From: a bacterium
GTDB lineage: Bacteria; SZUA-182; SZUA-191; JAJRXT01
Reading direction: 5' to 3'
DNA length: 36,718 bases
Assembly: GCA_024277605.1 (NCBI GenBank)
Contig: JAJRUU010000063.1
Span: 1-36,718 of the forward strand
Part shown: positions 1-36,718 of the stretch, piece after piece
Position numbering within the stretch: the first letter of the stretch is position 1
How the letters are laid out: the number at the start of each line of letters is the position of its first letter
The notes under the pieces: model-generated
Database searches by the model: none
What the model saw: only the letters and a program-made list of their open reading frames with translations
Told to the model about the DNA's origin: nothing
Translations under genes and position numbers: made by a program

Positions 1-60
1 GAAGTGACGGCGGTAACAAATAAGGCGTCTCCCGGTCGGTCAGTATAAATTTAACACTCA
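1..60 (-). CDS. 5' end of a transposase gene running off the left edge (DUF772 / IS5-IS1182-like N-terminus)
   Basis: The reverse complement of 1-60 reads ATG AGT GTT AAA... = MSVKFILTDRETPYLLPPSL. A GAAGGGG Shine-Dalgarno-like run lies about 8 nt upstream on the minus strand. I associate the 'DR....LLPPSL' start with that transposase family from memory. Only 20 codons are visible. Confidence 0.4.
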
Positions 61-264
61 TCTTTTGGCCCCTTCATGGCAAAGATTTATTTCCGACCAT
101 TATACCATATTCTGCTGCTAAAGTCCGACAGACTCCTAGAGCTTGGCGAACTTTTTCTTCAAAATATCTGCCTTTTTTATGATTTTCGCTATTTGGTAAT
201 GGCATATTAATAAGATATGACTATAATCACATAAGAGGGTAAGGTTTTAACGGGGATGTTTTGA

Positions 265-720
265 TTACCCATCGTTGCGATTCCAGTCATAGGGGATGTC
301 ATTATCATGCGGGTGGATGCGGTATTCATCCGGGTTATCGTAATTATACTTTTCTGTAGGAACGTTTATGGCCAGCGCCTCGCTGTGGCTGATGCATTTA
401 AAACCGTGGAATACCAGTTTGGGCACTTGAATCAGTAGAGGGTTGTGTTCGCCGATAAAAAATTCATTGATTTCTCCATGGGTGGGAGATCCCTCCCGTC
501 CGTCATAGAGTACCAACTTCATCATCCCCTTTACTACGGTAATCTTATCGGTTTGCAGTTTATGATAATGCCAGCCCTTGACCACTCCCGGATATGCGGC
601 GGTCATATATACCTGTCCGAACCGGCTGAACAGCTCATCGTCAGCGCGCAGAATTTCCATTAAGCGGCCCCGCTCATCCGGGATTACCCGCAGTTTTTTA
701 GTTTTTACACCCTGTATCAT
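265..720 (-). CDS. RmlC-like cupin (dTDP-4-dehydrorhamnose 3,5-epimerase family, short form)
   Basis: 151-aa ORF. The stretch 'IPDERGRLMEILR...FGQVYMTAAYPGVVKGWHYHKLQTDKITVVKGMMKLVLYD' matches the RmlC/cupin sugar-nucleotide epimerase pattern. It is the last gene of a minus-strand operon with an RmlA-like gene. Confidence 0.75.
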   Translation of the reverse strand: MIQGVKTKKLRVIPDERGRLMEILRADDELFSRFGQVYMTAAYPGVVKGWHYHKLQTDKITVVKGMMKLVLYDGREGSPTHGEINEFFIGEHNPLLIQVPKLVFHGFKCISHSEALAINVPTEKYNYDNPDEYRIHPHDNDIPYDWNRNDG

Positions 721-886
721 ATTTTTACTTTCTCCTGATTTTACCCAATCTATTCATAAAGGATTAAACCCTTGAGGAAACCTTTTTGGCAGGCATGGCC
801 TGCTTTGATCAAAGGGGACTTCGTCCCCCTCAGAAGGGTGTCTCCCAAGGTTTTGATCTTTTATGAACAGTCCGGATGACATTAGT

Positions 887-2917
887 TTACTTGGCGCAGC
901 GGAAGCCGACATTATAGGCTGTATTGTTTGGTCTGGCAGCATGCCGGTTAGTAGTACGTAAATTATCAGGAGCATCTTCCCATGAACCACCCCGAATAAC
1001 CCGTAACTCCCCATTGCGCTGGCCTGTAGGGGATTTGGATGGGGAGTTGGCATAATAATCTTCAGCATACCAATCGGCGCACCATTCCCACACATTACCG
1101 GCCATGTTTATAGCCCCGAACGGGCTGGCGCCGGAAGCAAAGCTATTTACCGGTGCGGTAAACTGAAAACCGTCCTTTTTCCCAGCAGCATTAGTCCGTG
1201 TGCTGTCATTAGTATTACCCCAGGGATACTTTCTGCCGTCGGTTCCACGAGCGGCTTTCTCCCATTCAGCTTCGCTAGGCAGGCGTTTAGCGTCCCACTT
1301 ACAATAGGCTTTGGCATCCTCCCAGCTTACCCCTACTACCGGCAGATTGGGTTTGTTCAGGTCGTTATCGTTCCAGAAATCTGGTTGGCGCCGACCTGTG
1401 GCAGTTAAGAATTTCTGGTATTTTTGATAGCTCACTTCATATCTGTCAATATAAAAATTGGCTACATAGACTTTATGGCTGGGGCCTTCATCCGCTTCTC
1501 TTTTTCCCGCCCCCATGGTAAAATTTCCTTCAGGGATATATGCCATATCAGGAATTTTAGAAACATTATTTTGGGTAAGCGTTAGCCTTAAGTTAGTGGT
1601 TTCTCCATCTTTAACCTCTACCCGTTGAGATTTAGCCAGATAGCCTTTTTGGGTTAATTTAACCAGATAGCTCCCGGGTGGGAATCTTAAGGTTTTATTA
1701 GTTTTGCCCCAACTGCGCTTTCCTATTGTAATGGTTGCTCCAGCAGGGATTGAACTTAGGTTAAGTTTACCGCCATAGGCCGCCAAATCTACCTTAACCG
1801 AATTTTCCCGGTCGGGATTTACGGTTACCTTACCTGCCCAGTTGCGATAGGCGCGCTTGCTTAGCTTTATCTCATGCACACCGACCTTCAGATTTGGAAT
1901 GGTTTTGCGGGTACGACTGATAGATTCACCATCTAAAGTGATTTCAGCTCCGCTTGGATTAGAGATTATAGTTAAAGTCCCTATGCTTATATCAGGAACT
2001 GGTTCCTGAATTTCTTCCTGAACTGCTTCCTGAACTGGTTCAGGTTCTGATATGGGGGCAGGTTCAGCCTGCTGTTCAAGCGGAGGGGCTGTTGTCTGAG
2101 GGCTGGCGGCAACCACCGGCGTCTCTTTTGGTTTCAGCTTTGAAAAAAGGAGATAATCTTTTATATCCACCAAATCTCCTTGTCTAACGGTTACGTATGA
2201 CCTCTCTATGGTTGCTTCTGAGGTTTCTTCATCCACCCAGACAAGCTTAATGTCTCCTACAAGTTTTTCTCCCATATAAAGTAGCCGATTTCCAGCCCAT
2301 ACTTCTTTTAGCCGAAACAGCCGCAATCTTTTGTCTTTTTTTAAGCCGACATTGCTGCCGACATCCAGCGTCACCCGGTGGTCTGATACTGCGACAACCT
2401 TCCCCCGAAGCGGCACTTTCTTTAGTAGCTTACGGGCCAGATCTTCCACGTTATCCTTAAACTGCTCAGAGGGATAGGTAAAATTATTTTCTGCACTGGC
2501 GATTATTTCCTTACGTGCTGCATCAAAAATTCTAAATGCTATTTTATATTCTTCACCTTCTTTGTTTACTTCCCCCAGAAGCACCTTATCGACCATAAGC
2601 GCTTGACCTAATTGATTCAGGCATTTTAATCCATCGCAGTCCGCCAGCTCAGGCCCAGCCTTTTTACTTAAAAGCGCTTCTGCTTGTTCTGGCTTCAGCA
2701 CCGTATACCTGCCGGAAGTTTGCAGGTTTAAATAGACTATTTCTTTCAATTGGGTGTCGATTTCCTGGTTTATTCCGTTTCCTTGCCAATTCATTACCGC
2801 TATGGAATCCAAACCCCTGCCATGGCAACTCACCGGCTGCCAACCGCTCGAGGCTACCAATACCCGAAGGCAAAGCGCCCAAAATACATTGGGCGGTAAT
2901 CTTCTAAAAAATTTCAT
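887..2917 (-). CDS. Secreted multidomain protein: signal peptide, PEGA-type repeats, C-terminal formylglycine-generating-enzyme (FGE/SUMF1-sulfatase) domain
   Basis: 676-aa ORF with a hydrophobic N-terminus (FWALCLRVLVASSG). The middle has a Pro/Glu-rich linker and PEGA-like beta repeats (e.g. 'SNPSGAEITLDG', 'SIPAGATITIG'). The C-terminus 'MAYIPEGNFTMG...YEVSYQKYQKF...PVVGVSWEDAKAYCKW...RLPSEAEWEKAARG...NVWEWCADWY...RVIRGGSW...NVGFRCAK' is a typical FGE-sulfatase domain. Confidence 0.8.
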   Translation of the reverse strand: MKFFRRLPPNVFWALCLRVLVASSGWQPVSCHGRGLDSIAVMNWQGNGINQEIDTQLKEIVYLNLQTSGRYTVLKPEQAEALLSKKAGPELADCDGLKCLNQLGQALMVDKVLLGEVNKEGEEYKIAFRIFDAARKEIIASAENNFTYPSEQFKDNVEDLARKLLKKVPLRGKVVAVSDHRVTLDVGSNVGLKKDKRLRLFRLKEVWAGNRLLYMGEKLVGDIKLVWVDEETSEATIERSYVTVRQGDLVDIKDYLLFSKLKPKETPVVAASPQTTAPPLEQQAEPAPISEPEPVQEAVQEEIQEPVPDISIGTLTIISNPSGAEITLDGESISRTRKTIPNLKVGVHEIKLSKRAYRNWAGKVTVNPDRENSVKVDLAAYGGKLNLSSIPAGATITIGKRSWGKTNKTLRFPPGSYLVKLTQKGYLAKSQRVEVKDGETTNLRLTLTQNNVSKIPDMAYIPEGNFTMGAGKREADEGPSHKVYVANFYIDRYEVSYQKYQKFLTATGRRQPDFWNDNDLNKPNLPVVGVSWEDAKAYCKWDAKRLPSEAEWEKAARGTDGRKYPWGNTNDSTRTNAAGKKDGFQFTAPVNSFASGASPFGAINMAGNVWEWCADWYAEDYYANSPSKSPTGQRNGELRVIRGGSWEDAPDNLRTTNRHAARPNNTAYNVGFRCAK

Positions 2918-2938
2918 ACACCTTCCTCCCCTAGCAGC

Positions 2939-4003
2939 TTATAGAATTCCTACCTGGCTGTTATCGCCGACCATAAAGCGGTAGGCACAGGGTCGCAAGA
3001 CAGAACGGGCAATTTGCACGTTCTTGCCTACCAGGCTATCGACAATTTTACCGCCGATATCGATAATTGAACTATTTTCTAAAATTATGCTATGCTCCAA
3101 TTCACTCCCCTGAACCAGCACTTCATAGTTAATCGAAGTAAAGGGGCCGATAAAGGAGTTTATGATTTTAGCCTTGGGGCCAATTATAGCCGGGCCACGA
3201 ATTAAGGAGTTTATGATTTCAGCCTCCGGATCGATCATCACCCGGCCTTCAATCCGGGAATCGCTATCCACAAAGCCCTCTATCCGGCGCTCTATGGTAT
3301 CTAAAATAATGCGGTTGGCTTCCAGCATATCTTCAAGCTTTCCGGTATCCTTCCACCAGCCATCGATGATATGCGAACGCACATCATAGCCCTTATCGAT
3401 CAAATATTGAATCGCATCCGTAATTTCCAGCTCGTTGCGCCAGGAGGGCGAGATCGCCCGGGCGGCTTCAAAGATATGCCGATCGAACATATACACACCC
3501 ACCAAGGCAAAGTCGCTGATATGGGTTTTGGGCTTTTCCACCAGTTTTACTACCTTGCCGCCTTTTAGCTGTGCCACCCCGAACTGTTCCGGTTCGGGAA
3601 CCTTGGCCAGCAGTATCTGCGAATTGGATTCGTTCTGCTTGAATTCGGCTACAAACTCAGTAACTCCGTTTATTATAAGGTTATCCCCCAGGTACATCAC
3701 AAAGTTGTCTTGGCCTATAAACGCCTCAGCGGTCAATACCGCATGCGCTAAACCTAAGGGAGCCTCCTGCTCGATGTATGTTATCGTCACTCCCCACTGA
3801 GACCCGTCGCCGACCGCCTCCATAATTTCCTTTTTAGTCTCACCCACGATAATGCCGATATTCTTAATTCCCGCCTGTGCCAGGGCTTCAATGCCGTAAA
3901 ACAAAATGGGCTTGTTTGCGATTGGCACCAGCTGCTTGGCGCTGGTATGGGTCAGCGGCCGCAACCGAGTCCCCCGCCCGCCGCTTAAGATAAGTCCCTT
4001 CAT
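2939..4003 (-). CDS. rmlA: Glucose-1-phosphate thymidylyltransferase, long form (nucleotidyltransferase plus left-handed beta-helix C-terminus)
   Basis: 354-aa ORF. The N-terminus 'MKGLILSGGRGTRLRPLTHTSAKQLVPIANKPILFYGIEAL' carries the G-x-G-T-R-L nucleotidyltransferase signature. The length and hexapeptide-like C-terminus fit the long RmlA form. Confidence 0.85.
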   Translation of the reverse strand: MKGLILSGGRGTRLRPLTHTSAKQLVPIANKPILFYGIEALAQAGIKNIGIIVGETKKEIMEAVGDGSQWGVTITYIEQEAPLGLAHAVLTAEAFIGQDNFVMYLGDNLIINGVTEFVAEFKQNESNSQILLAKVPEPEQFGVAQLKGGKVVKLVEKPKTHISDFALVGVYMFDRHIFEAARAISPSWRNELEITDAIQYLIDKGYDVRSHIIDGWWKDTGKLEDMLEANRIILDTIERRIEGFVDSDSRIEGRVMIDPEAEIINSLIRGPAIIGPKAKIINSFIGPFTSINYEVLVQGSELEHSIILENSSIIDIGGKIVDSLVGKNVQIARSVLRPCAYRFMVGDNSQVGIL

Positions 4004-4033
4004 AGGTTGCTCCTATTATATTATCGATGGAGT

Positions 4034-4173
4034 CGTAAAAAGTCTGAAAACCGTCATTTTGTCATTCTGAGCCCTTCGCTATGCTCAAGGATAAACTCCG
4101 CGAAGAATCTATTTTTTCAATATAATACGAGACACTTCACTTCGTTCAGGGTGACATGTGGGGACTTTTTACG
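4034..4173. repeat. About 140-bp compound palindromic intergenic element (GTCATTCTGAGC...GAAGAATC core family)
   Basis: The outer inverted repeat is CGTAAAAAGTC (4034-4044) / GACTTTTTACG (4163-4173). The inner arms are GTCATTCTGAGC...GCGAAGAATCT (4061-4110) and GACACTTCACTTCGTTCAGGGTGAC (4131-4155). The reverse complement of the second arm resembles the arm at 8824-8849. The track ORF 4007-4189 is just a translation of this repeat. Confidence 0.6.
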
Positions 4174-4211
4174 AAACCATCATTGTTGAGCTAAATTTTT
4201 TATGACTCAAT

Positions 4212-4457
4212 CTATTTGTATTCATAAACAAAATCTATTTCCGCAACCTGCCCCTCGCTGGCGGTATAATCTACGGCGGCTTGAATATCTTTCTTGGTCA
4301 ACTCAGGATATTCTCTACATATACGCGCAAAATCATAACCACTTGCCAATAATTGCAGGATGCTGGTTACCATTATGCGCGTGTTCCGAATACACGGCTT
4401 ACCATGACAAACCGCTTGATCTATGGTAATGCGATCATGCATAATTATATACCTCAT
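4212..4457 (-). CDS. DUF433 domain protein (antitoxin-like, orphan)
   Basis: 81-aa ORF. 'ITIDQAVCHGKPCIRNTRIMVTSILQLLASGYDFARICREYPELTKKDIQAAVDY' matches the DUF433 pattern (GKP.I.GTRI.V..il..l..G.s...i...yp.Lt..di.aAl.Y). Confidence 0.75.
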   Translation of the reverse strand: MRYIIMHDRITIDQAVCHGKPCIRNTRIMVTSILQLLASGYDFARICREYPELTKKDIQAAVDYTASEGQVAEIDFVYEYK

Positions 4458-4495
4458 ATATAATCAGCCCAATAAGACATTACAAAAGCCGATAG

Positions 4496-5815
4496 CTAGT
4501 CCTCTTTTAATCTTACTCTAACTGCGGCTGCATGGGCAGACAATCCCTCCATGCGGGCCAGCTCCACCGCCAGTTTTCCATGCTGCATAAGCGCCTGCCG
4601 ACTGTAGTGTATCACAGAAGAGCGTTTTATGAAATCATATACCCCTAAAGGCGAGCTGAAGCGGGCGCAGCCACTGGTCGGCAGCACATGATTAGGCCCG
4701 GCGATATAGTCTCCCAGGGCGGTGGGGCTGTAATGGCCCAGAAAAATCGCTCCGGCATGGTTTATACCGTCCAGCCAGGCATCGGGCTCATCTACCATGA
4801 GTTGTAGATGCTCGGGGGCAACCTGATTGGCTAATTCTATAGCCTGCTCAGTATCAGGCACGATGATTATGGCGCCATTCTTTTCCAAAGACTGTTTAGC
4901 TTGAATGCGAGCCGGATGGCCTTCATTCCACAGTGTATCACACTGCCGGTCAAGCTTCAGGATAACCCCTTCGGCCAATTTCCTGGAAGTGGTTACCAGG
5001 ATTGGTTGCGCTTGTGCATCGTGCTCAGCCTGGGCCAGAATATCCGCCGCCACCCATACAGGATTTGCGCTCTCATCGGCAATAATCAGCACCTCGCTGG
5101 GTCCGGCAAACATGTCGATTCCTACAGAATCAGAAACCAGACGCTTAGCGGTAGCTACATATATATTGCCCGGCCCCACAATTTTATCCACCCTGGGGAT
5201 GCTTTTTGTACCATAGGCCATAGCTGCTATGGCCTGAGCCCCGCCCAGTTTGTAAACTCGAGTTACTCCGGCAATCCGGGCTGCGGCCAGCACATAAGGA
5301 TTTATAGTTCCGGATCTATCGGGAGGTGAGCAAATCGCTATATTTTTCACTTTGGCTATCAGCGCCGGAATAGCGTTCATCAGCACTGATGAAGGGTATA
5401 CCGCCTTGCCTCCGGGAACATACAAGCCCACACTTTCCAGGGGACGCACCAGCTGTCCTAAGCGTATCCCCGGTTCATCCTCTTTGTACCAGGTTTTCTC
5501 AAGCTGCGCTTTTTGCTCCTCATGAAAAGCTCGTATACGGCGGGCAGCCTGCTGCAAGGCCTCTTTGCCTGAGGCTGAAACTCCGGCAATGGCTTCATCC
5601 ATCTCGGCTTGACTTACCAGCAGCTCTTCAGGGGTAAGCGTAGCCCCGTCAAACTTATGCTCATACTCTATAAGCGCCGTATCACCAGCTGACTTTACCC
5701 GGTTTATTATGTCGATAACCGTATTCTCTATAGTGCCTGTAGCCTGGGTGCGTTCCTGCCGCAAGCTGGCAAAATCAGCAGCAAAATCAGCCGCCGCATA
5801 ATCCAATAACCTCAT
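4496..5815 (-). CDS. hisD: Histidinol dehydrogenase
   Basis: 439-aa ORF that is HisD-like over its full length ('YEHKFDG', '[22 protein letters not shown]', 'AQAEHD', 'APEHLQL'). Its ATG overlaps the murA stop codon (ATGA). Confidence 0.95.
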
Positions 5816-7065
5816 GCTAACCTTTCTATATCAGCCCCCAGGGCGGCCAGTTTTTGCTCGATTTGTTCATACCCCCGGTCTAAGTGATAGATGCGGGAAA
5901 TCAACGTCTCTCCGTGAGCCGCTAATCCAGCCAGTACCAGTGAAGCGCTGGCCCTGAGATCGGTGGCCATTACCGGCGCCCCCTTCAACACCGGTACTCC
6001 GGTAACCAGGGCGGTATGCCCCTCTATCTTGATATTTGCCCCCAGCCGTATCAACTCTGACACATGCATAAAACGGTTTTCAAATATGGTTTCGCTTATC
6101 ATGCAGCTGCCCCGGGCCAGGGTCATCAGCGCCATAAACTGCGCCTGCATATCGGTCGGGAAACCGGGGTAGGTGGCGGTCTTTATATCCACCGCCTGCA
6201 ACGTCCCATGCGCATGGACCTTCAGCGAATCAGCTTTTTCCTCTACTTCTATGCCGGCTTCAATTAATTTGGCGGTTACCGTACTTAGATGCTCGGGGTG
6301 GCAATTGTCAATCTCAACCTCTCCGCCGGTGATGGCTGCGGCAATCATAAATGTGCCGGTTTCTACCCGGTCCGGGATAATTCGATGGGTAAAGCCTGAA
6401 AGGCTGGATACGCCCTGTATGTGGATACAATCCGTACCAGCGCCAGCTATCTTTGCCCCCATTTTGGTAAGCGCCGCGGCTAAATCAACTATTTCAGGCT
6501 CACAGGCCGCATTTTCAATTATGCTTTCACCTTGGGCCAAACAGGCGGCCATCATCAGATTTTCAGTGCCGGTTACCGTGGAAATATCAAGCCATATATG
6601 AGCGCCCTTAAGCCGTGATGCCCGGGCATTAATATATCCCTGGTCTAAATCGATGTGAGCGCCTAATTGTTGCAAGCCCTTGAGATGCAGATTCAGCGGC
6701 CTGGCCCCAATAGCACAGCCGCCGGGCAGCGACACCCTTGCCCTTCCCCGGCGGGCCAGAAGCGGCCCCAGTACCAGACAGGAAGCCCGCATGGTGCGTA
6801 CCAGTTCATAAGGGGCCTCATGCCCTGTGGCCTGAGTGTTATCCACGCTGACCTGGTGTGGGTCGATCTCGCTGGTTTTGCCGCCCAGATCTGAAATCAG
6901 GCGCAGGATGGTGGATACGTCACGCAACTGGGGAACATTCTGGATCCGGCATTCGCCTTCGGCTAGTAATGTAGCTGCCAGGATGGGGAGGGCGGCGTTT
7001 TTTGCTCCGCTAATGCTTACTTTGCCCTTAAGCCTTTTGCCGCCGCGGATTAAGATTTCATCCAA
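5812..7065 (-). CDS. murA: UDP-N-acetylglucosamine 1-carboxyvinyltransferase
   Basis: 417-aa ORF. '[45 protein letters not shown]' and '[19 protein letters not shown]' are classic MurA motifs, including the active-site Cys. Confidence 0.95.
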
Positions 7066-7092
7066 CTGGTCTCCTTAAATCCAGGGTATAAA

Positions 7093-7115
7093 CCCTCTCC
7101 CCACTGGGGAGAGGG
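7093..7115 (-). terminator. Hairpin downstream of comM (possible weak intrinsic terminator or REP-like hairpin)
   Basis: CCCTCTCCCC-ACT-GGGGAGAGGG forms a perfect 10-bp stem 43 nt past the comM stop. On the minus strand it is followed by TTTATA, which is a poor U-tract. Confidence 0.35.
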
Positions 7116-7157
7116 CAGTCCGCACCGTTTAGATGCGCTAAAGTTCAGTTGTTTGGG

Positions 7158-8684
7158 TCACAATAATGGCCTATCGATGGTTCGATATTGTATCGCTTCT
7201 GATATATGATGTGTTTGTAAGCGCTCTACACCTTCTAAGTCGGCTATGGTTCTGGCTACTTTGAGTATTCTGGTATATGCCCGGGCTGAGAGTCCCAGCT
7301 TGTCAATAGCCATTTCCAGTAAGTCTTTGCTATCTTGGTCTATCTCGCAATATTTCTTTATTTGCCGGGAAGTCATGCGGCTGTTACTAAAAATGTGCTT
7401 GCCCCGAAAGCGTTCATCCTGAGTTTTTCTGGCTTTGTTTACCCGCTGTTTTATCTCAGCGGATGTCTCACCATGTCGATCCCCTGATAACTCCTGAAAC
7501 TTAACCGCCGGTACCTCACAATGTATATCTATCCGATCGAGCAATGGGCCGGAAATTTTATTGCGGTAGCGTTGAATTTGCAGGATGGAACAGCCGCAAT
7601 CCTTAAAAGGCACCCCCAGGAATCCACACGGACAAGCGTTCATAGCGCCGACCAACATAAATGTCGAGGGGTAGGTCAGTGATATCGAAGCCCTGGAGAT
7701 TGTCACCTTGCCGTCTTCCAGCGGCTGCCGTAAGACCTCCAGCACATTCTTGCGAAACTCCGGCATCTCATCCAAAAACAATATACCGTTATGTGATAAG
7801 CTCACCTCACCGGGTCTGGGTATCTGCCCGCCGCCGATAAGCCCGGCATCCGATATAGTATGATGCGGCGCTCTAAAGGGCCGCTCCGCCACCAAAACCG
7901 CACTACTTTCCAGTGTACCGGCTACGCTATGTACCTTAGTGGCTTCAATAGCCTCCTCCAGTGTCATATCCGGCAATATTGAGGCCAGCCGCCTGGCCAA
8001 CATGGTTTTACCCGAACCCGGCGGCCCGATCATAAGCACGTTATGCCCCCCGGCGGCAGCCACCTCCAGGGCGCGCTTTACCTGCTCCTGCCCCTTGACC
8101 TCGCTTAGATCGTTCTGAGCAGAATCAGCCCGGTTAAAAAAAGCGGCTGTTTCTACATGGCAAGGCTCAATCTCAAGCTCACCGCTCAAGAATTCAACCA
8201 ACTCAGCCAGGCTCTTTATGCCGAACACATCAATGTTGTTCACCAACGCCGCCTCTTCCTGGTTCACAGCCGGCAGGATCAGCCCTTTGCCGAGCTTTTT
8301 GGCGCACACGGATATAGACAGCGCACCGCGTATGGATTTGACACTGCCGTCAAGCGAGAGTTCACCTAAGATGAGGTAATCGGATAATGAGTCATTACTT
8401 ATAATACCCTCGGCCTTGAGTATGCCTAAGGCCATCGGCAGATCGAAGATGGTGCCCTCTTTTTTTATGTCCGCCGGGGCAAGATTTACGGTTATTCTTT
8501 TGGTGGGGAAGCTATAGCCGGAATTCTTAATCGCCGCCTTCACCCGCTCCTTGCTCTCCTTCACCGCATTATCAGGCAGCCCCACAATAGAGAAAGCGGG
8601 CAGACCGCTGACGATATCGACCTCGACATCAACCAGATAGGCATCTATTCCAATAAGAGTGCTACTTAAGACCTTAGCCAGCAT
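7158..8684 (-). CDS. comM: YifB/ComM family Mg-chelatase-like AAA+ ATPase
   Basis: 508-aa ORF with an N-terminal Lon-protease-like domain. It has a Walker A 'GPPGSGKTMLARRL', 'ILFLDEMPEF', 'RPLEDGKVTISRA', and the C-terminus 'SARAYTRILKVARTIADLEG' typical of the family. Confidence 0.9.
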   Translation of the reverse strand: MLAKVLSSTLIGIDAYLVDVEVDIVSGLPAFSIVGLPDNAVKESKERVKAAIKNSGYSFPTKRITVNLAPADIKKEGTIFDLPMALGILKAEGIISNDSLSDYLILGELSLDGSVKSIRGALSISVCAKKLGKGLILPAVNQEEAALVNNIDVFGIKSLAELVEFLSGELEIEPCHVETAAFFNRADSAQNDLSEVKGQEQVKRALEVAAAGGHNVLMIGPPGSGKTMLARRLASILPDMTLEEAIEATKVHSVAGTLESSAVLVAERPFRAPHHTISDAGLIGGGQIPRPGEVSLSHNGILFLDEMPEFRKNVLEVLRQPLEDGKVTISRASISLTYPSTFMLVGAMNACPCGFLGVPFKDCGCSILQIQRYRNKISGPLLDRIDIHCEVPAVKFQELSGDRHGETSAEIKQRVNKARKTQDERFRGKHIFSNSRMTSRQIKKYCEIDQDSKDLLEMAIDKLGLSARAYTRILKVARTIADLEGVERLQTHHISEAIQYRTIDRPLL

Positions 8685-8803
8685 AGTTTTAATATAATTG
8701 GTTATCGAGAAATTTCGAGTATTATGTGAGGTTAATGTATCCTAAAACAGTCGCTTATGTCAACCGAAAAGCTGGAAATATACTGATTCTGTTATGTGCC
8801 CAA

Positions 8804-8941
8804 GGCTGTTCACTTTTATAGTTGTCATTCTGAACGGAGTGAAGAATCTGGTGGGAAAAACACTGTTTTTGTTGCCAATGAGATTCTTCGCTTCGCTCAG
8901 AATGACAAAAGATAAACATTTTTCAGTAGAAATGAACAGCC
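8804..8941. repeat. About 138-bp compound palindromic intergenic element, same core family as 4034-4173
   Basis: The outer inverted repeat is GGCTGTTCA (8804-8812) / TGAACAGCC (8933-8941). The inner arms are GTCATTCTGAACGGAGTGAAGAATCT (8824-8849) and AGATTCTTCGCTTCGCTCAGAATGAC (8881-8906). The track ORF 8794-8985 is a translation artefact of it. Confidence 0.65.
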
Positions 8942-9265
8942 CTGGCTATGGGCTGCGCTGTTTTGACATAATGTGCCAGATATGATAGTGTGGTCTGGCC
9001 TGTGGGAGAGAATAAACTGGCGCGGGTTAAAGGGGGATTGGAAGGTGGAAGTGTTGGATGCGCAAGGGAAGATCGGTGAAAGAGGCTAGTTTTAGCGTAA
9101 GGTGATTGTTATACATTGCCAAACCACCTGCGGTGGGACAATTAAGTATGGTGTTCCAGGAATTCTTGGAATTTGTCTCAGAAAAGATAAGGCTTAGTAA
9201 GAGCCCAAGAGTTAACAAAGTATATATCTGGAGGTTGTTTGGGTTTATACCACAACAAATAGCGC

Positions 9266-9293
9266 TTGACAAATATTAACATTATGTTAAACT
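9266..9293 (+). promoter_or_regulatory. Candidate sigma-70 promoter with embedded palindromic operator upstream of the TAC operon
   Basis: TTGACA (9266-9271), a 16-nt spacer, then TAAACT (9288-9293). A palindrome TTAACAT-T-ATGTTAA (9276-9290) lies between the hexamers. The ATG at 9295 follows immediately, so either the mRNA is leaderless or the -10 assignment is wrong. Confidence 0.35.
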
Positions 9294-9294
9294 T

Positions 9295-9606
9295 ATGAGT
9301 AACCACAATACAACCATCCAACTCCATAAAGATACTGCGTTAAGGTTAATACACAGAAATCTAAAAAATGGAAAATTTGTCCTTAGAGAACACTTCAAAG
9401 ACAGGCTAAACGAAAGAAACCTATACACTCAGGACGCTATTTATGTGTTAGAAAATGGCATCATAATTGCGGAACCAAGGTTTGATGATAAATTGAAAAA
9501 CCATAGTTACAAGGTTGAAGGATATACTGTTGACGATGAGTGGCTGGCTGTGGTTGTAGCGTTAGACGATGATAAGATTATTTTCATAACTACTTTTGAT
9601 GACTAA
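9295..9606 (+). CDS. DUF4258-like small protein, putative toxin of a TAC module
   Basis: 103-aa ORF. 'LREHFKDRLNERNLYTQDAIYVLENGIII...YKVEGYTVDDEWLAVVVALDDDKIIFITTF' fits the DUF4258 pattern (H...R..eR.i....i..vl..G.i.......g..l.vVv......i.viTv). It ends 14 nt upstream of the antitoxin-like gene. Confidence 0.7.
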   Translation: MSNHNTTIQLHKDTALRLIHRNLKNGKFVLREHFKDRLNERNLYTQDAIYVLENGIIIAEPRFDDKLKNHSYKVEGYTVDDEWLAVVVALDDDKIIFITTFDD

Positions 9607-9620
9607 CAGGAGGTGTTTTT

Positions 9621-10205
9621 GTGAACTGTCCAACATGTGGTGGCAACATGACAGAGACAAAAAGGGATTATAAGTATACTGAATCAGGGTTAGATAACAT
9701 CACATTAGAAAACCTTACCATGCTCGTCTGTGGGTGTGGGGAAGAAATGCCGGTAATTTCCAACATTTTAGACGTGCATAGGGACATCGCCCTGGAAATA
9801 ATCAAGAAGAACGCTCCGTTAACTGGCCCGGAAATCAGGTTTCTAAGGAAAGAAATGAGGATTAATGGAACGGTTTTTGGCGAGATGCTGGGAGTTCGCA
9901 ACGTTACAGTTTCCAGGTGGGAAACAGGTGAGGTATCAATTGGCTCAGTAAGTGACAAGCTAATACGTTACCTTTTTGTTAATAAAATGGGAAGCAAAGA
10001 AAATAAATTAATACAAATTGATATTCCTGAGGGAAACCTGCAAGCATCACAAGAAATCCAAGTTATGATTGCCGTGGATGACCTAATGACAACACAAGAT
10101 ATTGAAACGACAGCTTTTGCGTATAGTGCAGGATGTGAGGGTTTTTATCGTTATCGATTTCAACCAGCGGATGCTACTTTAGATGAGTTGCCATATGCCG
10201 CCTAA
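9621..10205 (+). CDS. MqsA/YgiT-type zinc-ribbon + HTH antitoxin with long C-terminal extension
   Basis: 194-aa ORF with a GTG start after an AGGAGG SD. It has an N-terminal 'CPTCGG...CGCGEE' zinc ribbon and an Xre-type HTH 'LTGPEIRFLRKEMRINGTVFGEMLGVRNVTVSRWETGE'. About 75 extra residues follow the HTH, ending 'GFYRYRFQPADATLDELPYAA'. Confidence 0.8.
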   Translation: MNCPTCGGNMTETKRDYKYTESGLDNITLENLTMLVCGCGEEMPVISNILDVHRDIALEIIKKNAPLTGPEIRFLRKEMRINGTVFGEMLGVRNVTVSRWETGEVSIGSVSDKLIRYLFVNKMGSKENKLIQIDIPEGNLQASQEIQVMIAVDDLMTTQDIETTAFAYSAGCEGFYRYRFQPADATLDELPYAA

Positions 10206-10620
10206 AAAAGATCAATTTAAAATGACCTTTGACGGTATTAGAGTTTTAAATATCAATTTTTCTACAGACCAGGATTTTGGCGAAAAGGGTTTTTTTGATA
10301 TTAATGCCCAAATATCATTAAAACATAAATACATTGAGGAGCAAAAAAAGTTATTGATAAATCTACAAGTTGCCCTTCCGAAAGGGGAAGCCCCTTTTTC
10401 ATTTCATGTGGAAAGTGTAGGCACGTTTACCTTTCAAGAAAATCCAGAAAAAACCACCATTGAAAGGATTGCAAGAATAAATTGCCCCGCAATTATGTTC
10501 CCTTATTCAAGAGAACTTATTGCTGACCTTACCCGCAGAGCAGGCTTTCCTCCTCTTCATATTCCACCTATCAACTTTATTGCCCTATCAGCGCAGTCAG
10601 ATAAGCCCGAAAACAAATGA
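10183..10620 (+). CDS. SecB-like chaperone (TAC chaperone candidate)
   Basis: 145-aa ORF. 'MTFDGIRVLNINFS' and 'INCPAIMFPYSRELIADLTRRAGFPPLHIPPINFIAL' align by eye with E. coli SecB 'MTFQIQRIYTKDISF' and '[36 protein letters not shown]'. The start is uncertain: in-frame ATGs lie at 10183, 10195 and 10222, and the first two overlap the antitoxin stop at 10203-10205. Confidence 0.8.
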   Translation: MSCHMPPKKDQFKMTFDGIRVLNINFSTDQDFGEKGFFDINAQISLKHKYIEEQKKLLINLQVALPKGEAPFSFHVESVGTFTFQENPEKTTIERIARINCPAIMFPYSRELIADLTRRAGFPPLHIPPINFIALSAQSDKPENK

Positions 10621-10679
10621 GAGTCTGGCAACATAACGGTAGTGGATTGTCCGCAGAATTCCGGGGACAGCATACTTAA

Positions 10680-12260
10680 TTATTGGCTCAGATTATTCAT
10701 AAAGCAATAGGGGTCTTTTTCGGTAAAAATATCTTGTCTGAAGCTATGAGCGATTGCCATACACCCGCCGCAGACATGCCGAATGACACAACCCCGGCAA
10801 GCATTACAGCCGGTGCGGTATTTGTTGGCGGCGGCTGAATCATAAACTTCCGCTATTTTCTGGCTGATTACATTTCCGATAGGTGAGGGGAATTTGCGGC
10901 AGGCATGGGCTTTGCCATCGGGGAGTATAGCGATAAAGTTAAAGGCTGCCCCGCAGCCATAGCCGGTGCAGCCGCTGAGCAGGGGTTCATTCATCTGGTG
11001 GCGCAGGATATTAAACAGATTATCCTTGTAATACAATAGGGGGTTTTGCCTGGCGGCCTTGGTGTAGGCGGCTAAAAACGCCGTATAAGCTGCTTTATCA
11101 GGTAATTCAAGCCCAGCCCCTTCACCCACCTGTGACAGGCGGTTAAAGGTGAATGAATCAGCCACCCCTTGTAACTCATCAGCCAGCGGCAGCACTTGAT
11201 CTATATTGTCTTTGGTTAAGGTCAGCATAACCGAGGCAAAAATCCCCAGCTCTTTTAAGAGCGGCAGAAAGTTCATCACCCGCTCATAATGCCCCGCACC
11301 GCGTATCTCATCATTATGTTCGCCTAATCCCTCCAGACTCACTTGAAAAAACCGGGGGTTCTGAATCGATAATAATGCTTCAAGCTGTTTTCGGGGGGTC
11401 GGGTTTCCCAGAATCGACAGGGAAAAACCATAATCTGCGGCGGCCCGGTACAGCTCGCTGAATCGGGGATAGAGGAAGGGGTTGCCGCCGGTAAAGGTTA
11501 CCTGCCCCCGCACAGAGCGTGTTTTACAGAAATCATAGAGGTCGTCAAGCACTTTAAGCGCAGCATCGAATTGCAGCGGTGATGGTTGGCTGCGGTCATA
11601 GCAGTGCTTGCACGCAAGGTCACAGGCGTTGGTGATATGCCACTGGATAGCAAAGACGGGGGCGGCCAGAAATTTATCAGCGGGTGGCTTTTCGGCTTTA
11701 TATGTTCTGGGATCACGACGAATACGAGTTGCTGGAGAAAGTAAAATACCTTTTTGAAGCGCCTGATAAACGGCCTTATCAATAACCCCGACGGGAACCT
11801 GATTTGCCCGGGCAGCGTCTTTAACATCAATGCCTTCGGCCACCAGCTTTATTGCCAGCAGGTCATCCTGGGTAGCTTGCTTATGCTGAACCTCATCTTG
11901 CGGATTGCGCCAGATGAGCACCCATTCTTCCCCCGCTTGAGGCTTGGCGGGGGATGAGTCAGCTTTCAGTTTAAGCGCAGATGACAGTTTCCATGATAAG
12001 TGCAGTAGCTCAAGGCTTGGATTCAGCATAAGCTGCTGCACATTTTCGGGGACGGCGATAATTCTTGATTTGACCCGCCAACAGGCTCTTTCCAAGCGGG
12101 CCAGATCGGGCAGATAAGCCGGAAGCTTCTCAGTATGAAGCTTTTGTGCCAGGCGCTCAGGTAATAAAAGTGCATCTTCACAGGAGGCGGCCAGCTTCTG
12201 CCAGGCACATTCACCCATATGCTTGATACACAGTGGATAAACATCGCTAAACAAGTTCAA
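10680..12260 (-). CDS. Radical SAM / SPASM-domain peptide-modifying enzyme with about 200-aa N-terminal extra domain
   Basis: 526-aa ORF with a TTG start at 12258-12260 (the next in-frame ATG is at codon 15). It has a CxxxCxxC cluster 'NACDLACKHCY' and the Cys-rich C-terminus 'SGCTGYGCGAA...GKAHACRKF...GCNACRGCVIRHVCGGCMA...DPYCF' typical of SPASM auxiliary clusters. The N-terminal domain contains 'LPAYLPDLARLERACW', which reminds me of the DUF2063 family. Confidence 0.85.
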   Translation of the reverse strand: MNLFSDVYPLCIKHMGECAWQKLAASCEDALLLPERLAQKLHTEKLPAYLPDLARLERACWRVKSRIIAVPENVQQLMLNPSLELLHLSWKLSSALKLKADSSPAKPQAGEEWVLIWRNPQDEVQHKQATQDDLLAIKLVAEGIDVKDAARANQVPVGVIDKAVYQALQKGILLSPATRIRRDPRTYKAEKPPADKFLAAPVFAIQWHITNACDLACKHCYDRSQPSPLQFDAALKVLDDLYDFCKTRSVRGQVTFTGGNPFLYPRFSELYRAAADYGFSLSILGNPTPRKQLEALLSIQNPRFFQVSLEGLGEHNDEIRGAGHYERVMNFLPLLKELGIFASVMLTLTKDNIDQVLPLADELQGVADSFTFNRLSQVGEGAGLELPDKAAYTAFLAAYTKAARQNPLLYYKDNLFNILRHQMNEPLLSGCTGYGCGAAFNFIAILPDGKAHACRKFPSPIGNVISQKIAEVYDSAAANKYRTGCNACRGCVIRHVCGGCMAIAHSFRQDIFTEKDPYCFMNNLSQ

Positions 12261-12274
12261 GGCACCCTATAGCA

Positions 12275-12523
12275 TTAGCCGCAGGAGGTTTCCCCACTAC
12301 ATGAAGTTCCACTCGCTTTTCCTGAACAAGCGGTCTTTCCCGTTTCTTCTGAGCCAGCGGTTTTTTCCGTTTTTCCTGAGCCAGCGGTTTCCCCCTGTTC
12401 AGTCTTAACTTCCTTTTTGCCTTCGCAGCTTGTGGCACAGCCAACAAGCGCTATTCCACTTGTGGCAATCAGACTCGCCAGACTAATGCGGGCTAACGTT
12501 TTCTTCAGTTCTTTAGGATCCAT
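12275..12523 (-). CDS. 82-aa Cys/Gly/Ser/Thr-rich peptide with lipoprotein-type signal; candidate substrate of the adjacent rSAM/SPASM enzyme
   Basis: The sequence is MDPKELKKTLARISLASLIATSGIALVGC|ATSCEGKKEVKTEQGETAGSGKTEKTAGSEETGKTACSGKASGTSCSGETSCG, followed by TAA. It has a lipobox-like LVGC, a low-complexity repetitive spacer, and four further Cys in (S/A)C(E/S)G contexts. Its stop lies 14 nt before the rSAM start. Confidence 0.7.
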   Translation of the reverse strand: MDPKELKKTLARISLASLIATSGIALVGCATSCEGKKEVKTEQGETAGSGKTEKTAGSEETGKTACSGKASGTSCSGETSCG

Positions 12524-12657
12524 CAGGCGCTCCTCTTAAAAAGGGTTAAACGCATCTGTTAAGGTTGCTTTTGAGTGCATATAGATGATGGAAATTGATG
12601 TGCATTGCCGACACAGCTACACTATACTAAAACGGTAGCATTGGTGTCAAATATTTT

Positions 12658-12679
12658 AACCCGAATAATCGGGTTTTTT
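12658..12679 (+). terminator. Orphan intrinsic-terminator-like hairpin in a divergent intergenic region
   Basis: AACCCGA-ATAA-TCGGGTT is followed by TTTT. No annotated plus-strand gene lies upstream. The stem sequence is the same ACCCGA..TCGGGT hairpin that heads the repeat copies at 17946, 18622 and 33689. Confidence 0.4.
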
Positions 12680-12786
12680 CGACAAATTTTTGTCCAAATT
12701 TTTGTCCAAATTTCATCTATTTTTATATTGCATTATCAATTCAGGTTTGCTATCTTAAACCGGATATTAAAAATGGGAGGTAAGTT

Positions 12787-13251
12787 ATGCGGGATAGGTT
12801 ATGGGGCGTTTTATTATTGGGTGTTGCGGCGGCGGTTTTTGCCAGTGGCTGTGCTACCGGGCAGACCGGGGTGATCTGGGGTTCGGTAATAGATAATAAT
12901 AATAGGGCCATAAGTGGGGCGATGGTAACTACCGATCCTCCCAGTTCGTCAGTATCGACCGATAATCTGGGGCGCTACATATTAAGGTTGGAGAAGGCGG
13001 GCACCTATTCGGTAACCGCCATGATGTTGGGCTATGTGTCTGAACCGACACTGGTGCAGACCCAGAAGGGAGATGTGACCCAGGCGGATCTTAAGCTGTT
13101 GCCGGAAGGGATGGCGCCGGTCTCCAGGATAGTTGTTCCAATGCTGAAGGAGGACCCCCCTGCGGCGGCGGCTGTTACTACTACGACTACAGAAGAATCA
13201 CCGGAAGTGACTACTAAACCGCCTAAGAAAAAGAAATGGTGGGAAAAATAG
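12787..13251 (+). CDS. Lipoprotein with carboxypeptidase-regulatory-like (CarboxypepD_reg) beta-sandwich domain
   Basis: 154-aa ORF with a GGGAGG SD. The signal 'LLLGVAAAVFASGC' carries a lipobox. 'GSVIDNNNRAISGAMVTTDP...TDNLGRYILRLEKAGTYSVTAMMLGY' fits the CarboxypepD_reg pattern. The tail is Thr/Pro/Lys-rich. Confidence 0.7.
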   Translation: MRDRLWGVLLLGVAAAVFASGCATGQTGVIWGSVIDNNNRAISGAMVTTDPPSSSVSTDNLGRYILRLEKAGTYSVTAMMLGYVSEPTLVQTQKGDVTQADLKLLPEGMAPVSRIVVPMLKEDPPAAAAVTTTTTEESPEVTTKPPKKKKWWEK

Positions 13252-13292
13252 AGTGGCTTGCGATTAAGTCTGAATCGTCTATATTTTAATAG

Positions 13293-13318
13293 CCCCGGTG
13301 TTTTCCATCGGGGTTTTT
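13293..13318 (+). terminator. Rho-independent terminator after the lipoprotein gene
   Basis: CCCCGGTG-TTTTC-CATCGGGG forms an 8-bp stem with one G-U pair, followed by TTTTT. Confidence 0.7.
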
Positions 13319-13353
13319 GTTTGTTTTGATCACCGAACACTAACATTTTTGAT

Positions 13354-14907
13354 ATGAAACCAAAATCTATATACAAGGGTAAGGTCTATTTAGTGGGCGC
13401 CGGGCCGGGTGATCCGCAACTGATCAGCCTGCGTGGGCTGGAGTTAATCAGCCAGGCCGAGGTTATCATCTACGATTACCTGTCGAACGCCCAGCTGCTT
13501 AAGGGCGCCTCAGCTGAAGCGGAACTGATCTATGTGGGCAAGAAAGCCAGCCAGCATACGCTGAAGCAGGATCAGATAACCCAGCTAATTGTAGATAAGG
13601 CAAAGGATGGCAAAAGGGTAGTCAGGCTTAAAGGGGGCGATCCCTTTATGTTTGGCCGCGGTGGAGAAGAGGCTGAGGAGTTGGCTGATAATGGCGTCGA
13701 CTTTGAAGTCGTTCCGGGGATAACCTCGGCTATTTCGGTACCGGCTTATGCCGGCATTCCGCTGACCCACCGGGATTATACCTCCGGGGTGGCCTTTTTT
13801 ACCGGGCATGAGGGTGAGGGTAAGGAGTCCTCAAGTATCGATTGGGGAAAAATTTCCACTGGGGTGGGTACGCTGGTTTTCCTGATGGGGGTAGGCAACT
13901 TAGAACACAATGTATCAAAACTGATAGAACATGGCCGGGATCCTAAAACCCCGGTAGCCTTGATTCGCTGGGGTAGCACCCCTAAACAGCAGACGGTGGT
14001 GGGTTGTCTGGAAGATATCGTGGCTAAGGCCAGACAGGCTGAGATAAAACCCCCGGCGATAACCGTGGTGGGGGAAGTGGTGGCTTTGCGTCAGAAATTA
14101 AACTGGTTTGAGCAAAAGCCGCTGTTTAGTAAAGGGGTGGTAGTGACCCGTTCCCGCATGCAGGCCAGTCAGTTATCGACCAGGTTAGCCGAATTGGGGG
14201 CCGAGGTTTTTGAATTCCCCACTATCCAGATCGAGCCGGTTGGTGATTATAAACAGTTGGATGCGGCGCTTGAGCGCTTAGCTGATTATGACTGGCTGAT
14301 TTTTACCAGCGTAAACGGGGTGGAGTATTTTTTAAAACGGCTAAAGAGCAGGGGTAAGGATATAAGGGAGTTAAAGGGAGTTAAACTCTGTGCTATCGGC
14401 CCGGCTACAGCACATGCGCTCGGGGATTTGCATTTACGAGTCGATTATGTGCCGCAAGAGTATAGGGCGGAGGCTATCATTGCCGGGTTAGAACAGCAGG
14501 GCATAAAGGGACAGCGGGTATTAATCCCCAGAGCAAAAGAGGCGCGCCAGATACTGCCAGAGCAACTGACCCAATTGGGGGCCGAGGTAGAAGTAGTGCC
14601 TACCTATAAAACGGTTAAAGCCTCCGCTAATGCCGAGGAGTTAAAAAAACTATTTCGACAAAAAAAAGTGCAGCTGGTTACCTTTACCAGTTCCTCTACG
14701 GTGAATAATTTCGTGGAGTTATTGGGTGAGGAGAATCTGGCGGATTTAATGCACGGGGTGATCGTAGCCAGTATCGGCCCGATTACCGCCAAAACCGCTG
14801 AAAAGCATGGTTTAACATCGCAGATTATGCCCAAGGACTATACCATTTCAGCATTGGTGGCTTCGATTGGCGAACATTTTACTGAATACGAAGAACATGG
14901 TTCTTAA
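13354..14907 (+). CDS. cobA-hemD: Bifunctional uroporphyrinogen-III C-methyltransferase / uroporphyrinogen-III synthase
   Basis: 517-aa ORF. The N-terminal half 'VYLVGAGPGDPQLISLRGLELISQAEVIIYD...RLKGGDPFMFGRGGEE...VPGITSAISVPAYAGIPLTHR' is a SUMT (CobA/CysG) domain. The C-terminal half 'PLFSKGVVVTRSR...LIFTSVNGVEYF' is a HemD domain. Confidence 0.9.
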   Translation: MKPKSIYKGKVYLVGAGPGDPQLISLRGLELISQAEVIIYDYLSNAQLLKGASAEAELIYVGKKASQHTLKQDQITQLIVDKAKDGKRVVRLKGGDPFMFGRGGEEAEELADNGVDFEVVPGITSAISVPAYAGIPLTHRDYTSGVAFFTGHEGEGKESSSIDWGKISTGVGTLVFLMGVGNLEHNVSKLIEHGRDPKTPVALIRWGSTPKQQTVVGCLEDIVAKARQAEIKPPAITVVGEVVALRQKLNWFEQKPLFSKGVVVTRSRMQASQLSTRLAELGAEVFEFPTIQIEPVGDYKQLDAALERLADYDWLIFTSVNGVEYFLKRLKSRGKDIRELKGVKLCAIGPATAHALGDLHLRVDYVPQEYRAEAIIAGLEQQGIKGQRVLIPRAKEARQILPEQLTQLGAEVEVVPTYKTVKASANAEELKKLFRQKKVQLVTFTSSSTVNNFVELLGEENLADLMHGVIVASIGPITAKTAEKHGLTSQIMPKDYTISALVASIGEHFTEYEEHGS

Positions 14908-14918
14908 GTTGGTGATTC

Positions 14919-15278
14919 ATGGAAAAGAAATGTTGTTTGCTTTGTGGAAAGCAATTAGTTGAAGGTAACCCTGGCAATAAATACGGTACAAAAGATGGTA
15001 TGGATTGTATAAGTCGACATCATGTGCTACCTGTCAGGTTTAAAGAGTATTTTTCAACTGAAGAAACATCCAAACTTTTTGGGATTACAGATTCAAACTT
15101 ACAATTTAATTTCTGCTATGAATGTCATGAAGAAGTTCTACATAATGTGGTAGTGAACGAAGGTATCATCCAATCCCTGTCACTACTATTTAATGACAAA
15201 TCAAAGCAAGAAAGAATTAGCATTTTGCATGATGCGGTGAAGGCTGGTGTTGAACAGTTATTGAACAAAGTATCTTAA
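14919..15278 (+). CDS. Small HNH-type (beta-beta-alpha-Me zinc finger) nuclease-like protein
   Basis: 119-aa ORF with 'CLLCGK', 'RHHVLP' and 'NFCYECHEEVLH'. This gives the CxxC...HH...N..CxxCH...H arrangement of HNH endonucleases. Confidence 0.55.
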   Translation: MEKKCCLLCGKQLVEGNPGNKYGTKDGMDCISRHHVLPVRFKEYFSTEETSKLFGITDSNLQFNFCYECHEEVLHNVVVNEGIIQSLSLLFNDKSKQERISILHDAVKAGVEQLLNKVS

Positions 15279-15403
15279 ACTATTTTGATGTTTCGGTCTG
15301 TCCCCAGGCCGAAACTGGCTAAGGCGAGCGTTTCCCTTTGTGTTTTCGGCTTGAAGACAAGCCGAAACATCTGGAAGTGGTTTATTGGTAAACAGGAACA
15401 GAT

Positions 15404-16081
15404 ATGGCACAAAAAAATGGACTGTGGTTTAAGCTAATTGCCGGGCTGGCGTTTGTGGTAATGCCGTTGGCCCTGTGGTGTATATTTGTATATGTGCCTT
15501 CAGAGAAGGTGATGGGGGTGGTGCAGCGCATTTTTGATTTGCACGTTGCCCTGGGGATGAATACCATGCTGGCGTTTACGGTGGTATTTGTGGCCAGCAT
15601 CCTTTACCTATGGCGGGGTGATGAGAAGTTCGATATTGTAGCCCATGCGGCGGCTGAGCTGGGGGTGGTATTTTGCAGTCTGGTGCTGATTACCGGGCCT
15701 ATATGGGCTAAGCCTATCTGGGGTGTGTGGTGGACCTGGGATGCCAGGCTGACCACTACCTTAATCCTGTGGCTGATTTATGTGGCTTATCTTATGTTGC
15801 GCACCGCTGCCCAGGATAGTACGCAGCGGGCCAGGTTCTGCGCTGTGTTCGGTATCATAGGGTATGTGGATGTGCCCATCGTTTATTTTTCCATACACTG
15901 GTGGCGCACTATTCATCCGGTGGTGATGAAATCATCCGGTATCGCTATGGCCCCTGAAATGGTGCGTACCATGTGGGTCAGCATGCTGGCCATGGGCTTG
16001 CTTTTTATAATATTATTGATGTTGAGGATCAGGGTCGGTCAACTGCGATACACTTTAGAAAAAATCAAACACAGCTTGTAG
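15404..16081 (+). CDS. ccmC: Heme exporter protein C (cytochrome c maturation system I)
   Basis: 225-aa polytopic membrane ORF. It carries the Trp-rich heme-handling motif 'WAKPIWGVWWTWDARLTTTLILWL' and flanking conserved His residues. Confidence 0.85.
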   Translation: MAQKNGLWFKLIAGLAFVVMPLALWCIFVYVPSEKVMGVVQRIFDLHVALGMNTMLAFTVVFVASILYLWRGDEKFDIVAHAAAELGVVFCSLVLITGPIWAKPIWGVWWTWDARLTTTLILWLIYVAYLMLRTAAQDSTQRARFCAVFGIIGYVDVPIVYFSIHWWRTIHPVVMKSSGIAMAPEMVRTMWVSMLAMGLLFIILLMLRIRVGQLRYTLEKIKHSL

Positions 16082-16110
16082 CTGGACAGCATATAGCTGG
16101 GAGGGTGTAG

Positions 16111-16257
16111 ATGGAAAATTTAAGCTATCTTTTTGCGGCGTATACAGTGGGATGGGTGGCACTGTGTGGGTACATGTATACAATAGATGCCAAACAGCGC
16201 AGGCTGCAACAGGAGTTGGAATCCCTGGCCAGTAGATTAAATGTTAAGCATGATTGA
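16111..16257 (+). CDS. ccmD: CcmD-like small membrane protein (48 aa, below the ORF-track cutoff)
   Basis: The ATG at 16111 follows a GGGAGGGTG SD. The product is MENLSYLFAAYTVGWVALCGYMYTIDAKQRRLQQELESLASRLNVKHD: one TM helix plus a basic, helical tail. It sits directly after ccmC, as ccmD does. Confidence 0.55.
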   Translation: MENLSYLFAAYTVGWVALCGYMYTIDAKQRRLQQELESLASRLNVKHD

Positions 16258-16294
16258 CCAGCCAAAATTGACCAGTCAAAATTGACCAGTCAAA
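16253..16294 (+). repeat. Three tandem 14-bp repeats, ATTGACCAG(C/T)CAAA
   Basis: The units are 16253-16266, 16267-16280 and 16281-16294. The first overlaps the ccmD stop codon, and the array ends 5 nt before the AAGGAGG SD of the next gene. Confidence 0.8.
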
Positions 16295-16311
16295 AAGATA
16301 AGGAGGTAATT

Positions 16312-16635
16312 ATGAGAGCCAATGATGAGGAACTGGAGCATGGCCGCTTTTTTGCCGTAATCGCTTATCTTGGCATTTTGAGTCTGGTAGCTATCATTTT
16401 CAAAAAGTCGAATAACTTTGCCGTATTTCATGGTAAGCAGGGCTTAATCCTGTTTATTTGGGAAGTCGGCGCCTTGGTGGTGAGCATTATACCAGTGGTT
16501 GGCTCGCTGATCCTGGGGGTATCCTTGCTGGTTTGTTTTATATTCTCGATAATGGGTATAGTACAGGCGTGGCTGGGGGTATACTGGAAGTTGCCGGGCG
16601 CTTTAGGGAGATGGGCCGAACAGCTTGAGCTGTAA
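16312..16635 (+). CDS. Small membrane protein (DUF4870-like)
   Basis: The ATG at 16312 has a strong AAGGAGG SD. The TTG at 16282 used in the track lies inside the tandem repeat. The 107-aa product has 'RFFAVIAYLGILSLVAIIFKKSNNFAVFHGKQGLILFIW' and 2-3 TM helices. Confidence 0.65.
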   Translation: MRANDEELEHGRFFAVIAYLGILSLVAIIFKKSNNFAVFHGKQGLILFIWEVGALVVSIIPVVGSLILGVSLLVCFIFSIMGIVQAWLGVYWKLPGALGRWAEQLEL

Positions 16636-17270
16636 ATCATTAGGATGCCCTGAACAATTGCCTGTATCGCAAGATAAAGTGTGCTTTTTGCCCATATTTT
16701 GCCAGAGTGTTTGAAATAACAACAGTGGTTGTTTGTAAATCAAATACACTATTTCAGTATTCTACTCCTTATATCAAGTTGCAATCAAACATATACTAAA
16801 TGGGTAGGGAGGACTTTAGCCCTCCGCTCTTTGGTCGGCCTGAAGGCCGACCTACCCGAGTGATAAATTAGTATCATTTTGAGTGCAACTCGGCATTAAA
16901 CCCCTTCATCCGAAGGGGTATTCATTCCGTATACAGCTCGAGGCGAGATAAGCCTAAACCCGCTGTCTGCAAGGGTTAATTCCCGAAATGTGTTTATTTG
17001 TGTGACGAATGAGCTACTATCGTTCTGGTGTAAATTCCAGATGGAGGGGAAACACCCGAAAAAAATATGCTTTTATATTTCAATATGATAGCCTGATATA
17101 GACCGATGTTGTGGTATTTATCCCCGAAAAATGATTGATAAGAATCAAGCGCTTCATTGTTCGCGGTAGGATGCAAGCGTTGCTTTCTCTGGAACATATT
17201 GCTAATATATATAATTATTTCAACGTGATAGCAATATCTATCAGGTAGAGTGACTGATTTATCAAGAAAA

Positions 17271-17286
17271 TGGCACACCGCTTGCA
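17271..17286 (+). promoter_or_regulatory. Sigma-54 (RpoN) -24/-12 promoter for the pilin gene
   Basis: TGGCAC-ACCGC-TTGCA matches the TGGCAC-N5-TTGCW consensus exactly. It lies 65 nt upstream of the pilin ATG. Confidence 0.7.
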
Positions 17287-17351
17287 ACCAAGAAAGAGCA
17301 AGGAACGAAGGAAAGTTCTTAAACTCAACCCTGGTAAAGGAGGTGAAAGAG

Positions 17352-17870
17352 ATGTTAAGGAAAATGCTAAAGAAGGACGAAGCTGGTTTTACCTTGATTG
17401 AACTTTTGATCGTGGTGGTAATCATCGGTATTTTAGCCGCTGTTGGTGTACCCATTTATTCCAGGTATATCTTTACCGCTAAAGCTTCTGAAGCGCCGAC
17501 AGTTATCGGAGCCTTAGTAGAGTACGCTGAGAGTTATGCAAGAGCTCATCCAGAGATCGTAACCGGTACTACATACACTGGATGGGGTATGTTGGGAAGC
17601 GATGCAGCCAGCACTGATGCGACTGGTTGGGTAACCGAGGTAGTTGGTGACGACAATGAATATTTCGACTACCTGTATGACGTTGATTGTAGTGCGTCGA
17701 CCGGTACTTATGCTGGCGATAGCGCACCGTGTATAATTGCACTGGGTAATGCTGGTGAATTTGCCGTGGCTGATGAACTGGTATATTTCATGGATCCTGA
17801 TAAGGATGGTAATCTTGATGAGAACTGGTGGTCAGGTAATGCGAGACTGCTGGATATAGTACCAGATTAA
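17352..17870 (+). CDS. pilA: Type IVa major pilin
   Basis: The ATG at 17352 follows an AAGGAGG SD. The prepilin leader is 'MLRKMLKKDEAG|FTLIELLIVVVIIGILAAVGVPIY' (G-1, F+1, E+5). The product is 172 aa with a Cys pair in the C-terminal part. The upstream part of track ORF 17250-17870 is not coding. Confidence 0.9.
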   Translation: MLRKMLKKDEAGFTLIELLIVVVIIGILAAVGVPIYSRYIFTAKASEAPTVIGALVEYAESYARAHPEIVTGTTYTGWGMLGSDAASTDATGWVTEVVGDDNEYFDYLYDVDCSASTGTYAGDSAPCIIALGNAGEFAVADELVYFMDPDKDGNLDENWWSGNARLLDIVPD

Positions 17871-17893
17871 TCATCAATTAAAATCAGCAACTA

Positions 17894-17945
17894 AAAGGGC
17901 AGGAAAAGCGGAGAAATTCGAAGCTTTACCTGCCCTTTCTTTTTG
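17894..17945 (+). terminator. Rho-independent terminator after pilA
   Basis: AAAGGGCAGG (17894-17903) pairs with CCTGCCCTTT (17929-17938). There is an inner AAAGC/GCTTT extension, and the hairpin is followed by CTTTTT. Confidence 0.6.
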
Positions 17946-18125
17946 ACCCGAAAAATTCGGGTCTTGTTATGGGGAAATCGACATTTACTTGAAAAACATA
18001 AATTTATCAGCTTCCCGCTCCTGCCGCCTCGGGCAAATAAAGTTTTATTGGGCGTTGGTTCATAAACCTTATCTTATAAGGGATGTTTTGCGAATCTAGT
18101 CTGAGTTTATGAATAGATCGGGTTG
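17946..18125 (+). repeat. About 180-bp intergenic repeat, copy A (MITE-like or structured-RNA-like)
   Basis: It starts with the hairpin ACCCGAAAAATTCGGGT and ends ...GATCGGGTTGA. It aligns along its whole length with 18622-18802, with scattered substitutions. The termini AACCCGA / TCGGGTT are inverted repeats. Confidence 0.85.
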
Positions 18126-18143
18126 AGTAAGGAATATAAGGAA

Positions 18144-18602
18144 ATGAAACGGCCCAATAATTATTGCCCTAACCGAAAATGTTCAGATTTTGGCAAGAAG
18201 GGGCACGCTAATTTGACCTGCTATGGCATTTATGGTTTGCAGCAAACCAAGCTTTTGTGTTGTCGTACGTGCGGCACCAGGTTTTCCGAGCGGCGGAATA
18301 CACTGTTCTTTGGATTACATAGCGCCGAAGACACCATAAAGCGGGTAATACGGTGCTGGGCAGAGGGTAAGAGTATTCGGGTTACCGCAAAGCAGATCGG
18401 TATCAGCAAGGATACCGTGCACCGCATCTATGAGCGGGCTGACTTGCATTGCCAGCGGGTATTGACAAAGTTGATGCGGGAGTTACAATTGGAAAACTAT
18501 CCGCTGGAGGATTTAAGGTATTTGCTGGCGAAAAAGATGAACAAGCAGCATGTTCAAATCCGAAACACGGTGTTTGATATAAAGAAACTGGAATCGGTTT
18601 GA
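18144..18602 (+). CDS. Zinc-ribbon + HTH protein resembling the N-terminal DNA-binding part of IS1-type transposases (no DDE domain)
   Basis: 152-aa ORF from the ATG at 18144 (the track uses the TTG at 18123). It has 'CPNRKCSDFGKKGHANL...LLCCRTCGTRFSERRNTLFFGL' and 'AEGKSIRVTAKQIGISKDTVHRI'. It is flanked by direct repeat copies A and B. Confidence 0.55.
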   Translation: MKRPNNYCPNRKCSDFGKKGHANLTCYGIYGLQQTKLLCCRTCGTRFSERRNTLFFGLHSAEDTIKRVIRCWAEGKSIRVTAKQIGISKDTVHRIYERADLHCQRVLTKLMRELQLENYPLEDLRYLLAKKMNKQHVQIRNTVFDIKKLESV

Positions 18603-18621
18603 AGCGGAGCTACAGCCTTTA

Positions 18622-18802
18622 ACCCGAAAAATTCGGGTCTTGTTATGGACAAATCGATATTTAGTTGAAAATTATAAATTTATCAGCTTCCTGCTTCTGC
18701 CGCATCGGGTAAACAAAGTTTTATTGGACGTTGGTTCATAAACCTTATCTTATAAGGGATGTTTTGCGAACCCAGCCTGAATTTATGAAGAGGTCGGGTT
18801 AA
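18622..18802 (+). repeat. About 180-bp intergenic repeat, copy B
   Basis: It has the same hairpin head (ACCCGAAAAATTCGGGT) and tail (...GGTCGGGTTAA) as copy A, in direct orientation. Confidence 0.85.
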
Positions 18803-18898
18803 AAATGAAATAAGGACAGTTGATTTCAGGATATATAGGATAAGATATAATAATTAATGAGTTATCTTTGGAAATAAGTGAGTTAAGTTAAAATTTAG

Positions 18899-18927
18899 TT
18901 GAAATATTGAAATAAAAATATTATACT
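18899..18927 (+). promoter_or_regulatory. Candidate sigma-70 promoter in the AT-rich region upstream of pilM
   Basis: TTGAAA (18899-18904), a 17-nt spacer, then TATACT (18922-18927). It lies about 260 nt upstream of the pilM start, and in an AT-rich region such matches arise by chance. Confidence 0.3.
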
Positions 18928-19187
18928 ACTAGTTCAGTAGACTAGGTTCAATTATGCACATAAATAGGTATAATAATTGCACATTATATATATTGGGGAA
19001 ATAGATGGCAGGCAGGTATAAATCAAATAAGGAGGTGTTCGGTTTCTTAGATAGGGTTAAGTTATTTATAACTATTATATAAATGTAAGAACTACAATGA
19101 GCGGGGTTTTGCGCTGGTGGTTACGTTAGCGGTTATGATGATAGTAAGGGTGTAAGGGTGTAAGGGCGGCGTTAAGGGGGAATTAAC

Positions 19188-20750
19188 TTGAAGAAGAAAC
19201 AAAAGAAGACCCAGGCCGAGGAACGTATAGAAGACCTTGAAATAAAAGAACCTGAATCGTTAGAAGAAGCCGGGGTTGATTTATTTGAGTCAGTGGAAGA
19301 AGAACTTGCTATGGAGCAAGAAGCGTTTCCCGCTGAGGCAGACGAATTCCCGTCGGCTACAGAAGAGTTTCCTGCTTTTGTCGAAGAATTCTCCTCGACA
19401 GTAGATGAATCGCCGTCGGCTGATGAAGAGCTTTTCTCGACTGAAGAGTATATCCCTACACTTAGTGAAGAGTTAACCCCACCCGCAGAAGAGTTTTCTA
19501 ACGAGCAAGAAGCATCCCCCTCAACAGACGAAGAATTCCCATCAGTTGCCGAAGAATTTCCCCAGGGGGAAGAATTTCCCCAGGAGACTGATATCGAAGC
19601 TCCCCCCGAGCCCGAATCACCTCATGCGTGGGATCAAGAAGCAGAATCCCAGCCGGAAGTTACATTCCGTCAGGAGAGTCCCCGTAAGGCATGGAACAAA
19701 TATTTTTGGGGGCTGGACGTCGGGGCTCATAATATAAAGCTGGTTGGCATACAAAAAAGACTTAAAAAATTAATCCTGACCCATGTCTGTGTTGTGGAAA
19801 TCTCTCCCCAGCGGGAATTACCTGCCGAGGGGAAAGATATTGCATTAGTAGCAAACTCGATCATAAAATCCTTTGAAGGACTGGATCTGGAAAGAAACTC
19901 GGTAACCAGTGCAATCGATTGCGCTTCGGCGGTTGTCCGTCAGATTCAGTATCCGATCAGCGCCCGCCAGAAACTGCTCTCAGCCCTGCATTGGGAAGTC
20001 AGAAGATTTATCCCGTTTAAACCTGATGAAGTGGTGGTAGATGCCCAGATTTTAGATGAGTCGGGAAAAGACGGAAAGCTGGATGTTTTACTTACCGCAG
20101 TCCCCAAGGAGCAACTCAGTGGTCATCTCAAACTGCTGGATCAGGCCGGCATTAAACCCCTGACAGTGGATGCCGGTCAACTGGCGGTGTTGAATGCTTT
20201 TCTGGCGCATGATGGTTTGCGGCCGGAAGAGACGGTGGTATTGCTCGATATGGGCGCCAGGGCGAGTTATTTAACTATTTACGGCAATGTTGGCCCATTC
20301 TTTACCCTGGCCCTTTCGGTAGGGGGAAGTAGATTCACCCGAGAGATACAAACCCGCTGCCAATTGGCTTATGCTGAAGCGGAAAGTTTAAAATGCAGGG
20401 TGGGGGAGGATGTGCGGGATCAATCCTCTGATAGCGACACCTACTATCCGCTGCATGAGGCCTTACAGAATACGTATGAACTCATCGTTTCTGAAATCAG
20501 GCAGTCACTGGTGTATTATAATAAACAGACCGGTATAAATAAGTTTGATCGCCTGATCTTAACCGGCGGTGGTTCAGGATTGACTGAATTTCCCGAGTAT
20601 CTGTCGCGCAAGCTGGGTGTTCAGGTTGAGATATTAAATCCACTTAAAAAATTTGAGATTGATTCCAATACTTTTGATGCAAATCAGCTACGTGAGGTAT
20701 CTCCTAAATTATCTCTGGCGGTGGGTTTAGCCATGCGGGGAACGTTTTAA
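19188..20750 (+). CDS. pilM: PilM-type actin-like pilus assembly ATPase with about 170-aa acidic repeat N-terminal extension
   Basis: 520-aa ORF with a TTG start after an AAGGGGG SD. From about residue 172, 'FWGLDVGAHNIKLV...' through 'ILTGGGSGLTEFPEYLSRKLG...V...LNP' is PilM-like. It is followed by pilN/O/Q homologues. Confidence 0.85.
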   Translation: MKKKQKKTQAEERIEDLEIKEPESLEEAGVDLFESVEEELAMEQEAFPAEADEFPSATEEFPAFVEEFSSTVDESPSADEELFSTEEYIPTLSEELTPPAEEFSNEQEASPSTDEEFPSVAEEFPQGEEFPQETDIEAPPEPESPHAWDQEAESQPEVTFRQESPRKAWNKYFWGLDVGAHNIKLVGIQKRLKKLILTHVCVVEISPQRELPAEGKDIALVANSIIKSFEGLDLERNSVTSAIDCASAVVRQIQYPISARQKLLSALHWEVRRFIPFKPDEVVVDAQILDESGKDGKLDVLLTAVPKEQLSGHLKLLDQAGIKPLTVDAGQLAVLNAFLAHDGLRPEETVVLLDMGARASYLTIYGNVGPFFTLALSVGGSRFTREIQTRCQLAYAEAESLKCRVGEDVRDQSSDSDTYYPLHEALQNTYELIVSEIRQSLVYYNKQTGINKFDRLILTGGGSGLTEFPEYLSRKLGVQVEILNPLKKFEIDSNTFDANQLREVSPKLSLAVGLAMRGTF

Positions 20751-20769
20751 TATCGCCTAAGGGTATAGT

Positions 20770-21583
20770 ATGCAATTTAAGATTGATTTCTTAAAACCCG
20801 GTAATGCCTTTCCAAAGAGTACGGTTTTCTTCAGGCTGGGTAAAAAATTGGGGGGGGGTTCAAACCCAGCTCAGCGACCAGTTGATCGGCCGGGTGGGGG
20901 GCAGTATAACCACGTTGGTAATCAGCTTTGCGATTTTTGTATCCGCTTGCCTTTTCTTTTATCTCGGGGTGTATCTTCCCAGGGAAAAAAGATTGGTGGA
21001 TGTGGCTACTGAAACTAAACGCATTGAAAAGCTGGTCAATTCCTTAAGACAGAAACAAAAGCAGGAGCAATCCCAATGGGATACAATTAAACTTAGAATT
21101 AATCAACTTATGAGTATGAAGAATAAAGTGGTTACCTGGACGGATAAGCTAAAAGCCATCAACCGCAATTTGGAGCCTGGGATTTGGATTGACACTCTGG
21201 AGGTGAAACAGCATGCGGTAAGGGTTGCCAAAAAGAAAGACGCAAAGGGGAAGAAGAAAAATCGACGCCGTAAAAAGGGCAAAGAAGAAGATGAGGCAAA
21301 GAACAAGAAAGATAAAAAGGCTGTTTCTCGAATAACGGTAAGTATTAAGGGGTCTACGTACGCATTCCTTGAGAATAAACCCCTTAAGTTGGTTTCGAGA
21401 TTTATGGGGAATTTGATGGATGATCCTGTATGGGAAAGAAATTTTGATCTGGCCGATTGGACGATTAATACATCTGAAGCTAACATAAGTACAGACGATA
21501 AAGAAAAAGTGGATCTGGTTGAGAATCTTAGAGATAATTTAAAAACAATAAGCTTCAGATTGGAGTTGGAGAGAAAGCGATAA
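20770..21583 (+). CDS. pilN: PilN-like pilus assembly protein, reading frame broken at a G9 tract (20850-20858)
   Basis: The ATG at 20770 (AAGGGTA SD-like) gives 'MQFKIDFLKPGNAF...', resembling the PilN N-terminal (I/V)N(L/F)LP motif. The TM helix 'ITTLVISFAIFVSACLFFYLGVYL' and coiled coil are in the +1 frame (track ORF 20804-21583). Removing one G joins the two frames. Confidence 0.7.
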
Positions 21584-21584
21584 T

Positions 21585-22610
21585 ATGAATACCCTAAAGC
21601 TGGGGTGGCTTATTTTGTTAGTATTGGCACTGGTTGCTGCCGGAGGTTCATATAACCTCTACCAAGAGCAAACTGTGAAAATGGATAAAAACCAAGCTAA
21701 CCGTGAAGAAGTAGAAAAATTGCAGGAAGAGCAGACACATAAAGTCGAATGGGAAGCCGATAAGGCAAAGGATATAGAAACCTTGAGGGAATTGGCCAAG
21801 TCTCAGGGCAAATGGTGGTTTCTGCATGATATTGAAGAGGAAATGGGAACGGAGTTTGTTCCGTATTTCCGCATTATCGGAGAGCTTAAAGTCGAGGATC
21901 AGCAGGATTACATATATATATCCAGAAATCTGGAAGTGGAAGCCAGCTATGCTGAACTTATCAGGTTGTTCGAGAATTTAGAACGGGAGCTGGGCTTCTC
22001 CATAGAAAACCTTAAAATTACTTCAGGGACGGCAAGGGGCGATAAAGATCGTCACCTAGCCACATTCGTCTTAAGCAGCCTGGAAATAAAAAAGAGATTT
22101 TTAGATGAACTCCTGAATATAAAACAAGAATCAAAACAGGTTAAATTGACAATGGCATCATTGCTCCTGACTCCGCCATGGACTGCTGATCAAACGCTGG
22201 CACTAAAAATAGATACTGTTGATCCATTCATCAAGCAAGATGCGCTTGCCATGTTCACTGTTCCGACGGGCACGAACAAGGAAACTGAAATGGGAATGCC
22301 CGCCATACTCCCGCCGATAGACTTGTCTCCGAGATTTAGATTGGAGGGTATCATAAAATTTCCCAACACTTATGTAGCCATAATTGGCCCCGACTATATT
22401 ATGCAAGAGGGGGATTGGCTGGAAAACATGCTGGTAGAAGATATAGATGCCCGACGTGTGACCTTAAAAGAAGGAGAACAAGAGTATTTTCTGGCTATAC
22501 CCGGGTTTGGTATCCAAGATAGTGGTATTACAATTGGGGGAATTCCCAAAGAAACATTGGGTGAGCAGCCGGAGTTTCCGGAATTCATGGAACAGCTTGA
22601 CGCCCACTGA
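21585..22610 (+). CDS. PilO-like protein with PilP-like C-terminal domain (apparent fusion)
   Basis: 341-aa ORF with an N-terminal TM helix, a coiled coil and a PilO-like alpha/beta region ('SYAELIRLFENLERELGFSIENLKI'). A 'VDPF' motif and the beta-rich 'LEGIIKFPNTYVAIIGPDYIMQEGDWLENMLVEDIDARRVTLKEGEQEYFL' follow, resembling PilP. Confidence 0.6.
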   Translation: MNTLKLGWLILLVLALVAAGGSYNLYQEQTVKMDKNQANREEVEKLQEEQTHKVEWEADKAKDIETLRELAKSQGKWWFLHDIEEEMGTEFVPYFRIIGELKVEDQQDYIYISRNLEVEASYAELIRLFENLERELGFSIENLKITSGTARGDKDRHLATFVLSSLEIKKRFLDELLNIKQESKQVKLTMASLLLTPPWTADQTLALKIDTVDPFIKQDALAMFTVPTGTNKETEMGMPAILPPIDLSPRFRLEGIIKFPNTYVAIIGPDYIMQEGDWLENMLVEDIDARRVTLKEGEQEYFLAIPGFGIQDSGITIGGIPKETLGEQPEFPEFMEQLDAH

Positions 22611-22700
22611 CCGGGTTAGGAAATACCTAAGGCTAATTCAGCAAAAAACAACCCAAAGTGCATTACTCGATGTGCAGAAATTAGCTGGGAGGAAAAACAG

Positions 22701-24050
22701 ATGAATAAAATGAGAGGTAACTGGAAATATTTGGCGGTATGCCTGGCGGCCTTATTGTGCTATCCAGGACAAGGTCTTGCCGTGCATGGAGCCGATTTAG
22801 CAGCACTCTTTCCCCAACAGAGGTTGTCTATGGAATTCAGAGACGCTGAAGTAAAGAACGTCTTGAGATCCTTGGCTGAGCCATACAAAATAAATCTTTT
22901 AGTCAGTAAGGGTGTCAAGGGCAGTATCAGCGCCAGTTTCGACGATGTCTATGTCAAAGATGTCTTTATCGCCGTTTTGCGTGATGCAGGGTTGGGTTAT
23001 GTTATTGAAGGCGATATCGTGAGAATAGATACCTTTGATTCATTGGGAAATAAAAGAAAGCAGGGAGCTTTAATTACCAGGAGCCTGGAAATAACCTATG
23101 CCTTCGATTCAAGCAGTAATAAAGATTTATCGAATTTGGCGAAAGAATTAAAGAAAATGTTAAGTGGAAACAGCGGATCTAATATTTCGGTTATCCCGCG
23201 TAATAATACATTGATAATTACCGATATCCCGGAATATGTGGACAAAATTGTTAGAATGGTGGGGGAGCTGGATAAGGAATCTCCCCAGATTGCTATTTTT
23301 GCCAAGATTGTGGAAATGAGCACCGATTTTAGTAAGGATTTCGGTATTCAATGGGGAGCAAAATTCGGTATTGGCGGTGATGAAGCATCCGGCAAAAGTG
23401 ACACATTCACTGCCCAGGGCGGATCAATGATGGGCACTGCACCCAACAGCGAAGGAGGAAATTTTTTAGTTGATTTGCCGGCTGCGGTGGGGCAGGGAGC
23501 TGGCGGTGCGGTGAATTTTCTGGTTGGTAAAATAGGGAGTGAAATATTGGAGGTGCAGCTTTCTGCTATGGAGGCCGAGGGTAAAGGCAGGGTGCTATCC
23601 AGCCCCAAGATCATTACCCAGGATAATCAAAAAGCCTACATAGAGAGTGGCGATGAAATTCCGTATCAAACCATACAAGAAGGGGGAGCGTTTGAGATTA
23701 GTTTTAAGGAGGCGGTGGTGAGCCTCGAGGTTACCCCGCACGTAATTGGAGATAAGGTGTTTATGGAAGTACTTATTAAAAAAGACACGGTAGACTTTAC
23801 TAAAGCGGTAGGTATCGGTCAAGAACCACCCATTAAAACCAACGAATTAAACACCAAGGTGCTGGTGAGAAACGGTGAAACAGTGGTTATCGGCGGTCTG
23901 ATTTCTCAGGATGTCTCGGGAGGAGAAGGTGGTGTACCGTTTTTACGACATATTCCAATTATAGGCAAGTTGTTTAGTTATCACAAAGAATCGAAGGCAA
24001 AAGTGGAACTTGTGATCTTTATTACCCCAAATATAATCAAAGAAGGCTAA
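22701..24050 (+). CDS. pilQ: Type IV pilus secretin
   Basis: 449-aa ORF with a signal peptide and N0/STN-like 'FRDAEVKNVLRSLAEPYKINLLVS'. Its secretin C-domain includes 'GRVLSSPKIITQDNQKAYIESGDEIPYQT' and 'GGVPFLRHIPIIGKLFS...ELVIFITPNII'. Confidence 0.9.
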   Translation: MNKMRGNWKYLAVCLAALLCYPGQGLAVHGADLAALFPQQRLSMEFRDAEVKNVLRSLAEPYKINLLVSKGVKGSISASFDDVYVKDVFIAVLRDAGLGYVIEGDIVRIDTFDSLGNKRKQGALITRSLEITYAFDSSSNKDLSNLAKELKKMLSGNSGSNISVIPRNNTLIITDIPEYVDKIVRMVGELDKESPQIAIFAKIVEMSTDFSKDFGIQWGAKFGIGGDEASGKSDTFTAQGGSMMGTAPNSEGGNFLVDLPAAVGQGAGGAVNFLVGKIGSEILEVQLSAMEAEGKGRVLSSPKIITQDNQKAYIESGDEIPYQTIQEGGAFEISFKEAVVSLEVTPHVIGDKVFMEVLIKKDTVDFTKAVGIGQEPPIKTNELNTKVLVRNGETVVIGGLISQDVSGGEGGVPFLRHIPIIGKLFSYHKESKAKVELVIFITPNIIKEG

Positions 24051-24054
24051 CTTT

Positions 24055-25884
24055 ATGTATCGGGCGTTTTTCAATTTAAGAGAAGATCCCTTTAGTTTAA
24101 ATCCAGATCCTCATTTCCTGTTTCCCAGTGAACGCCACCGGGATGCTTTCCGCTATTTGCTCTACGGTATAAAGAACCGTGAGGGTTTTATAGAAGTCAT
24201 TGGAGATGTAGGTACCGGCAAGACTCTGTTGTGTCGTGCTTTACTGGCTCTTTTAGGAACCGAGGTCAAGAGTGCCCTGATCCTGAATCCGCCGTATTCG
24301 GATGTCGAGTTTTTTGAATATGTGATGAAGGATTTGGGTATTTCCAGAGATGTGGAAAGCCGCCGGGGGGCGCTGGAAAGCTTGAATGAATTTCTCTTGC
24401 AAGAGTATAGAGAAGGCCGTAATGTAATTATCATTATTGATGAAGCGCAACATTTGAGCAGTGATTTACTGGAGCAGGTGCGCCTGTTATCCAATTTAGA
24501 GACAGAGAAGAAAAAACTACTACAAATAATTTTGGTAGGCCAGCCGGAATTAGAGGATAGATTAAGAAATCCGAATATGAGGCAGTTGGATCAGCGAATC
24601 ACCTTACGTTACTATTTAGAAAACTTAAAAAAGAATGAAATAAAGCAGTATATATATCACCGCCTGCGGATCGCCGGATCTCCCGGAGATATAAAGTTTA
24701 CCCGCGGGGCGTTAAAAAAGGTGTATAAATTTTCCAAGGGAATTCCCCGGTTAATAAACGTCGCCTGCGACAAGGCCTTACTCACTGCTTATTTCTTTAA
24801 AAGCAAGCGCATAACAGCCAAGCATGTAACTATTGCTTTAAGAAGTACCCAGCGAAGGTGGCGGAAATGCCCGCGGTTATCCAAAATCGGCTTTACCAAT
24901 GCGGCTTACACCTTTGCAATTCTGACGGTATTATTCTTCCTGATTGTGAACTGGCAGTCTTATAAGGAACTGCATGTCTGGACTAAGAAGATAAATCCGG
25001 TTCTGTCGCTTATAAAGGCCAGCGTATTGCGTCCTACTTATTTACCTCCGGCTACAGATGATGAAGTAACATCTGGAATACAAGAGCAAATTTTGCCTCT
25101 GCTTGGGGAAAAGGTAGCCATTCATAAAGCGCCGGTGGAAGCTCCTTTAGCAGTTGAGATTCCCAAACCGGTGGAAGCTCCGGTACCGCTAAAAGTGGCA
25201 GAACCAGTTAGGAAAAAACCACCAAAACCAAAAGCGCCGCCGGTCACCAAAGACTATGATTCAGTTTCTCTGGCCAATCTGTTGGCCATCTGGGGAGGAG
25301 ATAGATCGGCAGATATGGACAGTTGGGAAAGGGACGGCAGTGGTACATTAGAATATGAAAAAATAGCCAGGCAGTATGGACTGGATACAGTTTTACTTAA
25401 GGCTGATTTGCAGGAGTTGGGGATTCTAAATTTACCCTGTATATTACCCCAAATAACTGATTCCCAATCAAAACAGAAGCTTTCGTTGGTATTGGTCGGC
25501 ATATCGGAGGAGTGGGCCATGGTTATCCACCCTGAAGCCGGAGAAGTAAATTATGCAAGGGATGATTTGTCTTCCCGCTGGTCAGGGGAGGCAATTATAT
25601 TGTGGCGCAATGTTGATAATTTAATCTCCGAACCGATTTCTCCCTGGCGAAGTGAAGCTGGAATTGAGAAAATCGAGGAACGGCTGCGTCAACTGGGGTA
25701 TTTTAAAGAACAGCCGTCTACTGATATGGAAATACGCAAAAATCAACGGGCAAGGGCGCTGATGAATTTCCAGCATGACCATCGCCTTGAAGTAGACGGT
25801 ATTTTGGGAATCCGTACTCGATTAGTCCTTTATAATGTTATTGATCAACCATTTACTCCGACACTAAAGCGAGATATCTTTTAA
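24055..25884 (+). CDS. ExeA/GspA/MshM-like AAA+ ATPase with TM segment and C-terminal peptidoglycan-binding domain
   Basis: 609-aa ORF with 'FFNLREDPFSLNPDPHFLF', Walker A 'GDVGTGKT' and Walker B 'IIIIDEAQHL'. It has a central TM helix, a Pro-rich linker, and a C-terminal 'FQHDHRLEVDGILGIRT' PG_binding_1-like motif. Confidence 0.85.
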   Translation: MYRAFFNLREDPFSLNPDPHFLFPSERHRDAFRYLLYGIKNREGFIEVIGDVGTGKTLLCRALLALLGTEVKSALILNPPYSDVEFFEYVMKDLGISRDVESRRGALESLNEFLLQEYREGRNVIIIIDEAQHLSSDLLEQVRLLSNLETEKKKLLQIILVGQPELEDRLRNPNMRQLDQRITLRYYLENLKKNEIKQYIYHRLRIAGSPGDIKFTRGALKKVYKFSKGIPRLINVACDKALLTAYFFKSKRITAKHVTIALRSTQRRWRKCPRLSKIGFTNAAYTFAILTVLFFLIVNWQSYKELHVWTKKINPVLSLIKASVLRPTYLPPATDDEVTSGIQEQILPLLGEKVAIHKAPVEAPLAVEIPKPVEAPVPLKVAEPVRKKPPKPKAPPVTKDYDSVSLANLLAIWGGDRSADMDSWERDGSGTLEYEKIARQYGLDTVLLKADLQELGILNLPCILPQITDSQSKQKLSLVLVGISEEWAMVIHPEAGEVNYARDDLSSRWSGEAIILWRNVDNLISEPISPWRSEAGIEKIEERLRQLGYFKEQPSTDMEIRKNQRARALMNFQHDHRLEVDGILGIRTRLVLYNVIDQPFTPTLKRDIF

Positions 25885-25897
25885 GGGCGGATGAAAA

Positions 25898-26767
25898 ATG
25901 AGCGTTCTTTATGATCGGTTAAAAAATGTCGAGAAAGAAAAACGGCCGGAATCTCCCATAAGTGAAGAGGAAGGTTTCCCCATAGAGGGTGAAATTAAGC
26001 GCCAGAAAAGCGAACAGCAGCGAAGAAGAAAACGGGGAGGGATGGGAGGTTTGTTTTTATTCTTTGTGCTGATTTTCATTGGTGCGGTGATTATCTCGGT
26101 TAAGGATATCAACCGGAAGGAGCTGAGCGCTAAGCCATCAGTAAAAAAATTGTTGACAGCCCCCTCTGCCGAAAAAGCTAAACCTGCTTCTGCTGAAAAA
26201 ACTGAACCTACAGCCGTTGCTGAAAAAGCTACAGCTACCTCTGCTTCTGAGAAAACTAACCCCAGCGCCTCTCCAGAGGAAACTAAATCTGCATCCCCTA
26301 CAGAAAAAGCTGAGATCACTCCGGTCGAGGGAACCAAAGAAGAGGCTGTAACTACGGCTGCTATATCCAAGGCTGCGACTAAGCCGGAATCCCAACCAGG
26401 AAAGTTATTTGAAGAGGGCGCCCAATTATATAAACAACATAAGTATGAAGAGGCAGTTGCGGTTTATATGCAAGGCTTACAGGATAATCCTCAATATGCG
26501 GTGGGGTATAATAATTTGGGTGTTGTCTACTACAAACAGGATGAGTTGCGGAAGAGTTCGGCTCAGTTTAAACAAGCTGTAGAGTTTAATCCCCGGTATG
26601 CTGAAGCCCATTATAATTTAGCAGTAGTGTTGGAAAAATTGGGTCAGGAAAAGAAGGCCTTAATCCATTACCTTAAATTTTTGGAGTTTGCCCCCTTAGA
26701 ACAATATAAGTTAAAAAACAAGGAATTACAGGATAAAGTACAAGCTCATATTCGCTATTATTATTAA
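25898..26767 (+). CDS. Membrane-anchored TPR protein (MshN-like position)
   Basis: 289-aa ORF with a TM helix 'LFLFFVLIFIGAVIISV' and an (A/S/T)EK-rich low-complexity spacer. Its TPR repeats include 'YAVGYNNLGVVYYKQDELRKSSAQFKQAVEFNPRYAEAHYNLAVVLEKLGQ'. Confidence 0.75.
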   Translation: MSVLYDRLKNVEKEKRPESPISEEEGFPIEGEIKRQKSEQQRRRKRGGMGGLFLFFVLIFIGAVIISVKDINRKELSAKPSVKKLLTAPSAEKAKPASAEKTEPTAVAEKATATSASEKTNPSASPEETKSASPTEKAEITPVEGTKEEAVTTAAISKAATKPESQPGKLFEEGAQLYKQHKYEEAVAVYMQGLQDNPQYAVGYNNLGVVYYKQDELRKSSAQFKQAVEFNPRYAEAHYNLAVVLEKLGQEKKALIHYLKFLEFAPLEQYKLKNKELQDKVQAHIRYYY

Positions 26768-26781
26768 TCTCAGGAGGTAAA

Positions 26782-28542
26782 ATGGCAGTGAGACAGGCGC
26801 CCGCTCCTCCAGATACCGGTGATTCATTAGTCAGGCTACTTATAAACAAGAAACTGCTCTCTAATGTTCAGCTGGAGTTGGCCCAGGAAATCCAAAAACG
26901 ACGGGATGAAAACCTTAAAGATATCCTTGTTCGGATGGGTTGGGTTTCTGAAGAAGATATAATAAAACTGCAGGGAGAGCTGTGGAAAATACCTGTTTTT
27001 AATCCCGATCACCTAAAAAAGATAGATCCCGCCTTACTCAGCCAGATCCCCGAATATTTAAGTCGTAAGCACAATATATTACCCATTAATAAGGAGAATG
27101 GCAAGGTATGGGTGGCCATGAGCGATCCATTCGATCTGGTGGTGCTTGATGACCTGCAGCGGGTAACCAAGGCCGAAGTAAAACCGCTTATAATTTCCGA
27201 AGCAGATGTCAAGAAATATATTGATCAATGTTATAAAAAGAAAACCGGTAAAGCGGCGGAAGATAAGCAAGAAGAGCATCTAAGAGACCAGATCATAGAT
27301 GAGATGAGCGAGTTCGAACTGGATATTGACGGAGCTAACGCGGGGGAAGAAGAAGAGCAGTTAAAAGTCAGTACCAGTGATCCCCCGGTGGTAAGGCTGG
27401 TGAATTTTATGCTGGTGCAGGCCATTAATGATAAGGCATCTGATATTCATGTAGAGCCCATAGAAGATGGAATAAAGGTGCGCTATCGGGTTGATGGCTC
27501 CTTGTTTGAGCTGGTTAATTCACCCAAGAAATTTAAAGCGGCCATCATTTCCCGGATAAAGATCCTTTCCGGTATGGATATATCGGTAAAACGCGTTCCG
27601 CAGGATGGGGCGTTCACTATCCATCAGGATGGAGCGGAGGTGGATTTTCGGGTTTCGTCTCTCCCGATTATATATGGAGAAAAGATTGTGCTCCGGTTAT
27701 TGGTACGAAATGCGGTTACCGGAAACACCTTAGAGGGTTTGGATATGGGGGAGCGCAATCTGAATGTATTTAAGAAGATGATTTATCGGCCACACGGAAT
27801 GATTCTGGTTACCGGCCCTACCGGATCGGGTAAATCCACCACACTTTATACGGTATTAAATGCCATAAATGATCCTTGTAAGAATATTATTACAGTAGAA
27901 GATCCTTGCGAGTATCGGTTGGCTGGGATTCAGCAGGTGCAGGTTAAGCCGGATCTGGGTTTTGATTTTGCGGATGCGCTACGGACTATTTTACGGCAGG
28001 ATCCTGATATTGTTATGATTGGTTAAATCCGGGATAGCGTGACCGCCCATATTGCGGTCAAGGCTTCTTTAACCGGACATTTGGTGCTTTCCACGCTGCA
28101 TACCAACGATGCTCCGGGAGCTATTGTGAGGTTGGTGGATATCGGCTTAGAGCCCTTCCTGGTGGCCTCTTCGGTGACTATGGCAGTGGCCCAGCGCTTG
28201 GTGAAAAGAATTTGTAGTCATTGCAAGGAAAAATATCAAGCTTCTCTAGACGAGAAGGAGATTATAGGTTGGGACCCCAAAAAGGAACTGATCTTGCACC
28301 GAGGTAAAGGGTGTAAGGACTGTCGGAATACAGGCTATGCCGGTAGAGCGGCTGTGTTTGAGGTCTTGGAGATGTCGCCTGAGATCAAATGTTTAATGTT
28401 GGAAGGGGGATCCATGGATGCCGTCCGTGAAAAAGCTATTGAGCAGGGGATGGAAACTTTGCGGGATTGCGGCTTTCGCCGGATGCATGCGGGTATTACC
28501 ACCCTGGAATCAGTCTTGGCGGTTTGCGTCGGAGAGGATTAA
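26782..28542 (+). pseudogene. pilB: PilB/MshE-type pilus extension ATPase interrupted by one in-frame TAA (28024-28026)
   Basis: It has a GspE_N domain, then Walker A 'GPTGSGKST', then 'LRQDPDIVMIG' TAA '[29 protein letters not shown]'. A tetracysteine 'CSHC...CKDC' follows. Both track ORFs (26782-28026 and 28039-28542) are in the same frame. The stop sits where homologues have the Glu of GEIRD. Confidence 0.9.
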
Positions 28543-28550
28543 CCCTTAAT

Positions 28551-29810
28551 ATGCCTAGATATCACTATGAAGTTATAGATACAGACGGTGGTCTCCGCCG
28601 CGGGGAAATGGAAGAGGAAACCCCGGAACGTCTGGCCGATGCCTTGCAGAAGAAGGGTTTGATTGTAGTTTCTATAAACCGCTACGGAGGTGTGGAGGCT
28701 GGACAAATCAGCGGCATCAAGGCGTTTTTTGATAATTTAAACAATAAGCTTGTTCTCGGGAGTGGTAAGGTAAAACTCTCATTTGTATTGCAATTTACTA
28801 CCCAGATGGCGAGCATGGTAGGGGCTGGGTTGCATCTTTTGCGAACCTTAACCAGTTTAACGGAAGATATGACTGATAAGCGCTTTAAGATAATGTTGCA
28901 GAACATAAAAACGCAAGTAGAAGGAGGAGAGACGTTTTCCTCGGCCCTGGCTATGTATCCCAAAACATTTGGAGATATATACGTCAATCTGGTTAAGGCC
29001 GCCGAAGCTACCGGGGAAATGGATACTATCCTAAATCAATTGGCGATTTATTTGGAAAAGACGATGACTTTACGTCGGAAAGTCAAGGGAGCTTTAACAT
29101 ATCCTATATGCATATTGGTATTCGCTTTGATAGCGATTTTAGTTTTAGTGCTCAAGATTGTTCCCATATTTGAGGCAACATTTAACAAGTTGGGGGCGGA
29201 CCTGCCGCTCCCAACTCAAATTTTGATAGATGGCACTAACTTTATAAGAGATTATTTTTTCTTTGCCGGTTGTGCTTTGGCTGGCATTATCTTTGTCCTG
29301 GTTAAATTCTTTAGTACTCAAAGGGGTAGGTATATTTGGGATAAGATGATTGTGAAATTTCCTGTATTTGGGCCTTTAATTTGGAAGACGGTATTGACCC
29401 GTTTTATGCAAACCCTGTCCATTCTATTAAGCAGTGGGGTAAGTGTCTTAGAAGCGCTTAGATTAGCTGGAAAAGCTAGCGCCCACAAGGTATTGGAAAA
29501 AAGCGCTTATCAGTGTATCGATAGTATTCGGGATGGGAGTGGGATTAGTGAGGCGCTGGAGGCGACTGGGGTGTTTCCCGACATCGTGTTGCGTATGGTG
29601 AGTACCGGTGAGGAGGCTGGTACCCTGCCCGCTATGCTGGATAAGGTAACTCAGTATTTTGAACAGCAAGTTGAGACAACAGTAGACGCACTGTCTTCAT
29701 TGATTGAACCGCTCTTGATTGTATTTCTGGGAACCATTATTGGCGCTATCATCGTATCTATCTTCCTGCCCATCTTCCGCATGGGAGATGCCATAAAGGG
29801 AGTAAAATAA
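28551..29810 (+). CDS. pilC: PilC/GspF-type pilus platform protein
   Basis: The ATG at 28551 gives 'MPRYHYEVIDTDGG...', 419 aa with two T2SSF-like repeats and 3 TM helices. The longer track start at 28467 overlaps pilB and is rejected. Confidence 0.9.
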   Translation: MPRYHYEVIDTDGGLRRGEMEEETPERLADALQKKGLIVVSINRYGGVEAGQISGIKAFFDNLNNKLVLGSGKVKLSFVLQFTTQMASMVGAGLHLLRTLTSLTEDMTDKRFKIMLQNIKTQVEGGETFSSALAMYPKTFGDIYVNLVKAAEATGEMDTILNQLAIYLEKTMTLRRKVKGALTYPICILVFALIAILVLVLKIVPIFEATFNKLGADLPLPTQILIDGTNFIRDYFFFAGCALAGIIFVLVKFFSTQRGRYIWDKMIVKFPVFGPLIWKTVLTRFMQTLSILLSSGVSVLEALRLAGKASAHKVLEKSAYQCIDSIRDGSGISEALEATGVFPDIVLRMVSTGEEAGTLPAMLDKVTQYFEQQVETTVDALSSLIEPLLIVFLGTIIGAIIVSIFLPIFRMGDAIKGVK

Positions 29811-29825
29811 AGGAGTAACCAAATC

Positions 29826-31022
29826 ATGATATTAGACGAAGAGCAAGAACAAATTGCTGAACCAAAGCCAAGGGATATTGCTGGGGACAAGCGAGCAGAT
29901 AAGGGGGTGGAAAGTTTAAGCATTAGGCAATTAGTGGAGCGGATGGTGGCTGAGAGGGCATCGGATATCCACATCAATGCCGGTAGTCCGCCTATATATA
30001 GAATAGACGGAAATCTGGTGGATTTGGGTTATCCCAGGCTTACTCCCGAAAAATGTAAGCAACTGATATTTAGCGTGCTAAAAGAAAAACAAATTGCCAT
30101 GTTTGACGAGGTGAACGAGATAGATTTTTCTTTTGGTATTCCCGGCGTGGGGCGGCTTCGGGCTAATGCCTATATCCAACGTGGAACCTTTGGTCTAGCC
30201 TTAAGAAATATCCCGTATCGTATCCCGATGGTTGAAGAATTGGGATTGCCCAAGGTGGTAATCTCGCTTTGCCAGAAGCAAAGAGGATTGGTCTTGATTA
30301 CCGGCCCTACGGGTTACGGTAAGTCTACCAGCCTGGCGGCTATGCTTGGGTATATAAACAAGAAATATGCAAAACATATTATTACCGTTGAAGACCCTAT
30401 AGAATATTTACACCGCAATGAGAAATCGATGGTTACCCAGCGTGAAATAGGCGTAGACACCAAAACCTTTAATAGCGCTTTGCGCACAATTTTAAGGCAG
30501 GATCCGGATGTGGTGCTCATCGGTGAGATGCGCGATCTGTAAACTATTCAGGCTGCGCTGACTATTGCGGAGACGGGCCATTTGACCTTTGCTACATTGC
30601 ATACCAATTCAGCGGTAGAAACCATAAACCGGATTATTGACGCCTTTGACAGTGGCAGACAATCTCAGATAAGAACGCAGCTGTCATTCGTGTTGGAGGG
30701 GATAATCGCTCAGCAGTTGATCCCTCGCTGTAATACAGCCGGTCGTGTATTGTCGGCCGAAATTCTGGTGCCTAATATGGCTATCAGGAATTTGATTCGT
30801 GAAGGAAAAATCCACCAGATCTATAGTATTATGCAAACTTCTCAGGCGGCCACTATTATGCAAACCATGAACCGCTCGCTCCTGTCTTTATATAAGAACG
30901 GAGAAATAAGTTATGAGGAGTTGATGTATCGCACCACCGATCGAACGGAACTTATGGAAATGCTGAAAACCCAAAAACAAGTTGTGACATCGACCAAAAG
31001 AGCATTATTTGGCAAAAAATGA
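29826..31022 (+). pseudogene. pilT: PilT-type retraction ATPase interrupted by one in-frame TAA (30540-30542)
   Basis: 'ASDIHINAGSPPIYRIDG' is followed by Walker A 'GPTGYGKST', then '[16 protein letters not shown]' TAA '[24 protein letters not shown]', then 'AIRNLIREGK'. Both track ORFs (29826-30542 and 30582-31022) share one frame. The stop sits where homologues have the Glu of RDLET. Confidence 0.9.
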
Positions 31023-31132
31023 GACTTACGTTATAGCCTAACATGATTTATTATAAAGCGAAGCAATCTCTTTGATAAAAAAACGGGGGAATATTCGTTG
31101 TAAATCGTTACCTGAAATTGGAGATAAGTTTT

Positions 31133-32281
31133 ATGTATAAATATAGAGCTCCGAAGAAACGCCGAAGTTATTATATGCTGATTACCATGATAATTGGGTT
31201 GGCCCTCATCGGGTCTGGGGTATATGCTGAGTATGGACAATTAAGAATCAAAATAGGTGGTTTTGTTCTGGAATATTGGATTATTTCTTTGTTCCTTATG
31301 GTGCTGGGGGCCAGCTCCCTGGTGGTGTGCATAGTCAGCGGCTTATTGCTGGGAGAAACCAAAGAGAAGCTCAATGATATGCTGGGTGATAGTTTAGACA
31401 AATTCCAAAAGGTCCAAATGGATTTTCTCAAACACACTTTTTCGGTGACCGGGCAGTCATTGGCGTATAAGCTGGAGGACATTTTGGATCCCCGCTATAG
31501 AATAGTGGTTGCCGCTAATGGCCAGCGTGGTATTGAACCTAACCCTCAAACCTTTGATAAATTAGCCAGACATATTCGTACCTATACCAATGATTTTATT
31601 GCATCTCCGGTCAGAAAGGGGCAAAAGGATACAGTAATCCTAATTAATGGGATTACTTTGAAAGATTTAGTAGACCCTGGAAATCAACTTTCTAATGCGA
31701 TTACTCAAGCGATTAAGGAACTGAGTTATGAGTCACGCAAACGCAGCCTTGGTGATCGGAAGTTAATAATTAGAGCAATGATGCTTTCTCCTCAGAGCGA
31801 GACCATAAATTTCAGGAGAACCTATGGCGGGTCAGTGCCCAGCCACAAACCCATGGTGATAGATGAAGAAATAGAGACATTTTTCCAGCAGTATCCTATA
31901 AAAAATCAAACCGATGAGGCCGCTCAAGAGGTTGAGGAGCGACTTCATGGGGATATTGAGTATTCTATTCGGGCGTTTAAAAATTTGACCCATATTATAG
32001 AGACCAAGCGCTCCGCTGTTAAACTTGAGCTGAAACAGACAGTGGTGTTACCCTCAGCGTATTTTATTATCACCAATGATTTTATATTCATAGAGCAGTA
32101 CCATCTAGGGCGGGAGAATATAAACGGTAAGTATAAATGCTTGGTAGGTACAGTCCCTATGTTCCAGTTTGCCGCCGATTCGCCGGTATATGACAATATG
32201 CGCAAACACTTTGAGTTTTTGTGGACAGTGGATTTAAATAAGGAGTTAAACCAGGTTTTCAGGGTGGAACAATTAATCTGA
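31133..32281 (+). CDS. Unknown two-TM membrane protein with cytoplasmic domain, C-terminus DUF5919-like
   Basis: 382 aa from the ATG at 31133 (the TTG at 31118 is also possible). TM helices are 'YYMLITMIIGLALIGSGVY' and 'WIISLFLMVLGASSLVVCIVSGLLL'. The C-terminus 'FIITNDFIFIEQYHLGRE...VPMFQFAADSPVYDNMRKHFEFLW' resembles the DUF5919 pattern as I recall it. Confidence 0.6.
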   Translation: MYKYRAPKKRRSYYMLITMIIGLALIGSGVYAEYGQLRIKIGGFVLEYWIISLFLMVLGASSLVVCIVSGLLLGETKEKLNDMLGDSLDKFQKVQMDFLKHTFSVTGQSLAYKLEDILDPRYRIVVAANGQRGIEPNPQTFDKLARHIRTYTNDFIASPVRKGQKDTVILINGITLKDLVDPGNQLSNAITQAIKELSYESRKRSLGDRKLIIRAMMLSPQSETINFRRTYGGSVPSHKPMVIDEEIETFFQQYPIKNQTDEAAQEVEERLHGDIEYSIRAFKNLTHIIETKRSAVKLELKQTVVLPSAYFIITNDFIFIEQYHLGRENINGKYKCLVGTVPMFQFAADSPVYDNMRKHFEFLWTVDLNKELNQVFRVEQLI

Positions 32282-32380
32282 CGCAGGCTATTTGTAAATC
32301 TGGCGTTTAAAACCGATTTACAGGGTAGTATAATTCAAAAACAGGATAAGATGCGCTAACAACAAGGAGCGAGACAGTAG

Positions 32381-33577
32381 GTGATAACTGAAGAGAAGGT
32401 ATTATATCAAGCTTTATTGGAAAGTAAGTTGCTTTCTGAGGAGCAATTGCAAAAGCTTACATCTGATGTTGAGGCAAAAGGTGAAGGCATCGGGCAACAT
32501 TTGCAGCAGTTAGGCTATATGGAGGAGAAGCGCTATATTTCCTTTTTGATTAAGGAATGTGGGTATCATTTCTTGAGCCTGAATCAAGTTGAGATAGATC
32601 CGGATGCCATAAAGCAAATACCCTCAGAAGTAGCCCGACGTTTGCAAGTAATTCCCCTTCGGAAAGCCAGGGATACGCTGGCAGTGGCCATGTGCGATCC
32701 CTTCAACAAGCAAGTGTTGGCCGAGCTTGGGAAGGTGACGGCTTATACTATCTTACCGATTGTTAGCCGGCACGAGGAGATAATACAGTTTCTCAAACGT
32801 TATGATGAGTTGTGTGCCAGTAGAAGCAAGTCTCAGGTTTCTGGAATATTGAGTTATGAAGGGCTTCCCTTGGTGAGGAGATTCGTTTTTGATAGCTTTG
32901 TGGTGGGCAAGGGGAACGAATTTCCCTATGCGATGGCGTCCGCCGTAGCCAAATCACCAGGTGAAAGCTATAATCCATTGTTTTTGTACAGCGATGTTGG
33001 ATTAGGTAAAACCCATCTGCTCAATGCTATTGGTAATCAAATGAAAAATCAAAGTCCCCCAGTAAAAATGATGTATGTCACCTGCGAGTATTTTAACTCT
33101 CAGGTGGTGGGGGCCATAAAGGATAATATTATCGACCTTTTCCGTTCAACCTTTAAAACACTTGATATTTTACTTATTGATGACATTGAATTTCTAAAAG
33201 ATCGCGACAAGACACAGGAGGAGTTTTTCCATTTGTTTAACAGTATGGTTCAAGCCGGCAAACAGGTAGTAGTTACCAGCGATCGCTCTCCCAGCGAGCT
33301 TTCGGTATTGGAAAAACGCTTGCGCTCAAGATTTATGGGAGGAACCGTAGCAAATATCGATCCACCAGACCTGGAAACCAGGACGGCTATATTGCACAAA
33401 AAGAATACTGAGACGGCGGTACCAACTGAGGTGTATCATCTTTTAGCCAGCAGGATTCAAGAGAGTGTGAGGGAATTGGAGGGGGCCTTAAATACCCTGC
33501 TTTCCTTAAATAGGTTTACTGGGGAAGATATCAACATTGATAATGCTGAAAAGGTTCTACATGAGATGGGCTATTAA
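32381..33577 (+). CDS. Chimeric protein: GspE_N (T2SSE_N/MshEN-like) domain fused to a DnaA-type AAA+ domain III, no DnaA domain IV
   Basis: 398-aa ORF with a GTG start after an AAGGAG SD. Residues 1 to about 140, 'LLSEEQLQKL...GQHLQQLGYMEEKRYISFLIKECGYHFLSLNQVEIDPDAIKQIPSEVARRLQVIPLRKARDTLAVAMCDPFNKQVLAELGKVTAYTILPIV', form a T2SSE_N pattern. The rest is DnaA-like: 'FDSFVVGKGNEF', 'NPLFLYSDVGLGKTHLLNAIG', 'LLIDDIEFL', 'VVVTSDRSPSEL', 'RLRSRFMGGTVANIDPPDLETRTAILHKK' and 'VRELEGALNTLL'. The ORF ends before any DNA-binding HTH. Confidence 0.85.
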   Translation: MITEEKVLYQALLESKLLSEEQLQKLTSDVEAKGEGIGQHLQQLGYMEEKRYISFLIKECGYHFLSLNQVEIDPDAIKQIPSEVARRLQVIPLRKARDTLAVAMCDPFNKQVLAELGKVTAYTILPIVSRHEEIIQFLKRYDELCASRSKSQVSGILSYEGLPLVRRFVFDSFVVGKGNEFPYAMASAVAKSPGESYNPLFLYSDVGLGKTHLLNAIGNQMKNQSPPVKMMYVTCEYFNSQVVGAIKDNIIDLFRSTFKTLDILLIDDIEFLKDRDKTQEEFFHLFNSMVQAGKQVVVTSDRSPSELSVLEKRLRSRFMGGTVANIDPPDLETRTAILHKKNTETAVPTEVYHLLASRIQESVRELEGALNTLLSLNRFTGEDINIDNAEKVLHEMGY

Positions 33578-33582
33578 ATATA

Positions 33583-33706
33583 TGAGATACCCTAACCTGA
33601 TCTATTCATAAATTTAGGCTGGGTTCGCAAGACACCACTTGTGAAATAATGTTTATGACCCAACATCTGGAAGAAACAGGCTGTGCCTACCCGAATTATT
33701 CGGGTC
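33583..33706 (-). repeat. Third, shorter, inverted copy (C) of the intergenic repeat family seen at 17946 and 18622
   Basis: The reverse complement begins GACCCGAATAATTCGGGT and ends ...TCTTGCGAACCCAGCCTAAATTTATGAATAGATCAGGTTA. This matches the head hairpin and the last 70 bp or so of copies A and B, while the central segment differs. It starts 6 nt after the stop at 33575-33577. Confidence 0.75.
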
Positions 33707-33733
33707 TAATGAATTATTTGGCAGGGGAGTACA

Positions 33734-34786
33734 ATGAGATTTTCTCTCATTAGCGAAGACCTTGTAAATAAGGCCTTGCAGGTATATTTGGATAAAGGCC
33801 AATGGTCAAAAGCGGCTGACCAATATAAGAAGCTTATCAAACTCCACCCTGAAAATATTACCCTGCGGTTGAGAATGGCGGAGGTGTGTTTTAAGGGCGG
33901 GTATAAGAAAGAGGCCTTAGAACAATATCAAAAGGTAGCCGACTATTATATATCTATTGATGATTTATCAAAAGCGGTAACTATTTTGCGAACCATGTTG
34001 AATATGGATTCAACGGTTTCCAATATAAGGATTAAGTTGGCGGAGCTATATGCTAAATTGGGTGATACGGAGAATATGTGGAGTCAGTATATGACTGCCT
34101 TTAAATACTTAGAGGAGAAAAAATTACTTAATCAGTCGGTAACTGTATTAAAGGAAATGGCGAGGGTAACCACCAAAGACCCTAAGCTTATGATTCAACT
34201 GGTTGAGATGTTTATGACACGCAACTTGCGCCCACAGGCGATGGGCCAATACTTAACAATAGCCGAATTCTACTTACAGGAAAAAAATTTTGAGGAGGCC
34301 ATTAAGTATTATAAGGAAGTACTGAACTTAGATGCAGACAACCGGGAAGCCCAGATAGGGCTTGAGGTATTGGGCCAACTAAGTGGCGCTAAATCAAGCC
34401 CGGTTTCTCCAGTTAATGAAAAGCTAACCGGGGAGATAGTCTCCAGCGGACAAGGCAAAACTCCTAAACCACCGGGCCAGGAATTTCCCAGGCTGGATAT
34501 GGATGAAATATTAGCCAAGCTGTTTAGCCCCCGAATAATGACGGAAGACGACCTGCAAAGCCATTATAATTTGGGGATACTATATCAAGAGATGGCTTTG
34601 TTGGATGCGGCTATTGAGGAATTTGCCTGCGCTGCCGTCGACCCAGGTTTACAAAATAAGTGTTACCAAAGGTTAAGTATGTGTTTTGCCAAAAAGGGAA
34701 TGCTTCGCCAAGCCCAAAAATATCGACAAATGGGTGTTAATCCAAACATGTCTCAGCCTTTGCAGGAAAGCCCCTATAACTCTTGA
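33734..34786 (+). CDS. Cytoplasmic TPR-repeat protein
   Basis: 350-aa ORF with no signal peptide. It has multiple TPR-like helical pairs ('WSKAADQYKKLIKLHPEN', 'FEEAIKYYKEVLNLDADNREA', 'HYNLGILYQEMALLDAAIEEF'). Confidence 0.75.
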   Translation: MRFSLISEDLVNKALQVYLDKGQWSKAADQYKKLIKLHPENITLRLRMAEVCFKGGYKKEALEQYQKVADYYISIDDLSKAVTILRTMLNMDSTVSNIRIKLAELYAKLGDTENMWSQYMTAFKYLEEKKLLNQSVTVLKEMARVTTKDPKLMIQLVEMFMTRNLRPQAMGQYLTIAEFYLQEKNFEEAIKYYKEVLNLDADNREAQIGLEVLGQLSGAKSSPVSPVNEKLTGEIVSSGQGKTPKPPGQEFPRLDMDEILAKLFSPRIMTEDDLQSHYNLGILYQEMALLDAAIEEFACAAVDPGLQNKCYQRLSMCFAKKGMLRQAQKYRQMGVNPNMSQPLQESPYNS

Positions 34787-36612
34787 AACGGACATCGGAC
34801 AGGCTGCTCAGCCTTTTGTTATTATCTTATCTGTTTGTTTCACCACTGCTATATTCCAGCGCCGTTTATGAAGGTTTCTTACTCCCCAGAGTGTGCTTTA
34901 TTTTCCTTGTTATTGCATTAATCCTACCCCTGTTTACAATCAGGCTGATAAGGCAGGGCATAGCCTTTAGCCTGCCGGTTGATATTTATTTCCTTGGGGT
35001 ATTGTTCGCTGTCTTACTGTCATGGTTAGGGGTTAAAGACACAGCAACCTTTATTTTCAACGTGAGTTTTCTGCTGGCGGCCTATTTTACCTATTTCGTA
35101 GTAGCAAATATTATTAATACCCCTAAGCTATCAAAACTCTTCCTCGGCGCTTTATTTGTTTCGACAACCATAGTTGCCCTAATAGGCTTGATTCAATATT
35201 TGGTTTATCAGGAGGTGATTAAACATTGCCCTTATTTTCCAATTCCTTATAGACCAGCCGGATTGAGAATGTATGGGGATAGGGTTTATTCCACCTTTGG
35301 CCAGCCCAATACCATGGGGTTATATTTGTCTTTGGGGTTAATCGTCTGTCTTTATTTTTTGTTGGAGGCAAAAGCAGAAGCTACGTGGAAGAAATGGAGT
35401 ATAACCGCCGGGATGTTGCTTGCGTGCGGTTTAATCGTTTTTGTTTTGGATGCCAGTGGAGGCTTGGGGGTATATTGTGGATTGACCGCAGTGGTTGTTT
35501 ACTTCGGGCTGGGTAAAATCTACTTAGGATCCAAATGGCTGGCAGCCCGTAAGCTGAAAATTGCTTTGTTTGTGCTGGTAATAACCGGCACACTTTTTTT
35601 CTCCCAGACTGTTCTTCCAGAAACATCCTCCCTGCAACGTACTATTTCTTCCGTGCAGTATACCGCTGGAGAAGTGAATAGCTACGGTAGTATAACCAAT
35701 CGGCTTATTTATTGGCGGACGTCGTTGGAAATATTCCGGGGTTCCCCTTTGTGGGGGGTTGGGTTGGGACAGTTTGGGTTAAATTATATGCCCGCTCTGG
35801 CCGGATTAATTTTGCGAACCAATAGTGACTTTCTGAAAGACCACGCATATCCAGCAAATTATGCGCACAATGAGTTTCTTCAATTTTTAGCTGAGACAGG
35901 CCTGGTGGGGTTTCTGCTATTCGGGCTGATTTGGTTTATTGTGTGTAAGCACACCTTAAAGACCTTAAAAAGTAATCCTTCTCCGCTATTGTTAGTTACA
36001 GGTTCATTATTTATACCCTTTTTTGTTCAGTGCCTGTTATCAGCCCCCTTAAGAAGACTGTCCCTGCTTGTCATCTTGGCGTTTCTATTGGCAATCTGGG
36101 GCAGACTGATTCCTTCTAATAAGGAGCGCCATTATAAGGTATCTGCCAGGTTGGGGAAGCTGCTTATGCCCTTGGTCCTGTTACTTTCCTTAAGCATAAC
36201 GTGGGGTGTCTACGATAACTGGCGAGCCGCAGAGATCATGCGTAAGGTTATAGATTCGAACAAGACGGAGAAATTTATTCAACCTGCATTAATAGATAAG
36301 ATTGGAGTTAACCCTTACATCAAGTTCGAGCTAACTACCATGGTAGCTAAGAAAGCGCTTACCTTGGGGGTAAAGCAGAACCGCAAAGAATGGGTGGAAG
36401 TTGCCTATGAGCTGTACCAACAGGTGTTGCTGCGGCTGCCCACTCATAAATATTGCCGCTATATGGCTATTGCTTGTTTTTATTTGGGGAAAGAGCAGGA
36501 GGGCATGCAGTACATTAGGCAGGGGTTAAGTTATGTTCCCTGGGATAGTAAGTTGCGACGGATGTTAAAGCATTATCAATCTCATCTTGACCACGCACTC
36601 CCCTTTTTTTAG
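34783..36612 (+). CDS. O-antigen-ligase-like (Wzy_C) polytopic membrane protein with C-terminal TPR-like soluble domain
   Basis: 609-aa ORF whose TTG start overlaps the previous stop (TTGA). It has at least 10 TM helices and the Wzy_C signature region 'RLIYWRTSLEIFRGSPLWGVGLGQF...YAHNEFLQFLAETGLVGFLLF'. The C-terminal 150 aa or so are helical and TPR-like. Confidence 0.8.
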   Translation: MKRTSDRLLSLLLLSYLFVSPLLYSSAVYEGFLLPRVCFIFLVIALILPLFTIRLIRQGIAFSLPVDIYFLGVLFAVLLSWLGVKDTATFIFNVSFLLAAYFTYFVVANIINTPKLSKLFLGALFVSTTIVALIGLIQYLVYQEVIKHCPYFPIPYRPAGLRMYGDRVYSTFGQPNTMGLYLSLGLIVCLYFLLEAKAEATWKKWSITAGMLLACGLIVFVLDASGGLGVYCGLTAVVVYFGLGKIYLGSKWLAARKLKIALFVLVITGTLFFSQTVLPETSSLQRTISSVQYTAGEVNSYGSITNRLIYWRTSLEIFRGSPLWGVGLGQFGLNYMPALAGLILRTNSDFLKDHAYPANYAHNEFLQFLAETGLVGFLLFGLIWFIVCKHTLKTLKSNPSPLLLVTGSLFIPFFVQCLLSAPLRRLSLLVILAFLLAIWGRLIPSNKERHYKVSARLGKLLMPLVLLLSLSITWGVYDNWRAAEIMRKVIDSNKTEKFIQPALIDKIGVNPYIKFELTTMVAKKALTLGVKQNRKEWVEVAYELYQQVLLRLPTHKYCRYMAIACFYLGKEQEGMQYIRQGLSYVPWDSKLRRMLKHYQSHLDHALPFF

Positions 36613-36718
36613 CAGATAACTATCAGAAATTAAAAAACAATAGTTAGGTTTTGTCGCTCGCATTGTAGATACGAATACATATATTCATGTCAATGTTTAT
36701 CCCTTGACATTACAGATA

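Follow-up and report, generated by a model that had tools for sequence, protein, structure and literature searches.

The closest described relatives of the locus reported here belong to the SbtA/SbtM 'selenobiotic' system, recognised by the models TIGR04081 and TIGR04082, in which two adjacent genes specify a precursor that begins with a conserved, signal-like stretch, continues in a low-complexity spacer and has Cys or Sec near its C-terminus, and an enzyme built in the order N-terminal domain of about 200 aa, radical SAM core, SPASM domain. The biochemistry of one member is described (Lewis et al. 2021, as summarised in PMC11002830): its Cys and Sec substrates lose four hydrogens and the product identified by NMR is a thiooxazole, a thio- or selenooxazole being formed from Cys or Sec respectively. 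Modified SbtMa has been classed with the 5-thiooxazoles from its absorbance at ∼305 nm.

The same chemistry, 5-thiooxazole formation from Cys with a loss of 4 Da, is shared by the bufferins and captophorins (BufABC, HvfABC, FonABC, NgoABC), although the catalysts are unrelated: bufferins are modified by an O2-dependent multi-iron TIM-barrel enzyme (MNIO, DUF692), whereas SbtM is an O2-independent radical SAM/SPASM enzyme. The MNIOs act with PME1 (DUF2063+RRE), a separate protein reported to be encoded almost always beside an MNIO and described as dedicated to these enzymes; NgoC, whose structure is 3DEE, is the partner protein of one such 5-thiooxazole-forming pathway. MNIO systems also provide the experimental precedent for RiPP precursors that carry a signal peptide or lipoprotein signal (PMC11626156, PMC13056109), and modification has been reported to precede Sec/lipoprotein export both for bufferins and for the DAG-RiPPs DybA and NedA, the latter having repeated Cys motifs that are each modified by -4 Da (PMC13056109). 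All demonstrated DAG-RiPPs are MNIO-modified; lipoprotein RiPPs outside the MNIO systems are a matter of speculation in that paper, which poses the question explicitly (PMC13056109).

We have analysed a window of 36,718 nucleotides, the whole stretch of DNA examined, in which the minus strand carries a gene for an 82-aa lipobox peptide 14 nt upstream of a gene for a 526-aa radical SAM/SPASM enzyme. The two genes almost certainly make up a self-contained sbtA-sbtM cassette, an ordinary cysteine-type member of the already described thio(seleno)oxazole RiPP system. Family identity and thiooxazole chemistry, taken together, are a reading in which we have good confidence. The features are as follows.

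10680–12260, minus strand: sbtM, thio(seleno)oxazole-forming radical SAM/SPASM maturase, 526 aa, TTG start at 12260 (TIGR04082)
11661–12260, minus strand: SbtM N-terminal domain, aa 1–200 (predicted model, pLDDT 88.5)
10986–11660, minus strand: radical SAM core, aa 201–425 (PF04055, E 1.4e-15)
11601–11624, minus strand: radical SAM motif C213-x3-C217-x2-C220
10683–10985, minus strand: SPASM domain, aa 426–526 (PF13186, E 9.4e-07), eight invariant Cys, two auxiliary [4Fe-4S] clusters
12275–12523, minus strand: sbtA, 82-aa SbtA-family RiPP precursor, Cys type, an ORF with an ATG start and a TAA stop at 12275–12277
12437–12523, minus strand: leader/signal region, SbtA residues 1–29, with K-rich n-region, hydrophobic h-region and lipobox L-V-G-C29
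12278–12436, minus strand: core region, SbtA residues 30–82, G/S/T/E/K-rich, with four candidate modification sites
12425–12427, 12326–12328, 12302–12304 and 12284–12286, minus strand: codons of the candidate sites C33, C66, C74 and C80 respectively
12314–12400, minus strand: tandem repeats in the core spacer, three copies of a 27-nt period, copies 76% identical to the reference copy
12530–12535, minus strand: Shine-Dalgarno GAGGAG, 6 nt before the sbtA ATG, read from the sequence
12621–12650, minus strand: candidate sigma-70-like promoter for the sbtAM operon, TTGACA-18-TATAGT, 11 of 12 consensus matches

HMM searches carry the identification. The enzyme scores 715.7 bits against the NCBIfam equivalog TIGR04082 (cut-off 350, E 3.4e-215) and the model is covered in full, SbtM residues 7–520 aligning with profile positions 1–516 of 516; the model is named "thio(seleno)oxazole modification radical SAM maturase SbtM". 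The peptide scores 34.0 bits against TIGR04081, the SbtA precursor model (cut-off 30.5, E 1.8e-08), its residues 1–26 matching profile positions 1–26 of 27; the margin is narrow, and gene context supports the assignment. The original prediction, made from the sequence of this region, had proposed a precursor coupled to a radical SAM/SPASM maturase and a likeness to the 'selenobiotic' SbtA/SbtM family, and with both curated models passed the likeness becomes actual membership. Each sequence feature that it listed is present on the minus strand at the coordinates it gave. Its CxxxCxxC site and Cys-rich SPASM region are also borne out: C213, C217 and C220 and the eight SPASM cysteines (C431, C436-x12-G449-x4-C454, C488-x2-C491-x5-C497-x2-C500 and C519) are invariant among 44 homologues, and the spacing from the sbtA TAA to the first sbtM TTG, at 12260, is exactly the 14 nt it gave. 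An alternative TTG start at 12254 yields the 524-aa version found in the protein database. SbtM has more than 3000 database homologues, many of them named SbtM or 'selenobiotic family peptide radical SAM maturase', the nearest being 76% identical. For MurA, the best named relatives, which belong to Nitrospirota, Thermodesulfovibrionales and Desulfuromonadia, share ∼62–65% identity.

The SbtA peptide, MDPKELKKTLARISLASLIATSGIALVGC followed by ATSCEGKKEVKTEQGETAGSGKTEKTAGSEETGKTACSGKASGTSCSGETSCG, carries the precomputed database Pfam label PF27804.1. As foreseen, its C-terminal cysteines lie in (S/A)C(E/S)G contexts, more fully T[S/A]C[S/E/G]G (TSCEG, TACSG, TSCSG and TSCG), and the spacer contains DNA repeats, the three 27-nt copies encoding 9-aa units (ETAGSGKT / EKTAGSEET / GKTACSGKA) in which a position occupied by Gly in two units is Cys in the third. 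The four candidate sites and the three spacer repeats are details of this window's own. The gene departs from the original 'selenobiotic' concept of SbtA in having a TAA stop and no UGA/Sec, UGA and SECIS not being defining features of the family as it now stands: no in-frame UGA occurs in sbtA, whose reading frame ends ...TSCG and then TAA, and tRNA and Rfam scans of the window returned neither tRNA-Sec, nor SECIS, nor any other RNA family. This stop had been open to question because TAA also occurs twice in frame at other places in the window. Reassignment of the TAA was rejected, and we regard it as a true stop because orthologues end at the same ...TSCG with TAG stops (TAG-TAG in L002, TAG in L003). 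The promoter candidate lies ∼100 nt upstream of the sbtA ATG and is proposed from its consensus match alone; a terminator scan 3′ of sbtM found no convincing terminator.

Homologue neighbourhoods were compared, as had been suggested for this locus, by searching six-frame translations (TGA taken as U) with a profile; of 29 related loci, 21 encode a similar peptide immediately upstream of sbtM. The paired loci span Chlorobi, Desulfobacterota, Omnitrophota, Planctomycetota, Leptospiraceae and others. Because 17 of the 21 paired SbtA genes are of the Cys type (the remaining four are of the Sec type), the use of Cys instead of Sec is common. The site motif is [T/G]SC[S]G in Cys-type relatives, TSC(S)G being present also in the closest homologues (L001–L003, L005 and L006), and [S/A/G]U[S/G] at equivalent positions in the Sec type; in the window's SbtA and the other 21 sequences alike, the Cys or Sec lies in small-residue contexts of a low-complexity C-terminal region. 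Apart from sbtA, we find no conserved gene around sbtM in 30 loci, accessory genes (protease, transporter or metal genes) included, nor any metal-homeostasis gene in the sbtA-sbtM neighbourhood itself, and the DoxX, sigma or anti-sigma neighbours of the bufferin/captophorin systems are likewise absent. Lineage-specific synteny around sbtM is seen, among the 30 loci, in Chlorobi only.

The less familiar feature of the cassette is the N-terminal domain of SbtM, which appears from its predicted structure to share the fold of helper proteins of the unrelated thiooxazole-making iron enzymes. The original prediction had noted an extra N-terminal domain of about 200 aa containing 'LPAYLPDLARLERACW', which we locate at residues 46–61, and likened it to DUF2063. 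In the model, a helical bundle (residues 2–65) is followed by a linker, three strands (84–128) and three helices (131–170), a topology that agrees with the descriptions in PMC2954202 and PMC10880893. Foldseek comparison of the predicted model places 3DEE (NGO1945/NgoC) first among PDB entries (E 1.6e-8, TM 0.62/0.62, 198 columns), followed by the TglHI chains 8hci_A and 8hi7_A (E 6e-6 and 2e-5); the matched chain would be TglI, judging from its length and architecture (PMC10880893). The match after these has an E value of 0.08, weaker by over three orders of magnitude. These comparisons point to a DUF2063/PME1-like fold with an RRE-type half, and to that extent the likeness holds; at the level of Pfam it does not, since PF09836 (DUF2063) and PF22106 (NGO1945_C) give collinear matches of 13.6–18.5 bits (at best 18.5 for NGO1945_C and 16 for DUF2063), below gathering thresholds of ∼27, and such weak matches to NGO1945_C and DUF2063 occur in just 4 and 2 of 22 family members respectively. 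A search of PDB sequences with a profile of the domain returned only insignificant wHTH matches, to sigma-D (E 0.4) and to a transcriptional regulator, and missed 3DEE, so that sequence by itself does not establish the DUF2063 link, which derives from the predicted structure.

The N-domain is thus PME1-like by fold and not a member of the PME1 family, because it is fused to a radical SAM enzyme, where the PME1 of the bufferin and captophorin systems is free-standing, and because there is no MNIO (DUF692) gene in the window. The TIGR04082 model spans the domain, and its presence is standard in the SbtM family. A search of the accessible literature returned no paper tying DUF2063 to radical SAM/SPASM enzymes, and an earlier mention in the primary SbtM paper is possible. 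SbtM shares with the RRE-containing SkfB, CteB, SuiB, AlbA and PqqE its catalytic fold, the twin auxiliary clusters and an N-terminal peptide-recognition module; its module differs, being ∼200 aa long and in two parts, with an extra DUF2063-like helical bundle, where theirs is a plain RRE of ∼90–100 aa, and it forms a heterocycle where they make C-S or C-C crosslinks.

The original prediction had suggested looking for thioether crosslinks, and intramolecular thioethers formed from Cys would be the product if SbtM were a sactipeptide- or ranthipeptide-type maturase. The full-length AlphaFold model (pLDDT 88.7) does have SkfB, CteB and SuiB, thioether-forming or related maturases, as its closest full-length structures, and there is weak HMM similarity to PapB, StsB and AlbA, but the thioether maturase models score far below their cut-offs (PapB 76.5 against 340, StsB 63.5 against 625, AlbA 45.9 against 850, SkfB 44.9 against 300) where the SbtM equivalog gives 715.7 against 350. 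The SbtA core, moreover, offers almost no acceptor-type side chains besides Gly, Ser, Thr, Glu and Lys, and the spacing of its Cys residues is not conserved. With the characterised family member losing four hydrogens per Cys to give a thiooxazole (PMC11002830), a thioether product is very improbable, and conversion of Cys to 5-thiooxazole, at -4 Da per site, is expected instead. By analogy with that enzyme, thiooxazole formation at this locus is probable. It could also be asked whether the small ORF is an ordinary, unrelated lipoprotein or no gene at all, with the SbtM substrate encoded elsewhere, for its core is of low complexity and a search of a large protein database returned the query as the sole match. 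Word-based seeding is blind to such sequences, however, and the profile search places the ORF just before sbtM in 21 of the 29 loci, where these ORFs keep the same motif logic across many phyla, with Sec for Cys in four; the ORF of the window passes the TIGR04081 cut-off and has a strong Shine-Dalgarno sequence as well as its 14-nt spacing from sbtM. The upstream pairing effectively refutes this reading, and we give it almost no weight.

Whether SbtA is exported is a closer question. The lipobox-type signal that had been proposed is present, SbtA having a Lys within its first seven residues, an uncharged stretch and L-V-G-C ending at Cys29, in agreement with a regular expression of the PROSITE PS51257 type. 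This pattern is matched by 19 of 22 SbtA sequences (the window's own and 21 from related loci), each with a basic n-region, an uncharged h-region and [L/S/A/M]-x-[G/S]-C at position 26–29. The N-terminal region is also far better conserved across phyla than ordinary signal peptides, residues 1–29 being the one stretch that the SbtA HMM covers and for that reason regarded as conserved across phyla. This conservation leads us to infer that the leader may double as a signal peptide, and it also favours another view in which residues 1–29 are merely the leader for the SbtM N-domain, the lipobox-like motif is incidental or itself modified, and SbtA is modified but not exported. The lipobox Cys is missing from two relatives (L024 and L027), which means that not every family member is lipidated, and no dedicated transporter or protease gene is found near sbtM; this absence fits exported and non-exported readings alike, and would be expected of a peptide handled by the general Sec/Lgt/Lsp machinery, the route demonstrated for bufferins and DAG-RiPPs. 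Given the full lipoprotein signal pattern in 19 of 22 sequences, we consider a non-exported SbtA unlikely, and on these sequence features we incline slightly towards export and lipidation.

Exported, lipidated SbtA would resemble DybA and NedA in pairing a lipobox precursor with a signal-less cytoplasmic modifying enzyme and no dedicated exporter (PMC13056109), though here the enzyme is a radical SAM protein and the lipidation is predicted; bufferin and captophorin precursors likewise share with SbtA their Sec/lipoprotein signals and repeated Cys in small-residue motifs (EGKCG as against TSCSG). An exported precursor served by a cytoplasmic maturase, which had been singled out as an oddity, therefore has precedents in the MNIO systems (PMC11626156, PMC13056109). 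Because the other features flagged as unusual, namely the signal/lipobox leader, Cys in place of Sec and the extra N-domain, are all standard in the SbtA/SbtM family, the novelty of the locus was overrated.

We can suggest a pathway in which the PME1-like N-domain would dock the precursor, probably by binding the first 26 residues of SbtA, which are unusually conserved, and the radical SAM/SPASM domain would then oxidise C33, C66, C74 and C80 to 5-thiooxazoles in the cytoplasm, shifting the mass of SbtA by -4 Da per site and by at most -16 Da. The N-terminal region would next serve as a type II signal peptide, with Sec export, diacylglyceryl modification of Cys29 and cleavage by signal peptidase II, to leave a lipid-anchored tail of roughly 54 residues, acidic and basic, Gly/Ser/Thr-rich and carrying as many as four heterocycles that each bear a thiol. 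If bufferins and captophorins are a guide, the product might bind soft metal ions, for example Cu(I), at the cell envelope, a role that we regard as doubtful for now. Because the enzyme is oxygen-independent, the SbtM route would suit an anaerobe, and SbtM/SbtA may be the oxygen-independent counterpart of the MNIO-made thiooxazole metallophores.

By itself the locus is of little weight, since its family is already recognised by standard pipelines and one member has been biochemically characterised. Its near-universal lipobox nonetheless makes the SbtA family the obvious test ground for lipoprotein-pathway RiPPs outside the MNIO world, and a Cys-type cassette whose two genes are tightly coupled in translation makes a handy heterologous construct for which selenocysteine machinery is not needed. 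The fold common to NgoC (3DEE) and the predicted SbtM N-domain raises a further idea, which we offer only tentatively and judge to have somewhat less than an even chance: that the N-domain is truly related by descent to the PME1 (DUF2063+RRE) proteins, and that one recruitment module has served two unrelated catalysts, the O2-dependent MNIO in aerobes and the O2-independent radical SAM/SPASM enzyme in anaerobes, in making the same 5-thiooxazole on signal-bearing Cys-repeat precursors. If this were so, SbtA products would correspond, in anaerobes, to captophorins, and would be the first RiPPs made by a radical SAM enzyme and anchored through the lipoprotein pathway ('DAG-RiPPs beyond MNIOs'), with seleno-variants possibly tuned to soft-metal binding. 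The structural link between the N-domain and the MNIO partners suggests that a shared recognition module may lie behind convergent aerobic and anaerobic routes to thiooxazoles.

The sbtA precursor gene lies upstream of the sbtM maturase gene on the minus strand, the two being separated by 14 nt:

12275-12523, minus strand: sbtA, 82 aa, ATG start, TAA stop
12314-12400, minus strand: SbtA spacer repeats, three 27-nt tandem copies (repeat search)
6 nt 5' of the sbtA ATG, minus strand: ribosome-binding site GAGGAG, by sequence reading
about 100 nt upstream of sbtA, minus strand: sigma-70-like site TTGACA-18-TATAGT, a strong consensus match
10680-12260, minus strand: sbtM, 526 aa, TTG start

The SbtA sequence is MDPKELKKTLARISLASLIATSGIALVGC-ATSCEGKKEVKTEQGETAGSGKTEKTAGSEETGKTACSGKASGTSCSGETSCG; its N-terminus fits the PS51257-type lipoprotein signal pattern, with Cys29 as the predicted lipobox cysteine, and passes the NCBIfam model TIGR04081 ('SbtA family thio(seleno)oxazole RiPP natural product precursor'), which spans only the N-terminal 26 residues, at 34.0 bits (cut-off 30.5). 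SbtM contains Pfam Radical_SAM and SPASM domains, with a radical SAM site at C213-x3-C217-x2-C220 and eight more C-terminal cysteines at SPASM spacing, all of these cysteines being unchanged across 44 homologues. It matches TIGR04082 ('thio(seleno)oxazole modification radical SAM maturase SbtM', NCBIfam) with 715.7 bits (curated cut-off 350), in an alignment that takes in all 516 profile positions and the N-terminal 200 residues of SbtM; the runner-up NCBIfam family, rSAM_ACGX, reaches 151.8 bits where 400 are required, and its match is confined to the catalytic part. Because both SbtA and SbtM models are passed, and more than 3000 SbtM relatives are present in a large protein database, many of them named 'selenobiotic family peptide radical SAM maturase' or SbtM, the locus is, judged by sequence, a member of the already described and annotated SbtA/SbtM family. 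The original prediction was accurate throughout in its description of the peptide and enzyme (we re-found the ORFs, the intergenic gap, the lipobox pattern, the repeats and the Cys motifs), and it named the right family, but what it called a resemblance is true membership. A precomputed protein-database label on the window peptide (12275-12523, minus strand) is Pfam PF27804.1, which is absent from the Pfam copy searched; SbtA-like peptides apparently already have a model in a newer Pfam release.

Of 33 loci retrieved by a genome scan, 29 have clear SbtM relatives; these come from Desulfobacterota, Chlorobi, Omnitrophota, Planctomycetota, Leptospiraceae, one gammaproteobacterial MAG and unclassified MAGs. 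A small profile of the SbtA N-terminus, run against translations of all six frames in which TGA counted as U, located an SbtA ORF immediately upstream of sbtM in 21 of these 29 loci, and several of the other eight have too short an upstream sequence for SbtA presence to be judged. Seventeen of the paired peptides are of the Cys type and four of the Sec type (loci L004, L009, L019 and L024), such that cysteine in place of selenocysteine, proposed earlier as a special feature, is instead the common form. The window's closest relatives (L001-L003; SbtM identity 58-76%) share its TSC(S)G motifs, with peptides ending in ...TSCG (L001 and L002) or ...TSCS (L003); the corresponding motif is GSC(S)G in the Chlorobi relatives and [S/A/G]U[S/G] in the Sec types. 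The lipobox pattern is present in 19 of 22 peptides (the window's own and the 21), with L004 a narrow miss (PGC) and L024 and L027 having no Cys at that position. When the ORFs within 6 kb were clustered all against all, no further gene proved to be conserved with sbtA-sbtM except for lineage synteny in the Chlorobi, which indicates that sbtA and sbtM form a cassette of two genes without a protease or exporter of their own.

Upstream of sbtM in L024 (Desulfococcaceae bacterium HSG9, JAUCGF010000134.1) is an SbtA-like ORF at 5178-5828, about 216 codons long, which lacks the lipobox Cys and contains 11 in-frame UGA codons within repeated SGUGG units; were every one of these read as Sec, the peptide would be exceptionally selenocysteine-rich. 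In four Chlorobiaceae/Chlorobaculum MAG loci (L025-L028) the SbtM relatives align to the query only from about residue 90, so that the DUF2063-like helical half is missing or divergent; the upstream peptide of L027 has KKCAGMK motifs and no lipobox Cys. These four may constitute a variant subfamily.

The genes flanking the cassette in the window are unrelated to it, with a DUF4258/MqsA/SecB-like module on one side and a divergent small lipoprotein gene followed by cobA-hemD on the other; a type IV pilus gene cluster is also present:

9295-10620, plus strand: three-gene module convergent with sbtM, encoding a DUF4258 protein (103 aa), an MqsA-family antitoxin (194 aa) and a SecB-like chaperone (145 aa)
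12787-13251, plus strand: 154-aa ORF divergent from sbtA, with a lipobox-like N-terminus (...FASGCATGQ), a carboxypeptidase-regulatory-like domain and a Thr/Pro/Lys-rich tail
26782-28542, plus strand: PilB/GspE-type ATPase gene with one in-frame TAA at 28024-28026 (translation MIG*IRD)
29826-31022, plus strand: PilT-family ATPase gene split by a single in-frame TAA at 30540-30542 (GEMRDL*TI, expected LET)
32381-33577, plus strand: 398-aa ORF in the pilus cluster, with an MshEN/PilB-N-like domain (8-150) and a DnaA/Hda-type AAA+ module (160-395)

The three-gene module is a putative toxin-antitoxin-chaperone (TAC) system; its antitoxin has a C-terminal extension of about 75 aa and is overlapped by 23 nt by the SecB-like gene. 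The 154-aa ORF is not kept beside sbtAM in other loci, as judged by the same 6 kb clustering, and the 398-aa ORF has no DnaA DNA-binding domain. The PilB/GspE-type TAA replaces the GAA for the Glu of the conserved GE(I/M)RD motif, and the frame stays open for 171 more codons; relatives of the PilT-family protein likewise have Glu at the TAA position. No other internal stop in the window has long open frames on both sides of it in the same gene, and the two GAA-to-TAA changes in paralogous pilus ATPases could reflect pseudogenisation, an error of assembly or sequencing, or a stranger cause. The TAA that ends sbtA is a genuine stop judging from its orthologues.

The proposal of a DUF2063-like N-terminal domain in SbtM, made from the motif LPAYLPDLARLERACW, is borne out by the predicted fold but not at the level of sequence scores. 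NGO1945_C matches residues 99-143 of the window protein (E 0.003-0.01) and DUF2063 matches the first ~45 residues of a few homologues (E 0.013-0.09), in each case under the Pfam gathering score, and a profile search gave no significant PDB-sequence match to the domain. Template-free AlphaFold models (pLDDT 88.7 for full-length SbtM, 88.5 for residues 1-200 alone) predict with confidence a helical bundle (2-65) joined by a linker to three strands (84-128), with three helices (131-170) after them. The top Foldseek PDB match is 3DEE (NGO1945; E 1.6e-8, TM 0.62 in both directions, 198 columns), followed by two TglHI entries (E 6e-6 and 2e-5), with the fourth match at E 0.08. The modelled topology agrees with the published descriptions of NGO1945, in which a loop of about 20 residues joins a helical domain to a three-stranded sheet followed by helices (PMC2954202), and of TglI, in which a linker connects an N-terminal helix domain to a three-stranded RRE domain at the C-terminus (PMC10880893). 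NGO1945 is now NgoC, the 'PME1' protein that partners the MNIO responsible for the 5-thiooxazoles of gonophorin, and PME1 genes are reported to be almost universally adjacent to MNIO genes (10.1101/2025.11.18.689057). On the clear evidence of the modelled structure, SbtM carries in fused form a module folded like the recognition subunit that serves the unrelated thiooxazole-forming MNIO family; the resemblance may reflect common descent. The modelled domain is alike in fold to PME1 proteins but is fused to a radical SAM enzyme, and because it departs from them in both Pfam thresholds and MNIO partnership it is best called PME1-like rather than a PME1 member. Among the papers in the literature collection searched, none links DUF2063 to radical SAM/SPASM enzymes, a point that the primary SbtM paper may make.

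The chemistry of the family is known from a relative (WP_083768621), for which Cys and Sec substrates each lost four hydrogens (Lewis et al., Biochemistry 2021, via review PMC11002830) and the Cys product was a thiooxazole by NMR (PMC11002830); later work places 'modified SbtMa' with the MNIO 5-thiooxazole products, with a common absorbance maximum near 305 nm. Formation of thioether crosslinks by SbtM is unlikely, being contradicted by this chemistry and by the HMM scores, and the conserved sbtA-sbtM pairing rules out a small ORF that is unrelated to sbtM or non-coding. A purely cytoplasmic SbtA, with its 'signal' acting as a leader only, is a less likely reading.

Family membership, pairing, cofactor-binding motifs and N-domain fold are our own observations and the chemistry is that reported for the relative; the steps at this locus are those we infer. 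The SbtM N-domain would recruit the precursor, probably through the first 26 residues of SbtA, whose conservation across phyla is close to that of SbtM and so is unusual for a mere signal peptide. Still in the cytoplasm, the catalytic domain would oxidise C33, C66, C74 and C80 to 5-thiooxazoles. The SbtA N-terminus would next act as a type II signal peptide, with export, lipidation on Cys29 and cleavage; modification preceding Sec/lipoprotein export has experimental precedent in the bufferins and in the DAG-RiPPs (RiPP-lipoprotein hybrids) DybA and NedA. By analogy with bufferins and captophorins the product may bind metal, the weakest of these steps. SbtA products are predicted to be radical-SAM-made lipoprotein RiPPs, an idea that the primary SbtM paper may also contain; of non-MNIO examples the DAG-RiPP paper says only that they 'may exist'. 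The remaining interest of the locus lies in this prediction and in the PME1-like fused domain.

Follow-up and report, generated by a model that had tools for sequence, protein, structure and literature searches.

A fusion of a pilus-type MshEN domain with a DnaA-type AAA+ module encoded in type IV pilus gene clusters

The gene at 32381-33577 of the window, that is, of the whole 36,718-nt stretch of DNA analysed here, encodes a single chain in which an N-terminal MshEN domain is joined to a DnaA-type AAA+ module (domain III), and DnaA domain IV is missing. The protein belongs to a family with the same layout, its catalytic and oligomerisation residues are intact, and members of the family are encoded in type IV pilus (T4P) clusters. 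On balance, we consider it probable that the fusion protein is no replication initiator but a cytoplasmic accessory ATPase of an MSHA-like T4P machine, which would act as an ATP-switched, self-assembling regulator or adaptor of the motors, probably together with the neighbouring SgmX-like TPR protein.

Architecture of the fusion protein

The features of the gene and its product are as follows.

32364-32369, + strand: Shine-Dalgarno sequence AAGGAG, 11 nt 5' of the GTG start, read directly in the sequence
32381-33577, + strand: MshEN-DnaA-III fusion gene, GTG start, 398 amino acids plus TAA stop
32393-32560, + strand: MshEN_N-like four-helix region, residues 5-60, carrying a degenerate tandem c-di-GMP motif (VLYQALLESKLL... 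/ GIGQHLQQLGYM...)
32561-32803, + strand: MshEN_C / T2SSE_N core, residues 61-141 (Pfam PF05157)
32819-32860, + strand: flexible tether between the two modules, residues 147-160 (pLDDT below 50 at residues 147-158)
32873-33349, + strand: DnaA-type AAA+ core, domain IIIa, residues 165-323 (Pfam PF00308; PDB 8bv3)
32999-33019, + strand: Walker A GLGKTHL, residues 207-213, invariant in alignments A1 and A2
33179-33184, + strand: Walker B, D267-D268, invariant
33317-33331, + strand: box VII RLRSR, with R313 (E. coli R281) and the arginine finger R317 (E. coli R285)
33350-33574, + strand: AAA+ lid, domain IIIb, residues 324-398, with sensor II R364 in VRELEGAL, up to the protein end

An initial annotation, made from the letters alone, had described a MshEN/T2SSE_N domain followed by DnaA domain III, and both halves were borne out. 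Residues 61-141 matched PF05157 (2.2e-17, 63 bits against a cutoff of 23), and residues 165-323 matched Bac_DnaA PF00308 (4e-61, 206 bits) and PDB 8bv3 (3.4e-67); all the motifs quoted in that annotation are present in the translation. Moreover, the NCBIfam model for PilB (TIGR02538) covers residues 8-150, and that for DnaA (TIGR00362) covers residues 160-395, which correspond to profile positions 100-337 of 437, i.e. to domain III and the lid only. The scores lie under the equivalog cutoffs of both TIGR00362 (301.2 against 343.9 bits) and the Hda model TIGR03420 (91.5 against 194.8 bits). The Pfam scan gave no DnaA_N (domain I, PF11638) and no Bac_DnaA_C (domain IV, PF08299) in the fusion protein, and the T2SSE ATPase domain PF00437, which is present in the neighbours at 26782-28542 and 29826-31022, is absent from it. 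Hda carries an N-terminal beta-clamp-binding motif of the QL[SP]LPL type; no such motif was found in the fusion protein, because its N-terminus (MITEEKVLYQALLESKLL...) is that of the MshEN domain.

The AlphaFold2 model (pLDDT 84) places helices of the MshEN_N-like region at residues 5-14, 20-33, 37-43 and 49-60. In Foldseek comparisons, the DnaA-III module was superposed on domain III of Bacillus subtilis DnaA (8bv3) with a TM score of 0.90 and an rmsd of 2.1 Å, the MshEN module resembled the MshEN-c-di-GMP structure 5htl (TM 0.72) and 9g1w (TM 0.68), and the fusion model resembled the PilB(N)-PilZ complex 7lkm (TM 0.65). Alignments A1 and A2 show a tether of variable length and sequence, which extends to 200–700 amino acids in long-linker relatives.

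The ORF ends at the lid, and since domain IV is absent the protein cannot bind DnaA boxes, as had been concluded earlier. A domain IV hidden by a frameshift or read-through was ruled out: five more in-frame stops follow the TAA within the 156 nt ahead of the TPR gene, and the 14 orthologues end at the same residue. Scans for promoters and terminators near the gene gave matches no more numerous than in shuffled sequence, and the Rfam scan of the window gave no match.

Family, conservation and pilus context

A profile search, run exhaustively, brought up MshEN-linker-DnaA-III proteins that lack domain IV in at least 78 clusters at 50% identity; the number is a lower bound, as it was counted among the top 150 representatives at 50% identity. 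Thus the layout is not a singular one. The earlier statement that no protein of this architecture has been characterised agrees with our search, in which no paper describing MshEN-DnaA-III fusions was found in the searchable literature. A hidden Markov model of domain IV matched none of the 78 fusion clusters and each of 10 control DnaAs, and the tail past the lid is mostly 1–7 residues long, with few longer ones. In the databases, members are named only 'ATP-binding protein' (WOR-3, Hydrogenedentota) or mislabelled as DnaA, and relatives in JGI carry the label 'chromosomal replication initiator protein'. Few further members, and no names, came from a word-indexed search that used a diverse alignment. 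In a neighbour-joining tree of the AAA+ modules, drawn without bootstrap support values, the clade of the protein in the window (the target clade) groups with the MshEN-DnaA-III family, and it is one compact branch of this family.

The start, the junction between the modules and the stop are common to 14 orthologues from independent assemblies (NCBI, JGI, ENA and Logan), and 75 columns of the orthologue alignment are invariant. Within the lineage the identity of the fusion protein falls from 85 to 70%, and that of HisD from 81 to 67%, so its conservation is on a par with that of HisD, whose identity is at most 54% outside five relatives. These alignments argue that the fusion gene is under strong purifying selection. 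Furthermore, residue conservation was scored on 111 modules (14 of the target clade and 97 of the broad family), in which the Walker A lysine, the two Walker B aspartates, D301, the arginine finger and sensor II R364 are invariant or nearly so. K210 of Walker A is kept in 97 of 97 broad-family modules, R317 in all 14 modules of the target clade and in 96 of the 97 of the broad family, and R313 is invariant.

The pilus locus of the window, in which the fusion gene is located, contains the following genes.

19188-20750, + strand: PilM/MshI-like protein, by domain matches
20804-21583 and 21585-22610, + strand: two unassigned genes, upstream in the pilus locus
22701-24050, + strand: secretin, upstream in the pilus locus
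24055-25884, + strand: AAA_22 and PG_binding protein, MshM/ExeA-like, upstream in the pilus locus
25898-26767, + strand: TPR protein, MshN-like, upstream in the pilus locus
26782-28542, + strand: MshE/PilB-type extension ATPase (MshEN and T2SSE), interrupted by TAA at 28024-28026
28467-29810, + strand, as the listed ORF: PilC/MshG platform protein (T2SSF 1.6e-55)
29826-31022, + strand: PilT-type retraction ATPase, interrupted by TAA at 30540-30542
31118-32281, + strand: 387-aa conserved protein without a family match, encoded between PilT and the fusion gene and hydrophobic in its N-terminal region
33734-34786, + strand: TPR protein, the proposed partner, with its best family match to the N-terminal TPR block of SgmX
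34783-36612, + strand: Wzy_C / O-antigen-ligase-like membrane protein, with a weak match to the TfpM pilin O-oligosaccharyltransferase

The MSHA gene order mshIJKLMNEG is known from Vibrio. The domain order across 19188-29810 (PilM-like protein, two small genes, secretin, AAA_22 and PG-binding ATPase, TPR protein, MshE and PilC-like protein) fits it, and the assignment rests on this order, with no equivalog cutoff reached (for example, 285 against 324.5 bits for TIGR03015). The real start of PilC/MshG lies probably after the MshE stop; the PilC relatives are 418 aa long. The hydrophobic N-terminal region of the 387-aa protein suggests membrane helices; the protein has no match in Pfam, NCBIfam or PADLOC, and it is kept at 53–85% identity in three related loci (L001-L003) and absent in a fourth (L005). 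The neighbourhood had been described correctly as pilB-pilC-pilT and a membrane protein on the 5' side, and TPR and Wzy_C genes on the 3' side, except that MshE and PilT are each interrupted by one GAA to TAA nonsense codon. Relatives carry GAA or GAG at both positions. Reassignment of the stop codon was ruled out, for TAA ends other genes including the fusion gene, the relatives have GAA or GAG, and the window holds no tRNA. Since both motors carry nonsense codons, the pilus system may be non-functional in the organism of the window. A link to anti-phage defence was also ruled out, as PADLOC gave only a 22-bit generic AAA match.

Ten genomic contexts were compared in all, two of which (L004 and L088) do not extend far enough for pilus genes to be seen. 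In each of the eight informative ones (the window, L001, L002, L003, L005, L089, L090 and L091) the fusion gene lies in a T4P cluster beside PilB/MshE and PilT motor genes, and the gene orders differ, for example PilT-fusion-PilB-PilB-PilC-PilS-PilR in L089, PilB-PilT-PilC-pilin-PilD...MshEN-TPR-fusion-PilMNOPQ in L090 and HD-GYP-fusion-PilB-PilT-PilS-PilR in L091. The tie to the pilus machine, proposed earlier from one locus, is thus much stronger than could then be known, because it holds in eight of eight informative contexts across deep divergence. In addition, a TPR gene adjoins the fusion gene in seven of the ten contexts (3' of it in L001-L005, and 5' in L090), and GGDEF and HD-GYP genes flank it in L089 and L091. 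There are no replication genes in any of the ten contexts, and no comEA, comEC, dprA or ssb beside any family member in the contexts examined.

Some other DnaA-derived families were encountered. Single-chain TPRxN-DnaA-III fusions exist, which provides a Rosetta-stone link between TPR proteins and DnaA-III modules, and the TPR-DnaA-III and tandem-DnaA-III families have mreB, divIVA and dcw genes in their vicinity. The idea of a cryptic MshEN domain between the modules of the tandem proteins was rejected, with BLAST giving two AAA+ matches only and the linker being helical. The TPR protein of the window and the PatA_N-TPR partner of the tandem family share only repeat-level similarity in BLAST.

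Possible roles of the protein

The reading as an accessory ATPase of the pilus is favoured because the MshEN domain is the same module as the N-terminus of the extension motor PilB/MshE, and a docking role is suggested because N-domains of this type are known protein-docking surfaces, as in PilB(N)-PilZ (7lkm). We infer that the MshEN domain would let the protein dock to the pilus base, either at the usual receiver of the motor N-domain (the PilM/MshI-PilC platform) or at the motor itself. The tethered AAA+ module would bind and hydrolyse ATP and self-assemble through its arginine finger, and its ATP cycle could serve as a nucleotide-state switch or a scaffold, by which the fusion protein and the adjacent TPR protein may decide if, and at which place, the extension and retraction motors couple to the machine. 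The MshEN domain of most family members probably senses c-di-GMP as well, an input that appears to be lost in the target clade. In Myxococcus xanthus, SgmX is required for the polar localisation of PilB (PMC7519303). The match of the TPR protein to SgmX (NF052243, 5.4e-24, 84.5 bits, far under the cutoff of 1800; the next TPR family gave 5e-11) is limited to its residues 13-127, corresponding to SgmX 62-176 of 1,065 aa, so by sequence it is a resemblance to SgmX and not membership. TPR similarity is notoriously generic. To our knowledge, DnaA-type AAA+ modules are otherwise found only in DNA-replication roles (DnaA, Hda), which counts against a pilus regulator, and so do the DnaA-type DNA contacts kept in the target clade, for which a mere regulator of motors would have no evident use.

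These contacts were examined with the list of residues for ssDNA contact and nucleobase capture of B. subtilis DnaA (PMC10721633). The target clade keeps six of the seven (E236, V243, I246, R255, R275 and E281, each in 12–14 of 14 members), which lends some probability to a replication or ssDNA role. It is an unlikely alternative that the DnaA-III module joins a genuine DnaA-ATP oligomer, caps it or stimulates its ATP hydrolysis, in an Hda-like or dominant-negative way, and that the MshEN domain ties it to the pilus base (or, in other clades, to c-di-GMP), whereby contact with a surface or the state of the pilus would feed replication initiation. The AAA+ module is indeed about 47% identical to true DnaA-III and far nearer to it than to Hda (301 against 91 bits), R317, R313 and sensor II do not vary, and 11 of 14 target-clade members have K or R at the AID-1 position. 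In Caulobacter, pilus-dependent surface sensing triggers replication initiation. Hda sets the precedent of a domain-III-only DnaA paralogue able to regulate DnaA (PMC7049699, PMC5397184). However, the clamp-binding motif of the Hda type is missing, the box VII Trp, kept in 140 of 150 DnaAs, is Gly in the target, target-clade members have Thr for the AID-2 Leu, and 56 of 97 broad-family modules have Cys at AID-1. The broad family has also diverged at the positions of the initiator-specific motif (ISM), and none of the ten contexts holds a replication gene.

The same contacts, together with the PilT retraction ATPase in the locus and a ComM/YifB-type gene at 7158-8684 of the window, would fit an ATP-dependent DnaA-III filament on ssDNA, which, tethered by MshEN to a retractile pilus, receives or protects transforming DNA. 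We regard this as decidedly improbable, for the contacts of ISM helix alpha-3 are lost in the broad family (58 of 97 modules have Ser for Glu183, and Asn187 and Ile190 are poorly kept), Asn187 is missing in the target clade too, and the retained residues R202 and E228 may be structural; moreover, no competence gene of those searched for lies beside any family member, and the ComM gene is 24 kb off on the opposite strand. The wider proposal that the module still acts on DnaA substrates, in hetero-oligomers with real DnaA or in ATP-dependent filaments on ssDNA, and that, through the MshEN tether to the pilus motor, pilus activity (surface contact or DNA uptake) is physically coupled either to the initiation of chromosome replication or to the processing of DNA that enters the cell, seems to us quite unlikely. 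If it were true, these proteins and the TPR-DnaA-III and tandem-DnaA-III families would belong to one hidden class of ATPases derived from DnaA, by which uncultured phyla connect their envelope with the chromosome cycle.

A c-di-GMP receptor that binds the ligand through MshEN and passes the signal to the pilus machine is very improbable in the case of the target. The fold is present, near-canonical motifs are found in most of the wider family, and GGDEF or HD-GYP genes are sometimes neighbours. For the MshEN/GSPII domains of Thermus thermophilus PilF, complexes with c-di-GMP have been solved. On the relaxed MshEN motif of Wang et al., with 22 defined positions, the target reaches 15, against 19 for PilF domain 1 and 20 or more in 51 of 95 broad-family members. 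Its motif 1 reads V..Y..K at positions 1, 3 and 10 and is without the [RKPN] and Gly residues (Gly to Tyr), and in motif 2 Gly replaces Arg at position 1; an R38G change is among those tied by Wang et al. to the loss of c-di-GMP binding by XpsE (PMC5013675). The score with NF053729 is 20.5 bits against a cutoff of 38, and the MshE of the same lineage is likewise degenerate (14–15 of 22). Hence, of the initial interpretation, the architecture, the lost domain IV, the degenerate motif and the pilus tie stand, whereas the gating by c-di-GMP does not, and a link from surface sensing to replication is speculative. By its motif the target is unlikely to be gated by c-di-GMP, but such gating is plausible in most of the family's other members.

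Lastly, a truncated or decaying dnaA, or an artefact of assembly or gene calling joining two unrelated genes, to which the JGI label of the relatives and the two nonsense-interrupted genes in the window could point, is effectively refuted by the identical start, junction and stop of the 14 independently assembled orthologues, the layout common to at least 78 divergent clusters, the purifying selection with its 75 invariant columns, and the domain IV model that is negative here and positive in the control DnaAs.

The AAA+ module of DnaA has hitherto been regarded as dedicated to replication (DnaA, Hda). Its reuse on this scale (78 or more divergent clusters), as the C-terminal motor of proteins with a pilus N-domain encoded beside PilB and PilT, would make the family a previously unrecognised component class of T4P systems in candidate phyla, WOR-3 and Hydrogenedentota among them, and would give c-di-GMP research a new output domain of MshEN. 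A systematic annotation error is also exposed, because public metagenome annotations label the fusions 'chromosomal replication initiator protein DnaA'. Furthermore, the family makes it possible to ask, in a concrete and testable way, whether bacteria connect their surface organelles with the replication cycle.

Comparison with known systems

With DnaA, the fusion protein shares the AAA+ fold of domain III with the initiator-specific motif (TM 0.90 and 46% identity to B. subtilis DnaA-III), Walker A and B, sensors I and II, the box VII arginine finger and, in the target clade, six of seven ssDNA contacts. It differs in lacking domain I (binding of DnaB and DiaA, and dimerisation), domain II and domain IV (binding of DnaA boxes), in the change of the box VII Trp to Gly, in scoring under the TIGR00362 cutoff, and in being encoded in a pilus operon. 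Hda/HdaA is likewise a DnaA paralogue cut down to the AAA+ module with its arginine finger, but it is only about 20% identical to the fusion protein (91 bits against a cutoff of 195), has its beta-clamp-binding motif where the fusion protein has MshEN, and has a genomic context unrelated to pili.

On the pilus side, PilB, MshE and GspE have a homologous N-terminal domain (25% identity to that of the locus's own MshE) and share the operon, whereas the motor of the fusion protein is a DnaA-type AAA+ module in place of the RecA-like hexameric T2SSE ATPase (PF00437), and its c-di-GMP motif is degenerate. SgmX/MglA and FimX/PilZ are, as proposed for the fusion protein, cytoplasmic accessory factors that control the recruitment or activation of the extension ATPase, with a TPR protein involved in the former case and docking on a MshEN-type N-domain (the PilB(N)-PilZ structure) in the latter, but none of them contains an AAA+ ATPase; the likeness is one of functional analogy and a sub-threshold TPR match, without homology of the fusion protein itself. 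Finally, MshM/ExeA (GspA), which acts on secretin assembly, is an accessory P-loop/AAA-type ATPase of the same kind of locus, and one is encoded in the window at 24055-25884; it is, however, of the AAA_22 family with a peptidoglycan-binding domain, unrelated to DnaA and without MshEN.

The fusion protein and its architecture

The gene at issue encodes a conserved and selected DnaA-type AAA+ protein with intact catalytic residues and a pilus-motor N-terminal domain, and it lies beside the genes of the pilus motors.

32381-33577, + strand: fusion gene, 398 aa, GTG start, TAA stop

The initial annotation had read it as an MshEN-type domain joined to DnaA domain III (DnaA-III) in an ORF that stops before domain IV, and both parts of this reading hold. 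Pfam assigns MshEN (PF05157) to residues 61–141 (2.2e-17) and Bac_DnaA (PF00308) to residues 165–323 (4e-61), and detects neither DnaA_N nor Bac_DnaA_C. Among the NCBIfam models, the PilB model TIGR02538 covers residues 8–150, and residues 160–395 correspond to positions 100–337 of the 437-position DnaA model, with 301 bits, under the cutoff of 344. By sequence, the nearest solved structure is that of B. subtilis DnaA domain III (8bv3, 3.4e-67). The AF2 model, made from 15 family sequences (pLDDT 84), has a single disordered tether at residues 147–158. Foldseek matched the predicted fold to 8bv3 (TM 0.90, rmsd 2.1 Å), to the MshEN-c-di-GMP structure 5htl (TM 0.72) and to the complex of PilB(N) with PilZ from Xanthomonas (TM 0.65). 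Moreover, AAGGAG is found 11 nt upstream of the GTG start, and the TAA is followed by five more in-frame stops within the 156 nt preceding the next gene. There is therefore no hidden domain IV behind the ORF, and a frameshift concealing it, which had been named as a possible objection, is ruled out. The feature is genuine, and no ordinary explanation accounts for it.

Size, classes and naming of the family

A first, word-indexed search gave about 15 proteins of this architecture (40–85% identity), whose end-to-end alignment has 75 invariant columns. With their profile, an exhaustive HMMER search was made over 1.84 billion representatives, and the best 150 were classified by purpose-built HMMs, of which the domain IV model was positive in 10/10 DnaAs as a control. 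Among these 150, clusters at 50% identity numbered 78 for MshEN plus DnaA-III without domain IV, 23 for tandem DnaA-III and 8 for true DnaA; a further 41 clusters join another partner to DnaA-III without domain IV, about 25 of them being TPRxN fusions of ~1,360 aa. Representative members of the family were verified by Pfam. The MshEN fusions mostly carry a linker of 200–700 aa and end about 5 residues past the lid, and their compact form is the clade of 14 orthologues to which the protein in the window belongs (target clade). In an NJ tree of the AAA+ modules, built without bootstrap, this clade is monophyletic and nested with other MshEN fusions, which would fit a single origin of the MshEN fusions.

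In the source databases the family is named only ‘ATP-binding protein’ (WOR-3 and Hydrogenedentota MAGs) or, by JGI, ‘chromosomal replication initiator protein DnaA’. The latter label is carried in JGI/IMG by the domain-IV-less fusions P0005–P0007, P0009, P0249, P0258, P0265 and P0270, and such systematic mislabelling could inflate dnaA counts in metagenomes. The literature search found no published description of an MshEN-DnaA-III fusion, in line with the earlier remark that no characterised protein is known to have this architecture. DnaA is not among the MshEN partners listed by Wang et al. 2016 (REC, HD-GYP, CheA, CheX, cyclase, kinase, glycosyltransferase and AAA_31; PMC5013675). The fusion is not unique, and its parts do not make up a new category; what is new is the combination of domains, which defines a sizeable, uncharacterised protein class associated with type IV pili (T4P).

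The other domain-IV-less families, TPR-DnaA-III and tandem DnaA-III, lie near mreBCD, divIVA and mraZ, in contrast to the T4P context of the MshEN fusions.

L086 10001-13539 and L087 10001-13596: tandem DnaA-III loci
L092 2876-6961: giant CHC2-TPR-DnaA-III protein P0298 (others are P0299, P0300, P0310, P0316 and ~20 more clusters)

The tandem proteins (585–674 aa; P0015, P0017, P0020, P0023, P0028, P0071) have two DnaA-III modules connected by a helical linker, and lack domain IV. On Gemmatimonadota-type contigs their gene is directly followed by one for a PatA_N plus TPR protein, with divIVA, ileS and mraZ nearby, outside pilus loci. In the giant proteins (~1,360 aa, maximum 2,150 aa) a DnaG-type CHC2 zinc ribbon and many TPR are joined to a C-terminal DnaA-III without domain IV, and in the single context inspected P0298 adjoins mreB-mreC-rodA and mraZ-rsmH-ftsL. 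In addition, P0241 (1,990 aa) and P0242 (1,876 aa) begin with a full MshEN plus DnaA-III and have a second DnaA-III near the C-terminus; Pfam assigns nothing to the ~1,200 residues in the middle.

The pilus locus and its host

17250-17870: pilin gene
31118-32281, + strand: 387-aa protein with hydrophobic N-terminal region, between PilT and the fusion
4496-5815, − strand: hisD

The fusion is the twelfth gene of a co-directional pilus operon, preceded by the pilin gene. After the pilin gene the order runs from a PilM/MshI-like gene through two unassigned genes, secretin, an AAA_22 plus PG-binding ATPase (MshM/ExeA-like) and a TPR protein to MshE/PilB, PilC/MshG, PilT, the 387-aa protein, the fusion, a 350-aa TPR protein and a Wzy_C protein. 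This is the order first annotated, with the fusion downstream of pilB-pilC-pilT and an unknown membrane protein and upstream of TPR and Wzy_C genes. The 387-aa protein has zero matches in Pfam, NCBIfam and PADLOC, and its single-sequence AF2 model (pLDDT 42) is unusable; it is kept in the PilT-fusion gap of the three closest relatives (53–85% identity) and is missing from the more distant L005.

The close relatives L001, L002, L003 and L005 repeat the gene order of the window, with MshE (587–594 aa) and PilT intact. In the window, a single in-frame TAA interrupts both the MshE/PilB extension ATPase (28024–28026, the Glu of DPDIVMIGEIRD) and the PilT retraction ATPase (30540–30542, the Glu of GEMRDLETI). 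Both sites are conserved Glu codons (GAA or GAG) in the four relatives, none of which has the stops. These two, both G>T (GAA>TAA), are the sole stops within genes of the window, and they may reflect errors of sequencing or consensus, variants within the population (e.g. phage escape) or recent pseudogenisation.

Across the family, at least 78 clusters share the architecture, and the co-occurrence with T4P genes raised in the initial annotation is seen at the level of the locus, the fusion lying within a T4P cluster in 8/8 informative contexts (10 in all; L004, which starts at the gene, and L088, a 4-kb contig, are uninformative on pilus genes). The order is GGDEF-PilT-fusion-PilB-PilB-PilC-PilS-PilR-pilins in L089, PilB-PilT-PilC-pilin-PilD-unknown-standalone MshEN-TPR-fusion-PilMN-PilO-PilP-secretin in L090 (WOR-3 type) and REC/HD-GYP-fusion-PilB-PilT-PilS-PilR in L091 (long-linker form). 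Directly 5′ of the fusion in L090 (7005–7895), an MshEN domain on its own (143 aa) and a TPR protein (138 aa) are encoded, as if the fusion modules occurred as separate parts too. L088 carries the most distant short-linker member, P0018 (403–2172, 589 aa), which has near-canonical c-di-GMP motifs and, at its C-terminus, a coiled-coil extension; the product of the gene ahead of it (3–353) ends in a DnaA-III module.

Housekeeping genes are also present in the window, among them hisD, a comM-like gene and a member of the EPSP synthase family (murA or aroA), so that the DNA is chromosomal. HisD has just five database relatives above 65% (67–81% identity), all others being at or below 54% and spread across Nitrospinota, Binatia, Magnetococcales and Gammaproteobacteria; this places the host in a deep-branching, very poorly sampled lineage. 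Among 185,579 species representatives one genome matched, the MAG ‘bacterium Dive96_bin10.214’, which is the closest genome. Elsewhere in the window, three consecutive small genes (9295–10620, +) for a DUF4258 protein, an MqsA-type antitoxin and a SecB-like chaperone resemble a tripartite toxin-antitoxin-chaperone (TAC) module. A 676-aa protein (887–2917, −) with TolB_N, two PEGA, a CarboxypepD_reg-like segment and a C-terminal FGE-sulfatase (formylglycine-generating enzyme-like) domain has an unusual envelope-associated architecture.

Conserved residues and the proposed role

All 14 target-clade members keep the Walker A Lys, the Walker B Asp-Asp, D301, R313, the arginine finger R317 and the sensor II R364, and these catalytic and oligomerisation residues are kept in 89–97 of the 97 broad-family modules. 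Such near-invariance predicts active ATPases that oligomerise by the arginine finger. We suggest that MshEN would dock the protein at the pilus motor or platform, where the AAA+ module could act as an ATP-dependent assembly switch, with the adjacent TPR protein as its putative partner. This pairing is supported by the existence of single-chain TPR-DnaA-III proteins. A TPR gene adjoins the fusion in 7/10 contexts, and the best match of the 350-aa TPR protein is SgmX (5.4e-24, below the cutoff of the SgmX model), on which the polar localisation of PilB depends (PMC7519303).

As a rival explanation, the high similarity to DnaA would suit a regulator of genuine DnaA; however, the clamp-binding motif is missing from the fusion, the AID motifs have diverged and replication genes are absent nearby. 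The box VII Trp (E. coli W288), compared over 350 DnaA-III modules, is W in 140/150 true DnaAs, whereas every class without domain IV has G, S or A there (G320 here, 33338–33340); this position could be a simple sequence signature separating non-initiator paralogues from real DnaA. Handling of ssDNA for DNA uptake is improbable. In its favour, of the residues for ssDNA contact and nucleobase capture in B. subtilis DnaA (E183, N187, I190, I193, R202, K222, E228; PMC10721633), the target clade has six of seven, having lost N187 alone; against it, in the broad family the three positions of ISM helix alpha-3 have diverged, E183 being Ser in 58/97, and com genes are absent near the fusion.

Slightly less probable still is that the protein itself receives c-di-GMP. 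By the relaxed motif of Wang et al. (maximum 22) it scores 15/22, its clade 14–17 and the MshE ATPases of its lineage 14–15, against 19/22 for T. thermophilus PilF domain 1 as a control and at least 20/22 in 51/95 broad-family members. The motif is degenerate, as had been noted, with Tyr for Gly in motif 1 and Gly for Arg in motif 2, and R38G is among the changes tied to the loss of c-di-GMP binding in XpsE (Wang et al., PMC5013675), which speaks against the c-di-GMP gating proposed initially. Sensing of c-di-GMP is probably typical for the broad family and lost in the target lineage. An artefact or a decaying dnaA is refuted by the conservation.

Compared with known systems, Hda, the DnaA paralogue reduced to an AAA+ module, is a far poorer description of the fusion protein, to which its NCBIfam model gives just 91 bits against 301 for the DnaA model. 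The MSHA genes of Vibrio follow the order mshIJKLMNEG, and the first part of the operon in the window agrees with it.
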